NCBI GenBank assembly: GCA_026413945.1
Contig: JAOAJX010000001.1
Coordinates: forward strand, 64,001 to 128,000
From: Candidatus Iainarchaeum sp.
GTDB taxonomy: Archaea > Iainarchaeota > Iainarchaeia > Iainarchaeales > DTGL01
DNA: 64,000 nucleotides
Direction of reading: 5' to 3'
The notes below the pieces were generated by a model. The model ran no database searches, was not told where the DNA came from, and saw only the letters and a list, made by a program, of their open reading frames with translations. Position numbers and translations under genes: made by a program. This document shows, one piece after another, positions 1-64,000 of the stretch. Position 1 is the first letter of the stretch. Each line of letters begins with the position of its first letter.

Positions 1-918
1 GCCTGTTGAGGTGAGACCAAAAAAGCTGCTTGTAGACTGAAAGCCAGCATAATCAATATTAAGGCCTGATGTCAGCATTTGACTTGAAACATTGCTTACG
101 CGGGTTCCATTTATGAAGCTTGGAATGTATAAGTCATAATTCCTATAATTACCATCAAGCTTCACGCCAATTGTGAATGTGTGGTTGGATAACTTTAAAG
201 CAGCGTAGCTGCTCTTTGTACTTTCAGTGTTACCAGCAATATCAACAGAATAATATTCAATCAAATGGTTGCCATCTTTCACAATAGTGATTATGTTTCC
301 TGTTTGCCAAAGACCAGAGTCTATTCTGTAATATGTTTTATTACAGCCAGATTTAATATCAGAGCATGTAAGTGTTACATTAAATGAATTTGACTGCCAG
401 CCAATTGGGGCATTATCAGTGGTTATTGGTGCATTATTGTCTATCATAAAGCCTGAGTTGCTTGAAACAATGCTATTTAGTCCAGTACTATCATGGATAT
501 TGACATCAATGAAATAATTTCCATCTATAACAGATTCTGTAGTCCAAGAGTATCTGCAAAAAGTAAAATCTTGGAAGTTTGTGTCGTTACAATTAAACAA
601 GTTTTTGTTGAAAAGATTTCCATCCTTTATTATTAGATTGCTAAAACCACCTTTTGTTGATGAGTAGTATATGTCAATGAAAAGCTCACCGTCCTCTATG
701 CTAGCTATATCTTCGTCCTTAGCATAAAAATTTATGTCATAAATTCCTCTCAAATATTCTCCGCCATTTGGTGCAACAAGTTGGACTGATGGGGCAGTAG
801 CTCTTGCTGACAGTTTGCTAAGTATCAAAAATAAGCAAAACAAAAGCAGTCTTTTTGAACAACTAGTTATTTTTTTAATTTTCAAAAAATTTTTATCATA
901 TGGTTCAATATTTTGCAT
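1..918 (-). CDS. Secreted Ig-like repeat surface protein (runs off the left edge; not in the ORF track); paralog of 41234-44941
   Basis: Manual translation from ATG 918: MQNIEPYDKNFLKIKKITSCSKRLLLFCLFLILSKLSARATAPSVQLVAPNGGEYLRGIYDINF...CRYSWTTESVIDGNYFIDVNIHD...FMIDNNAPITTDNAPIGWQSNSFNVTLTC...; the frame is open to position 1 and starts with a signal peptide. Confidence 0.85.
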   Translation of the reverse strand, partial: MQNIEPYDKNFLKIKKITSCSKRLLLFCLFLILSKLSARATAPSVQLVAPNGGEYLRGIYDINFYAKDEDIASIEDGELFIDIYYSSTKGGFSNLIIKDGNLFNKNLFNCNDTNFQDFTFCRYSWTTESVIDGNYFIDVNIHDSTGLNSIVSSNSGFMIDNNAPITTDNAPIGWQSNSFNVTLTCSDIKSGCNKTYYRIDSGLWQTGNIITIVKDGNHLIEYYSVDIAGNTESTKSSYAALKLSNHTFTIGVKLDGNYRNYDLYIPSFINGTRVSNVSSQMLTSGLNIDYAGFQSTSSFFGLTSTG

Positions 919-1005
919 ATAATTTTATAAAAGGTTTATTTATTAATAAACATTTTCATATGTAAAAATCAAGTGTTTTTAAACTCTTTCAGGGAATTAG
1001 CTTTT

Positions 1006-2586
1006 ATGGAGTATTTTGAGCATGCACTTCTGAGGCCAAGCACTGTTGAAAAGAGGGCATACCAAGAGCGGCTTGTAAGAAGCTTTTTGGAAAAGGGCAA
1101 TACGCTAATAGTGGCACCAACAGCCATAGGAAAGACAGTGATAGCAGCAATAATTGCTGCGCATGTTATTGAAAAAGGTAAAAATGTTCTTATTTTAGCT
1201 CCTACAAAGCCTTTAGCAGTACAGCACAACAAAACCTTTTGCAATATTTTGAATGTGGAAAAAAATGCTATTGTGCTAATAACTGGTACCACGCCAGCGA
1301 AGAAGCGTGCATTAGCTTATGGTGGCTCCAAAGTTGTTTGTGCTACACCACAGTGCATTGAAAATGATATAAAAAATGGCTCATTGACGCTTGGAAGATT
1401 TGGCCTCTGCATCTTTGATGAAGCACACAGGGCTGTTGGAAATTATGCATATGTTTTTATAGGCAAAGAGTTTTTGAAATTTGGTGGCAATGTTCTTGCG
1501 CTTACAGCTTCTCCGGGCCATGAGAGAGAACATATTGTAGAGGTATGCAGAAACCTGAATATAAGAAACATTGAGATTGTTACTGAGAATGATCCTGATG
1601 TTAAGCCATATCTTCCAGAGCTTAAGCTTGAATGGCTTAGGGTTTCGCTGCCTGAAGATTTTGTGTCTGTGCAAACGCTTTTGAGAAATTATATAAGGGA
1701 ATCTGGTGAAGCTCTTATAAGATCGGGCTTGCGAATGCGCAAGAATGATTTTTTTAATAGAAGCAGGTTATTGGAAGTGCAAAAAAGGGTTAGCTTTCAA
1801 ATAGCAAAGCACGGTCGTAGAAGGCCTGCTCTTTATGGCATTGCATCGAAAATCGCAGCTATAATAAAAGCAAATCATGCTTTGCTTCTTCTTGAGACAC
1901 AAAGTGTAAACGCGCTTATGAGCTATTTTGAAAGGCTTTATGAGAAAAGAAAAGTTGAAAGAGCAACTGTTAGCCTTTTCAACGATGAAAGAATAAAAAA
2001 AGCTATTGAGATAACAAAGGAATTGCACAATAAGAAAGCTAAGCATCCAAAGCTATTGAAGCTATTTGACGTGATTTCTGAGCAACTCGCACGAAACCCT
2101 GAAAGCAGGGTAATTGTCTTTAACCATTATAGGGACTCTGTAAGTGAGCTTACTGAGGCATTAAATTCAATTAAAGAAGTTCGTGCGAGGGCTTTTGTTG
2201 GACAAGCAAAAAAGTTAGGCAATGGAATGAGCCAAAAGGAACAGACAAAAACTATTGAAGATTTTGAGTCCGGAAAATACAATGTTATAGTGGCAACAAG
2301 TGTTGCTGAAGAAGGACTTAATATACCTTCTTGCGATTTAGTTGTTTTCTATGAGCCTGTGCCAAGTGAGATAAGGCAAATACAGCGCAGAGGTAGAACA
2401 GCACGTTTAAGAAGCGGCCGTGTAGTTATTTTAATTACTAGAGATACTAAGGATGAGTCAGCTTATTGGAATGCCAGAAGAAAAGAAAAAGGAATGTTCG
2501 AGCAACTAAGACAGATAAAGAAAGATGGACTTGAGCAGCAGAGCCGCATTACAGATTATGCTTCCTTGGGTGATAATGGTGAGTGA
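1006..2586 (+). CDS. hef: Hef/FANCM-family DEAH-box helicase (helicase half only)
   Basis: PTAIGKT, LAPTKPL, DEAHRAVGNYAY, TASPG, ATSVAEEGL, QRRGRTAR motifs; likely ATG at 1006. Confidence 0.92.
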   Translation: MEYFEHALLRPSTVEKRAYQERLVRSFLEKGNTLIVAPTAIGKTVIAAIIAAHVIEKGKNVLILAPTKPLAVQHNKTFCNILNVEKNAIVLITGTTPAKKRALAYGGSKVVCATPQCIENDIKNGSLTLGRFGLCIFDEAHRAVGNYAYVFIGKEFLKFGGNVLALTASPGHEREHIVEVCRNLNIRNIEIVTENDPDVKPYLPELKLEWLRVSLPEDFVSVQTLLRNYIRESGEALIRSGLRMRKNDFFNRSRLLEVQKRVSFQIAKHGRRRPALYGIASKIAAIIKANHALLLLETQSVNALMSYFERLYEKRKVERATVSLFNDERIKKAIEITKELHNKKAKHPKLLKLFDVISEQLARNPESRVIVFNHYRDSVSELTEALNSIKEVRARAFVGQAKKLGNGMSQKEQTKTIEDFESGKYNVIVATSVAEEGLNIPSCDLVVFYEPVPSEIRQIQRRGRTARLRSGRVVILITRDTKDESAYWNARRKEKGMFEQLRQIKKDGLEQQSRITDYASLGDNGE

Positions 2587-3262
2587 CAAGCAGAGTACTC
2601 TTACAAAATATGTTGTTTGTGAAAAACCGGTTATTTTTTGTGATGATAGGGAAACGAGCTGCAAAGTTGTTCTTTACTTGAAAAAAATGGGTGCAGATAT
2701 CAAAAGCATTCGCTTGGACATTGGTGATTATCTTATATCTGAGAAGATTGTTGTTGAGAGAAAAACATCGGCAGATTTTCTCAGCAGCTTATGCGATGGG
2801 CGTCTTTTTGAGCAAGTTAAAAATATTACATCCTATGAAAAGCCAATTTTAATAATAGAGGGAAGCCCTGAAAGCTTGTTTGCGATTAGGGATATAAACA
2901 AAAAGGCAATACTTGGTGCACTTATAGCTATTAGCATTGACTTTGGCATCTCAATTTTATTTTCTCGGGATGAAGCACAGACTGCGGAGATATTGTATTT
3001 GATTGCAAAAAGAAATCAGCTGGGGCCTAATAAAGAGATTGTGCTTAACAAAAAGAGAAAAATGGGTCTTCTGGAACAGCAACAATTCATAGTGGAATCA
3101 TTGCCATTGATAGGTCCAAAAACAGCAAAGGAGTTATTAAAGAGATTTGGGTCGGTAAGAGGTGTTTTCAGTGCTAACGAGAAAGAGCTTGAAGATGTAA
3201 GCAACATTGGCCCAAAAAAAGCGAAAAGAATAATAGAGGTTCTGGACGCAAAATATAATTAA
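2576..3262 (+). CDS. xpf: ERCC4/XPF nuclease with HhH2 domain (nuclease half of Hef)
   Basis: DDRE, GDYLIS..VVERKT..DF..S..DGRLFEQ, C-terminal LPLIGPKTA/IGPKKA HhH; GGTGAT RBS before ATG 2576. Confidence 0.9.
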   Translation: MVSDKQSTLTKYVVCEKPVIFCDDRETSCKVVLYLKKMGADIKSIRLDIGDYLISEKIVVERKTSADFLSSLCDGRLFEQVKNITSYEKPILIIEGSPESLFAIRDINKKAILGALIAISIDFGISILFSRDEAQTAEILYLIAKRNQLGPNKEIVLNKKRKMGLLEQQQFIVESLPLIGPKTAKELLKRFGSVRGVFSANEKELEDVSNIGPKKAKRIIEVLDAKYN

Positions 3263-3284
3263 AACAAAATATCTAAAGAGACAA

Positions 3285-3355
3285 GCGGCTGTGGTCTAAT
3301 GGCAGGATACCAGCTTCCCAAGCTGGTTGTCCGGGTTCAAATCCCGGCAGCCGCA
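3285..3355 (+). tRNA. tRNA-Gly(CCC)
   Basis: GCGGCTG...CAGCCGCA acceptor stem; anticodon arm CCAGC-TT-CCC-AA-GCTGG; T-loop GTTCAAATC. Confidence 0.95.
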
Positions 3356-3363
3356 CTCCAAAG

Positions 3364-3915
3364 GTGTTCTTCTTGGCTGATTTGCTTGAAGAAAACAGTG
3401 AGTTGCTCGAATACTATAACTCAGCCGGCTTTTTTAAAGGCCTTGCAGATAGAAAAAGTATACATAATAATGGTCTTTGGCATAAAGGAGTTCATGTTTG
3501 GCTGTTTAATAGCAAAGGCCAGCTTTTCCTTAAAAAAAGGTCAAAGTATAAAGAGATGCATCCTTTGCACTGGGAAGACGTTGGCGAACATTTAAAGCCA
3601 AATGAAGATTTCAGAAGCGCAGCACTAAGAGGTCTCAAAGAAGAGCTTGGCGTTGAAGAAGAAAAAATAAAAGAGGTTTATAAGGTTTCAAGCCAAAGAA
3701 TGGAATTTGGCAATGATCGGGAGTTTATTGAATTGTGGTTCTGTATATACGATGGACCGATAATCGAGTCTAAGGAAAGCTTTTCCGGAAGATTTTTCGA
3801 AAAGGAAGAAATAAAGGAAATGATAAGAAAAAGAAGCTTAATAACCCCTTGGTTCAAAGAGCTTTTTTATTGGTGTTTGAAGGAAGATATATGGATAAAG
3901 CAAAAAACTCTCTAA
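3364..3915 (+). CDS. NUDIX hydrolase (IDI1/YfcD-like subfamily)
   Basis: H..GLWH..VHVWLFNSKG.LFL.KRS..K..HP..W and Nudix box GEHLKPNEDFRSAALRGLKEELGV. Confidence 0.8.
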   Translation: MFFLADLLEENSELLEYYNSAGFFKGLADRKSIHNNGLWHKGVHVWLFNSKGQLFLKKRSKYKEMHPLHWEDVGEHLKPNEDFRSAALRGLKEELGVEEEKIKEVYKVSSQRMEFGNDREFIELWFCIYDGPIIESKESFSGRFFEKEEIKEMIRKRSLITPWFKELFYWCLKEDIWIKQKTL

Positions 3916-4280
3916 AAGATGAGATGAAAAGTGTTGCTCTGCAGAGGATAAGAAAACTCTTTGAGCTTGCTGAAGCAAACTTTGATGAGAGGCCCGAACT
4001 TAGCAAACGCTATGTGTGGATTGCAAGAAAGATAGCAATGCGCCATAATGTAAGATTCGATTTCGAAATTAGAAAAAAATTCTGCAAGAAATGTGGTGCA
4101 TTCCTTTCTGTTGGCAAAAATGCAAAAGTTAGAGTGGGGGGCGGCATAGCAAAATTATCATGCATTGAGTGCGGTTTTGTAAGGAAGATATGTTTAAAAA
4201 GAAAACAAAAGGTCAAGGAAGCTAGGAAAAATCCAAGAGACCAAGATTCCAAAAAGAAGAAATGGTGCAAAAGGCGGTAG
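3891..4280 (+). CDS. rnp4: Ribonuclease P protein component 4 (Rpp21)
   Basis: IRKLFELA...RYV.IARKIAMRH...FCKKC...CIECG zinc ribbon. Confidence 0.92.
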   Translation: MDKAKNSLKDEMKSVALQRIRKLFELAEANFDERPELSKRYVWIARKIAMRHNVRFDFEIRKKFCKKCGAFLSVGKNAKVRVGGGIAKLSCIECGFVRKICLKRKQKVKEARKNPRDQDSKKKKWCKRR

Positions 4281-5024
4281 GTTTCTGTAAACAGGTACTT
4301 TCTTGATTCCTTTTTTTTTCAATAGCTCTTTTTCTTTCTCAGAAATCACACCTTTAAATGATCCAAGTAATTGGAGGGCATCTTTTTCGAGATATTCTTT
4401 TGCAACTATTTCATCTTCATCAAGTTGGTTTATATTTACCCATTGCAAAAAAAGCTCTTTCTGTATTTGGCTCTTGAAAGCAATAAAAATGAGTGAGAAA
4501 AATAGAGGTAATGAAATTGCTAGAAGCGCAAATAAACTTATGGCATTTAGCACAAAATAAAGAAAATACAAGTAAGCCACAACAAAGATGCCTAAAGCCA
4601 AAGCTTTAAAAGATTCTTTGTCAAGTTTTATTTTCTTCTTATTTTTCGACAGAAAAACCTTAATTATGCTTTTTAGCGGTATCACAAATGCGCTTGTTAG
4701 GGATGCAATAAGCACTACACTGAGCACAAAAATTTTTCCCTTGTAAAATGGCAGAAGCAGTGAAAGGCCTAAAAGAAACTTGACATCGCCACCACCAAGT
4801 TTGCCGGCATAATAAAGCACATATGTGAAGGCAAAGACTAAAGCAGGGATAAAAATAATTATGAGGCTTTCACCCAAAATTATATCTGCTGTAACAAAGA
4901 AAGCACCTAAAGCTATCATTGGATAAGTGACTTTGTCATAAATTAGGCCTTTCTTTATATCAGTATAAGTAGAGATTAAGGCACAAAGTAATATTATTCC
5001 AAACCGGAAATCTTCAAGAAACAT
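4194..5024 (-). CDS. A24 family prepilin/preflagellin peptidase
   Basis: TDIKKGLIYD and GGGDVK catalytic Asp motifs, multiple TM helices, C-terminal PFAPFLLFG. Confidence 0.88.
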   Translation of the reverse strand: MFLEDFRFGIILLCALISTYTDIKKGLIYDKVTYPMIALGAFFVTADIILGESLIIIFIPALVFAFTYVLYYAGKLGGGDVKFLLGLSLLLPFYKGKIFVLSVVLIASLTSAFVIPLKSIIKVFLSKNKKKIKLDKESFKALALGIFVVAYLYFLYFVLNAISLFALLAISLPLFFSLIFIAFKSQIQKELFLQWVNINQLDEDEIVAKEYLEKDALQLLGSFKGVISEKEKELLKKKGIKKVPVYRNLPPFAPFLLFGILVSWIFPSFLDLLFSF

Positions 5025-5025
5025 G

Positions 5026-6357
5026 CTATCGCCAAAATTTTTTCTTTTTCTTCGCTGAAAACTTTTTAAGTATTTTTTCCATGTTAACATCTTCCAAGGA
5101 ATCGGTCTTTGCAATCTTTTTTATCTTACCAAACATGCGCTCCATTTTTTTGTAATTTCTTAATAGTTCTCTTACGCTGGCTTCAGTGCTCCCCGATCCT
5201 TTTGCTATACGCTTTATCCTGCTGCCATTTATAATATCTGGCCTCTTTCTTTCTTGTTTAGTCATGGAATCCATTATTATTTTAAATTTTTTTAGCTTCT
5301 CGCCAGTTATCTCAATCTGTTCTTTTGGCAGCGTTTGTTTGAGGCCCAGCATTTCAGCAACTTTATCAAGAGGTCCCATGCTCATTGTTGCCTTTAGCTG
5401 CTTGTAAAAAACATCTAAGTTGAATTCATCTTCAAATAGCTCTTCTGGGCTTTCAAGTTCAATTTCCGCTGCTTTCTCTAGTAAGCCTTTGAGATCGGGG
5501 TAGCCCATTATTTTGGCAATGTAGCGCTTTGCATCGAAAAGCTCCAACTCATCTGGTTTTTCTCCAGTTCCAACAAAATAAACTGGTGCCTTTGTTTCTG
5601 CACAAGCAGCAATTGTACTACCCGCCTTGGCAGAGCTGTCTGCCTTTGAAATTATTATGCCATTGATGCCAACAGCATCATGAAATGCTTTTGCCTGTTT
5701 TTTTGCAAGTTGTCCGATATCCGCACTTAAAACAAGCCATATCTGGTCTGGTTTTAGCACGTCTTTTATATCTTTTACTTCATCAATAAGCTCGGAATCT
5801 AACGCAGATCTTCCTGCAGAATCAACAATAACAAGATCTTTTTTCTTCATCGTGCTTATTGCCTGTCCAACAATCTTCTTTGCGTCCTTTTCACCTTTTA
5901 TCCCAAAAAAATCAACCCCAACTGCTTCTGAAAGTTGCTTGAGTTGTTCATAGCTTGCTGGTCTATGAACATCAGCACACACGAGCCCAACGCTTAGCCC
6001 ACGCTTCTTATAGAATCTTGCAAGCTTTGCAGCTGTTGTCGTTTTGCCTTGCCCAAAAAGGCCCAGAAGAAGTATTGTTTTAGGCTGCTCAGGTACAATT
6101 GGAGTGCCACCAAGTAAGGCTGAGAGAAGCTCATAAGTATTCTTTACTATGAACTCTTTTCTGGAGAGGCCTTCGGGTGGCTTTTTTTTGGAAAGAGCAC
6201 GAATCTCATTTGCGAGATTGTAGACGAGGTTAACATCAACATCGCTTGCAATTAGAGCTCTTTGAATGTCCTTTATTGATTCTTCTATTGTCTCATCGCT
6301 AAGGAATCTCGCCGAATTTATTCTTTCAAGTGCTTTCCTAAGGTTTTCGCCTAACAT
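5026..6357 (-). CDS. srp54: Signal recognition particle protein Srp54
   Basis: IQRALIASDV, GLFGQGKTTTAAKLA, DSAGR, M domain MDSMT..E..P..I..SRIKRIAKGSG. Confidence 0.96.
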   Translation of the reverse strand: MLGENLRKALERINSARFLSDETIEESIKDIQRALIASDVDVNLVYNLANEIRALSKKKPPEGLSRKEFIVKNTYELLSALLGGTPIVPEQPKTILLLGLFGQGKTTTAAKLARFYKKRGLSVGLVCADVHRPASYEQLKQLSEAVGVDFFGIKGEKDAKKIVGQAISTMKKKDLVIVDSAGRSALDSELIDEVKDIKDVLKPDQIWLVLSADIGQLAKKQAKAFHDAVGINGIIISKADSSAKAGSTIAACAETKAPVYFVGTGEKPDELELFDAKRYIAKIMGYPDLKGLLEKAAEIELESPEELFEDEFNLDVFYKQLKATMSMGPLDKVAEMLGLKQTLPKEQIEITGEKLKKFKIIMDSMTKQERKRPDIINGSRIKRIAKGSGSTEASVRELLRNYKKMERMFGKIKKIAKTDSLEDVNMEKILKKFSAKKKKKFWR

Positions 6358-6408
6358 ACAAGAATAGGTTGTGCAAAATATTAAAAGAAGGTTTGCTTTT
6401 ATATTATT

Positions 6409-7398
6409 TTATATTATTCTCTCAATTATTTCTTCTGGATCAAACCTTTTCAAGGCATCGTAGCTTTGACCTGTGCCAATAAAAATTATCGGCTTCTTAA
6501 GTTCGTGGAGTATGCTGAGCATCGTGCCGCCTTTTGGATCTGCATCGACTTTTGTCATTATGAAAGCATCTATACCAATTGCGTTATCAAATGACTTTGC
6601 CTGTTCAATAAGTGTCTTTCCGGCGAACGCTTCTCCAACAAAAATTTTAATATTTGGCTCAGTTACCCGGGTAATCTTTTTGAGTTCTTGTATAAGATTC
6701 ATGTTTGTTTCTTGACGACCAGCAGTGTCAATCATAACAATATCTATTGATTTTGCTTTTGCTGAATTTATGGCATCAAATGCAACCGCGGCTGGATCAG
6801 CTCCGTATTTGTGCTTTATAAGTGGCACACCTAGCTTCTTTGCGTGCTCTTCTAATTGCTCAATTGATGCCGCTCGGAATGTGTCTGCAGCAGCAAATAT
6901 TGTTGTAAGACCATTTTCACTGAAAAGCTTTGATAGTTTTGCCATTGTCGTGGTTTTCCCGGCGCCGTTTGGTCCTAAAAAAAGTATTTTGAATGGTTTT
7001 TGTGAGGACTTTGCTTTTTCGATAATGTCTATTTGATCAACATACATCAGTTCTTTCAGTGTATGCCTTATGGTTTCCTTGACAAAAGAATCCACGCTTT
7101 TCTTAGGGACGCTCTTGCTCAACAATCTATGTTTGATTTCCTCACAAAATTTTTTTGCAGTATCTTCGTGTACATCTGCCTCAAGCAAAGCTAGCTCTAA
7201 TTCACAAAGGGACTCTCTTAAGTCTGCTTCTCTAAGTCGAACCTCTTTTTCAAAAAGAGCCCTTACCTTTGTTATTGCTTTAAGCTCTGGAGTAAAATCG
7301 CGTTTGTCAGGAATTTCTTCCTTTTTTTCTTCTGGTGCTTTTTTTGTGACACCAGCAACAAAAGCTGAAAGCTTGTTTTTGAGTAAGTCAAACATCAT
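6409..7398 (-). CDS. ftsY: SRP receptor FtsY
   Basis: GPNGAGKTTTMAKL, DTFRAASIEQL, DTAGRQ, TKVDAD.KGG, GTGQSY. Confidence 0.96.
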   Translation of the reverse strand: MMFDLLKNKLSAFVAGVTKKAPEEKKEEIPDKRDFTPELKAITKVRALFEKEVRLREADLRESLCELELALLEADVHEDTAKKFCEEIKHRLLSKSVPKKSVDSFVKETIRHTLKELMYVDQIDIIEKAKSSQKPFKILFLGPNGAGKTTTMAKLSKLFSENGLTTIFAAADTFRAASIEQLEEHAKKLGVPLIKHKYGADPAAVAFDAINSAKAKSIDIVMIDTAGRQETNMNLIQELKKITRVTEPNIKIFVGEAFAGKTLIEQAKSFDNAIGIDAFIMTKVDADPKGGTMLSILHELKKPIIFIGTGQSYDALKRFDPEEIIERII

Positions 7399-7403
7399 GG
7401 CAC

Positions 7404-7889
7404 CTATGCTACGCCTGGCGTGCTTTCTTGAGCCATTTTTTTCTGCGCTTCCTTAATGATTTTTTCAAGTTGTGAGAGGGAAGTTATTGCTTGCATTTTT
7501 CTCTTTGATACTTCTTTGAGGTTTGTCTTTAGCTGTGATTTTCTGGCCTCCAGACGTTCAATTGCTTTTAAAGAAGGCATCTTTTCGAAATAGTTGTTTC
7601 CTATTTCTAGCTTTACTGATTCTGGTTCGGAAATTTTTGCATAGGCAAATACGCCCGCGCCCAGAGGCACTAAAATGCTTGTGTCTTTTTCAGAAGTTTT
7701 TATTTCTCTGATTGCATTCTGTGCTGCGTCAATTTCTGCAATAATATTATTTATAAAGCTTTCTTGTGATAGTGCTGCCTCAAGCAGTTGCTGGTTCTGT
7801 TGATACATTGCGAGCACTTGCTCAAATGATAACTTTATCTCTTTCTTTTGTGTTTGCTCTTCGCTACTTTTTTCCTTCTTTTTCACCAT
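7404..7889 (-). CDS. pfdA: Prefoldin subunit alpha
   Basis: Coiled coils flanking ILVPLGAGVFAYAKI...V.LEIGNNYFEK; conserved operon position. Confidence 0.9.
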   Translation of the reverse strand: MVKKKEKSSEEQTQKKEIKLSFEQVLAMYQQNQQLLEAALSQESFINNIIAEIDAAQNAIREIKTSEKDTSILVPLGAGVFAYAKISEPESVKLEIGNNYFEKMPSLKAIERLEARKSQLKTNLKEVSKRKMQAITSLSQLEKIIKEAQKKMAQESTPGVA

Positions 7890-7893
7890 AAAA

Positions 7894-8091
7894 TCACTCC
7901 TTTCTATCTTCCACATGCTTTACTTTCTGCACTGATTCTATCTTAACGAAGCGCCTTGGTAAGCCATGTTCTGAGCCGAAAAGGCCAAAAAGTTTTTCTT
8001 TTGCAAAGTTTTCTGTTGGCGCATTCACAACCCTACAAAAAGACCTCCAATTGCCCTTGATCCTTATTTTGCCTTTAAACTCAAATTCCAT
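7894..8091 (-). CDS. rpl18a: 50S ribosomal protein L18Ae/LX (eL20)
   Basis: F...V.A.....AKEK...LFGSEHGLPRR.VKIESV; position between eIF6 and pfdA. Confidence 0.9.
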   Translation of the reverse strand: MEFEFKGKIRIKGNWRSFCRVVNAPTENFAKEKLFGLFGSEHGLPRRFVKIESVQKVKHVEDRKE

Positions 8092-8100
8092 TCAATCACC

Positions 8101-8757
8101 CTACCCAAAAAAATCATGAATCCTTAAAATCTCATAAGTTGTTGTTCTATTTCCTAAAAGCATTGCCTTTGAGTTCATTACTGCACTGTTGCCAACAAAT
8201 TTGTCACCATAATTAAGAGTGCAGCCAATTCCATCGGTGCCAAAAGCCTTTTTTAGAACCTCAAGCTCTTTCTGCTTGACATTCGGGTTAACAATAAAGC
8301 CATTTTCACAAGCAATTGTGCATGATCCAACTATGTCAAGAGAAGCAATTTTTGTCTGGTAAAAATTAATCCCAAAAAAATATTCTATTGAAGACAATTG
8401 CTCTTTCGTTAGAATCATACTTGCAATGCCTCCTTTTTTACTAACCCTGATCAGATTTCCTATGGCGGTAGTTCCTTCGATTCTTTTTATTTCTAGGCCT
8501 AATGACTCTAATTGCTCAATCTCAGAATCGAGCGCAAGCTCTGAGACAACAAACTTTTTATCCATTCCTGAGCAAAGCACACCGAGCAAAGAACTGTCTG
8601 AAAGTTTTGTCTTTATAATTTCAACGTCAAAAATGTTCTTTAACTTTGCTTCCTCTTTGGGCAGTATTCCTGAAGGAACCAAAGCAACGGTATCTGTAAG
8701 TACAATGAAAACGCCTACAAAGGGGCTTGAATTAACTGTTCCTTTATCAATTTTCAT
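8101..8757 (-). CDS. eif6: Translation initiation factor 6 (aIF6)
   Basis: SPFVGVF, SSLLGVL, AIGNLI, TLNYG..FVG, TT.YE pentein repeats. Confidence 0.92.
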   Translation of the reverse strand: MKIDKGTVNSSPFVGVFIVLTDTVALVPSGILPKEEAKLKNIFDVEIIKTKLSDSSLLGVLCSGMDKKFVVSELALDSEIEQLESLGLEIKRIEGTTAIGNLIRVSKKGGIASMILTKEQLSSIEYFFGINFYQTKIASLDIVGSCTIACENGFIVNPNVKQKELEVLKKAFGTDGIGCTLNYGDKFVGNSAVMNSKAMLLGNRTTTYEILRIHDFFG

Positions 8758-8777
8758 AAGAACCTATTAACCTGCAT

Positions 8778-9263
8778 TTATTTATCCTGCCTTCTTTTTA
8801 TTGCTGTTCTTTGCGCTGCCTTTTCTCGTTCTTTTTTATCCTCAAGCATCTTTTTCTCTTCTACTTGCTCAATCTTATCCTCTTTTTTTTGCTCTCTTTC
8901 TGATTTTTCTATTTTGGCCTCTTTTTCTTTAGCTTTTTCCTCTTTTGGCTCCTTCTTTTGCTCTTTTTTCTCTTCCTTCTTTTTCTCCTTTGGCTCTATC
9001 TTCTCACTCTGCAGGTATGCTCTTACCTTATTCTCCTCTGAAATGACTTGAAGCTCAAGCATGCGTGGTATTTTTTGCGGCCCTCTTGCAAAGATTGTTT
9101 CATTTATTTTCTGTGAGATGAAAACACTATCTTCAGAAACCTTGTGTTTCTTTGCTAAGTAACGCCTTAAGCGAAGAATTGCTCGCCTTGCTCTTTTCGT
9201 ACAAGGGTGATCAAATAACTCTTTGAGGGGAAAATTAATCTTTTCTGGTTTTGCTTCAGCCAT
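8778..9263 (-). CDS. rpl31e: 50S ribosomal protein L31e with Lys/Glu-rich C-terminal tail
   Basis: KRARRAI..LR.YL.KH....V.I...INE.IFARG.QK.P. Confidence 0.9.
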   Translation of the reverse strand: MAEAKPEKINFPLKELFDHPCTKRARRAILRLRRYLAKKHKVSEDSVFISQKINETIFARGPQKIPRMLELQVISEENKVRAYLQSEKIEPKEKKKEEKKEQKKEPKEEKAKEKEAKIEKSEREQKKEDKIEQVEEKKMLEDKKEREKAAQRTAIKRRQDK

Positions 9264-9264
9264 A

Positions 9265-9459
9265 TTATGCCTCCTTTTTTAATTTTCTATATTCTTTTCC
9301 AAATTCGCATGTTTTCCAGGACCTTTTCTGTTTTGAGCTAAATATTCTTTTGTTTGCTTTTTGAAATATCCATACGGGTGTGCTACCTATACCGGGGCGT
9401 ATGCTCCTCCTCTTACTTATAATAAAATCTTTGAATTTCTTTTCCTTGTTTGAAGACAT
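9265..9459 (-). CDS. rpl39e: 50S ribosomal protein L39e (divergent)
   Basis: PVWIFQKANKR....KRSWK motif; syntenic between PDCD5 and rpl31e. Confidence 0.7.
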   Translation of the reverse strand: MSSNKEKKFKDFIISKRRSIRPGIGSTPVWIFQKANKRIFSSKQKRSWKTCEFGKEYRKLKKEA

Positions 9460-9463
9460 AAAA

Positions 9464-9772
9464 TCACTTTCTAACAATTCTTGTCTCTCTTTTTTCAGAT
9501 AGTTTTATTAATAGCTTTTTAATGGATTCATCATCAACAGGCACTGAAATCCTGCCTGTTTTGGCAGCAGCAACAATTGATTGCACAACCTTATAATAAA
9601 GTTCTGGGTTCACGAGACGGACATTCTTAAGGCGTTGTCTTGCTTGTGTAGTTAGCAGCTGCCTTAAAACTAAATTTAGTTGCCTTTCTGCTTCTAGTTG
9701 TTGGGCAATTTCCTTTTGAGCCTTATAATATTTTTTTAGATCCTCATTTTGGTTGTTATCTGTGCCATTCAT
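9464..9772 (-). CDS. PDCD5/TFAR19-family DNA-binding protein
   Basis: LRQLLT..ARQRL.NVRLV.PE, DESIKKLL, ETRIVRK. Confidence 0.9.
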   Translation of the reverse strand: MNGTDNNQNEDLKKYYKAQKEIAQQLEAERQLNLVLRQLLTTQARQRLKNVRLVNPELYYKVVQSIVAAAKTGRISVPVDDESIKKLLIKLSEKRETRIVRK

Positions 9773-10413
9773 TCCGATACCTTGCCTTCGGCATACTTAT
9801 TTTCAGTCGGGGCCTTAGCAAGCTTCTCTTTTAGCTCTGAGATGACATCTGTACTTTTCTGCTTCTTTTCCGATAGTGGTTGTTTTTGTTCTTTGCCCTT
9901 TTCTTGCTTCTGAGCATCTTTCTTCTGTGTCGATTTTTCCTCAATTGCTTTTTTTGCACCAAGTTCTTTTTGCTGCAAAGCAACCTTTATCTTTTCTTCC
10001 CAGTTCTTTTTTGTTTTTGAAGCAATTTTTGAAAGGTATTGCTGACCTTTTGGCGTTAGAATGCGGCCTTTCTGCACCTTCTTAACAAAGCCAAGTGTTT
10101 CCAATTGCTGTAAACCATGCCTTATTATTTTTCCGCCAGCACGCATAAACTTATGCTTTCTCCTGCCTCTATTCTTCTTACTACCATAATACGTGCGCAG
10201 TGCACCAACACCAAGAGTGCCTTCTTTAAGTAGTCTGTAAAGCATTGAAGCCAATCTTTTGTAATACCAATCTCTTTGCATTGGAACTCTTTCTTTCGAG
10301 GGTGCTGTTTTTACGAAAGGAGCAAAATTTGGCTGCTCAACCCTTAGGTTATTCTTTAAATCATCCGCTACTGCCTCTATAAGTTCATTTGCAGGCACAT
10401 CAAATGGGTTCAT
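9769..10413 (-). CDS. rps19e: 30S ribosomal protein S19e with charged C-terminal extension
   Basis: DVPANELI, FVKT...KER.P...DWYY.R.AS, YG.KKNRG, GKIIR..LQQLE.LGFV. Confidence 0.95.
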   Translation of the reverse strand: MNPFDVPANELIEAVADDLKNNLRVEQPNFAPFVKTAPSKERVPMQRDWYYKRLASMLYRLLKEGTLGVGALRTYYGSKKNRGRRKHKFMRAGGKIIRHGLQQLETLGFVKKVQKGRILTPKGQQYLSKIASKTKKNWEEKIKVALQQKELGAKKAIEEKSTQKKDAQKQEKGKEQKQPLSEKKQKSTDVISELKEKLAKAPTENKYAEGKVSE

Positions 10414-10421
10414 AAAATCAC

Positions 10422-10462
10422 GCTTCTTTCGAAGCCATTGCTCTACGCTTTAAGCGGAGCAA
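10422..10462 (-). promoter_or_regulatory. Two tandem hairpins in the 5' leader of the rps19e operon
   Basis: Minus strand TTGCTC-CGC-TTAAA-GCG-TA-GAGCAA then GCTTC-GAAA-GAAGC abutting the GTGAT RBS. Confidence 0.4.
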
Positions 10463-10510
10463 AAACAGGCCTCTTTTCTAAGTAAAATGCATGCAAATAT
10501 TTTTAACGCT

Positions 10511-11665
10511 TTACCTTTTTTCTTGCCTTACAAAAAACAAAAGCACAAATGAAATGAATGTTAGAGCCAATGAAATGCAGAATGGCGCCTCAATACCAAA
10601 AGAATCCCAAAGAAGGCCTGCAAAGGCAGATGCTGGCAAAGCACACAAACCAACAACCATTTGGAAAGTGCCCAAAGCGCTTGCCCTGTGCTGTTGTGGA
10701 GCCAGCTCAGAAACAAATGTTTTTTGCACTGGTTCGAGAGCGCCCTTATGAAGGCCGTAGAAGATAAAGGCAATCAAAATTGCCTCAATGCTTTTGAAAT
10801 AAATGAAGATAAAACACACGACGGCCCAAAAAACATACGAAACCATTATCAGTGGCTTCCGTCCTATTCTATCTGATAATTTACCTGCTGGCAATGAGAA
10901 TACTGATGCAATAAATGTGAATAGAAGGTAAAGAACTGGAACAAAGAAAATTTCAAAGCCAACGCTCTTAGAAAAAACTAATAAGAAAGAATAGCTAAAC
11001 GATCCAAATGCAAAGATGGCGCTCAAAAAGAGGAAAAGCTTAAAATTATTGGAAAGATCTTTAATCCTAAAGCCCTTGTAGATTCTTGTCTCTGCTTTTG
11101 TTTCCTTTATTATAAAGATAACAAGCAGTGCTGCCAAAAATGATGGTATTGATGCTAATATAAAAAGGTTCTTATAGCCAAGGATTGGGAAAAAAACCAA
11201 ACAAACTATAATGCCGAGAACAGCGCCAAGGTTATCCATTGTACGAAGCAATCCGAAATTTCTTCCACGATTTTCGTTGCTTGATACATCTGCAATCATT
11301 GCATCTCTCGGTGCACCTCTGATTTTGCCAGCCCTGTCAAGTATCCTAAATGGCACTAAGTGATGCCAAGCTGTTGAGAAGGCATAACCAACTCTTGAGA
11401 CAGCACCGAAAACATAGCCAGTCCAAATGAAAACCTTTCTGCGCCTTAGCTTGTCTGAAGCATATCCTGAAATTGCCTGTGAAATTGAAACCAAAGCTTC
11501 ACCTAAGCCATCTATAAAGCCCAAAATAGCCATATTTGCGCCCAAAACAGAGGTAACAAATATTGGCCATATTGGATAAATTATGTCAGAGCCAAGGTCG
11601 TTCAGAAAAGAAGCTAAGGCAAAGGTACGCACTGTTTTCTTTTCTTCTTTATTCAAAAGAGACAC
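10511..11665 (-). CDS. MFS transporter
   Basis: SFLNDLGSDIIYP, GYASDKLRRRK, DRAGKIRGAPRDAMIAD, LSDRIGRK; ~12 TM. Start set at GTG 11665 because the longer ORF overlaps a tRNA. Confidence 0.92.
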   Translation of the reverse strand: MSLLNKEEKKTVRTFALASFLNDLGSDIIYPIWPIFVTSVLGANMAILGFIDGLGEALVSISQAISGYASDKLRRRKVFIWTGYVFGAVSRVGYAFSTAWHHLVPFRILDRAGKIRGAPRDAMIADVSSNENRGRNFGLLRTMDNLGAVLGIIVCLVFFPILGYKNLFILASIPSFLAALLVIFIIKETKAETRIYKGFRIKDLSNNFKLFLFLSAIFAFGSFSYSFLLVFSKSVGFEIFFVPVLYLLFTFIASVFSLPAGKLSDRIGRKPLIMVSYVFWAVVCFIFIYFKSIEAILIAFIFYGLHKGALEPVQKTFVSELAPQQHRASALGTFQMVVGLCALPASAFAGLLWDSFGIEAPFCISLALTFISFVLLFFVRQEKR

Positions 11666-11683
11666 CGTAAAAATGCGCCAATA

Positions 11684-11755
11684 TGCGGCTGCCGGGATTT
11701 GAACCCGGGCCACCAGCTTGGCAAGCTGGTATCCTAACCACTAGACAACAGCCGC
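11684..11755 (-). tRNA. tRNA-Gly(GCC)
   Basis: Reverse complement GCGGCTGTTGTCTAGTGGTTAGGATACCAGCTT-GCC-AAGCTGGTGGCCCGGGTTCAAATCCCGGCAGCCGCA. Confidence 0.95.
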
Positions 11756-11803
11756 ACAGTAATAAATTTTCATAGAATTGTTTTTATAATGTTTTTATAA
11801 GTT

Positions 11804-11876
11804 TGGGCCTGGGCAGAATTGAACTGCCGACCTCCACCTTGTAAGGGTGGCGTCATAACCACTAGACCACAGGCCC
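11804..11876 (-). tRNA. tRNA-Val(TAC)
   Basis: Reverse complement GGGCCTGTGGTCTAGTGGTTATGACGCCACCCT-TAC-AAGGTGGAGGTCGGCAGTTCAATTCTGCCCAGGCCCA. Confidence 0.95.
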
Positions 11877-11923
11877 TCAGAAAAAATATTGTAGGTGCAA
11901 TTTAAAATTTGTGCTGAGAAGTT

Positions 11924-12664
11924 TTATTTTTTTGGCTTTTTATCTGCTTTAAAGCCAATTGAAATGTGTGTTCCGTCGCAAAATGGTTTGTTGCTAGAAG
12001 CACCACATCTGCAAAGCGTAACCCTGTTTCTTTTCTCATAATAGAAGCCTTTTGACGACTTTATGGGAATGCCGCCTTTTACCCAAATGGGGCCCGAGCA
12101 TTTAGCTTGTGGATCTTCAACAAGAGCAATGCCTTTTTTGTGCTTTGGCTCAATCTTACCTCCGTTTTTTTCGAGAGCAACAAGACGCCCTGAAGGGCAA
12201 TTGCAAGCGGATTCTATTGCAATTTTTCTCATTTTTTTGTCAGAGGATTTTTTAATTAAGTTCCATATGCCATTAGCTCTATGGCAAAACCTTGCTGAAG
12301 CGCAAAGCTCAGGCCAGTCGAGTAAGTCAAGCTCTGGGCCGGAGTATTTTTTAGCTTTCTCTATATAAGATGCGTTATCAGCTGTTTCTGTGCCATCAAA
12401 GTTTATAAGTATGTGAGTGCCATCGCAGTACGGCTTATTTTTTGATCCACCGCACCTACACAAAGCATAGGTTTTTTTGCTTTTAAAGGCCTCTGCTTTC
12501 AACCATTTCTGTGGCTCATTATCCGAACCTATTGCAATGATTTCCTTGCGCAAAGGCACGCGGCCCGAGACAATGTAAGGCCCATTTTCGGTTATATTTA
12601 TTTCAGCGAAAGTTCTTCCCTTTTGCATATTGGCTTTTTTAATATTTTTATTGGAAGAATCCAA
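11924..12664 (-). CDS. CDGSH iron-sulfur domain protein (two CDGSH domains around a ferredoxin-like domain)
   Basis: LCRCGGSKNKPYCDGTH and LCRCGASSNKPFCDGTH; central LCASARFC...CPSGRL. Confidence 0.92.
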   Translation of the reverse strand: MDSSNKNIKKANMQKGRTFAEINITENGPYIVSGRVPLRKEIIAIGSDNEPQKWLKAEAFKSKKTYALCRCGGSKNKPYCDGTHILINFDGTETADNASYIEKAKKYSGPELDLLDWPELCASARFCHRANGIWNLIKKSSDKKMRKIAIESACNCPSGRLVALEKNGGKIEPKHKKGIALVEDPQAKCSGPIWVKGGIPIKSSKGFYYEKRNRVTLCRCGASSNKPFCDGTHISIGFKADKKPKK

Positions 12665-12700
12665 AAAAACACCCGTATTAATAATTCATATTAAACTACA

Positions 12701-12737
12701 AAAAAGAAAAAAAGAGCGGGCAAAGCCCGCATTTTTT
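12701..12737 (-). terminator. Intrinsic-terminator-like hairpin after the 12764-13885 gene
   Basis: GCGGG-CAAAG-CCCGC (12716-12730) flanked by A-run and T-run, so a U-tract follows on either strand. Confidence 0.6.
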
Positions 12738-12763
12738 AGTTAAGTTTTCGTTCTTCGTTTGCT

Positions 12764-13885
12764 CTAGTCTGGTGCCAGATAGTATAGGAAATCTTCTACT
12801 ACGCTCTTGCTGCAGCCAAACTTCCTGTGGCCTTCCATTTTGCCGTAAAGCGCTGGGTTATATTTTTGCAGGATGTCGAGTATTTGAGTGCAGCTGCAAC
12901 CGTTTGTCATGTCAAGTGTAAACGCTGACTGTGCTGCAAAGAAGTTCGTCTTGCCTTTCACTGTTTTTGAAGACAATGTAGTGAAGTAGTCATCCCATGA
13001 ATAAGCATCTGTCCACATGAGCCTGTTTACACCTAAGTAGCCTGCAGTCCCTATGTATTTGCCGTTAATCTTCCATGGGTCTTTTTGCGTTATCTCGCAA
13101 TACCAATTGCACGCATGCTTGTCAACAGCGCCATCGCAGTCGTTATCCAAAGTATCACAGATCTCTTCGGCCCCGGGGTTTACATTTGATTTTGTATCAT
13201 CACAGTCTGTGTTGTCTTCAACATAGCCTTCTGAACATTCACCACAGAAATCTTTAGAATTGTATGGATCTCCAAAGCCATCTTCATCATTGTCGGCATA
13301 GCATGTTACTAAAGGCAATTCTTCATAGCTTATCTCTGCCTTGTAAATCAATCCTGTTGGGTTTGTCTGTGGAGTGCTTCCGGCCATAGCGTAGTTTCTG
13401 ACAATAACCTGCAATTTGTTTTTGCCAGGTTGCAATCCGGTTAAGGGGTAATCCCAGACAGTATTCCATTCTTGGTCATCAGTGAAAGGCCCATCAATTT
13501 CACCATCGTGGCCAATTAGTGCTCCATTCAAGTAAGCTTCTTCTGCGTTATCTGAAGTAATGCTAAGTTTGCCGGACAGGTTGATTGCACAAACGGGGAG
13601 TTCAAACTCTCTTTCAAATAATCTCCAGCTGTCGTTTATTGGGTCTTCTGTGTTATAAGCGCTTGAAATCCAGCTTGCATTTGGTATCGTTGGCCAAGAA
13701 GAATGCACCCATGTTAAAACTGCTGCTTTTGAAGTTACCCAATCTGAAGAATCAATTCCAGCATAGTGATCTATTGGGCCATAAACATTTGTGCTTGTGT
13801 CGCTGACTATTGTCATTGTGCCTGCCATTGTAGTTGCTGCTAACAAAAGCCCCACAAAAAGAACCCCAAATAGTTTTGCTTTCAT
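12764..13885 (-). CDS. Secreted protein with carbohydrate-binding-like beta-sandwich and MopE-related Cys/Asp metal-binding repeat
   Basis: Signal peptide; F.REF.LP...L.ITSDNAEEAYLNG; YADNDEDGFGDP...DCDD....VNPGAEEICDTLDNDCDG; AGGAGGT RBS. Confidence 0.75.
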   Translation of the reverse strand: MKAKLFGVLFVGLLLAATTMAGTMTIVSDTSTNVYGPIDHYAGIDSSDWVTSKAAVLTWVHSSWPTIPNASWISSAYNTEDPINDSWRLFEREFELPVCAINLSGKLSITSDNAEEAYLNGALIGHDGEIDGPFTDDQEWNTVWDYPLTGLQPGKNKLQVIVRNYAMAGSTPQTNPTGLIYKAEISYEELPLVTCYADNDEDGFGDPYNSKDFCGECSEGYVEDNTDCDDTKSNVNPGAEEICDTLDNDCDGAVDKHACNWYCEITQKDPWKINGKYIGTAGYLGVNRLMWTDAYSWDDYFTTLSSKTVKGKTNFFAAQSAFTLDMTNGCSCTQILDILQKYNPALYGKMEGHRKFGCSKSVVEDFLYYLAPD

Positions 13886-13917
13886 CTTTATACCTCCTTC
13901 ATTTATACCTTTTAAAT

Positions 13918-13942
13918 TAAATTGGGCAACAAACCCAATTTA
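13918..13942. promoter_or_regulatory. 9-bp inverted repeat (operator or hairpin) between prx and the secreted-protein gene
   Basis: TAAATTGGG-CAACAAA-CCCAATTTA. Confidence 0.35.
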
Positions 13943-14000
13943 GCTTTAACCTATGATAAGGTTAATATTCCCGATCTAATGCTTTTTTTGTTTCAGTTCC

Positions 14001-14756
14001 CTATTTTTTCTCCTTCTTGAAGCAAAGAAACCAATCAATGCAGTGCACATCTGCTTGCTTTTTCTCTGCTCTTTCCTTGGCTGCGCCGCATGATCCTGGT
14101 GCGGGAATAATGACATCTTCGCCTGGCTGCCAGTTTGCTGGCGTAGCAATTCCTTCCTTATCTGATTTTTGCAATGATAAAAGCAGGCGCTTTATTTCCT
14201 GCATATTCCTGCCTGCTGATAAGGGGTAATAAAGTATTGCCCTTATTTTTGCCTTGTCATCTATTATGAAAACAGCCCTTACGGCTTGTGTGCTTGAAGC
14301 GTTTGGCTGTATCATGCCAAATTTCTTTGCGACTTCCATCTTTATGTCCTCAATTACAGGAAACTTTACCTCAACATTTTTGCGCCCTTTATACTCAATC
14401 TTCTCCTTGATTGTTCTTAGCCAAGCGATGTGCGCATATATGCTGTCTATTGAAAGCCCAATGAGTTCCGTATTGAGTTTCTTAAAATCCTCGTGCATTG
14501 AAGCAAACTCTATGAATTCTGTTGTACATACAGGCGTAAAGTCAGCAGGGTGGCTGAATAGAATTACCCATTTGCCCTTGTAATCCTCTGGAAAGTTTAT
14601 TTCGCCCATTGTTGTTCTTGCCTTGAAGGAAGGCGCATCATCGCCTATTAAAGGCATCTTGTTGCAGGAGCATTCGTGCTCACTGCAGCATTTGCATTCG
14701 CAACAACATTTGCAGTGGCATTCACTGCATCCACATTTGCATTTTTGCTCTTCCAT
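14001..14756 (-). CDS. Peroxiredoxin (Prx6/archaeal type) with Cys-rich N-terminal extension
   Basis: FSHPADFTPVCTTEF, VRAVFIID, YYP..GRN..EI.R, ATPANW.PG, C.DWFLC; ATG 14756 after a GGGGG RBS. Confidence 0.92.
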   Translation of the reverse strand: MEEQKCKCGCSECHCKCCCECKCCSEHECSCNKMPLIGDDAPSFKARTTMGEINFPEDYKGKWVILFSHPADFTPVCTTEFIEFASMHEDFKKLNTELIGLSIDSIYAHIAWLRTIKEKIEYKGRKNVEVKFPVIEDIKMEVAKKFGMIQPNASSTQAVRAVFIIDDKAKIRAILYYPLSAGRNMQEIKRLLLSLQKSDKEGIATPANWQPGEDVIIPAPGSCGAAKERAEKKQADVHCIDWFLCFKKEKK

Positions 14757-14766
14757 AAAAACCCCC

Positions 14767-14916
14767 TTATTTATATTTTTTAAGTGCTTTTTCAATGCTA
14801 TATTCCTTTCTTTCAGAAAATTCCTGCCTTTTGCCATCGTTCCAATTTTGGACAGGCCTGTAATAGCCAACAACTCTTGAATAAACCTCTGTCCTTCTTC
14901 CGCATTTCTCATTCAT
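14767..14916 (-). CDS. Stand-alone NrdD C-terminal glycyl-radical-domain microprotein (49 aa; not in the ORF track)
   Basis: Manual translation MNEKCGRRTEVYSRVVGYYRPVQNWNDGKRQEFSERKEYSIEKALKKYK*; ATG overlaps the rubrerythrin TGA (ATGA); matches the NrdD tail SRV.GY.RP...WN.GK..EF..R. Confidence 0.85.
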   Translation of the reverse strand: MNEKCGRRTEVYSRVVGYYRPVQNWNDGKRQEFSERKEYSIEKALKKYK

Positions 14917-15440
14917 ATTGCGCCACGCTCTTCAGATAATTGCAAGTGATCGGTTTCAACCTCAACTAATGCCTCGAATATCTGCTTTACCCTTGGGTTT
15001 TTTGATTCTGAAGCTGCTCTGCTGTAAAACTCGATAGCTCTTGTTTCCCTTGCATGCGACTCCTTAAGGTTATCAAGATAATTCACTGAGCAAGAGTCAT
15101 TGCTTTGGGGTATTTCTTTGAGCTTTAATATCTTCTTCCATATGCTTGCGTGCTCTGCCTCAACTTTGCCCAAGGCCTTGAAAAGCTTTTTAGCTTCTGG
15201 ATCATTTGTTTTATCTGCAGCGCAGAAATAAAATGCAGAGTTGCTTACTTCAACTTGCAAAGCATATTCTGCATTTTTCTTGTCCTTTGCGTTCAGCTCA
15301 ACATCGAAGTTTGGCTTTGCGTCGCTGAATGCTTTTACATGCCTTCCACGAGCTCCGCAAAAAGGGCAGCATGTTGGCGGCGCATAGCCAATGTAAGGAT
15401 CTCCACAAATTTCACAAATCCAAAGCTTGGCGTTTGCCAA
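14913..15440 (-). CDS. Rubrerythrin-like protein (N-terminal rubredoxin-like domain plus ferritin-like di-iron domain)
   Basis: WICEICG...CPFCG, then E..FY, EAEH, E.RAIEFY, VETDH; TTG start after an AGGTGAT RBS. Confidence 0.88.
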   Translation of the reverse strand: MANAKLWICEICGDPYIGYAPPTCCPFCGARGRHVKAFSDAKPNFDVELNAKDKKNAEYALQVEVSNSAFYFCAADKTNDPEAKKLFKALGKVEAEHASIWKKILKLKEIPQSNDSCSVNYLDNLKESHARETRAIEFYSRAASESKNPRVKQIFEALVEVETDHLQLSEERGAI

Positions 15441-15444
15441 AAAA

Positions 15445-15831
15445 TCACCTCTTTTCAGAACATTTTTTGCAAAGGCCTTCAACACACATTATTACTGATT
15501 CTACCTTGAAGCCTCTCATATTTGGCACATCTGATAGCTTTGTACAGAGCTCTTTGTCATTATGGTCTATTATAGAACCGCAGCACCTACAAACGAAGTG
15601 AACATGGCTGCTTCTGTCGCAATCAAACCTATATTCATTATTTACTTTAAATCTTAATATTTTCCCATCATCCGCAAGCTTGTGAAGATTTCTATAGACT
15701 GTTGCTAAGGTTATGGACGGAATTTCCTTGCGGACATGTTCAAAAACCATTTCAGCATTTGGGTGGCTTCTAACGCTGCAAACATATTCCTTTATTTTTT
15801 GCATTTGAATTGTTTTTCTTACCTTCGCCAT
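15445..15831 (-). CDS. Fur/PerR family transcriptional repressor
   Basis: HPNAE..F..VR...PSITLATVYRNL, RFD...H.HFVC..CG, GLCKKC. Confidence 0.92.
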   Translation of the reverse strand: MAKVRKTIQMQKIKEYVCSVRSHPNAEMVFEHVRKEIPSITLATVYRNLHKLADDGKILRFKVNNEYRFDCDRSSHVHFVCRCCGSIIDHNDKELCTKLSDVPNMRGFKVESVIMCVEGLCKKCSEKR

Positions 15832-15842
15832 ATAAGCCCCTA

Positions 15843-15859
15843 TTGAAAACGATTATCAA
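15843..15859 (-). promoter_or_regulatory. Fur-box-like operator just upstream of the Fur/PerR gene, downstream of a TTTAAATA TATA box (~15873-15880)
   Basis: Minus strand TTGATAAT-C-GTTTTCAA versus the 7-1-7 Fur consensus TGATAAT-n-ATTATCA (2 mismatches). Confidence 0.6.
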
Positions 15860-15958
15860 ATAATATCCATTCTTATTTAAAACCTTTCTGTAGTGTGAAT
15901 CTCAAAAGGTTTAAATATACCTTAAGCCCTATTATCTAAATAAAGTAAAGGTGTTATT

Positions 15959-16399
15959 ATGCTGAAAAAAAGGGTTTACTATATAAGCGAAAAAAATTTG
16001 CATCTTGTGCGCCTAATAGGCTCATTCATATTTTTTGGTGCAATAATAATGATTCTTTATTCTGCGGCAATGATGTTCGAAGATTGGGATGCGATTAGAG
16101 AATATGAGAAATGTTCAGCAAGCGAATGCAAAGAGATTCTTTACAAAACAACAGGAGTTTACCCAAGCGGCTTTGCTCTCAACACAAAGCAGAAATTCAT
16201 GATAATGGTAAAGCCAATTGCAATGCTCTTCTTCTGGGCCATTGTTTTCTTTTTAGGCCTTTTGCTTTATGGTTGCAGAAGAATTAGCATTGCATTCTAT
16301 GAGGCTGAGAATGCTGAACATTTGCTGCACACAACACTAAAGCGTGGCGAAACGAAAGATGAGAAAGAGGTTGAAAAGAAAAAAAGTAAAGCACAATAG
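15959..16399 (+). CDS. Hypothetical membrane protein (2 TM)
   Basis: Two hydrophobic helices with a Cys pair in the loop; GGTG RBS. Confidence 0.7.
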   Translation: MLKKRVYYISEKNLHLVRLIGSFIFFGAIIMILYSAAMMFEDWDAIREYEKCSASECKEILYKTTGVYPSGFALNTKQKFMIMVKPIAMLFFWAIVFFLGLLLYGCRRISIAFYEAENAEHLLHTTLKRGETKDEKEVEKKKSKAQ

Positions 16400-16423
16400 C
16401 TTATTGCGGTTATTGATTTTCTT

Positions 16424-17614
16424 TTACTGAACTTCTGTTAGTTTTAATTTCTTCGGCTTTGCATCGAGTTTTCCTATCTTCGCACCAACTATTTCCGTTA
16501 CGCCTGCTTCTTCTGCTATATCAACTAAGCGTTTAGTTATTATGCCGTCCAACACAATAACTTTCGCACCTTTTGTTTCGTTGATCGTCTTAAGCAAATC
16601 CCTCACAGCTACCGTTTTAAGCTCAGTCAGATTATCACCAAATATTTTTGCTTTAAGTGTGCCTCTTAGTTCGGCCATGACAGCAGCATAAGGGCTTTGG
16701 GTTTCCAATGCCGGTGGTGCGTTCATTTCTTTTGTTATTGCACTCAATTCTGCAGCAATATTTTCCGGAATATCTTCAGCTAGTTGTGGGGCAAGCTTAA
16801 TCTCGCTAGAGGGAACTTTCTTGCGTAATGCCATAACTATCTCTTTGTTTGTCAGTTCTTCAACTTCTTTACCTTCTGGGGCCCTTGCAACAAAGTCGAT
16901 CTTTGCTAGCTGCATTAGTTTCCTGAGTATGAGTTCTCCGCCACGGTCGCCATCAACAAAAGCAACTATTTTTTTACGTTTTGAAAGCTCCGCTATTGTG
17001 GGGGATATCTTTGAGCCATCCATGCCTATTACGTTTCTTATGTTGTTTTTGAGCAGTGTAAGTACGTCAGCCCTACCTTCAACAACAATAACATGATCAG
17101 AAGACTCTATGGCATCTCCCGCTGGCAGTTTGTCGGGCCCGTATTCTGCTAAAGAGGATACCCTTAAGCGTTCCTTTACTGTTTTTATAAGCTCCTCCGT
17201 CTCTGGAATTTGCTCGTGCATTGCTTTGTCTAAAAGCTCCTGTGCTCTTGATACTATTTGCTCCCTTTTCCAAGTTCGTTTGTCCTTTATATTCACAACT
17301 TTGAATGTCGCATTACATGGACCAACTTTGTCAACAGTCTCTATAGTTGCGCCTATAATGCATGTTTCCACTATGTCCAAAGAACTTGGTACAACAAGAT
17401 TACCTGTTGTTATGCCATTTTGCACGTTTGCAATTATTTCTATTCTACCAATCTTACCATTTTTTTGAAGTTCTCTTAAGTCTAAGTCTTCTCCGAGGAG
17501 CCCTTCGCTTTGGCCAAATATTGCTCCAACAACATCGTGCTTATCAACTACGCCCTCAATCTTGAATACGGCGCTTATTTCATACTTTGTGGAGTTAATA
17601 TATGTTTTTGCCAT
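16424..17614 (-). CDS. dnaG: Archaeal DnaG (primase-like, exosome-associated)
   Basis: GVVDKHDVVGAIFGQSEGLLG..LDLRELQK.GKIGRI; TOPRIM VVEGRADV, DGDRGG. Confidence 0.95.
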   Translation of the reverse strand: MAKTYINSTKYEISAVFKIEGVVDKHDVVGAIFGQSEGLLGEDLDLRELQKNGKIGRIEIIANVQNGITTGNLVVPSSLDIVETCIIGATIETVDKVGPCNATFKVVNIKDKRTWKREQIVSRAQELLDKAMHEQIPETEELIKTVKERLRVSSLAEYGPDKLPAGDAIESSDHVIVVEGRADVLTLLKNNIRNVIGMDGSKISPTIAELSKRKKIVAFVDGDRGGELILRKLMQLAKIDFVARAPEGKEVEELTNKEIVMALRKKVPSSEIKLAPQLAEDIPENIAAELSAITKEMNAPPALETQSPYAAVMAELRGTLKAKIFGDNLTELKTVAVRDLLKTINETKGAKVIVLDGIITKRLVDIAEEAGVTEIVGAKIGKLDAKPKKLKLTEVQ

Positions 17615-17781
17615 TAATTTCACCTCTTTTTTGCTTTTTAGAATTAGGCAATCGAAATACGCTAAAAACTCAGATTATTGGATAAAAATGAATATGACAT
17701 GCTAATGATTGCCTTTTTCTTATAAATACCTTCCCTAAAAGGGTTTTTAAGGTTGACTTTGGCGTTGAAATTAAAAATAAA

Positions 17782-18810
17782 TTATCTTGTTGGTAGCTGA
17801 ATGCTAGTTTCCTTTTGCAGTTTTTTTCCACCAGTGGTTACAAAAGAAACCGCTAAAGTGCATTTTTCATAAGAAATTGTTTGGCCTGATTTTGGGGTAA
17901 GATTCATATCAGAATAGTTTGCGCTGAAATAGTAGCTTATTGCCTCTCCAAGATATGGGTTGGTAAAAACAAAGTCCTTTGGCTTTATTTCTCTGCGATC
18001 TTCGAAAATAATTGCGCCATTTGAATTAGAAATCTTTGTTTCGAGAATGCCAGCAGCGGCAACAAATGTGGAGCTTTTTAAGAAGCGGACAATAATAGTG
18101 ATGCCATTGGTGCTTGCATTTGAATAAATACCTTCTATCTTCTCTGGTTCACAAGAATAATTCTCAATATCAAGAAACTCCTTGACGCTATTGGTTTTTT
18201 CGAGCTTGTTGTAGTTTGCACTACTCAGCACTTTTTTCCCGTCTTGAGCATTAAATTCTACAATCACATAGCCCCTAGAATCAATGCTTTTGTTTATGTC
18301 GCTCTTATTTATCTGAATTTCGTATTGAGTATCCTTAAATTCTTTTGTTTCAGCATAGAATGTTTTAGTGTAGAGCAGTTTGTCAAAGAAATTCCTGACC
18401 TCAATTGTTACTACACCATCCTCAACAGCCTCGGCTCCAGAGTAATCAAGGAGCTTAAACTTTACGATTAATGCATTTGAGTCCTCAACTGAAATTGATA
18501 TGCTCTGAACAGAGCTTTTCTTTTCAACAGGCGTCATTGTTACTTCTGCTGTCAGTGTCTTTTCCGGAGTCCTATTTTCTTTTGTTGCTTCCGGTGTCTT
18601 AGATGTAATTGTTGGTCTAATTTCTCTTTGGGAAGTGCTTGAGAAAAAAACAAAATAAACAAATGATGCGCTTAAAATTATTATTGCCAAAATAGAAAAA
18701 AGGAAGATCTTATTGTTGCTTTTTGGTTTCTCTTCTTTGTTAATGACATTTGCTATGGTTGGTTTTACTTCATTGTTAGTGGCTGGGTCATCATATATTT
18801 TGAAAATCAT
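17782..18810 (-). CDS. Hypothetical single-pass membrane protein with two repeated beta-rich extracellular domains
   Basis: TM at ~aa35-56, Thr/Pro linker, two similar segments ending F...GKK.L. Confidence 0.7.
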   Translation of the reverse strand: MIFKIYDDPATNNEVKPTIANVINKEEKPKSNNKIFLFSILAIIILSASFVYFVFFSSTSQREIRPTITSKTPEATKENRTPEKTLTAEVTMTPVEKKSSVQSISISVEDSNALIVKFKLLDYSGAEAVEDGVVTIEVRNFFDKLLYTKTFYAETKEFKDTQYEIQINKSDINKSIDSRGYVIVEFNAQDGKKVLSSANYNKLEKTNSVKEFLDIENYSCEPEKIEGIYSNASTNGITIIVRFLKSSTFVAAAGILETKISNSNGAIIFEDRREIKPKDFVFTNPYLGEAISYYFSANYSDMNLTPKSGQTISYEKCTLAVSFVTTGGKKLQKETSIQLPTR

Positions 18811-18880
18811 TTTGTTAACACCTGTGCATTTTTGATTAATGCAATCCTTATTAAAAAATCTTTCGTATTACCACAATTTC

Positions 18881-19282
18881 ATGGCACGTTACAATAAAGG
18901 TGCGAACGCTGAGAGAGAGTTGTTGGGCATGTTCTATAGCGCTGGCTTTGCTGTTGTACGTGTAGCAGGCTCTGGAGCCTCAAAATATCCCGAACCGGAC
19001 TGCCTTGCATTAAAAAAAGAAAAAAAATTTGCATTCGAGTGCAAAGCTCGATCTGGCAAGTATCTAAACATACCAAAGGAGCAGCTTGAAAGCTTGGTTG
19101 CATGGGCCAATCAAGCTGGTCTTACTGCATATATCGCTTGGAAAATGCCTAGAAAAGGCTGGCTTTTTATAAAGCCGGCTTGTTTTGTGCTGAGAAAAAA
19201 AGGTTATGCTATCAGCATGGATGCAGCCTTGCGACTTGGTCAAACATTTGAAGATATTTCTCAAAAGGAGGTGAAAAAATGA
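18881..19282 (+). CDS. hjc: Holliday junction resolvase Hjc
   Basis: KGANAERELL..F...GFAVVRVAGSG....PD.LA......AFECK. Confidence 0.93.
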   Translation: MARYNKGANAERELLGMFYSAGFAVVRVAGSGASKYPEPDCLALKKEKKFAFECKARSGKYLNIPKEQLESLVAWANQAGLTAYIAWKMPRKGWLFIKPACFVLRKKGYAISMDAALRLGQTFEDISQKEVKK

Positions 19283-19395
19283 GCATGGACGAGGAAAAGC
19301 TTAAGACACTTAAAGGTATATATCTTAACACGATTGCAATATTGGTTCTAAATAGTATCATGGTTGGGGTTATGCTCGCAAAGCTCATCCTCTAA
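19279..19395 (+). CDS. Small single-TM protein, 38 aa (not in the ORF track)
   Basis: MSMDEEKLKTLKGIYLNTIAILVLNSIMVGVMLAKLIL*; strong AAGGAGGTGA RBS; ATGA overlap with the hjc stop. Confidence 0.65.
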   Translation: MSMDEEKLKTLKGIYLNTIAILVLNSIMVGVMLAKLIL

Positions 19396-20042
19396 ACAAC
19401 AGATGCACTAAAAAACATCACTGTGCCTGTGATTGAAATTGTAATTATAAGTATTAGCAAGTCCATTGTAAGGTATTGGAATTGTGTTATTAGCAAATAA
19501 AGTGCTGTAACGAAAAAGGCAATTCCACCAAGCACTAGCAAAAGAGCAACCCACTCATTTTTTGTGCCTAAGCGTCTCATCTTCATATCTTTTACTTCTT
19601 GCCTTAAAGCAGCAACTTTTTCTTCAATGCTTCTTGTCTTTTCGATTGAAGTGTTATTAAGATCATGTAAAAGATTTATGTCGCGCTTAATGTCTTCTCG
19701 TATTTCGGCAAGACCACCCCTAAGTTCACTTTTCATTTTGCTTTCGAGGTCACTTCTAAGCTGGATTAAAGCGCGGTCAAGGTATGTTTGAATCCTCGGA
19801 AGCTCATTGTTTATCTGTTCTCTAGCGATTTTGCCTATCTCCGCCTCTAAAAGAGCAAAGGTATCTGCCTGTGAAACAGACAGCAAACGTCTTGCTTGGT
19901 TTTCAGTAATGCCTGTCTGAACAAGAGTTCTTATTATGGAGTCCTCACTTTCACCTGCGCGCATCAAGTCTTTTATTATCTTTACTACATTTGTCTCTTT
20001 CTGCTTGAAATCTGGCATAGGCGTTTCTTCCAAAAACATCAC
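19392..20042 (-). CDS. Hypothetical coiled-coil protein with two C-terminal TM helices
   Basis: Long helical ORF with hydrophobic C-terminus; overlaps its neighbours in operon fashion. Confidence 0.7.
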   Translation of the reverse strand: MMFLEETPMPDFKQKETNVVKIIKDLMRAGESEDSIIRTLVQTGITENQARRLLSVSQADTFALLEAEIGKIAREQINNELPRIQTYLDRALIQLRSDLESKMKSELRGGLAEIREDIKRDINLLHDLNNTSIEKTRSIEEKVAALRQEVKDMKMRRLGTKNEWVALLLVLGGIAFFVTALYLLITQFQYLTMDLLILIITISITGTVMFFSASVV

Positions 20043-20668
20043 GCTTCTATTCCAATTTTTTTAGCAATTTCTTTCTTGAAAAACTCCCCAGTAACAATAA
20101 AAATAATTTCTGTGTTTCCACTTTTTATAGGCAAATACTCAAATGCAGTCTTCCTGCAACCACCAGCCTTAACATCAAATAATATAGTTTTGTTTTCTTC
20201 TTTTATAAAGGTTGCGTCGTGCGTTTCGGAAACCGTTATGAAGATATCTTCAGAGGTTTTGTTGCATATGTTAAGGTATATCTTAAATTTAGAACCGACT
20301 TTTGCATTTTCTTGATCAACTTCAATGCTCAGCATGGCCTCTGGCGATTCTGCGAAGGCATATTGTTTTGCTTCTTTATGAAATGGTGCCTTTGCTATTA
20401 CAAAACCAATTTTCCTATCAGATGGCACATAGATGCGTGTTTTTTGGTATGGTGCAAGCACAGGTATGCAGTCAATTATTAGCCCAGAATCTGTCTCAAC
20501 GGTTATATTCTTTATTACATGGCTGCTTTCATTTTTAAGGTAAAGTTTCTCATTGATAATTTCAAATTTCAGTCCTGGCGCAAAAAAAATCAGATATATG
20601 GCTAACGAAGAGTAAGCTACAAAAACAAATGAAAAAACAGCTAGTAGGCGCTTAACTTTTTCATCCAT
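20039..20668 (-). CDS. Hypothetical membrane-anchored protein with Ig-like domains
   Basis: N-terminal TM and beta-rich remainder. Confidence 0.65.
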   Translation of the reverse strand: MDEKVKRLLAVFSFVFVAYSSLAIYLIFFAPGLKFEIINEKLYLKNESSHVIKNITVETDSGLIIDCIPVLAPYQKTRIYVPSDRKIGFVIAKAPFHKEAKQYAFAESPEAMLSIEVDQENAKVGSKFKIYLNICNKTSEDIFITVSETHDATFIKEENKTILFDVKAGGCRKTAFEYLPIKSGNTEIIFIVTGEFFKKEIAKKIGIEA

Positions 20669-20710
20669 AGTTTATATATAGAAATACTTTATTTATATTT
20701 TTAACCAGAT

Positions 20711-21064
20711 TCACAAAAGCTTTAGATCTGAAAAAATCTTATCTAAAATCTCTGATGGTGCTGGGCCTGCTGCAAAACACGTTAAAGTGCCTGGCTTTGT
20801 CTGTGTAATACCTGCGTCCTTTATAAGCGCTGCAGGAACAAGCCTCTTTGATTGATGATAGAGTTTCAAAAGAGTTTCTTCATTTGGAACCTTAAGCACG
20901 ATCTTTGCTTTGCCGCCTTTAGCCCAGGCAACAGCCCACTCTGGCTTTTCTTTCAGAACTATCTCATAAGCCTCAAGTGATGCATGCGCTGCTTGAGCTG
21001 CAACCTTGCCTTTGCCCAGCTTTAGATCTGATCTGACAACTATTGTCTGCTTGAACTCGGCCAT
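20711..21064 (-). CDS. pth2: Peptidyl-tRNA hydrolase Pth2
   Basis: KQ.IVVRSDLKLGKGKVAAQAAHAS, KIVLKV, I.DAG.TQ..PGT.T..A.GP, LKLL. Confidence 0.95.
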   Translation of the reverse strand: MAEFKQTIVVRSDLKLGKGKVAAQAAHASLEAYEIVLKEKPEWAVAWAKGGKAKIVLKVPNEETLLKLYHQSKRLVPAALIKDAGITQTKPGTLTCFAAGPAPSEILDKIFSDLKLL

Positions 21065-21148
21065 ATGTAAGCAAACCATATTTATTATTAAAAAAGTTGC
21101 TGGGTGTGTGAGGCAAAATTTATATTTAAATAGAATTATAGTATATTC

Positions 21149-22870
21149 ATGCAGCTTAGGAAAATATCTTTGTGCTTTATCTTATTTTGTCTGCTTGTGC
21201 AGTGCTTTGCCGAAGTTGACTCTGATAACGATATGGTACCAGATGAACATGAGCTTTTAGACAAAACAGATCCGAACAATGCAGCAGATAATGCCTTGGT
21301 ACTTAAAATCCGTGGCGAAATTGCTTTAGATAAAACCATTTTTATATCAGTTGAGCACCCAGATCTTGGCAAGATGAAAGGTGTTGAATTTTCAATAAAG
21401 ACAAAATCTAAAATAACAAATTTGAATAGCGCTAATTTGGGGGAAGTAGAATATAAGATTGAAGAATCCGGCATTCATTATATAAGCGCAAAAAAAGGAA
21501 ATTTTTATCTAATGCAATATATTATTCCTGCCTGTGGTTATGAACAAAAAGAAAAAAGTTTTGTGCCTTTAGCTGTTCTGTTAACAGTAAATTTTACAAA
21601 TATTATTGTTGCCCTAATATTCTTCGTCTTTTTTATGACACTGCTTAAGGCGTATTTTACAGACTCGGAGGACATAGCGGCACTAATTGCCGGGTTTGGG
21701 GCTTTTAGTATATTTTATGCAAATTATTCTTTGCTATTGCCCATTCTTGCTAAAGAACGCTTGGTTGTTCAGGCATATCTTCTTGTTGAATTTCTTTTTG
21801 GGCTTTTCGCTACAAATCTTGTTAAGACAAGTGCTGCTAAGAGAATTGCTGAAAAAGAGGTGCTTGCTGCGGATAGAAAGCCTTTTTCTTTTGGTGGGCT
21901 TTTTGCAAATCTTTTTATCTGGAAGCGGGATTTGAAGGCCAAAAAAGTTTTTGAAATGAAAAAAGATATTGCTAAAACAAAGGCAAAGCTAGGTAATGCT
22001 ATTATCGAAGCTAGAGCTGCTGAAAGTAAGGAAGTTATTCAGGAAAAGATGGGGGCCATCAGCGAACATATTGAAAACTTGCAAAAAAATCTTATTGAAG
22101 CAAAGCTCATGAAAGACGAGGCAGAGAAAAAAGAGGCAAAAACAATTGATGATCTACGCACTGAAAAAGAACTTGAGCTTATGATTGAAGATATAAGCAA
22201 AGTGCTTGCATCCGAATTGCAAATCAGCGAACTACCTGAAAAGATAGAGCCCATTGAGGAGAAAAAAGGCTTTTTTAGCTTCTTGAAATTGAATAGAAGA
22301 GGCGAATTAAAAAAATTAGAAAAAGCAAATGTTTGCATATCACTATCTGATGTTTATGGCCAGGCACTGAACGCGTCAAACGCATCTTTTTTTATAGGTG
22401 CAAATGAAGTAAAGCCCGTAAAAATTCTTGCTGAGAGGGCTTATTTTTACTTTACGGAAACTGTGGTTGAACTCTATGTGCGCTATCTTGGCTACACTGA
22501 TGCACATAAGATGATTGAAACCAGCGATTCTATGGGGGAAGTTGAGATAAAAATGAAACATTCTTTGCTTCTCAAAATAACTGATGCCGCTGGCAAAGAG
22601 CTCAGGGATGTATTTATAACAATAACCGATGACTCTGGTAAAAAAGTAGAGGATATACAAAAGAACAGCATATGGAAAACTCCTTGTCCGATGAATGCTT
22701 CCGATGGCACAGCTGCGATCGCTCTTAACCCTGCAAACTTAAGGGGCAAGATGTTGAAAGTAAATGTCGTTAGGGCTGGTTTTAAAAATGCAGAATTGCT
22801 TATACCATCGTCAAAGATTTCAACTGAGGAGCAAACAATTAAGGCAATTATGCTCGAAAGAGCAAAGTAA
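21149..22870 (+). CDS. Hypothetical multi-domain membrane protein
   Basis: Signal peptide, DSDND.VPD..E...TDPN Ca-binding-like motif, 3 TM, coiled coil, beta-rich C-terminus. Confidence 0.7.
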   Translation: MQLRKISLCFILFCLLVQCFAEVDSDNDMVPDEHELLDKTDPNNAADNALVLKIRGEIALDKTIFISVEHPDLGKMKGVEFSIKTKSKITNLNSANLGEVEYKIEESGIHYISAKKGNFYLMQYIIPACGYEQKEKSFVPLAVLLTVNFTNIIVALIFFVFFMTLLKAYFTDSEDIAALIAGFGAFSIFYANYSLLLPILAKERLVVQAYLLVEFLFGLFATNLVKTSAAKRIAEKEVLAADRKPFSFGGLFANLFIWKRDLKAKKVFEMKKDIAKTKAKLGNAIIEARAAESKEVIQEKMGAISEHIENLQKNLIEAKLMKDEAEKKEAKTIDDLRTEKELELMIEDISKVLASELQISELPEKIEPIEEKKGFFSFLKLNRRGELKKLEKANVCISLSDVYGQALNASNASFFIGANEVKPVKILAERAYFYFTETVVELYVRYLGYTDAHKMIETSDSMGEVEIKMKHSLLLKITDAAGKELRDVFITITDDSGKKVEDIQKNSIWKTPCPMNASDGTAAIALNPANLRGKMLKVNVVRAGFKNAELLIPSSKISTEEQTIKAIMLERAK

Positions 22871-22872
22871 TG

Positions 22873-24459
22873 TTATTCTTTAAGATTATTATAATACAAG
22901 AAATAATATCTGCTTTTATTGGCGCTTGTGCTACCTTTAACCAAAAACCAAATGGTTGAAAGCTTTGTCTGTTGGTTATAGTTGAGGTCCCAATCTATGC
23001 CTTTTACGAGAAGACTGACTGGCGCCCCTGAACCTAAGCTTGAAACTTCGATAAGTGCCAAGCTTTCAAGATTTAAGTCACAATTTTTACAACCAACTGA
23101 AAGGAACTCAGCATCAAAATTTATGTCTAGCAAGACATTTGTATCTTGCCTTGAAGTTTTACCTGCATTAAAAGCCAGTGGCAAACGATAACTTACATTT
23201 GCTGAAAGCCATTCTTTTTCCTCGATGTTCTTTATTGAAAACTGCACTGTTTTTGGGTTAAATATAAATGCTTGGCTTGCAGATCCTAAGTAGGTTGTTA
23301 CATTTGTGCTCTCTGCATCGCCACTAACTATTGAAAGTTGGCATTCTGGTTCAGTGTAATTTAAGTTAGCGTAAGCTGGTCTATCTTTTCTGTATGGCAA
23401 GAAATCGAAGTAAAGGTAATAAAGCTTTGTTGAGTTTGCTGGAACCGTGCCAGGCATCTGCCATTTAATTATTGCTTTTTTAGATGTTTCAGAATATGAA
23501 ACATGGAAGGGGATTGGCTCCACTTCGTTTGTATCTGGATCATAGTCGACAGGGCTAAAATTCTCATATTCTATGAGTCTAAAGCTATTTTTGTCAAGCT
23601 CTGCTGAAATATTTAGCTTTTGCATTATTTCATTGAGGTCAATTGTTTTTTGTAAAATTGCATTTGTTAGATCGCAGCTCAAAGTGTTTACAGCAATAGG
23701 TATGCGGTAATGCCACCAATAATCATCATCTTTGTTGTAATCCCACCATTCTGCTGAGCTTAGCACACCGATAGAGTCACCAATTTGCCAATTAGTTGCT
23801 GAACTCTGTATGTTAATTTGTATATCGGTGGGCATATCAATCCAAAACTCGTTTGTGTTTGGGAAAAAGATGAAGCTGAAGTTCCTGTCAGGATCACCAA
23901 TTATTATAAGACGATCAGAATTCTTTAGTAAAGACATGTTCATATCAGGATACCTAATTACGATATCTGGTGAGTTTGAATCTATAAAATGAACGCTTGC
24001 AAAAGTATTCGAAACATTTATATCAAAGTATGGGTTCAAAACCCTATATTTGCCTGTGATCAGTGCTTCTGCTTTAAGACTTGTATTTTCATCATACATT
24101 GGTTCTATTAGACCTTTTGGCAATACGTATACGCTATGAATTTCTCCCGTTGGAATGACAAAAAAAAGCCTGTTAAGGTATTGATCAAAAGGCCTACTTA
24201 CAAGATAATTGTAATCAGTATTTACATCAAGTAGCACTGGAAATTGTCTATTACAATCATAACGCTGTGAGTTGCAGTCAGTTTTTAGAAGTATTGCCTT
24301 TGCTTCTATTTTGTTTGCGATATTGTTCATGATATTTTGCATCTCTGTTTCAGTTATTGTTGGAGCATTTATAGACATAAGCCAAGGTATTGCAAAGAAT
24401 AAACCGACGATTAAAAAAACAAATATCACTGAACTTATTATCCAGTCGGTTGATTCCAT
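22873..24459 (-). CDS. Membrane-anchored surface protein with two DUF2341-like repeats
   Basis: N-terminal TM; two repeats YR.P(I/L)A.N...(I)(D/N)....L...S..LIE...W...G...AN....Y.LY. Confidence 0.65.
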   Translation of the reverse strand: MESTDWIISSVIFVFLIVGLFFAIPWLMSINAPTITETEMQNIMNNIANKIEAKAILLKTDCNSQRYDCNRQFPVLLDVNTDYNYLVSRPFDQYLNRLFFVIPTGEIHSVYVLPKGLIEPMYDENTSLKAEALITGKYRVLNPYFDINVSNTFASVHFIDSNSPDIVIRYPDMNMSLLKNSDRLIIIGDPDRNFSFIFFPNTNEFWIDMPTDIQINIQSSATNWQIGDSIGVLSSAEWWDYNKDDDYWWHYRIPIAVNTLSCDLTNAILQKTIDLNEIMQKLNISAELDKNSFRLIEYENFSPVDYDPDTNEVEPIPFHVSYSETSKKAIIKWQMPGTVPANSTKLYYLYFDFLPYRKDRPAYANLNYTEPECQLSIVSGDAESTNVTTYLGSASQAFIFNPKTVQFSIKNIEEKEWLSANVSYRLPLAFNAGKTSRQDTNVLLDINFDAEFLSVGCKNCDLNLESLALIEVSSLGSGAPVSLLVKGIDWDLNYNQQTKLSTIWFLVKGSTSANKSRYYFLYYNNLKE

Positions 24460-24525
24460 TTTGGCACCCGTGTAAATAAGTAGCGCTTGTAGTTAAAAAA
24501 TCTTTTCTTGGGCATTAGCCAAAAG

Positions 24526-25125
24526 CTAAATTATCTTTTGTTTCCATAGCTCTTGGAAGAGGTTTGTTGCTGCAAATGCGCTGTTGTCGCAGACAAGATC
24601 TATAACTGTTCTAACCTTGTTGGTGTACTTATAATCAGAATCAGAAACAAAGTCAAGGGGCAAGTCAATGCTATAGAGGCACAAGTTTGTTTTGTCGCCT
24701 GGCATTGCTGCAAGCTTTTCAATTAAGTTAGTGTCCTTTTCAGTAAGATATGCGCAGATTCTCTTTGTCTTTACATTATTGCAATAGTAGCTTAAAGCAC
24801 TATCCAAACAAAAAACGCTGTTATGCTTTATCATTTCCTTCACTGCCTGTGGCGCAATTGAAAGGTTAAATCTTGCGATAATAGTTTTCTCCATAGACCT
24901 ATATGCGGCAATTTCGCTTATTATTGAAAGCGCATCTTTTATGAAATAGCCGTTTTTTCCTTTTTCGATGGAACCTTTTTGCTGGAAGTATTTCACAATC
25001 TTATTAACTTGCCCCAAAGATACTTTTAAGTTTTGGCTCAAAGAAAGCTGTGTAAATTCCTTGCATTCAAGCATCGCATTAACTATGTTGAAGCTCACCG
25101 GCTTGCTGAAATCAAGCGTTGACAT
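24526..25125 (-). CDS. Winged-helix DNA-binding protein (possibly AbiEi-like)
   Basis: FTQLSLSQNLKVSLGQVNKIV HTH; C-terminal RTVIDL. Confidence 0.6.
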   Translation of the reverse strand: MSTLDFSKPVSFNIVNAMLECKEFTQLSLSQNLKVSLGQVNKIVKYFQQKGSIEKGKNGYFIKDALSIISEIAAYRSMEKTIIARFNLSIAPQAVKEMIKHNSVFCLDSALSYYCNNVKTKRICAYLTEKDTNLIEKLAAMPGDKTNLCLYSIDLPLDFVSDSDYKYTNKVRTVIDLVCDNSAFAATNLFQELWKQKII

Positions 25126-25204
25126 ATTTGGATTTTAACCAAAAAAATATTTAAAATGATGCAATTAATAGTTTTTTTGCTAAAAAGCATTTTAGGGATG
25201 CAAA

Positions 25205-26383
25205 ATGGGTTTTGGATTGAAATTTAGTAGAAGAAATGCATTGATGCTTTTTTTGATAATTCTTACAATGTTTTTTTTGATTTTTTTCGGGACTAGCTTT
25301 ATAGGGTTATTACTCGGAAAAGAAGGGTGGGAAGAAAAGGTTGAAAGTATCGACGAAAAATCGATTATTAATACTGCCCCAGAAGAAATAAAAGCCCATA
25401 TTGAGATCGTTGAAATAACATTGCATGACTGCAATGGCTGCCTAAATTTTGAATATCTAAAAGCCCAGCTCAAAGACATGGACATTCGCTTAGATGAGAA
25501 AAAAATTTATTATCCAGATGATGAGGCAAAAAAATTAATTGGTAAATATTCAATAAAAGCGCTTCCGACAATTATAGTAAGAGGCGACTTTAAAGGCCTC
25601 GATATATTCAAAAATTGGTCTTCTTTTGGCTATGTGCTTAATGATGCCCTTGTCTTTGACAACAATATTCCTGTATACTATGATTTAGATTCCAAGAGAT
25701 TTGTTGGTGCAGTGAGGATAATTGAGCTTGTTGATGGTTCTTGTGAGCAGTGTAAAGAGCCATTTGAGTTGCTTTCAGCACTTACATCTCAATCTGGAAT
25801 AAATGTTGTTGATTTTAAGCGCATAGATGTAAACACTGATGAAGGAAAAGAGCTTGCCAAGAAACATTACATTGATTTTGTGCCTTCTTTGATATTTTCA
25901 AAAGAAATAAGCGATTACAATCTTGGCGAATATATTGGAATTGGCACTTTTGGTCCAGATGGTTCCTTCGTTGTAAGGGAAAAGTTTCCTCCATACAAAG
26001 ACTTGAAAAGCGGCACAGTAAAAGGCCTTTTATATGTTACTATAATAGAGCACAGCTTCTGTTGGGCTTGCCAAGGTGCAAAAGAAATGCTTGCTTTCCT
26101 CAGAAACAACCTTGGATTGAGCTTTAAGGAAATATTAGTATATGATTTCAATTCACCAGAAGCGAAAAAGCTAATTGAAAACTATGGAATTAGTTACATA
26201 CCTGCTGCGCTTGTTTTCGGTGATACCTCTGAGTACAAGCTTTTTTCAGAGCATTGGCCAAAGCTTGGAATTGTGTTCAAAGATGGGGTTTATATGCTTG
26301 ATGATTACAAGCTTCTAGGCGAAGGCTATTACTTTGACTTGAACAGTTATCAGATTTTCCATTATGGGAAACATGAAGGGTAG
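25205..26383 (+). CDS. Membrane-anchored protein with three CxxC thioredoxin-like repeats
   Basis: CNGC, CEQC and CWAC, each followed by E(A/G)K.L...Y.I...P.(I/L). Confidence 0.75.
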   Translation: MGFGLKFSRRNALMLFLIILTMFFLIFFGTSFIGLLLGKEGWEEKVESIDEKSIINTAPEEIKAHIEIVEITLHDCNGCLNFEYLKAQLKDMDIRLDEKKIYYPDDEAKKLIGKYSIKALPTIIVRGDFKGLDIFKNWSSFGYVLNDALVFDNNIPVYYDLDSKRFVGAVRIIELVDGSCEQCKEPFELLSALTSQSGINVVDFKRIDVNTDEGKELAKKHYIDFVPSLIFSKEISDYNLGEYIGIGTFGPDGSFVVREKFPPYKDLKSGTVKGLLYVTIIEHSFCWACQGAKEMLAFLRNNLGLSFKEILVYDFNSPEAKKLIENYGISYIPAALVFGDTSEYKLFSEHWPKLGIVFKDGVYMLDDYKLLGEGYYFDLNSYQIFHYGKHEG

Positions 26384-26445
26384 CGAAAAAAATATTAATA
26401 TAGAAGTATATTATAGAAGTAAACAGTTTTGCTGAGAGTGTTTAA

Positions 26446-27738
26446 ATGGCAGTGAATGTAAAGTTGTGCAGCAAAGCATCTCTTCTGCTTGTACTTATTC
26501 TAATATGCGCAAACGCATTTGCAACAGTGCCAAGGTTGCTAACAGTCCAAGGCCGCCTTAAAGACGGCACTGTGCTTGCGCATGGAGACTATAACATGAC
26601 ATTTTACATTTACAATGCCTCTAGCGGCGGCACTTCTCTATGGAGTGAGCAGCATTTCAATGTTCCTGTTGACAGGGGCTACTTTAGTGTCATACTTGGG
26701 GAAAGCAATCCAATAACGCTGCCTTTCACTACACAGTATTGGCTTGCAATAAGAGTAAATAATGAAGCTGAAATGACACCACGCTTAAAGCTGACAAACT
26801 CAAGCTATGCTTTTTATGCAATAGATGCAAATGTAAGCCCTTCGCAATGGATAACCTCGGGAAGCAATATTTATTATAATCTGGGCAATGTTGGAATAGG
26901 AGTGACTTCGCCTTCGTATAGATTAGATGTCAATGGCCCGTTGCGTCTTATGCCTGGCACTGCTCCGACTGGCGCGAATGGTGTGATTTACTATGACACA
27001 AGCACAAACAAATTCAGGTGCTACGAAAATGGTGCATGGGTTAATTGCATAAGCTCTGGTGGCGGCTCAATAATTTCCGCAGGTGACTCAAATGTTGAGG
27101 TTGTCGATGCTGGAGATGGTTATATTGTGCTCAGGGAAGACAATGCTGAAATAATGAGGGTTTCCGGTGGTAATATAGGCATTGGAACAACAAACCCCGG
27201 AACTAAACTTGATGTGTCCGGAGGCAGCATCCGTACTTCCGGGCAATTGATTTCAACAGTTGCAACCGGCACTTCGCCACTAGTTGTTTCCTCTACCACG
27301 GTGGTAACAAATTTAAACGCAGACATGGTGGATGGTTACCATTCATCTTCCTTGGCGAGAGCAAAGACAATATACCTTACAAGTACAACTTTTTATGGTA
27401 ATCATAACTGTGATGATGTGCCCACTAACTGCTGCGCTTCTGGCTACAGGATGTGCAGGTTGGGTGACTTGATGTCATACAGACCTGAACAAGACATAAT
27501 TGAATATAGTGGCACCGGCAGACACACTAGCCCATGGTTGTATGTCAATGGTTGGGTAGATGCAACATATTACAATTGTAATAGCTGGACTTCCAGTGAG
27601 GATGGAGTTTATGGAAGTATTGTGCAGCTCTATGGCCAAAGTGCAACAAAATTAGGCGGTTTTGGTTATTGGAATTATCCTTATTATACACAAGGTTGCT
27701 TATACGCTGCAAGGATTTGGTGCTGCAAAGAAGTATAA
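26446..27738 (+). CDS. Secreted fibre/adhesin-like protein with Cys-rich (DUF1554/C-lectin-like) C-terminal domain
   Basis: Signal peptide; P.LL..QGRL.D...G.FSV.LG...WL.I.VN; GN(V/I)GIG..P repeats; NLNADMVDG; C-terminal CNSWTSS...GC.....WCC. Confidence 0.7.
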   Translation: MAVNVKLCSKASLLLVLILICANAFATVPRLLTVQGRLKDGTVLAHGDYNMTFYIYNASSGGTSLWSEQHFNVPVDRGYFSVILGESNPITLPFTTQYWLAIRVNNEAEMTPRLKLTNSSYAFYAIDANVSPSQWITSGSNIYYNLGNVGIGVTSPSYRLDVNGPLRLMPGTAPTGANGVIYYDTSTNKFRCYENGAWVNCISSGGGSIISAGDSNVEVVDAGDGYIVLREDNAEIMRVSGGNIGIGTTNPGTKLDVSGGSIRTSGQLISTVATGTSPLVVSSTTVVTNLNADMVDGYHSSSLARAKTIYLTSTTFYGNHNCDDVPTNCCASGYRMCRLGDLMSYRPEQDIIEYSGTGRHTSPWLYVNGWVDATYYNCNSWTSSEDGVYGSIVQLYGQSATKLGGFGYWNYPYYTQGCLYAARIWCCKEV

Positions 27739-27820
27739 GGCATATAGCTCTAAAACCTCTTTGTTTTTTATAAAAGGCAATTTAATGGGCTTTATTAATT
27801 TTTCCGGTTAAATTTTAAGT

Positions 27821-28753
27821 ATGCCAATAAAGCGCCTTGATCTGAAGCTTGGCTTCAGGTGCAACAACAATTGCCTTAGCTGCCCTCAGGCACATAGGAG
27901 GCATCTTGGTGACTTGCGCCTTGAGGAAATAAAAAAACTTCTTGAAAAAGGCCGTGAGCATGAAGCCAATGAGGTTGTGCTTACAGGCGGAGAGCCAACA
28001 GTAAGGCCTGATATCCTTGAAATAATTGCTTACGCAAAAAAAATTGGCTATGAGTTTATACAGCTTCAGACAAATGCAAGAATGCTCTATTACAAAGAAT
28101 TTTGCGAGAAGCTTGTTGCAGCAGGCATAACTGATTTTGCACCTGCAATCCATGGTCCTAACGCTCAAGTTCACGACTATTTGGTGCAATCTCCAGGAGC
28201 ATTTGAACAAGCAATAAAAGGTGTTAGAAACCTCAAAGAACTGGGCCAATATGTGATAATGAACTCTGTCATAAACAAAATAAACTATGTGCTGCTTCCT
28301 GAAACAGCAAGGCTTTTTGTTGACCTTTGCGTAGACCAATACCAATTTGCATTTATACATTGTGTTGGAAATGCGAAAAAAAATATTGATCTTTTGCTGC
28401 CCAGGAAAAGTGAGGTTAAGCCTTATCTGCACAAAGCGCTTGATATTGGAATAAATGCTGGAATAAAAGTAATGGTTGAGGCATACCCTTATTGCTTTAT
28501 GCAAGGTTATGAAAAGCATTGCTCTGAGCTTTATATGCCAAATGCAGAAATTATGGATGCTGAAGGCATAGTTGAAGATTTTGAAAAGCTTAGGAAAGAG
28601 ACAGGCAAGCTAAAGGGAGAAAATTGCGAAAAATGCCGCTATGACCTTATTTGTGAAGGTCCTTGGAAGGAGTATCCACAAAAATTTGGCTGGAAAGAAT
28701 TTGTGCCTGTTAAAGGCAAAAAGATAATAAGCAAAAAGGAGTTGCTTGGATAA
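27821..28753 (+). CDS. Radical SAM protein, HxsC-like paralog 1
   Basis: CNNNCLSC, LTGGEPT.R.D, QTNAR, YPYC, C-terminal C..C.....CEG....Y. Confidence 0.88.
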   Translation: MPIKRLDLKLGFRCNNNCLSCPQAHRRHLGDLRLEEIKKLLEKGREHEANEVVLTGGEPTVRPDILEIIAYAKKIGYEFIQLQTNARMLYYKEFCEKLVAAGITDFAPAIHGPNAQVHDYLVQSPGAFEQAIKGVRNLKELGQYVIMNSVINKINYVLLPETARLFVDLCVDQYQFAFIHCVGNAKKNIDLLLPRKSEVKPYLHKALDIGINAGIKVMVEAYPYCFMQGYEKHCSELYMPNAEIMDAEGIVEDFEKLRKETGKLKGENCEKCRYDLICEGPWKEYPQKFGWKEFVPVKGKKIISKKELLG

Positions 28754-30251
28754 GAGAAATGAGTTAATTGTTTTAAAAAGATTGCTCGCAATTCCTAATA
28801 TGGTTGAGCGCATGAAAGAAAAAAGCATCGACTTTGATTCTTGCTATTTGCTTAATCAATACAACACAAAAAAACTAAGAGATAATGCATATTTGATAAC
28901 AACAGAACATGGCGCATGGGCCTTATTGAACAAAAAACAGTACAATCTGCTAAGGCTACAGCGGCTAAGCAAAGACAGAAAGCTCTTTGATGCGCTTGAG
29001 AAGAAGGGCATAGTGTTAACTGAAAATAATGTACAGAGCATAGTAAAGGCCTATGCTGTGAGAAACTCATTTCTTTTTCAGGGACCGTCATTGCACATAG
29101 TTGTGCCTACGTTGAGATGCAACCAGCGTTGCATATATTGCCATTCAAGAGCAGAGCCAGAAAGCGGCAGGGGCTTTGATATGGACAAAGATACAGCAAA
29201 AGCAGTTGTTGATTTCATCTTCAAGAGCCCTTCAGAGATTCTAATAATAGAGTTTCAGGGCGGCGACTGCCTTCTAAACTTTGAAATAACTGAGTTTATA
29301 ATAGACTATGCAAAAGAGCTTGCAAAAAAACATAAGAAAAAAGTTGGATTTTCAATTGTAACAAACCTCACAAAGATGGATGAAGATATAATAAGAAGCT
29401 TGAAGGAAAGGCACATAATGGGCTTAGCAACCTCCCTCGATGGTCCAAAGTATTTGCATGACAAAAATAGGCGTTATCTCGGTGGCAAAGGCACTTATGA
29501 AGATGTTGTGTATTGGATTAAAAGGATTAAGGAAGAATGGAAATACGATTTCAACCTAAATGCGCTTTGTACAATAACAAGGTACTCTTTACCCTATGGG
29601 AAGGAGATTGTTGATGAGTATTTGCGCCTTGGCTTTGATGGTATTTGGCTCAGGTTTATGAACAATATTGGTTTTGCTGCAGAAGCTTGGGGTAAAATTG
29701 GTTATTCTCCAGAGGAATATCTTGGCTTTTATGAAAATACACTTGATTACATTGTGAGCAAAAACACCAAAGAGAAGCATTTCACTGAGCTTATGGCTTT
29801 GATATTTCTTAAAAAAATACTCGGTGAAAGAGATCCCTATTTTACAGATATCCAAAGCCCTTGTGGAGCAGGAATAGGGCAACTGCTTTACAAATACAAT
29901 GGCGATATACATACGTGCGACGAAGGAAAGCTATTCGAGGAGTTTAAGCTAGGCAATGTTTTTACATCTAAGTATGAGGAAATATTCAAAAATGATACGC
30001 TAACAACAATGATTGATATATCATCAAAAAAGAATTATCTGTGTGATGCATGTATTTGGAGCCCATATTGTGGAATATGTCCGCTGCACACTTATGCAAC
30101 ACAAGGCACAATAGTTTCAAAGCTCGCTTTGGATGAACGATGCAAAATAATGAATGGCCTCATAAGCAGGATCTTCGAGAGGCAGTTGTTCTCAAAAAGG
30201 CACAGGGCTGTTTTCGGGAGATGGGTCGAAAAAGATGTTGTCTTTAAGTAG
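28746..30251 (+). CDS. hxsB: His-Xaa-Ser system radical SAM maturase HxsB
   Basis: SLHIVVPTLRCNQRCIYCH, IEFQGG, TSLDGP..LHD.NR, SPCGAGIGQL.Y.YNGDI.TCDEG, SPASM C..C...PYCG.CP. Confidence 0.88.
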   Translation: MDKRNELIVLKRLLAIPNMVERMKEKSIDFDSCYLLNQYNTKKLRDNAYLITTEHGAWALLNKKQYNLLRLQRLSKDRKLFDALEKKGIVLTENNVQSIVKAYAVRNSFLFQGPSLHIVVPTLRCNQRCIYCHSRAEPESGRGFDMDKDTAKAVVDFIFKSPSEILIIEFQGGDCLLNFEITEFIIDYAKELAKKHKKKVGFSIVTNLTKMDEDIIRSLKERHIMGLATSLDGPKYLHDKNRRYLGGKGTYEDVVYWIKRIKEEWKYDFNLNALCTITRYSLPYGKEIVDEYLRLGFDGIWLRFMNNIGFAAEAWGKIGYSPEEYLGFYENTLDYIVSKNTKEKHFTELMALIFLKKILGERDPYFTDIQSPCGAGIGQLLYKYNGDIHTCDEGKLFEEFKLGNVFTSKYEEIFKNDTLTTMIDISSKKNYLCDACIWSPYCGICPLHTYATQGTIVSKLALDERCKIMNGLISRIFERQLFSKRHRAVFGRWVEKDVVFK

Positions 30252-30259
30252 GGGTTTGC

Positions 30260-31330
30260 TTGTTTGAGTTCTTTTTTGTTTTTGCAATGCTGATTTCTTT
30301 TGCTATTGCACTCGAAGATATCCGTCATGGAAAAATACCAAATAAGCTAATAGTTTTACTTTATGCTCTTGGTATTTTTTATCAAGTGTTTTCAGCGACT
30401 GAGTACATGAAAGTAGTTTACACTTTTTTTTATGCACTAGCAATATCTTTTTTCCTTTGGCTTATCGGAATATGGCCTGCTGGCGATGCAAAGCTTTTTT
30501 CTGTTCTATTCTTGCTTTTGCCTCAGGCACTTTACAGCTCGACGACCCTAACTTTTGATTTTATGGTGAATTGCTTCGTGCCGATATTTTTCAGTATGTT
30601 TTTTGTTATAATAGCAAAGAGCCGCTTTTCGGTATTAAAAGATGCGATTAAGTTTACATTACAGCCATACAGAGTAACGATTCTAGCTTTAGCTTTGCTT
30701 GGCTTTGTTTGGTTTATCTCAAAAGGATTAAGCTTTCTCGCTTTTGGGCAAGCAATTTTCAGCGATTATTTTGTAATGTTGCTCTTGCTTTTTTTAACAT
30801 ATGAAGTCCTGAGGCGAATGTTAAGTGCAAAGGTTGAGCTTATTTTATTTTTTCTTGCTGTTCTGAGAGTTTTTCTTGATTATAGAAATGTATACTCGCT
30901 CACTTTCATGCTTAACTTCGGAAAAATGATTGCTGTATTCCTTCTCTTCCGCTTTTTTATAATATACCTGGCCTTTAAGCTTTACACAAAAAGTGTTGCA
31001 ATAAAGAACCTCAAGCCAGGCATGTGTCCTGCGGAAATGATTTTGCAGAAAGGCGATGAATTCGAGAGGATAAGCTTTCTGAATTCAGGCCTTTTGACAT
31101 TTGGCCATGAAAAGAAGGGTGAGCTAATACACAGCATTGACTACCTGTCAGAGGAGGATATAAAAAGGATAAAAAAACTGCGAAAGGAAAATAAGATTCC
31201 TTTCAATGACATGCTGATAAACTTCACGCAGCCATTTGCAGTATTCATTGTTCTCGGTTATGCGCTTACTGTGCTTTTTGGTACAAACTTTGTGCTTTAC
31301 ATTACAAAGACCGTCATGCTTTCCCAATGA
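30260..31330 (+). CDS. Second A24 prepilin peptidase-like protein, inside the Hxs cluster
   Basis: EDIRHGKIPNKL and PAGDAKLF catalytic Asp motifs, ~9 TM, LKPGM..AE, C-terminal PFAVFIVLG. Confidence 0.82.
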   Translation: MFEFFFVFAMLISFAIALEDIRHGKIPNKLIVLLYALGIFYQVFSATEYMKVVYTFFYALAISFFLWLIGIWPAGDAKLFSVLFLLLPQALYSSTTLTFDFMVNCFVPIFFSMFFVIIAKSRFSVLKDAIKFTLQPYRVTILALALLGFVWFISKGLSFLAFGQAIFSDYFVMLLLLFLTYEVLRRMLSAKVELILFFLAVLRVFLDYRNVYSLTFMLNFGKMIAVFLLFRFFIIYLAFKLYTKSVAIKNLKPGMCPAEMILQKGDEFERISFLNSGLLTFGHEKKGELIHSIDYLSEEDIKRIKKLRKENKIPFNDMLINFTQPFAVFIVLGYALTVLFGTNFVLYITKTVMLSQ

Positions 31331-31380
31331 TTTTTTCCTTCTTAGATAAATTAAAAACAATTATTTGAGGTAATTTAAAT

Positions 31381-32295
31381 ATGCCTGAAACAAAAACTGC
31401 GCTGCTTTTGGGATACAAGTGCAATAACAACTGCAGGTTTTGCTATGCTGCTGATAAGCGTGAACTATATGCAATGAGCACCGAAGAAGCAAAAAAGCAC
31501 TTAAAGGCAGCTGTGGAAAGAGGCTCAAGCTTTGTTGACTTCCTTGGCGGTGAGCCAACTATAAGAAAAGATCTTATTGAGCTAATCTCTCATGCAAAAG
31601 ACCTCGGCTTTAAAACGATAAGCATTACAACAAATGGAAGAATGCTTTCAAATATTGAATATGCTAAAAAGCTTTACAATGCTGGTTTGAATTCAGCGGT
31701 CTTTTCTGTGCATGGGCATAATGCGGAGCTGCACGATTATCTTGTGAATGTTAAGGGCGCTTTTGATCAGCTCGTGAAAGGCATGCAAAATTTTAGGGCA
31801 TTATCAGATGATGTTTACATATGCACTAATACCGTCATTGTAAAGCCGAATGTTTCTTTTTTACCCGATATAGCAGAGCTAAACGCGAAGCTTTTGGCTA
31901 ATGGCATGGAATTTATTTTTCCGCATCCGAGAGGCAACGCATACAAAAATTTTGAAGAAATGGTGCCAAGGTTGGAACAGCTTATAGGCGTTGTTCAGAG
32001 AACAATAGGAGTCTGCACTTCACAAGGCATAAAACACTGCTATTTTAGGTATGTCCCATTTTGCTACATGTACGGCGCAATAAATTTTATAAGCGAGTAT
32101 GCTGCAAAGGAGTCCCTTAAGGAAAATCATATAGGCCCGGAATTTGAGGATCTTGACGTTGAAAAAAACCGCGCAAAGTATGGCCGAATAAAAGGGCCTC
32201 AATGTTTTGGGTGCAAGTACAACAACGTTTGCGAAGGCATCTTCAGAGAATATGCTGAGAAGCGCGGTTTTGAGGAACTTGTGCCAGTACCGTGA
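31381..32295 (+). CDS. Radical SAM protein, HxsC-like paralog 2
   Basis: CNNNCRFC, GGEPTIRKD, TNGRML, VPFC, C..C.....CEG...Y. Confidence 0.88.
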   Translation: MPETKTALLLGYKCNNNCRFCYAADKRELYAMSTEEAKKHLKAAVERGSSFVDFLGGEPTIRKDLIELISHAKDLGFKTISITTNGRMLSNIEYAKKLYNAGLNSAVFSVHGHNAELHDYLVNVKGAFDQLVKGMQNFRALSDDVYICTNTVIVKPNVSFLPDIAELNAKLLANGMEFIFPHPRGNAYKNFEEMVPRLEQLIGVVQRTIGVCTSQGIKHCYFRYVPFCYMYGAINFISEYAAKESLKENHIGPEFEDLDVEKNRAKYGRIKGPQCFGCKYNNVCEGIFREYAEKRGFEELVPVP

Positions 32296-32308
32296 GCAAG
32301 GTGTTTTA

Positions 32309-32764
32309 GTGGAACTAAAAATATTAGTTAAGGCCTTAAGAAGGAAAGAGTTTGCAATTCCGATAGCTTTCCTTTTGTTCCTTTTGTTTTTTGGAGCAAT
32401 AATGCTTCTGGTTGATACTACAAAAAATGTTAAAAACATTGAAAGAGCAAGGATTTCTGGCTGCGTTTTGGAGTATGGGCCTTGGCAATGTATTGATGAT
32501 AAAATAGCTGTACCTTTTTATAATTCCGGGGTTTTAGACATAACAATGGTAAGACTTAGATTTCCTGTAAGAAATGGCTGGAATGTGTATGAGGCAAGTG
32601 GCATGCTCAGAAAAGGCGAGGCTGGAACATTGCTAACTGAAAGCTGTGCAGATGCGATAATGGAAGGCACAAAAGTTGAGTGGTGTTGCTCAAGCGATTG
32701 CTTTATCAGTGACCTTAAAAACCCAAACCAAAATGTTTTAGTAAAAATAAATTCTTTTGGTTAA
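32309..32764 (+). CDS. Pilin-like membrane-anchored small protein
   Basis: Basic leader plus TM; C.....C; YNSGVLDI...LRKGE resembles NTG..DL...LSPKE of the pilins at 53346-54269. Confidence 0.55.
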   Translation: MELKILVKALRRKEFAIPIAFLLFLLFFGAIMLLVDTTKNVKNIERARISGCVLEYGPWQCIDDKIAVPFYNSGVLDITMVRLRFPVRNGWNVYEASGMLRKGEAGTLLTESCADAIMEGTKVEWCCSSDCFISDLKNPNQNVLVKINSFG

Positions 32765-33404
32765 TATGGCAAAAATATTTTTTGGAGATGAACACCTTCC
32801 GGTTTGTGAGACAAATATCGAAGCCATAAGTAAAAACAGCAAAGCGGTATTAAGCTTTACTTTTAGAGAAGTTTTTCAACAAAAAACATTTGCGGAGAAT
32901 GCTAAACTGCTTGAGATTTGCCTAAAAGCAATGAAATATAAGGGAATAAGATTTTTTAGTGTGCCTTTTTGTGTCGCTGAGCCAGAAAAGGTTTCTGTTT
33001 TCAATAGCTTAGCTCTTAAGGTAAAGAGTGGGTTCTACTTTGAAGGTGCATATATGGTTCCTTTAGATAGTTGACCAGGAAAATTACCTGCCTTAAAAGT
33101 ATACGATTGCTGTTTCAGACGCGGTTTATTCGATGTATTAATGGCAATTAATTCTTTTAGTCATTTTAAGGATCCGGCTAAGAGTGTCATTGAAGCTAAG
33201 AGAGTATTGAAAGAAGGCGGCTTATTTATTTTGGTGGAAAATGAAATGGCTGAAAGAGATTTTGGGAGTAGAGATGGCTTTGATTCACATAATAGCCTAA
33301 AAAAGAAGCAGATAAAGGAGTTATTTCTGAAAAATGGGTTCATGTTAAAGACACAAAGAAAGGTTAGGCCTTACTACTTTTTGATGTTTGAGAAGGTTAA
33401 TTAA
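32757..33404 (+). pseudogene. Interrupted ORF (one in-frame TGA at 33072-33074) ending in the C-terminal half of a class I SAM methyltransferase
   Basis: ORFs 32757-33074 and 33141-33404 share a frame with no other stop; FDVLMAINSFSHFKDP....E..RVLK.GG..ILVE; no GxGxG motif I visible. Confidence 0.55.
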
Positions 33405-33414
33405 CAAGCTGAGA

Positions 33415-33436
33415 TGCTTGGGATTTCGCTCAAGCA
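33415..33436. terminator. Hairpin between the two convergent arms of the Hxs cluster
   Basis: TGCTTGGG-ATTTCG-CTCAAGCA in the 45-bp gap between convergent stop codons. Confidence 0.4.
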
Positions 33437-33449
33437 CCTACTTTATAAT

Positions 33450-34391
33450 TTAGCTTAGCAAAATAGCAATTGCGCATTGGCATTGAATGTCTTCTATTTT
33501 TTCGTATTTTTTCAAAATAGCATCTTTTACTTCTTTTTCTTCTTTTTGCTCTAGTAGTGGCTTTGCCTCACAAAGCTTCTTTATAAGCAGATAATCACGA
33601 ACAAAACATAAGTCTTTTGTTTTTTCTTTAATAATTATTTCTCCCATGGTATTGCAAATATTTTGTTCAAAAATGGCAGCCACCTTGCTGTTTTCTTTTC
33701 TGAGTTCTGAAAGGTTTTTGTCAAAAATGTTTAGTGCGGTTGTTGCTTTTGTTTTGAGTTTTCTTAGTTGCTCAGAAGGATCAGTTTTGTCAATTTTTAT
33801 TTCAAGTATTTTGAGTGCAATGTTTTTATCCAAAAAGTTTAAATCTCCGCATTCTTTCTCCGCTGTGACATAGCCGTACAAAGAGTCTAAGTCGTCTTCA
33901 GCGAGTTGTTTCTTTTTAAAATATTCTCTCCAGTAAGTCAGGGCTTTTGAAAACTTTGAGTTATCTAAGATTCTTTGCTTAATTTCTATCCAATTACTAT
34001 CTCTATTAAGCACTCTGATGCTAAAGCAGTATCCACCAAGTACTTTGTTTGGGTCACAAGATTCGGGCACCACACATTTTTTTTCAAACGATGCTTCTAT
34101 TAGCTTTATATGTTCTGGTTTTGTTTCTGCCAACCTTCGTTTAGCTTCAGTATCGCCTGCGAGAAAGGCAAATGTCGATTTCACAACAATGGTGTTGTGT
34201 ATTGCCTGAGGGGTGTTTTCATCAGATAATTTCATAGGTATTTCATCATAGCTGTAAAGGTAAACTTCATAACCTTTTTTTGTTGGATTTATTAGGTGCA
34301 TAATAACAAGTATTAAGGAGATAGCAAAAATTAGCAGCAGTAAAAGCATAACTAAGAACTTCTTTCTGCGATTTAGCAGAATCACGGCCAA
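33450..34391 (-). CDS. Hypothetical membrane-anchored helical protein with several Cys
   Basis: Basic N-terminus plus TM; last gene of the minus arm. Confidence 0.7.
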   Translation of the reverse strand: MAVILLNRRKKFLVMLLLLLIFAISLILVIMHLINPTKKGYEVYLYSYDEIPMKLSDENTPQAIHNTIVVKSTFAFLAGDTEAKRRLAETKPEHIKLIEASFEKKCVVPESCDPNKVLGGYCFSIRVLNRDSNWIEIKQRILDNSKFSKALTYWREYFKKKQLAEDDLDSLYGYVTAEKECGDLNFLDKNIALKILEIKIDKTDPSEQLRKLKTKATTALNIFDKNLSELRKENSKVAAIFEQNICNTMGEIIIKEKTKDLCFVRDYLLIKKLCEAKPLLEQKEEKEVKDAILKKYEKIEDIQCQCAIAILLS

Positions 34392-34433
34392 ACACCTTTC
34401 TTTTGGATGATATTTATATGTCCAGTGCCCTAT

Positions 34434-36287
34434 TTAAACCTTTTTTATTTGGTTTTGCAAAAAGTATTTTTCGTAAAGGGTCTTGCGATCTAAAATATTG
34501 CCAATTTTTGGCCCGGGGCGGTCATTGCAAAACTTTATCTTTCCATCTTGTACAACTTTAAAAAGCTCTAAGCAACCAAAACAGTCCGAAGGGATTCTAA
34601 ATTCGCTGTAGAATTTCTTTTCAGCCTCTTTGCTCATCTCTTGGACAAATATTGGTTTTGTGACTAAAAAAAGCACTCTTGCGGCTTTCAAGTTGTATAG
34701 GAACTCTTTGAAAACAATTGTTTCTCTTGGATTTAATTGTTGTTTGCAAATTGGTGAAAGCAAAACCAAGCCCAATCCTTTTGATCTTTTGTTGAAACTT
34801 ACTATTTCAAAGAATAGCCTGTCAAAATCTTCCTTTTGAGGATCAAATTTAATCAAAAGCACGTCCTTCTTTATTGCAGAGTGGATACTTTGGGAAATGG
34901 TTGCTATGAAGTAATGCCCAAGCAATCTCAAGCCATCTTTGCCATCTTCTAGATAAGGTCTTAGCTTAATTGTTTCTTTATTTGCAAGGTATCTAAAATA
35001 TTCTAAAATCTCCTCTTTTCTATCATCACAATGCATCTTATCTGGAATATAAATTGTTTTGTTTTCTCTCAGGTTTCTTAGCAGACAGCCTCCCCAGCAT
35101 AGCTTAAAATCACATTTTTGGCAAAGTTTAACTTTTTTGTACCAATTTCTTAACTCTTTTAGCTTCTTGTAATCTAAAACAATTTTTTTACTTTTAACGT
35201 CATATCTGCCGAAAATCAAATATGAAGCACCATGATTGAGTATATCTTCTTTATCTCCGAGCATCGCACAGGGAGTTATAAAACCTTCGGGTGTCACCAA
35301 AAAAGTGTTGCATACAGCACACCCGCAAGCAAACTTGTTTCCTAAAGATTTTTGTGCCGGAACAAGACAGCGCAGGTTAACAAGGTCGCACATTTCTTTT
35401 ATGGCAAGCTGCGATCTGATAAGCTTTCTGTAATAATTCATGTGCCTTTTTTTGTTTTTTTTATTTGTAGCTGCTTTACCCATACAACCTACAATTGACA
35501 CAAATATTTTTTCTACACCAAGTGAGTTGAAATACTTTACGGTCTTTTGTTCTTTACCAATATGTGCATATGTCAAAGTTATTTTTATAGTAAAGTCTTG
35601 ATTTTTTGAAACGAGCGCTCTTATATGATTTTCCACTATAATACTACTTTTACCTTCATTCGTGAAAGGTCGCACTTTGTCTTGTATCTCTGGTGGCCCG
35701 TCACAAGATATTTGAAAAGAATCACCAAAATAGTTTTCTTTTAATACAGCCAAATAATTTGAAGGCGAAATGGTACCATTCGTAGAAAGTTTGAATTGTT
35801 TTACGTTAAGCTTCTTTTTTGCATAATTTATTGTTTTTAAAAATAGGTGTTCATTGAGAAGTGGTTCTCCTGAAGTTACGAAGTCAATCAACATAGGCCA
35901 ATTTTGATGCTTGGCCAAAAAATCAGTCGAAGCTTTTATTAATTCAAACGAGGAATCTTTGCCTTTCTTAATACCACCATAACCAACGCAATAACTGCAG
36001 TTCAGGTTGCATTTAGTAGTTATTACAGGAATAAAGTTTTCGAATCTGCTTATTTTTGCAAATGGCTTTTTTGAATTTATGGCAATATATTTTCTTCCAA
36101 ATTTAAGAAAAGCTTCTTCATCCATTAAAAAGAAGTTTGAGGTGTTGCTGCATATAAAGAAAAAAAAGCTTTTTCTTTTGAAGAGCATATGGAGAAAAGG
36201 CTTTCTTTGTATTAGCTCTTTTTTCACTGTCACAAGATTGCTGCTATTAAATTTTTCATTGGAGCCTTCAAAAATCTTTAAAAGCAT
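34434..36287 (-). CDS. Radical SAM/SPASM domain protein with an extra C-terminal domain; directly downstream of the precursor
   Basis: CNLNCSYC, GEPLLN, ISCDGP..IQD..RP, C.......V.PEG.I.PC, CQKCDFKLCWGGC; tail SDCFGCLELF...KFC. Confidence 0.88.
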   Translation of the reverse strand: MLLKIFEGSNEKFNSSNLVTVKKELIQRKPFLHMLFKRKSFFFFICSNTSNFFLMDEEAFLKFGRKYIAINSKKPFAKISRFENFIPVITTKCNLNCSYCVGYGGIKKGKDSSFELIKASTDFLAKHQNWPMLIDFVTSGEPLLNEHLFLKTINYAKKKLNVKQFKLSTNGTISPSNYLAVLKENYFGDSFQISCDGPPEIQDKVRPFTNEGKSSIIVENHIRALVSKNQDFTIKITLTYAHIGKEQKTVKYFNSLGVEKIFVSIVGCMGKAATNKKNKKRHMNYYRKLIRSQLAIKEMCDLVNLRCLVPAQKSLGNKFACGCAVCNTFLVTPEGFITPCAMLGDKEDILNHGASYLIFGRYDVKSKKIVLDYKKLKELRNWYKKVKLCQKCDFKLCWGGCLLRNLRENKTIYIPDKMHCDDRKEEILEYFRYLANKETIKLRPYLEDGKDGLRLLGHYFIATISQSIHSAIKKDVLLIKFDPQKEDFDRLFFEIVSFNKRSKGLGLVLLSPICKQQLNPRETIVFKEFLYNLKAARVLFLVTKPIFVQEMSKEAEKKFYSEFRIPSDCFGCLELFKVVQDGKIKFCNDRPGPKIGNILDRKTLYEKYFLQNQIKKV

Positions 36288-36302
36288 TTTAAAGACCTAA
36301 GC

Positions 36303-36701
36303 TTAGTAGCAGTAAGCTGCATCACAGGCACCGATTCCACTATAATGGCTGCTGTGGCTTCCGTGGCTGCCGTGGCTTCCGTGACTTCCGTGGCTTCCGT
36401 GACTTCCGTGGCTGCTGTGGCTGCTGTGGCTGCTGTGGCTTGCGTGACTTGCATGGCTTGCGTGATGGCCGTGGCTAGCGCTAATATTGCCTGCATTCCA
36501 TCCAACGCTAAAGTAGTTTGTGTGTGTTGCTGCCACTTCAGGCAAAATATTGAGTATTGAAATCGACCCCAAAAAAGCACCAAGGGCAAGCATTTTGTGC
36601 TTTGAAATGCTGCCACGCTCTTCTAGAACAAATGATTTTATAGTTTTTTTTACTTTTGGAAGCAGAGATTCGTTTTCAGATGATTTTTCTTTTTTGGGCA
36701 T
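36303..36701 (-). CDS. hxsA: His-Xaa-Ser repeat precursor peptide (HxsA-like)
   Basis: Leader plus hydrophobic stretch, then (HAS)3(HSS)3(HGS)6 HSS HYS, ending GIGACDAAYCY; embedded among Hxs radical SAM genes. Confidence 0.88.
   Translation of the reverse strand: MPKKEKSSENESLLPKVKKTIKSFVLEERGSISKHKMLALGAFLGSISILNILPEVAATHTNYFSVGWNAGNISASHGHHASHASHASHSSHSSHSSHGSHGSHGSHGSHGSHGSHSSHYSGIGACDAAYCY
36339..36464 (-). repeat. 14 tandem imperfect 9-bp repeats encoding HxS triplets
   Basis: Plus-strand units such as GCTTCCGTG, GCTGCTGTG and GCTTGCGTG. Confidence 0.95.
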
Positions 36702-36759
36702 CTATTAAATAATAGATATACTTATTTAAAATATTTCCTAAAAGTTGAATGGCTGAAAA

Positions 36760-37602
36760 TCATATAATTGGGTTGAATTCTTCTTCGCCAGCAAGGGGTA
36801 TGTAACTTTTCCATATTTTTGGGCATTTTTCCTTAACCTTGCAGATTTCGCACGCTTCAATTAGCGTTAGTTCTGTTTCTTGCTTAGTTATTCCTTCTGC
36901 GAGATGCCAATACTTTTTGTCCATTATACAAAGAGGAAAATGAAACAGCATTACTTCAAAATTTGCCCTTAGTAAAGTTTCTGCTGCCTTCTCTACAAAT
37001 GGCGCTGCTTTGCTATACCTCACAAAAACCTTGCGCCTGTTGATGAACGCATTACCAGTGTATTTTAGGTTGATAAAAACAACCCTTTCAAGTCCTTTGA
37101 AGTTTTTCACAATGAATTCAGCGGTTTTTTTTAGATGCTTATAATTTATCTTCTCCACAAGAATTCTTAACTCAACTTTGAACCCTTTTTCCAGAAGTTT
37201 TTTTATACCATTCACGGTTTCATTCCAGCTTCCCTTGAATTGTGTTATGGAATCATGCACTTCTGGCTTGTGGCTGTACAAAGCTATGCCAAAACGTATT
37301 GGTTCAAGCTTATGCTTGCTTATCTTATCCACAAAGTCTTTACCTGAAAACTTTCGCCCATTGCTGACAACAAATATGAACTTATTAGGGTGTTTCTTTC
37401 TTGCGTATGCTAAGATATCAACGAAATCTTCCCTGAGTGTTGGCTCTCCGCCGGTAACGCCAAAAATCTCGGTTTCCGGAATCTTGTCTATAATCTCAAA
37501 TAATTTTGCTTTGCTTTGCTGCCCCAACCAGCAAGTCATTCTTGTATCAATTATGCAGCTTATGCAATTATTATTGCATTTGAAGGTTAGTGGCCACTCC
37601 AT
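36760..37602 (-). CDS. hxsC: His-Xaa-Ser system radical SAM maturase HxsC
   Basis: CNNNCISC, GVTGGEPTL, SNGR.F, I.LYS....HD.I....GSW.ET..GI, VELRI...K.NY, FHFPLC, C..C.VK..C. Confidence 0.82.
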   Translation of the reverse strand: MEWPLTFKCNNNCISCIIDTRMTCWLGQQSKAKLFEIIDKIPETEIFGVTGGEPTLREDFVDILAYARKKHPNKFIFVVSNGRKFSGKDFVDKISKHKLEPIRFGIALYSHKPEVHDSITQFKGSWNETVNGIKKLLEKGFKVELRILVEKINYKHLKKTAEFIVKNFKGLERVVFINLKYTGNAFINRRKVFVRYSKAAPFVEKAAETLLRANFEVMLFHFPLCIMDKKYWHLAEGITKQETELTLIEACEICKVKEKCPKIWKSYIPLAGEEEFNPII

Positions 37603-38489
37603 TTTAAGTCATCTCCAAGCAATTCTAAGCCTCTAAAGGCAACATACTTCTTGGATATACCAGGGCAATTATTTGCAAAGCGGCAATCTTTACAAATTTT
37701 CAGCTTTTCACAACTGCTTTTTATTTTCGTTTCTAAGTCAACTTTCATATCAAACCAGTACATCTTTGTCTTTAATTGGCCACAAGTAGCGCTGTCCTTG
37801 TTCTTCTTCAATGAGCATGGAGGCATATTCATTACCCAAACTGTAATGCCATGATTTTTTAGTATTGACGCAGCCGAATCCACACTTTCAGAAACCTGTG
37901 CAAACGTAGGTATGAGCCATTTGTTATTAAGCAAGTTACCGTCAATATCCGGGAATATTATGCACATTGCACGAATTTGGTAATTATTGCAGAGGAATTC
38001 TGCTAATTTAGGTAACTCATTGAAATTTATTTTATTTAATACAAAATTTACATCAATGGTAAGGTTTGCTTTTGATGCATTTTCCAGGCCTTTTATTGCT
38101 TTCTCAAATGCGCCTTTAACATTGCAAAGGAAGTCGTGCGTTTCCGGATTTAAGCCATGGATTGAAAGTATTACACCGGTTAGTCCTGCTGCAATCATTT
38201 GATCCAAAAATGCTTTATTTGAAAGCAAAAGGCCGTTTGTTGTAATCCTAACTTCTTTGGCCCCATTTTTTCTTGCAAATGCTATTAGCTCACACAGATC
38301 TTTGCGTATTGTTGGCTCGCCACCAGTAAAGTTAATCTCCTCAGCAAAGTCTTTACCTAACGCTAACATAATTTCCTTCTTTATCTCCTCTGTGCTCTTA
38401 TTCTGGTTCCTATTCCCAACAGAGCAAAAGAGGCAATTGTTGTTGCATGCAAAGCCCAAAACAATTTCAACTTTTCCTAAGTATGTCAT
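37587..38489 (-). CDS. Radical SAM protein, HxsC-like paralog 3
   Basis: CNNNCLFC, FTGGEPTIRKD, SIHG....HD.L, MPPC, C..C.....CPG....Y. Confidence 0.88.
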   Translation of the reverse strand: MTYLGKVEIVLGFACNNNCLFCSVGNRNQNKSTEEIKKEIMLALGKDFAEEINFTGGEPTIRKDLCELIAFARKNGAKEVRITTNGLLLSNKAFLDQMIAAGLTGVILSIHGLNPETHDFLCNVKGAFEKAIKGLENASKANLTIDVNFVLNKINFNELPKLAEFLCNNYQIRAMCIIFPDIDGNLLNNKWLIPTFAQVSESVDSAASILKNHGITVWVMNMPPCSLKKNKDSATCGQLKTKMYWFDMKVDLETKIKSSCEKLKICKDCRFANNCPGISKKYVAFRGLELLGDDLKWSGH

Positions 38490-38504
38490 CAAAGCACCTG
38501 TGCA

Positions 38505-39389
38505 TCAGCTAAATTGCAGCAACAGACCTTTTTCAATTTCCCCAACAAACTTTTTGCCAGAGTAAACTCTTAAAGAATCTTCTTTTGCAATAATGGAGTT
38601 TCCTTTGGATAAGATACCTTTAAACCCACTGAAGTCAATGGATAATTCACCAATAATTGAAGAGTATCTTATTGAATCACCTTCTTTGTGGCCTTCAAAT
38701 GTGCAAAACTCATGATCATTCCACACGATAATTGGCTTCTTTAAAAAATGTTCTGCGCTCTTGCAGAAAGCGGGTATTTGTTTGCTTAAGATATGTTGCA
38801 TTTTTCTTCCAAATTTTAGGCTTTCCTTACAGTCAAAAGAACATGGTTGGTGTGGTATGAAAAAAAGGTTATAAGTGCTTATCCTAATAAAATTTTCATC
38901 ATTGCCAATCAAAGCATAGTCGCCTTTGCTAGAGAAATTGTATGTTGAGTTAAGAAGGAAGTTAAGCTTTTTGCTGTTTTGGAAGATCCTTTCAATAAGG
39001 TTGTAGTCATACTTACCGCCCTGTTTTGAACAGGGGTTTTTTTCAGACAAGGTTTTAATGAAAAAGGAAGTGCAGCAAGGCGGATAGCCAAAAAGGTCAC
39101 CAACATCTATTCTATTGGCATTAGCTTCTGCTCTGGCTGCTTTTTCAATATCTTGCCTCGATTTTGAAATATATGCCAGAAGCATGCTTTCTTTTGTTTC
39201 GTAAATTTTAATCCTCTTTACTTCGCATTCTAAGCCCCAGCCCTTTGCGAGTTTTTTTACGCTTCCCTTGTCATTTTCTGATATTCCTGTTCGCGAAACC
39301 GGCTTTAGGTCATAAACTACTCCAAAAAAATCCACTGGTGAAAAGAACCCAAGCCAAGTTGGTTTTTCAAATAAAATTTTGCTACGCAT
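38505..39389 (-). CDS. DUF483-like protein
   Basis: G.LFGYPPCC..FF and H.PCSFDC.ES motifs. Confidence 0.65.
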   Translation of the reverse strand: MRSKILFEKPTWLGFFSPVDFFGVVYDLKPVSRTGISENDKGSVKKLAKGWGLECEVKRIKIYETKESMLLAYISKSRQDIEKAARAEANANRIDVGDLFGYPPCCTSFFIKTLSEKNPCSKQGGKYDYNLIERIFQNSKKLNFLLNSTYNFSSKGDYALIGNDENFIRISTYNLFFIPHQPCSFDCKESLKFGRKMQHILSKQIPAFCKSAEHFLKKPIIVWNDHEFCTFEGHKEGDSIRYSSIIGELSIDFSGFKGILSKGNSIIAKEDSLRVYSGKKFVGEIEKGLLLQFS

Positions 39390-39390
39390 A

Positions 39391-40353
39391 TCAATACTCC
39401 TGCAGCTTAAATTCTTCTGTGGTAATTTGTTTTCCTTCAATAGGCTTGAATTCTGAAAAGCCCCTTACACGAGTATATTCCTTGAAAGGGCCAACGCAGA
39501 GTAAAAAATATTTGCATTTTTTGCAATTTGCGCCTTTGCTTCTGTACTTCTGCCTGTTTTTTTGTATGTCTGCCCTGAACTTTGGCCCAATCAAAATTGT
39601 GTTTGTGACAGTGAGCTCAGACATAATGTTTGTGTAGCTTGGCAATATGCAAGGATACATATTATGCAAAAAAGGCTTTCCACCCTCTTTGAGTAGAATA
39701 TCACACGCCTCTTTGATGTAAGAAGCAGCTTCATCTATCCTTGGAACCATTCGCTCGAAATCCTGTTTAGCGAAGCCGTCTGGTATTGCAAAATTTAAGT
39801 GATAGCTTTTGGTGTTCTTCTTGAACTTGAGAAGGAAAGCAGCCATTTCAGGCAGTTTTTCATAATTGTAGGTGTTTATTACCGTGCTTGTGCGCTTTTC
39901 AATGCCAAGATCTTCAAGATTTTTCAAGCCAGCAACTTTGTCATCGAAAGAACCTTTTGTTTGCGTAAGGAAATCCTCTAATTTTGCATTTGGCGCGTGT
40001 ATTGATACGAGTACTCGGTTTACACCTAAATCAAAAATTTTCTTCGCATAGTTACGGTACTTAAGCATGCAGCCATTTGTCTGGATCTCAATGACTTCAA
40101 AACCAAGCTTTTTTGCATATCTTATTGCCTCAAACAAATCTTTCCTTATAGTTGGCTCGCCGCCGGAAAAAGATATTATGTCTGCGCCGCATCTCTTGGC
40201 AAACTCCAAATCCTTTTTTATTTCCAACCAGCTTTTTGCGCGGCCATCTGAAACAAGCTTGTGGCCTACCGAGCAAAAAATGCAGCGCTGATTACATTGC
40301 CAATTAACCAGAATTTCAACCTTTTTAAGCCCAATTTCAGCTCTTTCATTCAT
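39391..40353 (-). CDS. Radical SAM protein, HxsC-like paralog 4
   Basis: CNQRCIFC, FSGGEPTIRKD, QTNG, YPC, C..C.....C.G....Y. Confidence 0.88.
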   Translation of the reverse strand: MNERAEIGLKKVEILVNWQCNQRCIFCSVGHKLVSDGRAKSWLEIKKDLEFAKRCGADIISFSGGEPTIRKDLFEAIRYAKKLGFEVIEIQTNGCMLKYRNYAKKIFDLGVNRVLVSIHAPNAKLEDFLTQTKGSFDDKVAGLKNLEDLGIEKRTSTVINTYNYEKLPEMAAFLLKFKKNTKSYHLNFAIPDGFAKQDFERMVPRIDEAASYIKEACDILLKEGGKPFLHNMYPCILPSYTNIMSELTVTNTILIGPKFRADIQKNRQKYRSKGANCKKCKYFLLCVGPFKEYTRVRGFSEFKPIEGKQITTEEFKLQEY

Positions 40354-40371
40354 TTTCAATACCGCATAAAA

Positions 40372-40617
40372 TCAAGGTGAAGCGCCCTTTATTAGGCTCA
40401 AGACATAATTGCAGAACTCAAGGGTTAACTTTTCAGCAGAAACAGCCTCTGTTTTCATTGTAATGTGAAAATATCTGCCGGACTCTTTTTTTGTTATTTT
40501 TGCGCCTTTAACCTCTTTAAGCGCCTTATTAACTATTTTTCTTGGGTAAAAGGCCTTTGAAAGGTTTAATGTTGCTTTTTTTCCATCTTCTTTTACTTCC
40601 AATAACATTTTAAGCAC
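40372..40617 (-). CDS. HxsD-like protein (short)
   Basis: L.K.FY....V..A.....LEFCNYVLSL; similar to the adjacent HxsD. Confidence 0.6.
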   Translation of the reverse strand: MLKMLLEVKEDGKKATLNLSKAFYPRKIVNKALKEVKGAKITKKESGRYFHITMKTEAVSAEKLTLEFCNYVLSLIKGASP

Positions 40618-40641
40618 CCTGCATGGGCAAATGCTAAACCT

Positions 40642-41124
40642 TTAGCCCTTTGGCTTCTTAAGCCCTTTTGCCTTTTCAGGAGTCCACGGCTTAGCTATGC
40701 CTTCTGGGTCATCTATGAACAAATCATCAGTTGGCATTTTTATGTCGGCTGCTTTTTCTTTAATATTTTCCTCCTCAGCGCATTGGGGGCAGTAGTTTTC
40801 AGTTAGGTTTGTTGCTAAGGCACGCTTTATTATTGCCTCTCTAATCGGCTGGTTTCTTGCTGCTTGTATCGCATAAGCAGCATAGTTTATCAATTCATCA
40901 TGGAGTTTCAAAGCAAGGCTTTCAAGCTTCTTTCTGCTAAGCGCCTCTTCTTTCGGCTTTATCAATATTTTAATCTCTTTTTGCGGGTCGCCATCAAGTA
41001 TAAAATATGCCCTATCAAGAAGAACGTAGCAGGCAGCATAAACAACTTCAAGCGGGAAAACTTTTGGGTTTATGCTTAATATTGCTTCGTTTTTATCTGG
41101 AAATAGTTCAATGCCATGTACCAT
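40642..41124 (-). CDS. hxsD: His-Xaa-Ser system protein HxsD
   Basis: I...VFP.EVV.AACY..LDRAY..L, ELINY......N..IRE.I..RAL, tail DDPEGIAKPW. Confidence 0.78.
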   Translation of the reverse strand: MVHGIELFPDKNEAILSINPKVFPLEVVYAACYVLLDRAYFILDGDPQKEIKILIKPKEEALSRKKLESLALKLHDELINYAAYAIQAARNQPIREAIIKRALATNLTENYCPQCAEEENIKEKAADIKMPTDDLFIDDPEGIAKPWTPEKAKGLKKPKG

Positions 41125-41233
41125 AAAATCACCTGTGGAATAAACATTTATCAACAGAAAGTTTAATTAATAACAATAATTAAATATATAAAAACGTTTA
41201 TATTTTGCTTGCAAAATAAAAATAGTGAAAAAT

Positions 41234-44200
41234 ATGAAATTGCGAAGGGCTTATTTATTAGGAATTATTTCAGCTGTCATGTTGGTCTGCTTACCAAACT
41301 TTGCTAATTCACAAACCTGTTATGGTGGACTTTCTGGAAGCAATTTGCAAGATTGTTTTGGCTCTTCTGATTATCCTTGTTACTATTGTGATGTTAGTGA
41401 TATGGACTACGAAATAAGGGCTCCTAATGGCGTTACAACAACGGGCTGGCGCGATATGAGTTATTCTACGCAGGTTGGAAGTTGTAGTGTAAGCTGTATA
41501 CAAAAGACTTGGACTGCAAGCTATCTTTGGTGTCCGCAGGAAGGCACTTATTCAATAAGAACAAGAGCTTATTCTCAAAGCGGAAGTGGTTATGCTTGGG
41601 AAACGAGTGATTGGAACACAAATGCATATACAGTAAACTATGATTATGAACAACTTTGGTGTACCTGTAAAGGTGGCACATGGGTTTCTGGTGCAACATA
41701 TTGTGGTAGCCTTGGATGCCAAGGCGGAAGATGCTGTGGAGACGATGGAGCAAATGATAATTTTTGTGTAGCTGGGGGCGGAAGTTGTGTTGCTGGAACC
41801 CATAGGTCTAATCATTGTTCGGATGGGGTAAAAAATTGTGATGAGCAGGGCATTGATTGCGGCGGAGCTGACTGTGCTTCTTGCGTGAGTGTAATTGTAA
41901 ACGCACCAAATGGCAACCAATACATAAGAGGTACATATTATATTGATTTTAATGTTTATGACCCAAACAATGGGGAACTGCATGCGAAGATTGCATATTC
42001 TACATCCCCGGGCTTGTTTTCTAACATAATCGTTTCCGACCTTAACCTGAATAATGACCCAAACATCAGTGCTTTAACCTGTGACAAAACTAATTGGAGC
42101 ACAACAACGAGATGCATATATTCCTGGAATACCACAACCGCAAATGATGGAAATTATTATATTGATATTAACTTATGGAGCGTTTCTGGCGGCTTTTCAA
42201 TTGACTCAAGCAATGCTTCCTTTGCAATAGACAATACTGCGCCTACTACAAATGCGACTGCAAAGAAGAGTGATGACAGCAACTATGTGTTTGGAGAATG
42301 GAGCAAACTAAATGTTACTGTGACTTTGCAATGCATAGATACGACCTCTGGCTGTAAGGCGACATACTACTGCCTTGGCTCTGGCTGTACTCCGAATACA
42401 ACATATTCATCAACAATAACAATATCCTCAGAAGGAACTACTTACTTAAGATTCCGTTCGGTTGATAATGCTGATAATAATGAAAGTGTTCAGGAGAAAA
42501 TAGTAAAGGTTGACAATACTGCGCCTACTACAACAGACAATGCTCCTGTAAACTGGCAAACCACTGACTTTAATATAACACTCACTTGTAATGACGGCTT
42601 AGGCATTGGCTGCTCTGAAACATATTATAGGATAAATAGCGGCGCCTGGCAGCTATATTCTGGAAGCATAAGTATAACACAAGATGGCAATCATCGTGTG
42701 GATTATTACAGCAAAGATCTACTAAATAATACAGAAGGCATGAAAACATGCTATGCGCCATTAGACAAAAGTCCGCCAACCATAGATGTTAATTCTCCGC
42801 TAAACAATGAAGTTATAGAATCAACCATTTACGTAAGATTTAGGGCTAACAAAGGTGTTGGATCACCTTTAAGCTTTGGCTCAATAATTGTTCTTTTAGA
42901 TGGCTCACAAAGCGATGATTTTAATAGGTCAGTGCATTGTATAGAAGCTAGCGGCGATTATATTTGTGCCTATTATGAATATGTTAATACTGCAAAGGAT
43001 TATAATCTATCAATAAGAGTAAGTGATCAAGTTGGTTGGACGGTACAGCGGGACATTAATTTCTTTTATTTGGGCCTTACAACCTTCAATATAGAAGGAT
43101 ACACAATAGAGCCAAGCACTGCAATGAAAGGTGTTATTTATTCAATGGTAGATGTTGGCTTGAGCTCATTTGGTGGCTCTTCTTGTGCTGGAACAAAATA
43201 TATTGAGACTGGCTTTCCCGGAATATTCAGAAATATCCCGCCGGTTCTTGTTTATGCTGGCTATGAGGAAGGGTATTTTAGTGGTGATCTAAACATTAGA
43301 TTCTATGCTGCTGACTATGAAATGGGTGAATTGCATACCAAGATGGCATATTCTATTGCAAAGGGATCGTTCCAAAATAGCATAGTTAATGACCTTAACT
43401 TAAACAATTATCAAAATATTCCTCAGCTGAACTGCGCAAGTGCTGACTGGCGTTATGCGAGGTTATGCACATATGCTTGGGATACCACGCAAGCAAATGA
43501 TGGAAATTATTACCTTGACTTAAACCTCTGGGATGAACATGGCGCAAGCAGCAGCTATTCTACAACAAAGACTCTTTGCATAGATAACACAGCACCAGAT
43601 ATAAACTTAATCAAGCCAAAGCCGAACGAATTAATTGAAGAACCTTGGTTTATGTTTAAAATATCCGAAAATGGTTGCGCTCCATTGGCTTTGGGCGGAA
43701 TATCGGTGTTATTGAATGGTGAAGCGACCAGTTTTGAGTATACTAGGGATTGCAACAAAAGCGGCTCAGAATATACTTGTGGTTTCAATATACTTGGGCT
43801 TATTGAGAGTGACTATAATTTTAGCATAATTGTAACTGATCTGGCAAAAAACGGGAGGCAGGCCGATGTTAACTTCCGCTTTATTCCAAAGATTTCCGTA
43901 AGTGCTATACAGCCCAGCGGAACTTTAGAAACTGGCGACATAACAATATCATTCAATGTTTATAACACAGCCCTCAGTGAGTTGCATGCGAAGATATATT
44001 ACAGCTCAATACATGCTGGAAAACTTGGCTTTGAAAACGCTATTGAAACAGACTTAAACCTTAATAATCATGCACAGATTGAAAATCTAAACTGCACTTC
44101 AAATTCTTGGTGGCCCCCTGTGCAATGCACATACTACTGGGACGCGAGAAACGTAGAAGATGGAAACTACTACATAGACATAAATATTTGGACGAATGGT

Positions 44201-44941
44201 GGTTTAACAGCATCCGGTTCTTCATTGAAGCAATTCTTAATTGACAATACGCCACCATTGGCTAGCGTCACAGATGTTTCCGAAACAACAACATTTGAGG
44301 ATACTGTCTATCTCAACTGCATTGACTCTTTTTCAGGATGCAAAAAAACAAGATGGTATTATTTCAGCGAAACCAACAATTGTTCAAATAACAAGAATAA
44401 CTATATACACAGTACCAATAAAAATAGCATAACTATTGTCGAAGATAACAACAACTATATCTGCTTATGGGTTGAGAATAATGTTGGTCTTAGCTCAAAA
44501 GCAGCATCTCCGAGGTTAAATGTAATCTCAAGCAGTTGGGGTCTTACAAAAGGCCCTAGTGAAACAATAAATGAGGCTGCTTTGGATTTGAACAATGCTT
44601 GCTCTTTTTATGTGAGTTCTGATATTAATCTTGCCTGTGAATACCAGAGCTTTGTTAAGATAAGAAGCTACAACGTGGACATAGGCAGAGTTTATCCTTT
44701 ATCTCCAGCAATAATAGAATCTTCAGAGCGGCCTCTTGAAGTTTTGCTTGAATCATCTATAGCGAATTTTTACGATGAAAGATATTACATTATATTTGAA
44801 GGAGAATTTTCCAGGATAACAAGCAAGGGAATTGAAAAAGATTACCCCAATGTTATTGTAAGGCGAAGAATGGTGCCATTGCTAAAAGCAAATGGTCGTC
44901 TTGAGCTTGGAACATTGGTTATAAAAGCAGGAAAAAGGTAG
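41234..44941 (+). CDS. Large secreted Cys-rich surface protein with repeated Ig-like domains
   Basis: Signal peptide; CCGDD and C.DGVKNCDE.GIDCGG..C motifs; three copies of ELH.K..YS...F.N.I..DLNLNN...C.Y.W......DGNYY.D.N.W...IDNT.P. Confidence 0.85.
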   Translation: MKLRRAYLLGIISAVMLVCLPNFANSQTCYGGLSGSNLQDCFGSSDYPCYYCDVSDMDYEIRAPNGVTTTGWRDMSYSTQVGSCSVSCIQKTWTASYLWCPQEGTYSIRTRAYSQSGSGYAWETSDWNTNAYTVNYDYEQLWCTCKGGTWVSGATYCGSLGCQGGRCCGDDGANDNFCVAGGGSCVAGTHRSNHCSDGVKNCDEQGIDCGGADCASCVSVIVNAPNGNQYIRGTYYIDFNVYDPNNGELHAKIAYSTSPGLFSNIIVSDLNLNNDPNISALTCDKTNWSTTTRCIYSWNTTTANDGNYYIDINLWSVSGGFSIDSSNASFAIDNTAPTTNATAKKSDDSNYVFGEWSKLNVTVTLQCIDTTSGCKATYYCLGSGCTPNTTYSSTITISSEGTTYLRFRSVDNADNNESVQEKIVKVDNTAPTTTDNAPVNWQTTDFNITLTCNDGLGIGCSETYYRINSGAWQLYSGSISITQDGNHRVDYYSKDLLNNTEGMKTCYAPLDKSPPTIDVNSPLNNEVIESTIYVRFRANKGVGSPLSFGSIIVLLDGSQSDDFNRSVHCIEASGDYICAYYEYVNTAKDYNLSIRVSDQVGWTVQRDINFFYLGLTTFNIEGYTIEPSTAMKGVIYSMVDVGLSSFGGSSCAGTKYIETGFPGIFRNIPPVLVYAGYEEGYFSGDLNIRFYAADYEMGELHTKMAYSIAKGSFQNSIVNDLNLNNYQNIPQLNCASADWRYARLCTYAWDTTQANDGNYYLDLNLWDEHGASSSYSTTKTLCIDNTAPDINLIKPKPNELIEEPWFMFKISENGCAPLALGGISVLLNGEATSFEYTRDCNKSGSEYTCGFNILGLIESDYNFSIIVTDLAKNGRQADVNFRFIPKISVSAIQPSGTLETGDITISFNVYNTALSELHAKIYYSSIHAGKLGFENAIETDLNLNNHAQIENLNCTSNSWWPPVQCTYYWDARNVEDGNYYIDINIWTNGGLTASGSSLKQFLIDNTPPLASVTDVSETTTFEDTVYLNCIDSFSGCKKTRWYYFSETNNCSNNKNNYIHSTNKNSITIVEDNNNYICLWVENNVGLSSKAASPRLNVISSSWGLTKGPSETINEAALDLNNACSFYVSSDINLACEYQSFVKIRSYNVDIGRVYPLSPAIIESSERPLEVLLESSIANFYDERYYIIFEGEFSRITSKGIEKDYPNVIVRRRMVPLLKANGRLELGTLVIKAGKR

Positions 44942-44975
44942 CTGTGGTTATATTTCCGGTATTCTGTTTTAAGAG

Positions 44976-45836
44976 TTATGCTGGTGCTAAGAAAGAGATT
45001 GCGGTTATATAAATAAATAATGACGTTATGAGGAGTATTATTGAATGCTTTAGTCCTGACACAAAACTGTCTTCTGCAATTTTACCTATCATCGGGCCCG
45101 CAAAAAGTGCTTGTATTATTATAAGCCGAGTAAAATGCTCTTGGTAATCAACCTCTTTTGCGGTGGACCGTGATTCAATTGGCTGTCCAGTTATATCTAT
45201 TCCACCTTCAAGAACTTGGCCAATATTTACGCCAACCTGCTCTTTAAGCATTGGGATGAAGAAAACATATATCAGTATTATTATAATGACAAAAACGTAA
45301 AACATAAGGTATGAGTTTATTAGTGCGGAGGTTGTTCTTGATTTCCTCTGGCTTTTAAGCTTTTCAACTTTGTCAACATAGTCAATAGCAACAGAGAAAA
45401 CTTTCATGAAATTACCACCAGCACGAAGGGTCTGGTTTATAGCAACAGTTGTTTTCTTTATTAGGGGGCTATTGATGCGCCCGAATGTTATGAGCATTGC
45501 TTTTTCCATTGGAACCCCCAAGCGAACCTTTGCAGCAAGTCTTTTTACGTATATTGTTAATGCACCATAATCATTCCTAGCTGTTATTGCCAAGGCATCG
45601 CTGATATTAACCCCGCCTTGCAGAAGATCTTTTAGGTCATCTAAGAAAACCCTAAAATTTTCTTCGATTTCCTTGACGATTTTAGTTTTTGTATAGAAAG
45701 CATACATTGGTGGTATGAAGAGAAGAGTAAATGGCACTAATGAAAAGCTTGTATTTTGCAATACAAGATATGCTGCCAAAAATAGTACTATGCTGATAAA
45801 AAACCACTTTCCATAATATTTCAAATCGATTAGCAT
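44976..45836 (-). CDS. Type II secretion system F / TadC-ArlJ-like pilus platform protein
   Basis: FLDDL..L..G..I..AL......YGAL, GG, IIQALFAG...G.I.E.S..SGLKH. Confidence 0.88.
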   Translation of the reverse strand: MLIDLKYYGKWFFISIVLFLAAYLVLQNTSFSLVPFTLLFIPPMYAFYTKTKIVKEIEENFRVFLDDLKDLLQGGVNISDALAITARNDYGALTIYVKRLAAKVRLGVPMEKAMLITFGRINSPLIKKTTVAINQTLRAGGNFMKVFSVAIDYVDKVEKLKSQRKSRTTSALINSYLMFYVFVIIIILIYVFFIPMLKEQVGVNIGQVLEGGIDITGQPIESRSTAKEVDYQEHFTRLIIIQALFAGPMIGKIAEDSFVSGLKHSIILLITSLFIYITAISFLAPA

Positions 45837-45840
45837 TAAA

Positions 45841-46710
45841 TCACTCTTCAGACATCATATACATTACAAACATGAATATAATATTTGCGATTGGCATTCC
45901 AAAAACAACCCCATAGAAAAGAATCTCATCAACAGTAAGTCCGAACATTTTGCCTGCCGAAAAGAAATTAAGCATCATTATTGTAAAAAATATAAAAAGT
46001 GGTGCAGCAATCATTAGAATTGTGTATATTTCCCCCATTGTTTCTGCTCTATCTGATGCTCTCTCAAGCATGAGGCGGTATCTAAAATATGCATCATCAG
46101 CTCTTTTACTCATGAATTCACGCAAATCACCACCACTCTTTACAGTAGTATTAAGCTCTTTGAGAAAAGTTTTGAATGATGGTGATGGTGTTATTTCGGC
46201 CATTTTATCGATGGCCTTGGTAAAGGATAGGCCAAGTTGGTTCATGAAGCGCTCAATCTTCCTGCATTCGTGCTTTAGCCGCGGATATTCCTCACTGTTT
46301 GCCAAAACCTGGAACATGTATTGCGGTGGAGCTCCTGCCTGTGTCACTGTTGACATGGTGAGTATCGCTAGTGGCAAGCTTGCCTCGATATTTTTCTTTT
46401 TTCTTCCTAGGTCAAAATCAGGCCAAATTACCGCAATTATGCTTACAGATACAGCAACGATAAATGGAATAAAAAGCAATATCGTATTTTTGACCAAAAA
46501 TATAAAAGTGACAATGCATAAAGAAAAAGAAATAAAAAAAGCAAAAAATATGGCAGTCAAGGAATATGCGATATACATTGCTTCAGGATAGGGATAATCA
46601 ATCATTCCAAGCTTTTGTCGAAGCTTTGTGTTTTCAAAGCCTTTTAAAAGCTTATAGAAGCTCTTACTTGCGAATTTGTGAAGTGTTTTGGATATTATAC
46701 TTCTCATCAT
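45841..46710 (-). CDS. Type II secretion system F / TadB-ArlJ-like pilus platform protein
   Basis: IE.SLP.A...M......G, TPS..F..FL.EL..T..SGGDL..F, EIY. Confidence 0.88.
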   Translation of the reverse strand: MMRSIISKTLHKFASKSFYKLLKGFENTKLRQKLGMIDYPYPEAMYIAYSLTAIFFAFFISFSLCIVTFIFLVKNTILLFIPFIVAVSVSIIAVIWPDFDLGRKKKNIEASLPLAILTMSTVTQAGAPPQYMFQVLANSEEYPRLKHECRKIERFMNQLGLSFTKAIDKMAEITPSPSFKTFLKELNTTVKSGGDLREFMSKRADDAYFRYRLMLERASDRAETMGEIYTILMIAAPLFIFFTIMMLNFFSAGKMFGLTVDEILFYGVVFGMPIANIIFMFVMYMMSEE

Positions 46711-48949
46711 GCAGATACGCCTCTAATTTCTCAGAAAAGGAAATATAATCAAGCTCACCTTGTTCGCTGAGGTTCTTTAGAAATTTCGCTCTGCGCCTTA
46801 TCTTTTCTTCCATCGTTGAGAAAGGAATTTTGTTCTCGTCACATATTCTCTTTAGAACAATGCTTCGACCAACAATCGAATATAGATCAGCAATATCCTC
46901 TATTCGAAGCTGTTCTTTAGTGTTGGGTATTGTGGGCTTAAGCATAATGTCGTTGTATTCCAAGCGCTGATCTTTTGCGTTATATCTTATCACTTCTGCA
47001 ATGCTTTTTATAGTCCTTCTTGTACCTTCTTCACCCATAAAACCAATGTTTATTATTATGTCAGCAGATTCCAGCAGCGAGGGGGATAAGTTTATCGGTG
47101 GGGTGATTAGCCTGCTCATAACATCATTAACTGACCTTGCATGCATTGTTGCTAAAGAGCAATGCCCAGATGCCATTCCCTGGAACAAAACAAAAGTCTC
47201 TTTCCCACGAACTTCACCAACTATTAGATAGTCAGGTCTTTGCCTAAAAGATTCTTTTATAAGAGTCATGAGGTCAATTTCACCAAAGCGCTTACCACTA
47301 GAGTCTGGTGGTCCAAAGCCCTGCCTTGCAACTTGTGGGAGCCAATTATCATGCTTCAAATTTAGCTCACGAGTATCCTCTATTGAGACAATTCTTTGTG
47401 AGTGTGGTATAAACATTGCAAGTGCGTTGAGTAGGGTTGTTTTTCCACTTGCAGTAGCGCCTGTGATGATTATTGACTTCTTAAAATCTAAGGCAATCCA
47501 CAGATAGGCCATTATCAATGGATCAACAGTTCCGTTGGATATTAAAGTGGTTGGCGGCAATGGTTTTTCTGGAAAGAGACGTATTGTAAAGCTTGGCCCT
47601 CTAGTTGAAACTGATCCTGTAAGTACTGCATTTACACGTGAGCCATCTGGAAGAACAGCATCGAGCAATGGTGAAGCATAGGAAACATAGCTTTTGGATA
47701 ATTGTGCCATCTTTATTATAAAATCCTCCAAAGCCTCGATTGTCTGGAATGTTATATTGGTTGCAATGTGTCCTTCTTTTTTGTGGATTATGTAAATTGG
47801 CACATTTATTCCATCACATTCAATATCCTCAATAAAGGAATCGTGCATTAGTGGTTCAATTCTTTCCAAGCCGAGCAGATCTCTTGAAAGATAATACATC
47901 AGCTTGTGCCTACCTTGTCTTGTGAAGGTATAGCCACGCTTTCTAATTATTTCTTCAACCTTTGAGAATAGTTTCTCTTTTGTTAGTTCTTCTATTGTAA
48001 GAACTTCTATGAGCTCTGCTTTTATCAATTCTATCTTTTTGAGCTCATCTGAGCTAAGGTCTGGTTCAATTACGAAGTAAACTTTACGGCCTTTTGTTTG
48101 CTCTACTATCTTTGCATATGCATAGCCTGGTATCAAAGTGATTACATCAGGAAGCTTCGCTGTCACTTCTGCTTTTTCACCTTCCGCAAAAAGCTTATCT
48201 TTTAAGCTCACTATTGTTTCATGTTCTGCTTCAGCTGATTGTTTGCGCTTAACATCCTGAGATGTTCCAAGGTCTGCTAACCCGGAATCTGTTGCAAAGG
48301 CAGGTATGTAAAAATGCTCATCAAACTGCTCTTCTTCAAGCGGTGATTGGCTTACTTTTTTAGATAGGGTTTTTAATTTGCTTAAAATAGTCTTAAAGCC
48401 AGATGGCTTAGTCAATTGCTCTTCTTCAACTGCATTTTGTTTTTCTGATTCGTCTTTATATTTGGCTCTATTATACGTTAAAATGCTACCTAAAACAGAT
48501 ATTGCTGCTTTTCCACCCCGCACAGGTGGTGGCTTTGCTTCGCTCTTTATAATTTTACCTCTTAGCACCTCAATTTTTCCCTTTTTTGGCACTAACTCAA
48601 TGTAAAGTGGTTCAAGTCCAGCAGCTTTTTTTGCTCTGTTAAGCAATTTGTGTGATTCGAGAAATGTTTTCAGTATTTCTTCATCAAGAAAATGTCTGTT
48701 GAGAAATGAGCTTTTCTTAAGGACTACGGATAGGTTCTCGTATGTCGCTTTAGAAATCATTTTTTCTTCAAAGCTTGCTTTTAGCTCTCTTAAACATGCC
48801 TCTTTACTAAGTGCACCTTTCTTGAAGCGCTCGAGAACAAGAAGAGATTCTAAGCGCTCTTTAAGGTCAGAAACTTCTAGTTCAATCCTCGCTATGTCTT
48901 CCAGGTTTTCAAACATTTTTATCACCGTGTCCAAGATCTTTAAATTCAC
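46664..48949 (-). CDS. Type IV pilus assembly ATPase (VirB11/ArlI/TadA family) with long N-terminal extension
   Basis: EPLM.D..IEDI.CDG, LPDGSR, FTIR.F, GATASGKTT.LNAL, SIEDTREL, RQRPDY.IVGEVRG.E, GH....T.HA. Confidence 0.95.
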   Translation of the reverse strand: MNLKILDTVIKMFENLEDIARIELEVSDLKERLESLLVLERFKKGALSKEACLRELKASFEEKMISKATYENLSVVLKKSSFLNRHFLDEEILKTFLESHKLLNRAKKAAGLEPLYIELVPKKGKIEVLRGKIIKSEAKPPPVRGGKAAISVLGSILTYNRAKYKDESEKQNAVEEEQLTKPSGFKTILSKLKTLSKKVSQSPLEEEQFDEHFYIPAFATDSGLADLGTSQDVKRKQSAEAEHETIVSLKDKLFAEGEKAEVTAKLPDVITLIPGYAYAKIVEQTKGRKVYFVIEPDLSSDELKKIELIKAELIEVLTIEELTKEKLFSKVEEIIRKRGYTFTRQGRHKLMYYLSRDLLGLERIEPLMHDSFIEDIECDGINVPIYIIHKKEGHIATNITFQTIEALEDFIIKMAQLSKSYVSYASPLLDAVLPDGSRVNAVLTGSVSTRGPSFTIRLFPEKPLPPTTLISNGTVDPLIMAYLWIALDFKKSIIITGATASGKTTLLNALAMFIPHSQRIVSIEDTRELNLKHDNWLPQVARQGFGPPDSSGKRFGEIDLMTLIKESFRQRPDYLIVGEVRGKETFVLFQGMASGHCSLATMHARSVNDVMSRLITPPINLSPSLLESADIIINIGFMGEEGTRRTIKSIAEVIRYNAKDQRLEYNDIMLKPTIPNTKEQLRIEDIADLYSIVGRSIVLKRICDENKIPFSTMEEKIRRRAKFLKNLSEQGELDYISFSEKLEAYLHDEKYNIQNTSQIRK

Positions 48950-49241
48950 CGATTGAATTTTTGAAGCGTTCGTTATATTTTGTCTTAAGCTTGTCCATAC
49001 TCTCTGATAGTGTTATAATTCGGTTTATTATGTCCTTTCTAAGGTCAGATATTACTGCATCAATGATATCTGCTTCATGCAATATTCGAGGATCTTCTCT
49101 TTTGCTCATTGCGGATTCGATAAGCTCAGACTCGATCTCTTTTCGCCTGTTATCTGCCTTTCTTAGCTCACTTATCGAGCGCAATATGTTCTCACTCTGC
49201 AAGATGAGATCGCTTATGATATCTATGAATTCTTCAGACAT
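48909..49241 (-). CDS. Hypothetical coiled-coil protein in the pilus operon
   Basis: Helical 110-aa ORF overlapping both neighbours; GGTGAT RBS. Confidence 0.6.
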   Translation of the reverse strand: MSEEFIDIISDLILQSENILRSISELRKADNRRKEIESELIESAMSKREDPRILHEADIIDAVISDLRKDIINRIITLSESMDKLKTKYNERFKNSIGEFKDLGHGDKNV

Positions 49242-49944
49242 TCAAATCACCCATATAAATTCTTACAAAATCAAAACCAGATTCAAGTATAAAGTTTATC
49301 TTATAGGAATATGCACTACCATAAACATTTGCAACGATGTGTGCTTTGCCGATGTTATAGCCGGATTCAATAAATTCTGTTGAAACGTCGACTGTTGAAC
49401 CGATATAATTATCAAGGTAGAAATCGAGTTTTCCTTGGAAGATTTCATTTGTGTCTATGCGCCTTATTTGATACACGAGCTCGTCTAATTTTATTGGTGT
49501 GTTTCTATCTAGTTTTCGAACAGCAAACAAAAGATGCTCGTTTTCCATTATAAAGACATTGACATCATTAATCTTTGATTCGTATGCATTTACAGAGAGG
49601 TTCGCACCAATGAAAAAATTGCCCTCGGATTTTTTTCGTCTTGGGCTTATGATATCAGCGATTGTCTTCTTTTCGCTAAAGATCATATCGGAAGCTGAAT
49701 TGATATCAAGAGCGTCTGATAAATTTATGGTTAAGAGTCTTTTCGAACCCTCTCCTTCAGAGGAAACCATCGAAATTACAGAATCAATGTTTTTCATTGT
49801 GGCTTCTGCCTGCTTTAGTTCGTTGTATTCCTTTATCTTAGTAAGGTAAGGAAGACCAACTTGGAGTATAAGTGAGACAACAACTAAGCTTATAAGGGTG
49901 TAAAGCACTGCGCTTACAATTGTTGATTGCCCTTTACTTTTCAT
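49234..49944 (-). CDS. Minor pilin-like protein with class III signal peptide
   Basis: MKSKG/QSTIVSAVLYTLISLVVV. Confidence 0.8.
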   Translation of the reverse strand: MKSKGQSTIVSAVLYTLISLVVVSLILQVGLPYLTKIKEYNELKQAEATMKNIDSVISMVSSEGEGSKRLLTINLSDALDINSASDMIFSEKKTIADIISPRRKKSEGNFFIGANLSVNAYESKINDVNVFIMENEHLLFAVRKLDRNTPIKLDELVYQIRRIDTNEIFQGKLDFYLDNYIGSTVDVSTEFIESGYNIGKAHIVANVYGSAYSYKINFILESGFDFVRIYMGDLNV

Positions 49945-50474
49945 TTTGCAATTACCTCCGCGTTGCGCAGAAGCTCTAACCTGTACTTAAACTTGTTTTT
50001 AAGGTTAAAGCTTGCGTCACAAAAATTAAATAAATAGTCATTTAAAAGTGTTTCTTTGCTTATAATAACTGTTGTTCCATCAGGCACTGTGCCTGAAACA
50101 ACGCTGCTATAATAATTGCAATCCTCACCAGTGTAATTGCCAAAAACGTACTGCCTATTATCATCGTATGCTACAAAAGCAAGCTTCATTGTGAGGCCTT
50201 TGGTTGCAAGATAGTTCTTAAATCGCAATGCTGTTTGGCTCATAACTGAGTTTAGGTCATTTAAGTAAATGCCGGATGCTCTTGCTATTGCTAATTCTTT
50301 CTTTATGTTTTCAATCTCAAAAGCCCCTGTTGTTTTAAATGTTGATGCAGTGCGTATTGAAACTATAGCAGCCAATACAAAAGCAGCCAGTATGAATGTT
50401 ACTAATAGATATGCTTGTGCTTTTTTGCCGCATTGGTTCAGATTATCCTTACTGAGAATCGTATGGTCTAGCAT
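49941..50474 (-). CDS. Minor pilin-like protein with class III signal peptide
   Basis: KKA/QAYLLVTFILAAFVLAAIV. Confidence 0.72.
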   Translation of the reverse strand: MLDHTILSKDNLNQCGKKAQAYLLVTFILAAFVLAAIVSIRTASTFKTTGAFEIENIKKELAIARASGIYLNDLNSVMSQTALRFKNYLATKGLTMKLAFVAYDDNRQYVFGNYTGEDCNYYSSVVSGTVPDGTTVIISKETLLNDYLFNFCDASFNLKNKFKYRLELLRNAEVIAK

Positions 50475-50841
50475 ATAGTTTCATCACCACAAGTTTATGA
50501 TGTGTTATGTTTCCGTCAAAAAGGTATGCTACAAGTACATAGTTTCCAGATTCTGGCTTTTGTCCTATGCATTGATTGTTCTCATCGCATATTTGAACTT
50601 CAAAAGGGTATTTTATGTAACGTGACATTTGTTCCTTTATTGCGAGCAAAGAGTTTTCATCGGAGGCGGCTATAATTGAAGCCCTGAGAGAATTGTCCTC
50701 GGCTATGGAAAGAAGAGCTGATTCGCAGTTTGCTCTGACTTCAGAATATTTTGCTTGTGGAGTAATAGTTGGTATGGAGAGCATAGCTAACATGCCAATT
50801 ATGATAACGCCTGCAATCATAACCTCAAAAGTTTTCATCAC
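50449..50841 (-). CDS. Pilin-like small protein
   Basis: MKTFEVMIAGVIII hydrophobic N-terminus with Glu; operon context. Confidence 0.62.
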   Translation of the reverse strand: MMKTFEVMIAGVIIIGMLAMLSIPTITPQAKYSEVRANCESALLSIAEDNSLRASIIAASDENSLLAIKEQMSRYIKYPFEVQICDENNQCIGQKPESGNYVLVAYLFDGNITHHKLVVMKLYARPYDSQ

Positions 50842-52877
50842 CTTTTGAGCCTCCTTATAAAAATGAACATTAGAATTGAAATTAATATAAGAATAAAAAG
50901 TGTAATAAAATCAAAATTTTTGTATTTATTTATAAAAGTCATTTCTGCATTTATATCTTCAGACGGCACAGGGATGTTGAAATTCGAGATCTCTATTTTT
51001 AGCCCATTAAATTCATCTTCTGATAGTATTTTTCCACGGTATTTCAACTCAGTGCTTTCATTTGGCTTTAAGGCCATAATCTCAATAGAAATTTTTTTTG
51101 ATGACTGATTTATTTGGGCTGGATAATTGCTTTTTATCTCATTAATATCTTTATCAATTATTTCAGGAATAAAGTCAATCAAATAAAATTTGCTTAATGG
51201 CTCAGAACCGGTGTTTTTAATTGAAAGAATAATCAAAATGGCGTAACTTTTTCCTTGTATTGAGTTTATTTCTAAGATTTGAACTTCTCTTTTTATTGCA
51301 AGTGAGTTCCAGATTTTTTCTGTAGAAGTTGGGATTGTTTTAAAATAATCTTTGAGCTTTTCATAGAATAAAATCTTCTCTTCATCGTAATCTATAAGGT
51401 AACTTTTCAATAATGAAATTTTGGCTATCTTTGAGCTTAGCTGTTCAAGGCCGCTCTTTAATTCTACAAGAGAGGTTCTTGCGGTTTCATAATCGCCATA
51501 GTTTATTTTCTCTTTTAAGGCAACAATCTTGTTTTTTAGGTTTAGCAGCTCTTCTTCGGCTTCTTTTTGTTCAAGCAAGGCCAGAGCATTGTTCTTTGAA
51601 ATTTTTTCAGAGATTTGTTCTGCAAGCTTCTCAAGGTCTTTTGCTTTGGACTCTGCATTTAGCAGGATTATTTTTTCTGATTCAATTTCTGCTTTGTTTA
51701 AGGCAGCATCAAAAGCAGTAAAGTGCAGCATTATTTTCTCGGAAGTTGTATTGTTTAGATTGATTTTCAAAATCGACTCTTTAGATGAATCACTTGGTTC
51801 CTGCTTAAATATCTGTTGTTGCTTGTCAAACGACACAATTATTTTGAAAACATCACCGGAATGGTTTAATTTAGCAGTTAGCTCATTTCTGTCTGTTTGT
51901 GTTATTGAAATAATATTGATTTCGGGCGGCTTAGAATCAACAAAGAAGCTAATTGTTTGGGTGCTATTTAAGTCCAGTTCATCTACTAAGGTTACAGTTA
52001 CCTTGGCCTCACCATCTATGCTCTTCAGCTCAAACTCAGAAATAAAGCCTTTTTCAGTCTTTACGAAGCTTAGCTTTTCTGTTTCGGTACCTTGCGTTAT
52101 TATCCCAGAAATGCTTTTTATGTTAGCGTTTGAATCGAAGGGCTCAACAATAACATTAACCCTCTCTGCTGAAAAATACCTCAAGCCGTTTAAATCTCTG
52201 TGACTCATGTTTAAATCTAAGATACTTAGAGCAAATTCTGGACCTTTGGTTGAGGTTACTAAGCAGCTTTCTTTTTGGCTTGTAGAGCTATTTCCAGCCA
52301 CATCATAAGCCGTTACTGTATAACAGTATTTTCTTCGCTCAAGTGCATTGTGCTCGTATTTTGTTTCATCTGAAGGTACCTTTATATAGAATTCCTTTTT
52401 TATCACACCAAATTCAGTGATCTTAATAACATAATAATCAATGCCACTCAAATCAGAAGCTGCGGCCCATGAGATATTCGCTTTTTTATCTGAAAGAAAC
52501 GCTGAAACGTTTGAAGGTGCTGTTGGTGCCTTTCTATCTAAAATTATGCTTGCCGCAGCAAGAGCTTCGCTATTGGAATCTCGTGCTTTAACATATATTG
52601 TTTTGTTTCCATCTGCCAAATTGCAACCATATGAATCGGTAAGTAAAAACTTCATCTTTTGTGAATATGGTTGCCAATTTGTCCAGCTTTCTGAATCACA
52701 AGAAAAGCAAATCTCCTCAGCATTAGCAATTATTGAAACATTTAGCTTAAGGTCATTTGTGTATTTATTACCGTCTTCGATCAAAACATAATCTATGTGG
52801 GCAGCTATAGAAAAAGATTGGCAAATAACAAGAGCAAAAATGCAGTAAACTAGTGATTTATTATCCATAGTTCTCAA
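50838..52877 (-). CDS. Secreted Fn3/Ig-domain protein with C-terminal TM anchor
   Basis: Signal peptide; LD..APTAP.N......ISW.AASD.SGI.YY...Y.VTAYD.AGN Fn3; coiled coil; C-terminal TM. Confidence 0.8.
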   Translation of the reverse strand: MRTMDNKSLVYCIFALVICQSFSIAAHIDYVLIEDGNKYTNDLKLNVSIIANAEEICFSCDSESWTNWQPYSQKMKFLLTDSYGCNLADGNKTIYVKARDSNSEALAAASIILDRKAPTAPSNVSAFLSDKKANISWAAASDLSGIDYYVIKITEFGVIKKEFYIKVPSDETKYEHNALERRKYCYTVTAYDVAGNSSTSQKESCLVTSTKGPEFALSILDLNMSHRDLNGLRYFSAERVNVIVEPFDSNANIKSISGIITQGTETEKLSFVKTEKGFISEFELKSIDGEAKVTVTLVDELDLNSTQTISFFVDSKPPEINIISITQTDRNELTAKLNHSGDVFKIIVSFDKQQQIFKQEPSDSSKESILKINLNNTTSEKIMLHFTAFDAALNKAEIESEKIILLNAESKAKDLEKLAEQISEKISKNNALALLEQKEAEEELLNLKNKIVALKEKINYGDYETARTSLVELKSGLEQLSSKIAKISLLKSYLIDYDEEKILFYEKLKDYFKTIPTSTEKIWNSLAIKREVQILEINSIQGKSYAILIILSIKNTGSEPLSKFYLIDFIPEIIDKDINEIKSNYPAQINQSSKKISIEIMALKPNESTELKYRGKILSEDEFNGLKIEISNFNIPVPSEDINAEMTFINKYKNFDFITLFILILISILMFIFIRRLKR

Positions 52878-52919
52878 TAGAATACGCTCTCTTTGTTTAA
52901 AAGCATTATCGGAAATTGA

Positions 52920-53312
52920 CTATGCTTTTGAAAGAGCGATTATTTTACTTTTAAGCCACATTTCATCTAAGCTTAAGCTCAAAGTTTCGTTGCCTAAAAT
53001 AAAACAGGGCACTTGTTTTAATTCAATGCCATAAGCATTTAGCTTTTCTGTGCTAATATCAACAAATATGACCTCATAAGTAAATTTTTCAGCCAATTCT
53101 TTGTCTAAAGACAATTTTTTTAGCATTTGTTCGAATCTGGCTGACTCAGAATCATCTGATTTCAAGAAAGCTATAATCTTTATTTTACTCTTAGCTTTTG
53201 GGTCTTGAGTAATGCTCTGGTTTATGAAAGATGGCAAAAAAACTGCAAAAAAGAAAAGCGAAAAAATAAGCAAAAGAACAATTGAAACCTTGACAAAGGG
53301 CTTTAGCGCCAT
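52920..53312 (-). CDS. Membrane-anchored thioredoxin-fold protein lacking CxxC
   Basis: TM, SESA in place of CxxC, ..VD.....YGI....VP.FI. Confidence 0.55.
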   Translation of the reverse strand: MALKPFVKVSIVLLLIFSLFFFAVFLPSFINQSITQDPKAKSKIKIIAFLKSDDSESARFEQMLKKLSLDKELAEKFTYEVIFVDISTEKLNAYGIELKQVPCFILGNETLSLSLDEMWLKSKIIALSKA

Positions 53313-53345
53313 AAAAATGCCTCTTTCTTGTTTATTTTTGTCGTT

Positions 53346-53786
53346 TTAGCTGCATGATGATGTTGTGTCGCTAATTGTATCGCATTGTAATGGAATTATC
53401 TTAATCTCTGAAACTGTTTTTTCATGATTTGCAGTCAGATATGCAATGCCTGTTGCCCCAACATCAATGTAAAGGTTGCTGTTCTTGTTTGAATCTGAGC
53501 TATTATCAGCATACTTTGCAATAACCTTGAAGCCATTTAAGTCAACAGAACCTGTGTTTTCTATCTTGACTGAGACAAGCTCGCTTCTGCCTTTGTCATA
53601 AGTGCAAGAAATTATTGTTATGCCAGCATTGCTGCAGTTTATTCTTTTTCTGCCAATTTCTTCGCCTTTGGTTATACTTTCACCAACAAAACTGTGAAGC
53701 CAACCAAAATACGTGGCTGCCAAGATAACACTTACAAGTACTAGTAAGACAGTAGCAATTATTGGGCTTATGCCTTTTTGTGACAT
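53346..53786 (-). CDS. Archaeal type IV pilin
   Basis: MSQKG/ISPIIATVLLVLVSV class III signal; IENTG.VDL. Confidence 0.9.
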   Translation of the reverse strand: MSQKGISPIIATVLLVLVSVILAATYFGWLHSFVGESITKGEEIGRKRINCSNAGITIISCTYDKGRSELVSVKIENTGSVDLNGFKVIAKYADNSSDSNKNSNLYIDVGATGIAYLTANHEKTVSEIKIIPLQCDTISDTTSSCS

Positions 53787-53852
53787 GTGAGTGTTTAGCA
53801 TAGGTAGCATAGGAACACATAAAAAATAAAAAAATAATAAATTTAAGTATAT

Positions 53853-54269
53853 TTAGCTTGTGCAATCTCTTTCAGCATATATTTTTGGATATTCAACAGA
53901 AGTCACTCTTACTCGAGTTGTTGTTGCAGTGCATGTCGCTGTCTTAGTATCAGTTTCTTTTGGTGAAAGCACATCAAAAGAAATCGTGGCTGTTGCTTTT
54001 GTTGCTCCTGTTGAATCTAAGCAGTTTACAGTGAAGTTATTGAGGTCGGTTGTACCTGTGTTATCCAATAAAAGAGTTATTGTTGTTCCGGAACGAGTGC
54101 AAGTCTTAATCGCAAAACTTCCTCCAAGGCCTTTTAAGTCTTCCCCTGTTTTTGCAGTAGTTTCTTGTGTTGTGCTCATTAAGAAAGGAAGTAAAACCAT
54201 CACCAGTGCAACCGCAACTAAAACTAAAAGAACTGTTGCAATTACTGGGCTGATGCCTTTTGAGTTCAT
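53853..54269 (-). CDS. Archaeal type IV pilin (likely the major pilin)
   Basis: MNSKG/ISPVIATVLLVLVAV; GAGGTGAT RBS; T-rich tract downstream. Confidence 0.92.
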   Translation of the reverse strand: MNSKGISPVIATVLLVLVAVALVMVLLPFLMSTTQETTAKTGEDLKGLGGSFAIKTCTRSGTTITLLLDNTGTTDLNNFTVNCLDSTGATKATATISFDVLSPKETDTKTATCTATTTRVRVTSVEYPKIYAERDCTS

Positions 54270-54381
54270 TATATCACCTCATATAAGTTTATTTGCTGAA
54301 GTATAATAAGAATTCGTAGTTTATAATCTTTTCTATTACATTTTTCAAACTAGAAAATCCGTCAGTGTGCTGAGATTATTT

Positions 54382-54786
54382 CTATTTGTTCTCTTCGAGA
54401 AGCTTTGCTTGTACAATGCCATTCTGCCCAGGCCTACTTGTAACAATAGCTTTGAGCTTCTTGCCTTCGTGCTCAACCTCTATGATCGCACCTTTTGTTA
54501 TAACATTTTGCCTTGCGTATTGCCTATTTGCATCATTCTTTATTACTTGTTTTATCTCTGCAGTGAAAACTTTGCCATTATTGCTTATAGATGCCATTCT
54601 TGCCTTTTGGAGCTTTACTTTTTGTGTTTTTCCTCGAGCTTTTGCCTTCTTCCTTTGCTCTTTTTCTGCAACCTTAGTCATTGTTGGTGGATTACCTTTC
54701 CAAGCAAGTTTCTTGTCGCAACGTTCAGTGCTATGCCTTAGGCCACCGCTAACTTTCCTTTTTGACTTTAACATATATTCTGCCAA
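54382..54786 (-). CDS. rps8e: 30S ribosomal protein S8e
   Basis: SKRK.SGG, N.AN..Y.R.NVITKGAII, A.VTSRPGQ.G.V.A.L. Confidence 0.95.
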   Translation of the reverse strand: MAEYMLKSKRKVSGGLRHSTERCDKKLAWKGNPPTMTKVAEKEQRKKAKARGKTQKVKLQKARMASISNNGKVFTAEIKQVIKNDANRQYARQNVITKGAIIEVEHEGKKLKAIVTSRPGQNGIVQAKLLEENK

Positions 54787-54841
54787 AAAAATCACCTAAA
54801 AACATTAAAACATTTTTGTAAAAGCATTAGTATAGTCCAAC

Positions 54842-55357
54842 ATGGCTCGAAAAAAAATTTTTCTGCTTTTAAGTAAAACAACTTCTGATTTAAATAGTTT
54901 GATGCCAAAAATTAATAAATGTTTGTCTTACTATAAAAAAGACGTTTGCTTTGTTGCTATAGTTCCTGCCAATAGCATACTTAGCAGAAGACAAATTTTA
55001 AGTGCTGCTGAAAAGTCTATTGAATCGTTCTGCTCTAAACAGAGATTTTCGAAGAAGCTTGATATCGAATTTTTACTATACCTTTATGGAAAAACAAAAA
55101 TTGATGAAGCCATAAAAATTGCTAATTCTGGGAAAAGAGATTTGCTCATTGCTATCTCAGAGAAAAAATCTTTTATAAAATGCCTAAAAAAAGAGGGCTT
55201 GGGTAGAAGATCGTTTTCTCTTAAACCAAAAATTGCAGAAATGAAAAAAATATATAGTGACGCTATAAAACACATCCGTGGCAAATTATGTAAAAATGAG
55301 TTAGAGCTTGCGGTTATAGAAATGCAAACTATGCTCTTGGCAAGGACTTGCAAATGA
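54842..55357 (+). CDS. cgi121: KEOPS complex subunit Cgi121-like
   Basis: I....Q...A......F.......K.LD.EFLLYL.G...I.EAI. Confidence 0.65.
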   Translation: MARKKIFLLLSKTTSDLNSLMPKINKCLSYYKKDVCFVAIVPANSILSRRQILSAAEKSIESFCSKQRFSKKLDIEFLLYLYGKTKIDEAIKIANSGKRDLLIAISEKKSFIKCLKKEGLGRRSFSLKPKIAEMKKIYSDAIKHIRGKLCKNELELAVIEMQTMLLARTCK

Positions 55358-55415
55358 AAAATTTGTGAATAGTTTTTTAATTTTTGCCAATCACTATTGG
55401 TTATGCGGTGATTTT

Positions 55416-55691
55416 ATGGAATTTCCAAAGAAAATGAGCAGATACTGCAAGAAATGTAAGAGGCATACCGAACATAACATAAAGGAATACAAAGGCGGCA
55501 GAGCTAGAAAAATGGCAAAAGGCACAAGAAAGCACGAAAGGAACAATCTTGGTTATGGTGGCAAATATCAAGCAGTAGCGCATAAAAAGAAACTTAACAA
55601 AAAACCAACATTTAGTGCAATTTGCAATGTCTGTGGCGCAAAGAAGGTCTTTACTATAGGAAAAAGGTTAAAGAAGCCGCAGCTTGTTTAG
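55416..55691 (+). CDS. rpl44e: 50S ribosomal protein L44e
   Basis: M.FPK....YCK.C..HT.H, G.R...R...GYGG, KK..KK.....C..CG. Confidence 0.93.
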   Translation: MEFPKKMSRYCKKCKRHTEHNIKEYKGGRARKMAKGTRKHERNNLGYGGKYQAVAHKKKLNKKPTFSAICNVCGAKKVFTIGKRLKKPQLV

Positions 55692-55737
55692 CTAAAAAAT
55701 GAAAGTGGTTTAAAGCTTGCTTATTTAAAATATTAAC

Positions 55738-56517
55738 ATGGTTTCAAAGGAAGCTGTGCTGTTAATCCTGAAACAGAGGCAAGGCATCAAGTATAATGAT
55801 GTTTTGTCGAGCATACTAAGCGATTATTCAAGCATAAATTCTGCAAGGGCTGCATTAAGTAGAATTGTGAGGTATTTTTCTGCTCTTGGCTACATAACAA
55901 GAAAGTCCGGATCTCTTTACATTACTGATAAAGGAAATGCTTATTTATACAGTAGGATGAAAAGTAAGCTTATAATAAAGCTTAACAGTAGCATAAAAGA
56001 AAAAAATGTAAACGAAACTGTGAAGCAACTTTCTGTTTTAATTGAGCGCAGCAAAATAGAAGATGGACTACTTGATATTGCAAGAAAAAATGCTGGATTT
56101 TACTTATGTGAAGTCGAGCAAATTTGGTGTGAGCTCGACAAGCAATCAAAGCAGCTAGCTTATTTGAGTGGCGTACTTAAAAAGCAAATCGAGATGTTGA
56201 GGGAAATGGATTTTCCAAACAAGAGAGTTTTCAGCAGGGATTTATTGAAGGAAATCTTTGCAAGATTATTTGAGCGTGGGGAAAAAGATACTTTAGTTAT
56301 AACTGCACCAAAGCAGACTTTAGATACAATTGCGTTGAAGATTGGTCTCCAGACACAAGCAAACACATTAGCAGTACCACCAGATAAGGCGTTTGATTTG
56401 TTAGATTTTTTAGAAGAAAAAAATGTAAGGGTGAGTATTGCTTTGCATGGTTTTTTGTTTTCAGTTGGTGAGAATATAGAAGTTGTTGCACCGGCCAGCA
56501 AACTTGATCTACTTTAG
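55738..56517 (+). CDS. Hypothetical protein with N-terminal winged-helix
   Basis: SARAALSR.......LGYI.R....LYITDKG. Confidence 0.6.
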   Translation: MVSKEAVLLILKQRQGIKYNDVLSSILSDYSSINSARAALSRIVRYFSALGYITRKSGSLYITDKGNAYLYSRMKSKLIIKLNSSIKEKNVNETVKQLSVLIERSKIEDGLLDIARKNAGFYLCEVEQIWCELDKQSKQLAYLSGVLKKQIEMLREMDFPNKRVFSRDLLKEIFARLFERGEKDTLVITAPKQTLDTIALKIGLQTQANTLAVPPDKAFDLLDFLEEKNVRVSIALHGFLFSVGENIEVVAPASKLDLL

Positions 56518-56541
56518 GATAATACTAGGGGGTCTTAATAA

Positions 56542-56612
56542 TGCGGCTGCCGGGATTTGAACCCGGGCTAAGAGCTTGGAAGGCTCTCGTGCTGCCACTA
56601 CACCACAGCCGC
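56542..56612 (-). tRNA. tRNA-Gly(TCC)
   Basis: Reverse complement GCGGCTGTGGTGTAGTGGCAGCACGAGAGCCT-TCC-AAGCTCTTAGCCCGGGTTCAAATCCCGGCAGCCGCA. Confidence 0.95.
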
Positions 56613-56677
56613 GTTATGATTGATACTTCACTAAAATTGTTTTTTATTTGTTTTTGTTGTATATATTTGGGGGTTTG

Positions 56678-57289
56678 ATGGGGTGTTTTATAGTCTTTGA
56701 AGGGATAGATGGTTGTGGTAAAGGAACGATGCTTTCGCTTGCTGCAAAATGGCTTTTCTCTATGGAGTTTGATAACATACTCCTTACAAGAGAGCCAACT
56801 TATTCAGGTATTGGCAAACAGATCAGGAGCATATTGAAGTCTGATACAAACCCCATAGAAAAAGCAAAGATTATGTTGAGCTTGTATATCGAAGATAGAA
56901 AAGAGCATGTTGAAAAGGTTATAAAGCCTGCTTTGCGGCTAAACTCAATCATACTATGTGATAGGTATAAGTACTCGACAATGTGTTATCAACATGCTCA
57001 AGGAATCCCTATTGAAAAAATAATTGTTGCACATAAGAGAATGCTTGTTCCAGATCTTGTCCTTGTGCTTGATGTTGATGTGGAAATCGCGATGGCCAGA
57101 ATGAGCTTAGAAAGAAAGAAGAAAGAAAAGTTTGAGCATAGAGACTTCCTAAAAGAAATCAGAGAAACTTATCTTGAAATACCGAAGCTACTTCCTGATG
57201 AAAACATAAAAGTAATAGATGCAAACAGAAGCACTGATGAAGTATTTGATAGTGTAAAGAGAGAAATATCTAAAGTATTGAAGGATTAG
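56678..57289 (+). CDS. tmk: Thymidylate kinase
   Basis: FIVFEGIDGCGKGT, TREPT, DR.EH, LCDRY..ST..YQ, PDL...LD, FE. Confidence 0.95.
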   Translation: MGCFIVFEGIDGCGKGTMLSLAAKWLFSMEFDNILLTREPTYSGIGKQIRSILKSDTNPIEKAKIMLSLYIEDRKEHVEKVIKPALRLNSIILCDRYKYSTMCYQHAQGIPIEKIIVAHKRMLVPDLVLVLDVDVEIAMARMSLERKKKEKFEHRDFLKEIRETYLEIPKLLPDENIKVIDANRSTDEVFDSVKREISKVLKD

Positions 57290-57305
57290 CATAAGGCAGT
57301 TGCTA

Positions 57306-59210
57306 CTACAATTGGTCTTTAAATTTTTCCCTGAAATGACTCCAAGTTATGAGAAAGACGCCGTGAGCTGGCAAGTATGGTTCTAATATGTGGGCGATAT
57401 TGTTTGTGTAGTCTGGGTGCTTTCTTGTGCCTTCAATCATCAATAGGGTTTCTCTGTCAATAAGACCCGCGTCATTTAGATCCGAAACTAATGCTTCGAA
57501 ATCCTCTTTTGTAGAAATATACTTTGGCAATTTCAAGTCAGCTGAAACACTTAATATCCACTGCATGTAATCTTTTGCTTCATCAAAATTGTTTTGTGAT
57601 GTGTGGTAATCAGCCAAAAGCATTGTGAAAAAGGTACTTGCCCCTACGCCGCTGCTTTCTTGACCATAAGTTGGTGGATAATCCATAATTCCGCCCAAGG
57701 CACTGTACTTTAAGTTTTTTTCTGTGAAATCAACTGTGCTTTTTAGTCGTTCATCATTGCTTGGGAAAACATTAAAAAATGACAATGCAAGCACTGATGC
57801 ATCTGGGCCAGTGATAACACTTGTTGCGTCTTCAACTTTTATTGTTTTTATAAAGGTGTTGAGTCGGCTGTTCCACATGAATGACATTATAGATTCGCGA
57901 AGGAGATTCTGCTTGTCTAAAGGCGGATATTGTAATCTTATTCGATCGGCCACCGCACTCAACTCCCTAAGTGCTGCACAACACACTGCATTGCACCATA
58001 TTTCATAGCCGTAATCCATTGGGCTATAATCATGTATTGATGATGGTGTAAGAACAAGGTTTTTGCCAGGTATTATTTTTGAATTTATAAAATCAACTGA
58101 TTTTTCAATGCGCTCCCAATTATGCTCAGCAAACTCATAATCTGAGCTTTTAGAGACATACTTAGCAAAAGCGTATAAGAAAAGTGCTGTGCAATCTGGC
58201 TCAACTTTGCGGTAGCTTGCATCATTACCATGATAATCCCATCTTTGTGGCAACGCACCTGTGTGTCTATTTTGACCTTTTATTGCAAATGAAAGCGCTT
58301 TTTTTGCCTCTTCGTACTTTCCGGCATAGACTAGGCCGAGTGTTGAAAGTAAGTGTGATCTGGGGTATATGTAATTAAGCATGGCGCTTAAGCCTGAAGT
58401 TATTCCACCATTTTCCAGCTGTGCTTTTGTGATGAGTTCAATGGAGTTCTTGAAAAGCGCTTCGGCGTTTTCTTTATCAAAAGATACGATAGATATACTT
58501 GCTTTTTTCTTTTCTTTTTTCTGCTTTTTTTCCTGTAAAATTGGCCTTGCAATTACTTCTTGCTGTTCTATTGGCATTTCTTCTTTTTCCTCTTCTGTGA
58601 GGGTTTGTGTATCTTTACTTTCAGAAGCGAATTCCTCAAATACGCTTTTTACTTCTTTCTGTGTTTTATCACTCATATAATAGTTATCGCTTTTTGGCAC
58701 TGAATAAGAGATTGTTTTTTGAAGTGGTTGCTTCTGAAGTGGCTTTTCTTCAATTATGGGCTCAAATGCATTTGAAATTTTTTCTTTAGGAATCACATCT
58801 TTTGGCTCTTGTTTTTCTTGGTCTTCAAATAAAGTCTTTTCAGCACCAATCTCCTGACTTGGAAAATCTGTTTCAAGAGGACTCTCTTGGATGGTTTTTT
58901 GGTCTTCGATGAGAGGCTTTTTTATCTTACTTCTAAGCTCTTCCAGGGCATCGGCTGATTCCACTGCTTCTTTTTTCGGTAGGCGTTGCTCTATGTTGTC
59001 TGCTAGGAGCGTAGCGCGCTTTAAAGCACTTTCATCGCCGCTCTTGGCCTTTTCAAGCTCTTTTTCAAATTGATAAAGAAACATTGAAATGGAATCATCT
59101 TGTATTTCTTCTTCAACAACTTTCGCCTTAAGGTAATTTAATTTTTCTTCAAGCGGTTTTACTCGATCTAAGTTAAAATCTTTTTTGCTAGGGACAAATA
59201 GTTGGACCAT
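57306..59210 (-). CDS. Glycoside hydrolase family 15-like (alpha/alpha)6 protein with long acidic N-terminal region
   Basis: Q.ENGG, G.LPQR...G......EPD.TA, W......F.K, DAS.L.L..F.......RL..T, GG..Y. Confidence 0.7.
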   Translation of the reverse strand: MVQLFVPSKKDFNLDRVKPLEEKLNYLKAKVVEEEIQDDSISMFLYQFEKELEKAKSGDESALKRATLLADNIEQRLPKKEAVESADALEELRSKIKKPLIEDQKTIQESPLETDFPSQEIGAEKTLFEDQEKQEPKDVIPKEKISNAFEPIIEEKPLQKQPLQKTISYSVPKSDNYYMSDKTQKEVKSVFEEFASESKDTQTLTEEEKEEMPIEQQEVIARPILQEKKQKKEKKKASISIVSFDKENAEALFKNSIELITKAQLENGGITSGLSAMLNYIYPRSHLLSTLGLVYAGKYEEAKKALSFAIKGQNRHTGALPQRWDYHGNDASYRKVEPDCTALFLYAFAKYVSKSSDYEFAEHNWERIEKSVDFINSKIIPGKNLVLTPSSIHDYSPMDYGYEIWCNAVCCAALRELSAVADRIRLQYPPLDKQNLLRESIMSFMWNSRLNTFIKTIKVEDATSVITGPDASVLALSFFNVFPSNDERLKSTVDFTEKNLKYSALGGIMDYPPTYGQESSGVGASTFFTMLLADYHTSQNNFDEAKDYMQWILSVSADLKLPKYISTKEDFEALVSDLNDAGLIDRETLLMIEGTRKHPDYTNNIAHILEPYLPAHGVFLITWSHFREKFKDQL

Positions 59211-59761
59211 TCAATCACCTTTAAAATTCTATACATATATAACATGCGGTATATAAAAACTTATCGCATTGGGGCTATAATTTTATTTTTTCAGCAACTC
59301 ATGAAAAGATGTTTTTATCAACAAAGGTTGTAATTTGTGAATAGTGAAAGAAACACTTTTCCCTGAAATTTGTGATTTTTGTTACATTTTTCTGGGCTAA
59401 GTTTAATTAAGGCTATTTTTATGTGTATGCTGATTGTTTCTATATGATTAGTGATCAAACATTAAGCATTTTTTGCATAATTTGGAAACGTTCTTGTATT
59501 GCGTTTTAGCAATTTTTTGGTTAAATGTTTAAAAGAAGAAAAGCTATGAGAATAGCGTTTCGGTATTTTGTGAAAAGGTTTGTTTACTAAGCTTCTCTCT
59601 TATGTCTCTTATGGCTTTTTTTAGTTATATCATTAAACCAAAATCACCTATTCTCTCTTGTTTCGGTTTCTACAAAAAAGCAATAAATTTGCATGAGGGC
59701 GTAATTTGTTTTTATTTGATGCTGTGCAATAATTATTAATGTTTTTACAGCAGTTTTACAT

Positions 59762-60658
59762 ATGAATAAAAAAATTCTAGTAACTGGAAGCAGCGGTTTT
59801 GTCGGAAAAGCCCTTGTTAGTGAATTAAAGCGAAGGGGTTTTGAGGTAAAAGAATTTGATCTGAATAATGGCATGGATATTCTTAATTATCATGATTGTA
59901 AAAAAGCAGTAAAAGGATGCTATGCTGTTGTGCACTGTGCGGCAATTCTCGATGAAAGCTCCAAAATGCTTTTTAAAGTAAATGTTGAAGGTACTGAAAA
60001 TATTATAAAGGCGGCTTCCGAAGAAAAAGTGGAGAGGTTTTTGTTTATAAGTACTGCTGGCGTTCATGGTCCGCAAGATGGCAAAGTAAGTGAAGAAAGC
60101 CCGGTATTACCACAAACAAAGTATGAAAAATCAAAAGCCATGGCTGAAGAAAAAGTTGAAGAGTTTCAAGAAATGATACATATTACAATAATAAGGCCCG
60201 CAATTGTTCTCGGACCAAACGAATATTGGAAAAAGATATTTAAAATGATAAAAAGTGGTTTTCCTCTCATAGGCTCAGGGAAAAATAAATGGCAAATAAT
60301 ATACATAGATGATCTTATAGATGCAATTGCTTTTTGCTTGGAAAATGAAAAAACCTCTGACGAAAAGTTTATTGTTGCAGAAGAAAAAGCACTTACTCTT
60401 GAAGAACTTTGTCTGGAAATAAGAGTTGCTTTGGGCCTTGAAAGAAAGATTATGAAAATTCCTGTTTGGTTAGGAAAGTTAATTGCTTATTTATACATAA
60501 TACCTTTTGGGAAAAAGATAATAACTCCCGCACATGTTGACAGGCTGATAAGGAATCGAGAATATTCTATTGAGAGAATAAAGAAAGCTGGTTGGAAACC
60601 TAAGTGGGATGCAAAAAAAGGTATTCTGGCATTGGCGAAATCTGCAAAAATGCATTAA
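59762..60658 (+). CDS. NAD-dependent epimerase/dehydratase (extended SDR)
   Basis: ILVTGSSGFVG, VVHCAA, VNV.GT, YEKSK, IRPA.V.GP. Confidence 0.92.
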   Translation: MNKKILVTGSSGFVGKALVSELKRRGFEVKEFDLNNGMDILNYHDCKKAVKGCYAVVHCAAILDESSKMLFKVNVEGTENIIKAASEEKVERFLFISTAGVHGPQDGKVSEESPVLPQTKYEKSKAMAEEKVEEFQEMIHITIIRPAIVLGPNEYWKKIFKMIKSGFPLIGSGKNKWQIIYIDDLIDAIAFCLENEKTSDEKFIVAEEKALTLEELCLEIRVALGLERKIMKIPVWLGKLIAYLYIIPFGKKIITPAHVDRLIRNREYSIERIKKAGWKPKWDAKKGILALAKSAKMH

Positions 60659-61455
60659 TTTTTCTTTCTGCTTTTTGCACCGTCCTCAGCTGATTTTACC
60701 ATTTTTGCCAAGTGCTTTTTTGCTTTTTCTAAATCATTTGAAAGTTTCTCTATTGCTGCACCAACATGTAAAATGTCAGCACCTGCTTTTGTACAATTTT
60801 TTGCTTGTTCACATGTTTTTATACCACCAGCAACCACTATAGGTATATCTACCATGGACTTGGCTTCAAAAATCATGTCTATTGGCACGGGCTCATGAGC
60901 GCCGCCACCCGCTTCCAATATTGCGATGTGTGCGCCCATGTATTGGCCTGCAAGTGTAGTGACTGCTGCAAGGTAAGGCAGTTCTCTTGGAATTAGCTTT
61001 GCCCTACCAATCCAACCAGCCGCTCTCCCAGGCTCCACGAGTATGTATGATGTTGGTATTACTTCTATGCCCGCTCGCTTTACAGGATAGCTTGAGGCAA
61101 TCTGTGCACCGCTTATATAGTATGGGTCTAAAGAATTTAGCATGCTCATAAAATATATCGCATCGGCTTTTGGGGATATTGTTGCAATGTTACCTGGAAA
61201 AAGAATTACTGGGATGTTTGTGTTATCCTTTATTTTTTTTATTGTATCGTCAAGCAATGTTCCCTGGGCTCCAACTGAACCACCAACACTTATTGCAGAA
61301 ACTCCGGCTTCTTCAGCTATTTTTGCTAACGAACCAGCCTTCTCTGGCTCTTGGTTTGGAGGATCAATTACTAAAAATATAAGCCCCTTTCTTTCCTCAA
61401 TCCTATCCAGAACTTGGCGATAAACCTTACCAAAATGCTTCTCAAATATTTTCAT
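60655..61455 (-). CDS. Geranylgeranylglyceryl phosphate synthase family (group II-like)
   Basis: IDP, VGGS, PVILFPG, ADAI.FMS.LNS..PY.I.G.Q, PT.YI.VEPG, LEAG.G, GGGI-like AGGI. Confidence 0.88.
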   Translation of the reverse strand: MKIFEKHFGKVYRQVLDRIEERKGLIFLVIDPPNQEPEKAGSLAKIAEEAGVSAISVGGSVGAQGTLLDDTIKKIKDNTNIPVILFPGNIATISPKADAIYFMSMLNSLDPYYISGAQIASSYPVKRAGIEVIPTSYILVEPGRAAGWIGRAKLIPRELPYLAAVTTLAGQYMGAHIAILEAGGGAHEPVPIDMIFEAKSMVDIPIVVAGGIKTCEQAKNCTKAGADILHVGAAIEKLSNDLEKAKKHLAKMVKSAEDGAKSRKKN

Positions 61456-61467
61456 AAAAACACCACA

Positions 61468-62127
61468 CTATAAGTATTTGGCCTTAAGGGTTTTTAAGAC
61501 GAAGTCAATGTTTGCTTTTTGGTCGCTTTTTAGAATAACCCCATGTCCTGGAAGTAGCAACTTGAAATCAATATTTTTAAGCATTGAAATTGAGTTTAAA
61601 AGTTTTTTTTCGTCACCACCCGGAAGATCTGTCCTACCACAATTACCTGCAAAAAGAGTATCACCCGAAAAAAGAAGCTTTTGCTTTTGTTCGTAGTAGC
61701 AGACAGAGCCTTTTGTGTGTCCCGGCGTGTGAATAATCTTTAGTGAAAAAGGTTCGATATTTATGTTTTCATTCCCTGAGAGATGCTTATCTATATTGAA
61801 AATAATTTCTTGGCCAGTGATGTTTGCCAGAGTATAGTGAAGGTCACCAAGTTCAATTGCTTCAGCATCTTTTTCATGCATGAATTTCTGAGAATTTCTA
61901 AAAAGGTTAGCGCAGCCTATATGATCTGCATGTGCATGAGTGAAGAGAAGTATTGAAACATCTTCTGGTGAGATGTGTAGCTCAGAGAGACCTTCTTTAA
62001 GTTGCTTTTCATTTGTGTTTATGCTTGTATCAATAAGCACTATTTCTTTTCCACATAGGATATAAACGTTGCTACCAAGATTGGGGGAATAAAAAGCGAA
62101 AATGTTTTTTGTAATGCTTTCAATCAT
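61468..62127 (-). CDS. MBL-fold metallo-hydrolase (glyoxalase II-like)
   Basis: THAHADHIG, HTPGHT.GS, FSGDTLF...GRTDLPGG, PGHG. Confidence 0.92.
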   Translation of the reverse strand: MIESITKNIFAFYSPNLGSNVYILCGKEIVLIDTSINTNEKQLKEGLSELHISPEDVSILLFTHAHADHIGCANLFRNSQKFMHEKDAEAIELGDLHYTLANITGQEIIFNIDKHLSGNENINIEPFSLKIIHTPGHTKGSVCYYEQKQKLLFSGDTLFAGNCGRTDLPGGDEKKLLNSISMLKNIDFKLLLPGHGVILKSDQKANIDFVLKTLKAKYL

Positions 62128-62215
62128 ACTTATTAGATGTGGTTTCTTGTTTTTATTTCTTACTTAAATTGCCACCAGTATTAAAATAAAATGCTATGCG
62201 GCAGATATCAGTAGT

Positions 62216-63583
62216 ATGACAACCGTGCTAGATTATAGGAAAATTGTAGATAGCATACTGGCAAAGACTGGTAAGAGTGAAAAAGACATAAAAGACATGA
62301 TTAGCAACAAGATTGAAAGATTCGCTGGTTTGCTAACTGAAGAGGGAGCAGCATTCATGGTTGCAAAAGAGCTTGGATTAGAAGTTGAAATTGAATTCCA
62401 ATCTGAAAGAAATTTGAAGATAAGTGATCTGAGAAAAGGGCTAAAAAACGTGTGTTTGCTTGCAAGAGTCCTTAATATTGGCGAAATTAGATCTTTTGAG
62501 CGAGATGGTAGGAAAGGCCGATATTGCAAAATAGTTATTGCTGATGAAACCGGAGAAACTACACTAACTCTTTGGGATAGACAAGTTCAGATGATAGACT
62601 CAGAAAAAATATGCAAAGGGGGTGCTTTGTTTGTTGATGGGTGTTATGTTACTGAATTCAGAGGAAATCTTGCATTGTCCCTTAGCTTAAGAGGAAGAAT
62701 ATATAATGCTGATGGCAGATATGATTTGAGTAAACTTCCCCGAGTAAAGCCATCTCTTGTAAGACTGTCTGATATTAAAGAGCCAACAAAAAATGTTGAC
62801 TTCTTTGCTAGAGTAACAAGGGTTTTTGACAGGTTCGAATTTGAAAAAGATGGTGACAAAGGAGATGTCCTACGATTTGAGGTTTGGGATGGAAAAAAGA
62901 TTACAAAGGTGGTGGCTTGGCACAATATTACTAGCAAAGCCCAAAAATTATATAGTGGCGAATTGATTAAGATTGAAGGTGCTGATGTGAAAGAAGGTCG
63001 CAATGGCCTTGAAGTACATCTTGGCACGAGATCAAGGATTATTGAAAACCCAAAAACAGAAATTGTTATTCCGGAAATTTACGAAATCACGGGCAAAAGC
63101 TATGTCAGGAAGAAGATAAATGAGATTACTGAAGCAAATTATTTTGCCGAGGTTTTTGCAGAGATAGTTTCTGTTAGAAAAAGCAAATTCTTATACGATT
63201 TTTGTAATGAATGTCGAGCTAGCTCATCAAACTCTGTTTGTGAAAGATGTGGAAAAAAAACTAAGAAAAGGCTTGTTGTTTCTTTAAGGATAGATGATGG
63301 CTTCGCAAATATCAATTGCATTATGTTTGGGCGTGTTGCTGAAAATGTCACGGGCTTTAGCACATTGAAGCTCACTGAGTTGGTTGAAAAAGATGGAACT
63401 GACAAAGCACTAAAGTTGCTTGAAGAAAAAATGATTGGTTCTTTCGTTTTGCTTCATGGGACAAGCCGTAAATCAATTGGTCAAAAAGAAGAAATTGAGA
63501 TGATTGTGGATGATATTTTGCCTATAGATAATAAAAAAGAGGTTGAGGGGTTTTATTATGCTTTATCGGAAATGAAGCCCTGA
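62216..63583 (+). CDS. rpa: Replication protein A (multiple OB folds plus zinc finger)
   Basis: GLLTEEGA..MVA.ELG N-terminus, DETG...LTLWD OB folds, C..C.......C..CG, DDG. Confidence 0.9.
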   Translation: MTTVLDYRKIVDSILAKTGKSEKDIKDMISNKIERFAGLLTEEGAAFMVAKELGLEVEIEFQSERNLKISDLRKGLKNVCLLARVLNIGEIRSFERDGRKGRYCKIVIADETGETTLTLWDRQVQMIDSEKICKGGALFVDGCYVTEFRGNLALSLSLRGRIYNADGRYDLSKLPRVKPSLVRLSDIKEPTKNVDFFARVTRVFDRFEFEKDGDKGDVLRFEVWDGKKITKVVAWHNITSKAQKLYSGELIKIEGADVKEGRNGLEVHLGTRSRIIENPKTEIVIPEIYEITGKSYVRKKINEITEANYFAEVFAEIVSVRKSKFLYDFCNECRASSSNSVCERCGKKTKKRLVVSLRIDDGFANINCIMFGRVAENVTGFSTLKLTELVEKDGTDKALKLLEEKMIGSFVLLHGTSRKSIGQKEEIEMIVDDILPIDNKKEVEGFYYALSEMKP

Positions 63584-63628
63584 AAAAACCATAAAAAGCT
63601 ATTATTCAAATATATTTTTGGTGTGAGT

Positions 63629-64000
63629 ATGAGCACTCAAAGGATAAGGGATTTAACAGATCTTCCAGGTATAGGCACACAAGCAGCCGAGAAACTCATG
63701 GCTGCAAACTATAAGACAATAGAAAGCATTGCCATTGCTTCACCGATTGAGCTCACAGAAATTGCAGGCCTCGGCGAGAAAACCGCTGAAAAAGCTATTA
63801 ACGCTGCAAGGGAAGCATTAGGTATGGGTTTTGAAACTGCCGATAAAGTACATGAAAGACGTGCTAAAATTGGTCGTATAAGTACAGGCAGTAAAGAACT
63901 TGACGCGCTCCTAGGCGGTGGCGTTGAAAGCCAAAGCATAACAGAGGTATACGGAAAAATGGCTTCGGGTAAAACTCAATGGTGTTTTCAGCTTTGTGTA
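63629..64000 (+). CDS. radA: DNA repair and recombination protein RadA (runs off the right edge)
   Basis: Manual translation [16 protein letters not shown]...GFETA...[35 protein letters not shown]. Confidence 0.95.

What the first reader, a model, noticed from the sequence alone, without database searches (positions are those of the whole stretch)
14767..14916. Unannotated 49-aa stand-alone NrdD glycyl-radical domain in an oxidative-stress operon: candidate spare part for class III ribonucleotide reductase
Seen: a below-cutoff ORF, MNEKCGRRTEVYSRVVGYYRPVQNWNDGKRQEFSERKEY..., is translationally coupled between rubrerythrin and peroxiredoxin, downstream of Fur/PerR. Known: RVxGY is the glycyl-radical loop at the NrdD C-terminus; O2 cleaves glycyl-radical enzymes at that Gly; GrcA/YfiD repairs O2-cleaved pyruvate formate-lyase as an autonomous glycyl-radical domain. 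Inferred: this peptide may be the GrcA equivalent for anaerobic RNR, induced by oxidative stress. It looks like an intact gene (clean start, stop and coupling), not a decayed nrdD.
Basis: partly seen in the sequence, partly recalled or inferred. Interest (0 to 1): 0.85.

Follow-up and report, generated by a model that had tools for sequence, protein, structure and literature searches.

The report
Spare radical tail for anaerobic RNR
A tiny, conserved gene inside an archaeal oxidative-stress operon encodes only the oxygen-fragile, radical-carrying tail of the anaerobic ribonucleotide reductase, and is most likely a replacement part for the only enzyme found here that makes DNA building blocks.

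Summary
Window 14767-14916 (-) is a 49-aa ORF matching only the last ~37 positions of the NrdD model, including the RVVGY glycyl-radical loop. It overlaps the rubrerythrin stop (ATGA) and ends 10 nt before peroxiredoxin, downstream of a Fur/PerR-like regulator.

The simple refutations fail. The same 0.95-Mb archaeal genome has an uninterrupted 710-aa NrdD with its own tail, an NrdG activase, and no class I/II RNR match.

The gene is not a decaying fragment. The rbr-tail arrangement recurs in 5 other genomes of the order. The ATGA overlap is kept in all 5 genomes of the window's family. Synonymous sites are saturated while pN is 0.05-0.22.

Unexpected context: in this order nrdD is usually split at exactly this boundary. 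In 103 of 117 tail matches the tail sits in a short frame with its own ATG. So the tail normally works as a separate subunit, and three genomes carry both an nrdD-linked tail and the stress-operon paralogue.

Best reading (0.55): a PerR-controlled replacement glycyl-radical subunit for class III RNR, analogous but not homologous to GrcA/YfiD. No expression or biochemical evidence exists. A 2026 review says spare parts are known only for formate lyases.

The parts
15852..15881 (-). Candidate promoter and operator of the operon. A TATA-like TTTAAATA lies at 15874-15881. An AT-rich 5-3-5 inverted repeat lies at 15852-15864, between the TATA box and the perR ATG.
   Evidence: Read. The same layout (TTTAAA[T/C]A, about 9 nt, then an AT-rich Fur-box-like element) is seen upstream of perR in all 6 operons compared. 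The resemblance to Fur/PerR boxes is recalled, not tested.
15445..15831 (-). Fur-family regulator, PerR-like, 128 aa. First gene of the operon.
   Evidence: PF01475 at 1.5e-21. Best NCBIfam hits are PerR models at 81 and 80 bits, below their cut-offs of 180 and 200.
14913..15485 (-). Rubrerythrin, shown as the longest ORF. The probable true start is a TTG at 15440, 4 nt after the perR stop.
   Evidence: PF02915 at 4.1e-11, with a rubredoxin-like N-terminal motif. The start is inferred from the sequence and from the 174-aa orthologues.
14767..14916 (-). 49-aa stand-alone NrdD glycyl-radical tail. Cys5 is followed by EVYSRVVGYYRPVQNWNDGKRQEF; the presumed radical Gly is Gly17.
   Evidence: The ATGA overlap with the rbr stop is conserved in 5 of 5 genomes of the window's family. 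pN is 0.05-0.22 with saturated pS.
14001..14756 (-). Peroxiredoxin (AhpC/TSA with a 1-Cys Prx C-terminal domain) carrying a Cys-rich N-terminal extension of about 30 aa. Last gene of the cluster.
   Evidence: NF009668 at 340 bits against a cut-off of 211; PF00578 at 3.7e-33; PF10417 at 3.9e-11. The start at 14756 was read.

Best explanation
The 49-aa protein is a separately encoded glycyl-radical subunit of the class III (anaerobic) ribonucleotide reductase, placed under a Fur/PerR-type oxidative-stress regulator.

Proposed mechanism:
1. O2 or ROS destroy the glycyl radical of NrdD by cutting the chain at that Gly. This is established for glycyl radical enzymes.
2. The same stress derepresses perR-rbr-tail-prx, so fresh tail peptide accumulates alongside the detoxifying enzymes.
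3. When anoxia returns, the peptide docks into the NrdD barrel in place of the damaged tail. Its N-terminal Cys completes the metal site, and its Gly loop sits against the Cys finger loop.
4. NrdG installs a new radical, so dNTP synthesis restarts without re-making the ~660-aa body.

What is shown: the gene, its homology, its conservation and purifying selection, its operon context, the presence of nrdD and nrdG, and the fact that relatives encode this tail as a separate gene.

What is inferred: induction by oxidants, docking, activation by NrdG, and rescue.
For: 1. Identity. The ORF matches only the NrdD C-terminus with the radical loop. It is 34 of 46 residues identical to the tail of this genome's own NrdD.

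2. Not a split gene, and the partners exist. G000 has a 710-aa NrdD covering model positions 1-562 with no stop, and NrdG2 at 210 bits against a cut-off of 131. No class I/II RNR (PF02867) was found in the 92%-complete genome, although the control search hit 12 of 14 reference genomes. NrdD therefore appears to be the sole RNR.

3. The tail works in trans in relatives.
- In the order (196 genomes), 107 have a tail match.
- 103 of the 117 matches lie in open frames of 202 aa or less; 14 lie in frames of 592 aa or more.
- The PF13597 search shows bodies ending at model position ~525-533.
- I read 19 junctions. Each has a body stop just after the CP of the metal knuckle and a separate ORF starting M-x(1-20)-C.
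- The junctions are in-frame TAA, TAG or TGA stops, or either frameshift, so this is not recoding.

4. A real gene under selection. Among the six operon copies, pS is 0.82 to >1 (saturated) against pN 0.05-0.22, over 15 pairs and a 31-codon core. The ATGA overlap with rbr is kept in 5 of 5 genomes of the window's family.

5. Long-lived paralogy. G008, G011 and G012 carry both a body-tail-nrdG cluster and the operon copy. The five family copies form a clade (87/83) apart from the clade of those genomes' own nrdD-linked tails (99/97).

6. Stress context arose more than once. G017 has perR-rbr-desulfoferrodoxin-tail-Ogg. G101 has an intact extra tail between an ArsR-type regulator and ferredoxin, an FTR1 iron permease and a DUF1858/NnrS-like protein.

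7. Metal site. The T. maritima NrdD 'CP.CG' aligns with G000 'CP-(10 residues)-KCG'. The peptide's Cys5 is therefore the last ligand position of the metal knuckle.

8. Complex model of NrdD(1-664) with the peptide.
- Score 0.87, best control 0.00.
- The mark was reached by 58 of 80 solved complexes and 2 of 110 mismatched pairs.
- The runs share at least 92% of contacts; partner pLDDT is at least 82.
- The interface includes body residues 389 and 391 (Cys finger loop), 637-644 and 650-658.
- This pass may come from likeness to solved NrdD structures. It shows the likeness, not binding.

9. The P. copri NrdD paper (passages read) describes the glycyl-radical domain as a mobile module: a Zn site, a buried Gly loop and a surface tail (PMC11226230).
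Against: - No expression evidence of any kind.
- The distribution is narrow and patchy. The tail follows rbr in 6 of the 20 rbr-bearing genomes among 196. G004, of the same genus, has perR-rbr-prx with no room for it. None of 80 metagenome loci with Rbr relatives (71% identity or less) holds a tail.
- In 2 of the 6 operon genomes I could not confirm the partners. G002 (88% complete) has no nrdD body or nrdG. G017 (76% complete) has only an N-terminal NrdD fragment and no nrdG.
- The peptide has one of the four metal-ligand positions, so it may not be activatable on its own as GrcA is.
- In G000 the NrdD is fused. An O2-cut enzyme would keep its own Cys and a 13-residue stub that must be displaced.
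- Operon copies change faster at the protein level than nrdD-linked tails. G011 and G008 differ at 8 of 31 core residues in the operon copies against 1 of 31 in the linked tails (sequences).
- One of the two G101 extra copies is interrupted by a TAA.
- PerR-type derepression happens while oxidant is present, when a new radical would also be destroyed. The timing therefore fits a brake as well as a repair part.
Confidence: 0.55

Rival explanations
1. Stress-time brake or decoy. The peptide is made during oxidative stress to occupy NrdG or the NrdD barrel. Radical installation is then held off until oxidants are gone, which protects the enzyme instead of repairing it.
For: It shares an operon with ROS-detoxifying genes under a PerR-like repressor, so it is made when radicals would be destroyed. 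Four of the six operon copies have Cys instead of Val directly before the radical Gly, a systematic difference from the nrdD-linked tails of the same genomes. Operon copies also diverge faster than linked tails.
Against: All residues invariant in 44 aligned short homologues, including the radical Gly and its flanks, are kept in the operon copies of the window's family. A pure blocker would not need the Gly. No precedent is known to me.
Confidence: 0.15
2. Condition-specific isoform or extra dose of the small radical subunit, with no repair role. It would be a second promoter for the same part, tuned to a different redox state or to stoichiometry.
For: Relatives already use a separate tail gene, and three genomes keep two paralogues. 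An extra copy also sits in an iron/NO-type cluster in G101.
Against: In G000 and its genus the NrdD is fused and needs no separate subunit unless its own tail is lost. The context is oxidative defence or repair in all six operon cases.
Confidence: 0.12
3. The peptide serves something other than NrdD, for example as a sacrificial radical or ROS sink, or as a partner of another protein in the operon.
For: Co-occurrence with nrdD and nrdG could not be confirmed in G002 and G017. The peptide is translationally coupled to rubrerythrin in 5 of 5 genomes of the window's family.
Against: The residues conserved are exactly those of NrdD tails. The model docks it in the native site (subject to the memory caveat). 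G002 and G017 are incomplete, and in G000 nrdD and nrdG lie close together on one contig.
Confidence: 0.08
4. Non-functional leftover of a duplicated nrdD 3' end, or an ORF-calling artefact.
For: It is short. It is absent from G004's otherwise equivalent operon. One G101 extra copy carries a stop.
Against: Synonymous sites are saturated while pN is 0.05-0.22. The start, the ATGA coupling and the stop are kept across two genera. The operon copies form a clade separate from the nrdD-linked tails. A further 87%-identical 50-aa protein with the same signature exists in public data.
Confidence: 0.03

Closest known systems
GrcA/YfiD of E. coli and Y06I of phage T4 (autonomous glycyl radical cofactors, spare parts for pyruvate formate-lyase)
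   Same: Both are small stand-alone proteins consisting of the glycyl-radical module of a larger glycyl radical enzyme. Each is encoded beside a full-length parent that keeps its own module. The logic proposed here is the one demonstrated for GrcA: replace the O2-cleaved radical domain and have the parent's activase re-install the radical (PMC8683613 and PMC13450708, passages read).
   Different: The parent enzyme is different (class III RNR, not PFL), and there is no sequence homology (no PF01228 hit). The peptide is 49 aa against about 127 aa for GrcA (length recalled), with no disordered N-terminal domain. It lacks three of the four metal-site ligand positions of its parent domain, so it probably needs the body to fold or to be activated. 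It sits in a PerR/rubrerythrin operon. Its function is untested.
C-terminal glycyl-radical domain of NrdD (T4, T. maritima and P. copri structures)
   Same: The peptide is homologous residue for residue from the last Cys of the metal knuckle through the RVxGY loop to the surface tail. It is predicted to dock in the same site.
   Different: It is a separate polypeptide with its own start codon, encoded about 60 genes or more away, on another contig from nrdD. It starts inside the CPxCG knuckle.
Split two-gene nrdD of related archaea
   Same: Same module, same boundary (M-x-x-C-G...), same length class (45-70 aa). The operon copy is most simply a duplicate of such a gene.
   Different: The split tails sit directly after the nrdD body and before nrdG. 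The operon copy sits between rubrerythrin and peroxiredoxin, forms its own clade, evolves faster, and in 4 of 6 cases has Cys before the radical Gly.

Membership tests
NrdD glycyl-radical domain (C-terminal part of PF13597 / TIGR02487) | Significant match to the C-terminal positions of the NrdD profile | tested here: met
   PF13597 at 44.2 bits (cut-off 26.2), positions 526-562 of 562. TIGR02487 positions 545-580 of 581 at 1.4e-11.
NrdD glycyl-radical domain (C-terminal part of PF13597 / TIGR02487) | Radical loop R-V-x-G-Y with its conserved flanks | tested here: met
   SRVVGYYRPV is present. All 17 columns invariant in 44 short homologues are kept.
NrdD glycyl-radical domain (C-terminal part of PF13597 / TIGR02487) | Complete four-ligand metal site preceding the Gly loop | tested here: not met
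   Only the last ligand position (Cys5) is present. The other three (C641, H644, C654 in G000 NrdD numbering) belong to the body. Ligand roles are inferred from alignment to T. maritima NrdD.
Full NrdD enzyme (NCBIfam equivalogs) | Ten-stranded barrel with a Cys finger loop; whole-protein score above cut-off | tested here: not met
   49 aa; 47 bits against a cut-off of 585 for NF006358. It is a domain-sized protein, not an RNR.
GrcA/YfiD autonomous glycyl radical cofactor | Homology to the PFL-type Gly_radical domain (PF01228) | tested here: not met
   No PF01228 hit at E <= 0.1; NRDD is the only hit.
GrcA/YfiD autonomous glycyl radical cofactor | Stand-alone radical module co-existing with a parent enzyme that has its own module and an activase | tested here: met
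   Fused 710-aa NrdD and NrdG2 in G000.
GrcA/YfiD autonomous glycyl radical cofactor | Radical installed by the parent's activase; restores activity to the O2-cleaved parent | not testable with these tools
   Needs anaerobic biochemistry and EPR.
Simple split gene (tail of a tail-less nrdD) | The genome's nrdD lacks its own tail | tested here: not met
   G000 NrdD covers positions 1-562 without a stop. In G008, G011 and G012 the split nrdD has its own adjacent tail in addition to the operon copy.
Pseudogene fragment | Neutral evolution; loss of start, stop or frame among orthologues | tested here: not met
   pN 0.05-0.22 against saturated pS. Intact start, stop and ATGA coupling in 5 of 5 genomes of the window's family.

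The most novel reading that the evidence does not exclude
In this archaeal order the class III ribonucleotide reductase is a two-component enzyme with a disposable radical subunit of about 50 aa. A PerR-controlled paralogue of that subunit, the ORF in this window, is a dedicated oxidative-stress replacement part. This would be the first spare-part protein for any glycyl radical enzyme other than formate lyases. It would also be a case where evolution split an enzyme so that only its oxygen-fragile piece has to be re-made.
Probability: 0.5. Interest if true: 0.9.

Novelty: new variant of a known kind. Interest (0 to 1): 0.8.

Why it matters
All glycyl radical enzymes are cut at the radical glycine by O2. 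A repair route is known only for pyruvate formate-lyase. [quoted passage not shown]

Class III RNR is the only RNR found in this genome, so its loss stops DNA synthesis. A stress-operon copy of its radical tail makes the question 'do other glycyl radical enzymes have spare parts?' directly testable with three small recombinant proteins.

The finding that nrdD is routinely split at the same boundary gives a natural trans-complementation system. It also suggests why short 'NrdD fragments' are common in metagenomes: the Atlas holds clusters of 537, 115 and 94 members of 48-51 aa. They may be functional subunits that annotation pipelines discard.

Tried and rejected
- The search for related loci on genome contigs with the 49-aa protein. 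I did not examine them further.
- Metagenome scan with the window's rubrerythrin. It returned 80 loci, and none of the 80 holds a tail match anywhere in the fetched stretch of 1.0-6.5 kb. Some flanks are short. This limits the operon to a narrow clade but does not bear on function.
- phmmer of the NrdD C-terminal 111 aa alone against PDB sequences found nothing. The full-length query was needed.
- Expression: the look-up of sequencing runs listed one DNA holder (X1, a possible source of this DNA). No RNA holder was listed.
- Genetic-code or recoding explanations for the split nrdD were considered and rejected. The in-frame cases use all three stop codons, most junctions change frame in either direction, and each tail has its own ATG.
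- G087:C26 and G132:C8 looked like extra stand-alone tails, but they lie at contig ends opposite body fragments on other contigs. I count them as contig breaks of split nrdD.
- Literature. Searches found no paper describing an NrdD spare part, an nrdD split at the glycyl-radical domain, or a glycyl-radical/rubrerythrin/PerR link. These searches cover the open PMC and bioRxiv library only. Supplements were not consulted. For PMC3653736 I read the passages on split phage RNR genes; they concern introns, inteins and a fragmented phage nrdD, not this boundary.
I do not know whether the bacterial ones (Brevinematales, Thermospira aquatica, Thermodesulfobacterium) are split tails or extra copies.

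Full report
**Observation.** On the minus strand of the window, 14767-14916 encodes MNEKCGRRTEVYSRVVGYYRPVQNWNDGKRQEFSERKEYSIEKALKKYK.
- Residues 4-39 match positions 526-562 of the 562-position Pfam NRDD model (44.2 bits, cut-off 26.2). They also match the extreme C-termini of NCBIfam NrdD models.
- The ATG overlaps the TGA of the upstream rubrerythrin as ATGA.
- The TAA is followed by GGGGGTTTTT and then the ATG of a peroxiredoxin, at 14756 rather than 14759.
- A Fur-family, PerR-like regulator opens the cluster.
- The window is archaeal: DnaG primase scores 445 bits against a cut-off of 300, and Hjc resolvase 101 against 70.
- The genome is 0.95 Mb in 21 contigs and 92% complete.

- The genome holds a 710-aa NrdD on another contig. 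It covers the whole model without a stop and ends in its own tail, which is 34 of 46 residues identical to the small ORF (about 75% at the DNA level).
- An NrdG2-type activase lies nearby at 210 bits against a cut-off of 131.
- No class I/II large subunit (PF02867) was found, although the control search hit 12 of 14 reference genomes.
- The ORF is therefore neither the missing end of a broken nrdD nor an orphan. NrdD seems to be the only route to dNTPs.

**Is it a living gene?** I searched the 196 genomes of the same order.
- Rubrerythrin orthologues (E <= 1e-20) occur in 20 genomes.
- In 6 of those 20 a tail ORF follows: G000, G002 (same genus), G008, G011, G012 (another genus of the family) and G017 (another family).
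- In the five genomes of the window's family the ATGA overlap with the rbr stop is identical in kind. All six share a TATA-like box followed by an AT-rich Fur-box-like element upstream of perR.
- Over a 31-codon core, the 15 pairwise comparisons give pS 0.82 to >1 (saturated) and pN 0.05-0.22. That indicates long divergence under purifying selection.
- In a 37-row tree (46 columns, weak by nature) the five copies from the window's family form a clade (87/83). This clade is distinct from the well-supported clade of the nrdD-linked tails of G008, G010, G011 and G012 (99/97). G017's copy is unresolved.
- A seventh sequence with the same signature exists in public data (P0001, 87% identical), but its context is unknown.

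**The unexpected context.** Most tail matches in relatives are not at the end of a long frame.
- Of 117 matches in 107 genomes, 103 lie in open frames of 202 aa or less. Only 14 lie in frames of 592 aa or more.
- The PF13597 search shows NrdD bodies stopping at model position ~525-533. Uninterrupted 1-562 matches occur in only 10 genomes, and 9 further '1-562' matches contain in-frame stops.
- I read 19 junctions. The body always ends just after the 'CP' of the second metal-binding knuckle plus a short Lys/Glu-rich linker. A new ORF beginning M-x(1-20)-C...EVYSRVVGY follows in the same or another frame.
- In G008, G011 and G012 that ORF is followed directly by nrdG.
- Because all three stop codons and both frameshift directions occur, and every tail has its own ATG, this is a true two-gene arrangement. 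It is not recoding or assembly error.
- I found no description of it in the searchable literature.
- It shows that this ~50-aa module normally functions as a separate polypeptide in this lineage.
- G008, G011 and G012 keep two paralogous tail genes, one with nrdD/nrdG and one with perR/rbr.

**Where the extra copies sit.**
- In G000 and G002 the order is perR-rbr-tail-prx.
- In G011 the tail is followed by a CDGSH/Fer4_19 iron-sulfur protein.
- In G017 the order is perR-rbr-desulfoferrodoxin (superoxide reductase)-tail-8-oxoguanine DNA glycosylase.
- G101 has two further copies, one intact and one with an early TAA. They lie between an ArsR-type regulator and a ferredoxin, an FTR1 iron permease and a DUF1858/NnrS-like membrane protein.
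- Every extra copy I could place is in a redox-, metal- or damage-related cluster.

**Fit to the enzyme.**
- Alignment to T. maritima NrdD places its 'CP.CG' opposite G000's 'CP-(10 residues)-KCG'. The peptide's Cys5 is therefore the fourth ligand position of the metal site. The body supplies the other three positions (C641, H644 and C654, invariant in 16 aligned bodies).
- A complex model of NrdD(1-664) plus the peptide scored 0.87, with a best control of 0.00. The mark was reached by 58 of 80 solved complexes and 2 of 110 mismatched pairs. The runs share at least 92% of contacts, and partner pLDDT is at least 82.
- In that model the peptide touches the Cys finger loop (residues 389 and 391) and the metal-site strands.
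- Since NrdD structures are solved, this pass may be memory. It shows that the peptide looks like a native tail, not that it binds.
- The P. copri work (passages read) describes the domain as a Zn site, a buried Gly loop and a surface tail, and reports that it becomes dynamic.

**Interpretation.** The most economical reading is a stress-regulated replacement radical subunit for class III RNR.
- It is analogous to GrcA/YfiD for PFL but not homologous to it (no PF01228 hit).
- Its likely origin is duplication of an already independent tail gene.
- I put this at 0.55.

Points against, or left open:
- No expression data (no RNA holder listed).
- Patchy distribution: 6 of 20 rbr genomes; G004 of the same genus lacks it; 0 of 80 metagenome rbr loci.
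- Partners unconfirmed in the incomplete G002 and G017.
- Faster protein evolution than the nrdD-linked tails.
- A Val-to-Cys change before the radical Gly in 4 of 6 copies.
- The need, in fused-NrdD genomes like G000, to displace the residual stub.
- Induction during stress would fit a protective brake as well as a repair part.

Rivals are a brake or decoy (0.15), a mere condition-specific isoform (0.12), a non-NrdD role (0.08) and a dead fragment (0.03).

**Novelty.** The spare-part concept is known, but only for formate lyases. The 2026 review says so explicitly, and the 2021 paper speculates about other glycyl radical enzymes. A class III RNR spare part and a routinely split nrdD are, as far as my searches reach, undescribed. 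I rate this a new variant of a known kind, with interest 0.8.

Noticed in passing
L028, L030, L032, L035-L044, L046, L133-L137 (relatives); order-wide tables: nrdD is split into a ~660-aa body gene and a separate ~45-70-aa glycyl-radical tail gene in most genomes of the order. 103 of 117 tail matches are in short frames. The break lies inside the second metal-binding knuckle, and nrdG follows the tail in G008, G011 and G012.
   Followed up: yes
table; L037 (between NrdD aa 275 and 276, ~940 nt), L040 (at aa 389, ~1200 nt), L134, L137: Many nrdD bodies in relatives sit in open frames of 1000-1677 aa with gaps in model coverage. These are probably inteins at several recurrent sites, one of them next to the catalytic Cys loop. 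Not examined.
   Followed up: no
L128:867-1007 (+) and L129 (~2239-2361, -): G101 carries two further stand-alone tails on near-identical contigs. They lie between an ArsR-type regulator plus a small Zn-ribbon ORF and a 67-aa ferredoxin, an FTR1 iron permease and a DUF1858/NnrS/COX1-like membrane protein. One copy is intact; the other has an early TAA.
   Followed up: partly
L033:2-2112 (-): The G017 operon reads perR-rbr-desulfoferrodoxin-tail-8-oxoguanine glycosylase. Its tail ORF has a C-terminal Gly/Cys-rich extension, reminiscent of the Cys-rich N-terminus of the window's peroxiredoxin.
   Followed up: partly
window 14660-14756 (-): The peroxiredoxin carries a metallothionein-like N-terminal extension of about 30 residues, roughly half of them Cys. 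Its function is unknown.
   Followed up: no
window 14001-14912 (-): The peroxiredoxin frame is open upstream to an ATG at 14912, giving a 303-aa ORF that overlaps the whole small ORF in another frame. This is a likely reason for the small gene being missed by gene callers.
   Followed up: partly
window ~27860-40296 (G000:C11:91860-104296): Six weak radical-SAM matches from the NrdG2-model search fall within about 13 kb of the window, a dense radical-SAM gene cluster of unknown role.
   Followed up: no
window 11924-12664 (-) and L029:5654-6184 (+): A CDGSH-plus-Fer4_19 iron-sulfur protein lies downstream of the operon in the window. A shorter homologue directly follows the tail gene in G011.
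   Followed up: no
P0048, P0072, P0079, P0094 and others: Short NrdD-tail proteins also occur in bacteria on megabase contigs (Brevinematales, Thermospira aquatica, Thermodesulfobacterium geofontis). These lack the N-terminal Cys. ESM Atlas holds clusters of 537, 115 and 94 members of 48-51 aa. Their contexts could not be fetched.
   Followed up: no
L131 (G085:C154), L045 (G033:C64), L044 (G030): Some relatives carry a second, divergent NrdD lineage (28-35% identical to G000 NrdD), either fused or split.
   Followed up: no

Follow-up and report, generated by a model that had tools for sequence, protein, structure and literature searches.

Gene content of the cluster

The window, a 64,000-nucleotide stretch of DNA from an assembly of the Iainarchaeota (DPANN) whose close relatives are titled Candidatus Iainarchaeum, carries two convergent operons (27821-41154) in which neighboring genes overlap or lie at most 58 nt apart. 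At 13.3 kb, the cluster takes up 1.4% of the 948,649-bp host assembly and contains 7 of the genome's 15 PF04055 matches. The assembly is 0.95 Mb at 92% completeness, in agreement with an earlier note that had described a genome-reduced archaeon. The host is a hot-spring archaeon with a tiny genome. All the genes listed in that note were found where it had placed them, namely seven radical SAM proteins, HxsD, an HxsD-like protein, a DUF483-family protein, an A24 aspartyl peptidase, and one HxS precursor. They are given below with scores in bits; the NCBIfam cut-offs are 370 for HxsB, 267.9 for HxsC, 500 for HxsC4, 50 for HxsD, 41 for HxsD-like, 55 for HxsA4, 65 for HxsA3, and 340 for PapB.

27821-28753, plus: HxsC-family radical SAM paralog, orthogroup A (HxsC4 152, HxsC 109.9, both below cut-off)
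28746-30251, plus: HxsB, radical SAM/SPASM maturase (TIGR03978 429.2, positions 2-466 of 466)
30260-31330, plus: A24 (prepilin-peptidase-type) aspartyl peptidase with archaeal C-terminal domain (PF01478 36.7, cut-off 26.5; PF06819 28.5, cut-off 23.4)
31381-32295, plus: HxsC-family radical SAM paralog, orthogroup D (HxsC4 156.2, below cut-off, positions 17-335 of 335)
32207-32764, probable start near 32303, plus: small membrane-anchored Cys-rich protein E
32757-33404, plus: methyltransferase pseudogene, ORFs 32757-33074 and 33141-33404 (only the ends retained, profile positions 66-95 of 95)
33450-34391, minus: protein H, with N-terminal hydrophobic anchor and conserved Cys
34434-36287, minus: radical SAM/SPASM enzyme I, 617 aa, PapB-like, extended at the C terminus by about 180 aa (PapB 99.9, below cut-off, positions 8-327 of 330)
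36303-36701, minus: HxsA-type precursor, 132 aa (HxsA4 46.6, HxsA3 38.9, both below cut-off)
36760-37602, minus: HxsC (K), divergent, radical SAM (TIGR03977 203.8, below cut-off, positions 31-289 of 292; next family 96.8)
37587-38492, minus: HxsC-like radical SAM paralog L (HxsC 119, HxsC4 111.1)
38505-39440, probable start 39389, minus: DUF483-family protein M (PF04467 18.5, weak, cut-off 25)
39391-40359, minus: HxsC-family radical SAM paralog N (HxsC4 136.1, HxsC 105)
40372-40617, minus: HxsD-like small protein (NF038315 43.3)
40642-41154, minus: HxsD with C-terminal extension (TIGR03976 40.2, below cut-off, positions 3-87 of 90)

The claim of seven CxxxCxxC radical SAM proteins was borne out, as each of the seven contains exactly one CX3CX2C motif while the remaining proteins of the cluster contain none, and PF04055 was matched by six of them and, in a separate Pfam scan, by enzyme I. 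The earlier count of one SPASM enzyme was correct as to the PapB-like enzyme I, but HxsB too matches SPASM (PF13186) in addition to PF04055, so that the cluster encodes two. HxsB is the sole above-cut-off TIGR03978 match in the genome. HxsC, HxsD, and HxsA are the best family matches of their genes yet fall under the curated cut-offs, which counts against the main reading given below.

Radical SAM enzymes, precursor, and peptidase

As previously proposed, HxsC is accompanied by four HxsC-like paralogs. The top match of A, D, L, and N is HxsC4 or HxsC, at 111-156 bits and well under the cut-offs, and all five HxsC-type proteins bear a C-terminal CX2CX5C motif (in paralog A, the radical SAM motif is at residue 14 and the C-terminal motif at 269). 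A tree of 63 HxsC-like proteins places groups A, D, and K/HxsC in separate clades: the A clade (14 rows, 99% SH-aLRT) takes in Micrarchaeota and other Iainarchaeota families, the HxsC (K) clade (9 rows, 99% support) has members from Micrarchaeota and Woesearchaeota, and the D clade comprises 10 rows with 100% support. Paralog L is the sister of the HxsC clade (91%), with orthologues in genomes G053 (76%) and G054 (58%) and none in G052, and N has orthologues in G053 (83%), G051 (78%), and G056 (46%). Judged from this tree, the paralogs are old, separate orthogroups rather than recent duplicates. In DPANN metagenomes, paralog D has 520 homologues (E<=1e-10), every one generically named.

The two proteins that had been called HxsD-like are HxsD itself, which shares with 13 aligned homologues a conserved N-P-K, a D-G, and an L-x-N-Y...R block, and the small HxsD-like protein, homologues of which adjoin HxsD in 7 other clusters and occur also in G053, G051, and G054:C71. 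The DUF483 assignment of protein M is upheld by its family, since among 61 homologues that were aligned, 60 hit DUF483 with E<=0.01. This family (497 representatives at E<=1e-3) has invariant G-x-P-x-C-C and P...C residues and a nearly invariant H-x-x-C; a search with the AF2 model of M (pLDDT 93.2) gave no convincing fold match.

The precursor, single-copy in the genome, consists of a predicted cytoplasmic leader (residues 1-36), a hydrophobic helix (38-56, Kyte-Doolittle maximum 1.69), a linker, a series of H-x-S repeats (80-121), and a short tail that carries two Cys, as read from its sequence. Its 132 residues include 14 H-x-S triplets, 18 His, and 29 Ser, in keeping with the HxS-repeat precursor described earlier; canonical HxsA (TIGR03979) did not match at E<=0.01, and the Pfam scan revealed no peptidoglycan-binding domain. 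Among 17 aligned precursors from 16 genomes, two of them from the two clusters of G056, the leader is conserved (E28, K34, and G41 are invariant, G30 almost invariant), and every one of the 17 has the hydrophobic helix separating leader from core. In classical class III signal peptides the helix directly follows the cut. The residues after Gly30 are polar for about seven positions before the helix begins, a departure from that pattern which makes cleavage after Gly30 a guess.

Enzyme I, encoded next to the precursor, has its CX3CX2C motif at residue 93, matches PF04055, and scores just 61.3 bits with the HxsB model. A gene like that of enzyme I is present in 9 of 12 clusters with a Cys-bearing HxsA versus none of 8 with a Cys-free HxsA, the three Cys-bearing exceptions being G059:C13, G214, and G062; its presence tracks Cys in the precursor.

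The A24 peptidase, correctly recognized earlier, is one of three in the genome, the other two being for ordinary substrates, and its catalytic D20 and D76 (A-G-D-x-K) are invariant across 21 Hxs-linked homologues. Within the phylum, 27 of the 29 genomes with HxsB and none of the 186 without it contain this subfamily. A profile made from the Hxs-linked A24 sequences gave 28 matches of 349-454 bits in 26 genomes, 7 of which had not been used in building it, plus a split copy in G056; the best score among the 186 HxsB-negative genomes was 103.7 bits. The gene adjoins HxsB in 24 of 27 clusters, including those of Micrarchaeota and Woesearchaeota. By these profile comparisons, the Hxs-linked A24 is a distinct subfamily confined to HxsB-positive genomes.

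Three further loci were examined. Protein E, which has no match in Pfam or NCBIfam, adjoins paralog D in 12 clusters and has six invariant Cys. Its AF2 model (pLDDT 83.7) has an N-terminal helix and a beta-sandwich, and its top fold matches, archaellum FlaF/FlaG and archaeal type IV pilin, are weak (E ~1e-3, TM 0.36-0.45). The matched fold is a very common one. ORFs 32757-33074 and 33141-33404 are what is left of one gene that joined an N-terminal domain to a class I SAM methyltransferase. In both G053 and G051 the orthologue is a single gene (305-315 aa); the G053 copy, on which the scan was run, contains a complete Methyltransf_11 domain. An independent contig that crosses the site shows no indel. 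Protein H, which gave no significant family match in NCBIfam or Pfam, has homologues beside the SPASM enzyme gene in four further clusters.

Distribution and genomic setting

Of the phylum's 215 genomes, 29 encode HxsB, among them 10 of the 12 in the window's own family; these counts include related genomes and hence are not independent samples. The earlier expectation that the gene set would be conserved with HxS precursors agrees with the synteny comparison, in which it accompanies them in 27 clusters from three DPANN phyla. The whole cluster is syntenic in G053, Ca. Fermentimicrarchaeum limneticum has seven-radical SAM clusters of the same make-up, and one Woesearchaeota MAG has a related cluster. 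Minimal clusters of family f11 have precursors of just 67-75 aa with a short terminal H-x-S core.

Beyond the cluster (41225-48949) lie genes for a 1238-aa Ig-domain surface protein (Q) and for T2SSE/T2SSF pilus assembly, also syntenic in G053. Pieces of Q-like surface proteins border further clusters, but since about four proteins of the host genome have Q-like domains, this adjacency is weak evidence. NCBIfam and Pfam scans found no transporter or exporter gene in the cluster, and no defense genes were recognized near it.

Proposed pathway and alternatives

The earlier note knew of no characterized product of an Hxs system, a view that is now outdated. According to the accessible part of one report, the four-gene HXS of E. 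coli is an antiphage system whose HxsA blocks phage DNA entry, with HxsB, HxsC, and HxsD required for its non-canonical N-terminal cleavage, its +8 Da modification, which sits on one motif, and its export (PMC13128918). That text names no protease for the cleavage, the words "protease" and "peptidase" being absent from it (PMC13128918). As described there, the E. coli effector needs a peptidoglycan-binding domain, which the archaeal precursor lacks, and the E. coli system has four genes, whereas the archaeal cluster is an enlarged form with seven radical SAM enzymes (PMC13128918). Unlike typical mobile defense islands, the archaeal cluster holds a conserved chromosomal position, with matching neighbor genes on either side in two genera. 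To our knowledge, these archaea have no periplasm of the E. coli kind. The missing domain, the conserved position, and the lack of such a periplasm count against the main reading given next.

We consider it somewhat more probable than otherwise that the cluster is an enlarged DPANN Hxs system whose product is a modified HxS protein, cleaved from its leader and located at the surface, a candidate antiviral barrier. It would then be a new archaeal variant of an already known kind of system, more elaborate, as had been supposed, than the usual two radical SAM enzymes given in the earlier note. From the number of enzymes we infer that the precursor is heavily modified, and the following pathway is likewise inferred. 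In the cytoplasm, an ancestral core of HxsB, HxsC, HxsD, and HxsD-like would modify the H-x-S motifs, and paralogs A, D, L, and N would each add a distinct modification or serve a distinct subset of repeats. Enzyme I would have the Cys tail as its target and probably introduce a thioether-type cross-link there. The Hxs-specific A24, an integral membrane enzyme, would remove the leader at the membrane, with a candidate site after Gly30, and the modified His/Ser-rich part would end outside the cell, anchored by the helix or released from it. Protein E, with its pilin/FlaF-like build, could be an alternative A24 substrate to HxsA, against which counts that minimal clusters keep the A24 gene yet lack protein E. 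Among candidate roles of the product (antiviral, metal binding, host contact), a cell-surface barrier to viral DNA entry seems the most likely by analogy with E. coli, and is the least certain step. New here are the A24 subfamily tied to Hxs clusters, the association of enzyme I with Cys, the conserved leader and helix of the precursor, and the old paralog orthogroups.

An unlikely though credible alternative is that the cell releases the product as a His-rich RiPP with multiple cross-links, which would serve as a metal-binding metallophore (for Ni, Zn, or Cu) or an antimicrobial rather than as an antiviral surface barrier. The short f11 precursors resemble a classical leader-plus-core RiPP, the precursor is rich in His, PapB-like enzymes are a RiPP maturase class, and both the conserved position of the locus and the lack of recognized defense genes nearby fit this idea; yet the cluster has no exporter gene, the helix in all 17 precursors suggests membrane insertion over release, and the sole Hxs system tested, going by the part of the report cited, is antiviral (PMC13128918). 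Another possibility is that HxsA, and perhaps E as well, serve as pilin-like subunits that the dedicated A24 peptidase would process and a type IV pilus-like machine would display, their modifications tuning how this probably episymbiotic archaeon adheres to its host cell. A24 enzymes are prepilin/prearchaellin peptidases, and the restriction of this one to Hxs genomes, the fold of protein E, the neighboring Q and T2SSE/T2SSF genes, and the Q-like pieces beside further clusters all agree with it. We nevertheless think it rather improbable, as the pilus genes adjoin the cluster in the window's own genus only, the several Q-like-domain proteins weaken the adjacency, the fold matches of E are weak and to a common fold, and the HxsA leader of about 30-36 aa lacks the cleavage context of the classical class III consensus.

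It is very improbable that the radical SAM genes have nothing to do with the nearby HxS-repeat gene and encode enzymes of cofactor synthesis or tRNA modification (MoaA-, NirJ-, or AhbD-like). The paralogs are also matched by MoaA, AhbD, and NirJ models at 60-106 bits, and homologues are named "MoaA/NifB/PqqE family" or "cyclic pyranopterin phosphate synthase" in public records. However, HxsC or HxsC4 is the top family for all five HxsC-type proteins, with HxsB and PapB for the other two, so that none of the seven has a cofactor-biosynthesis family as its best match, the HxsC-type C-terminal Cys motif is retained, and the orthogroups remain beside HxsB, HxsD, and HxsA across families and phyla.

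Gene content and family assignment of the cluster

The cluster occupies positions 27821-41154 of the window, where sixteen ORFs are tightly packed in two convergent operons.

Genes of the cluster (window coordinates, strand, assignment; rSAM, radical SAM)
27821-28753, plus: A, HxsC-family rSAM paralog, best NCBIfam match HxsC4
28746-30251, plus: HxsB, TIGR03978 above cut-off
30260-31330, plus: A24 peptidase, PF01478 and PF06819
31381-32295, plus: D, HxsC-family rSAM paralog, best NCBIfam match HxsC4
32207-32764, plus: E, small membrane-anchored, Cys-rich protein
32757-33074 and 33141-33404, plus: methyltransferase remnants (two short ORFs), orthologues intact in the same-genus genomes G053 and G051
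41154-40642, minus: HxsD, best match TIGR03976, below cut-off
40617-40372, minus: HxsD-like, NF038315 above cut-off
40359-39391, minus: N, rSAM paralog, best NCBIfam match HxsC4
39440-38505, minus: M, DUF483 family, PF04467 below gathering score, homologues match
38492-37587, minus: L, rSAM paralog, best NCBIfam match HxsC
37602-36760, minus: K, HxsC, best match TIGR03977, below cut-off
36701-36303, minus: HxsA precursor with H-x-S repeats, best match HxsA4, below cut-off
36287-34434, minus: I, SPASM rSAM enzyme, best NCBIfam match PapB, below cut-off
34391-33450, minus: H, no family assignment

HxsB is encoded on the strand opposite to HxsA, HxsC, and HxsD. A CX3CX2C motif is present once in each of the seven rSAM candidates and in no other protein of the cluster, and a C-terminal CX2CX5C is common to all five HxsC-type proteins. 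The inventory of the earlier note, which had read two convergent operons with seven rSAM enzymes, two HxsD-type proteins, a DUF483-like protein, an A24 peptidase, and one repeat precursor, stands on the ORFs, the CX3CX2C motifs, the NCBIfam and Pfam matches, and the repeats.

The genome assembly comprises 948,649 bp in 21 contigs and is 92% complete, with the window at C11:64001-128000. The cluster makes up 1.4% of this genome and holds 7 of its 15 Radical_SAM matches, and the whole assembly contains a single HxsB and a single HxsA. The sole public sequencing run containing this DNA is labelled as a hot-spring metagenome and is probably the source sample; its independently assembled contigs confirm positions 27015-36316 as one piece, with no listed cover for 36519-42000, a gap that carries no weight. 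No RNA run is listed for this DNA. Rfam models identified four tRNAs in the window and nothing else, and PADLOC, the database of which (PADLOC-DB 2.0) has no Hxs model, returned for the cluster just cross-matches of rSAM domains to viperin models.

HxsB matches TIGR03978 over its full length at 429.2 bits (cut-off 370). The HxsC gene (36760-37602) scores 203.8 bits against TIGR03977 (cut-off 267.9), aligning at model positions 31-289 of 292 and leading the next family by more than 100 bits. HxsD has TIGR03976 as its sole match (40.2 bits, cut-off 50), in an alignment that contains an L-x-N-Y...R block, not the full LLNDYxLRE-type motif, while the HxsD-like protein exceeds the cut-off of NF038315 (HxsD_rel; 43.3 bits, cut-off 41). 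By HxsB, the HxsC- and HxsD-type partners, and the repeat substrate, the predicted proteins identify the cluster as an Hxs system. Paralogs A, D, and N match best to the 'rare HxsC4' model and L to HxsC, all four at 111-156 bits and far below the cut-offs; the best scores against HxsC4 (NF038332, cut-off 500) are 156.2, 152, 136.1, 111.1, and 96.8 bits. The precursor and three paralogs fall nearest to the NCBIfam variants (HxsC4 and HxsA3/HxsA4, NF038309/NF038313), but only HxsD_rel is reached, and no paralog is HxsC4 itself. As NCBIfam holds these variant models, extra HxsC-type rSAM enzymes, variant precursors, and a second HxsD-like protein have already been recognised; a literature search found no paper on archaeal Hxs systems or on the variant model names.

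The only tested Hxs system, HXS of E. coli, shares with the archaeal cluster an HxsB equivalog, a second rSAM enzyme of the HxsC type, a small HxsD-type protein, and a tandem His-Xaa-Ser substrate with an N-terminal export or processing region. It has two rSAM enzymes, whereas the archaeal cluster has seven and also encodes a further protein of the HxsD-like kind, an A24 peptidase dedicated to the system, a DUF483-family protein, and a PapB-like SPASM enzyme. Its substrate also differs: E. coli HxsA exceeds 214 aa and carries five repeats and a peptidoglycan-binding domain, unlike the small window precursor with its hydrophobic helix and 14 repeats. [quoted passage not shown] According to the available part of the E. 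coli study, Pseudomonadota account for 99.7% of Hxs systems, and over 99.8% of the systems consist of four genes; archaea are not mentioned in that part, and the supplements may hold gene-structure variants (PMC13128918).

Conservation across genomes and age of the paralogs

HxsB was found at E<=1e-40 in 29 of the 215 genomes of the phylum, including 10 of 12 in the window's own family (f1) and 15 of 23 in a second Iainarchaeota family (f11). To compare gene order, 20-kb stretches were fetched and the window proteins were mapped onto them. In G053 all genes from A to HxsD are syntenic, and the synteny continues into the flanking surface-protein and pilus genes; the same-genus genome G052 lacks L, M, and N. 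Four other f1 genomes (G054, G056, G058, and G059) have two clusters each. A larger version than that of the window is present in G051 (contig C9; stretches L037 and L062), where about 12 CX3CX2C ORFs surround a precursor with 27 H-x-S triplets, a count from stop-to-stop frames that may include unrelated genes and serves to indicate a trend. The same flanking genes bracket the cluster in two f1 genera, suggesting that the locus has been inherited vertically at a fixed site while its accessory genes turned over.

The f11 clusters are minimal, consisting of the A24 peptidase, HxsD, often an HxsD-like protein, HxsB, a 67-75-aa precursor carrying about four H-x-S, and a single additional rSAM enzyme that, as its best matches are NirJ2 or pseudo-SAM/SPASM models, is not of the HxsC type. 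Outside the phylum, the complete genome of Ca. Fermentimicrarchaeum limneticum (Micrarchaeota) harbors an expanded cluster with A24, HxsD, HxsB, HxsA, an I-like enzyme, four HxsC4-like proteins, and HxsC, and a related cluster, with a DUF483 homologue among its genes, is present in a Woesearchaeota MAG. The gene set is kept together with HxS precursors well beyond the window, in syntenic G053, in the minimal f11 form, and in the Micrarchaeota and Woesearchaeota clusters; the earlier note had named a lack of such conservation as evidence against its reading. In f1, in the phylum genome G062, in Ca. Fermentimicrarchaeum, and in the Woesearchaeota MAG, HxsD is extended at its C-terminus, and the extension contains a conserved D-P-x-G-I-A-x-P-W block that the minimal f11 systems lack. 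In the phylum genome G198 (C73), a divergent HxsB (35% identity) has upstream of it a 287-aa frame (L055:5313-6173) in which repeats containing Pro and Tyr carry about 35 triplets of the H-x-S type; the stretch has no A24 or HxsD gene.

The HxsC-like paralogs were compared in a midpoint-rooted maximum-likelihood tree of 63 proteins encoded at these loci, obtained by quick search and with SH-aLRT support, from which fragments shorter than 230 aa were excluded and in which four over-long ORFs were trimmed to their last 325 residues, two such Woesearchaeota rows sitting on long branches. Clades were recovered for A (14 rows, 99%), D (10 rows, 100%), and K (9 rows, 99%); L is sister to K (91%), and N groups with one G056 protein (99%). 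Micrarchaeota members fall in clades A and K, and a Woesearchaeota member in K. The D type has 520 public homologues at E<=1e-10; among the 120 listed, those with names are called just 'radical SAM protein' or MoaA-like, and the sources include Diapherotrites, Aenigmatarchaeota, Altiarchaeota, and Nanohaloarchaea records. That the orthogroups are distinct and long-lived argues for separate jobs of the paralogs rather than dosage.

An A24 peptidase subfamily found only with Hxs genes

The A24 peptidase scores 36.7 against PF01478 (gathering score 26.5) and also matches the archaeal C-terminal domain PF06819; no NCBIfam model matched it. Its D20 and D76, which we take to be the catalytic Asp residues of the A24 family, do not vary among 21 homologues, and in the second A24 gene of the window they have the D and G-G-D as their aligned counterparts. 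An A24 gene adjoins HxsB in 24 of the 27 clusters; it is absent at G056:C24 and G198:C73, and G058:C128 could not be scored because the contig ends just past HxsB.

A profile built from the 21 Hxs-linked proteins was searched against the 215 genomes, and the scores were bimodal, with 28 matches at 349-454 bits in 26 genomes and, one split gene aside, the next best anywhere at 103.7 bits. The profile rows came from 19 of these 26 genomes, and the seven that did not contribute score equally high. In G056:C31 (L066:4192-5014) an Hxs-type A24 gene lies in two adjacent pieces (136.8 and 162.8 bits), which may be a frameshifted copy, the genome's other Hxs cluster having no A24 gene. With this split copy counted, all 27 genomes with an Hxs-type A24 are HxsB-positive, and the profile found none in the 186 HxsB-negative genomes; the HxsB-positive genomes without one are G082 (72% complete) and G198. 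The A24 peptidase is a component of the Hxs system and forms a separate subfamily found only with Hxs genes. Two further A24 genes in the window's genome, at window positions 4194-5114 and at C11:12443-12730, have stronger Pfam scores and probably process ordinary pilins or archaellins.

PibD, FlaK, and EppA are archaeal class III signal peptidases of the A24 family. The Hxs-linked members resemble this group in having PF01478, PF06819, and both Asp motifs, but other A24 proteins of the phylum reach at most 103.7 bits against at least 349 for the Hxs-linked ones, and the presumed Hxs substrate lacks a classical prepilin cleavage context. E. coli HxsA undergoes a non-canonical N-terminal cleavage that depends on HxsB, HxsC, and HxsD, and the available part of that study names no protease for it (PMC13128918); the archaeal clusters thereby supply a specific candidate for the HxsA protease. 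A literature search for prepilin-type peptidases in rSAM peptide pathways found no paper.

Precursor anatomy, possible product and neighboring genes

The window HxsA (132 aa) contains 14 H-x-S triplets, of which 13 follow one another without a break within residues 80-121. It falls below the cut-offs of HxsA4 (46.6 vs 55) and HxsA3 (38.9 vs 65) and has no match to canonical TIGR03979 at E<=0.01, and Pfam, apart from a chance-level collagen match, found no peptidoglycan-binding domain in it. A leader, a hydrophobic stretch, and an H-x-S core are common to 17 HxsA from 16 genomes (one per cluster in G056). Across these sequences E28 and K34 of the leader are invariant and G30 and I32 nearly so, and the hydrophobic stretch begins near the invariant G41. 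The highest 19-residue Kyte-Doolittle mean of the window HxsA is 1.69 (residues 38-56), close to the value commonly required of a membrane helix. HxsA and E were inspected by eye for a classical class III cleavage motif, and neither fits the consensus; as HxsA departs from that consensus, Gly30 as the cleavage site is a guess.

The SPASM enzyme I aligns over positions 8-327 of the 330 in PapB (NF047865). An I-like gene is present in 9 of 12 clusters in which HxsA contains Cys and in none of the 8 in which it does not, a pattern that is only suggestive since the genomes are related; the Cys-bearing exceptions are G059:C13, G214, and G062. I resembles the PapB-type ranthipeptide maturases in alignment and in co-occurring with precursor Cys, but at 99.9 bits it is well below the cut-off of 340, its C-terminus is extended by ~180 aa, and its putative substrate is the tail of an HxS-repeat protein; thioether chemistry is at most a prediction from the sequence. 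At G059:C13 the HxsA homologue continues into a 489-aa open frame (L045:2260-3726) with an H-x-S run, Ser-Cys-His-Ser-type repeats, and a long C-terminal domain, and may be a fused or extended substrate.

The gene content and its conservation, the enzyme motifs, the architecture of the precursor, and the exclusive co-occurrence of the A24 subfamily with Hxs are all observed. Beyond them, we suggest a pathway in which HxsB and HxsC, with HxsD and the HxsD-like protein, would act in the cytoplasm to modify the H-x-S motifs, as in the E. coli system, and A, D, L, and N would add further or position-specific modifications along the long repeat array. Enzyme I would cross-link the Cys tail of HxsA, the A24 enzyme would take off the leader at the membrane, and the modified repeat part would be displayed outside the cell. 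As the product occurs in genomes of ~1 Mb, some with two such clusters, it must matter to its hosts. An antiviral role would follow by analogy with the E. coli system, and both metal binding and host contact through a pilus-like structure are real alternatives to it. The boldest reading has the A24 enzyme as the missing Hxs leader protease and export gate and archaeal HxsA as a new, radical-SAM-modified type of class-III-like surface protein, with up to seven rSAM enzymes decorating a His/Ser repeat 'brush' that would be cut and displayed on the DPANN surface, where it would block viral DNA entry or mediate host-cell contact; we offer it tentatively and consider it rather unlikely.

If this reading held, no earlier RiPP-like pathway would have been tied to a prepilin-type peptidase and no earlier Hxs system of archaea would have been antiviral, and an antiviral product would bring a defence that blocks DNA entry to archaea in which most known defence systems are missing. 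The versions with two, five, seven, and roughly twelve rSAM enzymes form a natural series with which one reaction could be assigned to each enzyme. Standard genome mining seems to miss these clusters, as the available part of one survey reports zero biosynthetic clusters in ten Iainarchaeota genomes (PMC9902471).

Among the accessory genes, the ORFs at 32757-33074 and 33141-33404 represent either end of a single gene that is intact in G053 (L038:9219-10133) and G051 (L037:10726-11670), where it encodes 305-315 aa with an N-terminal Cys-containing domain and Methyltransf_11. The window copy lacks the middle, including the SAM-binding motif, and a separately assembled contig of the same run agrees with it here; by its sequence it is a pseudogene of a class I SAM methyltransferase fusion. 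E follows D in 12 clusters and has six invariant Cys; its model combines a helix with a beta-sandwich, and the weak best fold matches, to FlaF/FlaG and an archaeal pilin, lie just above the E threshold, so that the likeness is a lead only.

M scores 18.5 against PF04467 (DUF483; gathering score 25), but DUF483 matches 60 of its 61 aligned homologues at E<=0.01 (best 1.7e-9) and is found in 20-28% of the members of the nearest atlas clusters, which makes M a probable member of the DUF483 superfamily, at the family level only. Its sequence contains an invariant G-x-P-x-C-C along with a second Cys/His group. Its model has a pLDDT of 93.2; Foldseek found nothing in the PDB at E<=0.001, and the wide VIA-align matches of the N-terminal domain (2guk, Z 7.8; the NleE methyltransferase effector, Z 5.5) are within the background range, for which reason no function is drawn from them. 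A literature search for DUF483 returned just longer DUF numbers. The M ORF (38505-39440) opens at a TTG overlapping the upstream gene, and as no homologue reaches further back than residue 18, translation probably begins at the ATG at 39389 instead.

Directly past HxsD, window positions 41225-48949 encode a 1238-aa protein with Big_3_3 Ig-like domains, two T2SSF proteins, and a T2SSE ATPase, a type IV pilus-like assembly set that is entirely syntenic in G053; pieces resembling the 1238-aa surface protein also flank Hxs clusters in G051, G052, G055, G056, and G057. Just upstream of the cluster (26446-27738) lies a gene for a secreted-looking protein of 430 aa with a Cys-rich C-terminus, conserved in same-genus genomes, the N-terminus of which weakly matches a Bdellovibrio mosaic adhesive trimer fibre domain (29.3 bits vs a cut-off of 60).
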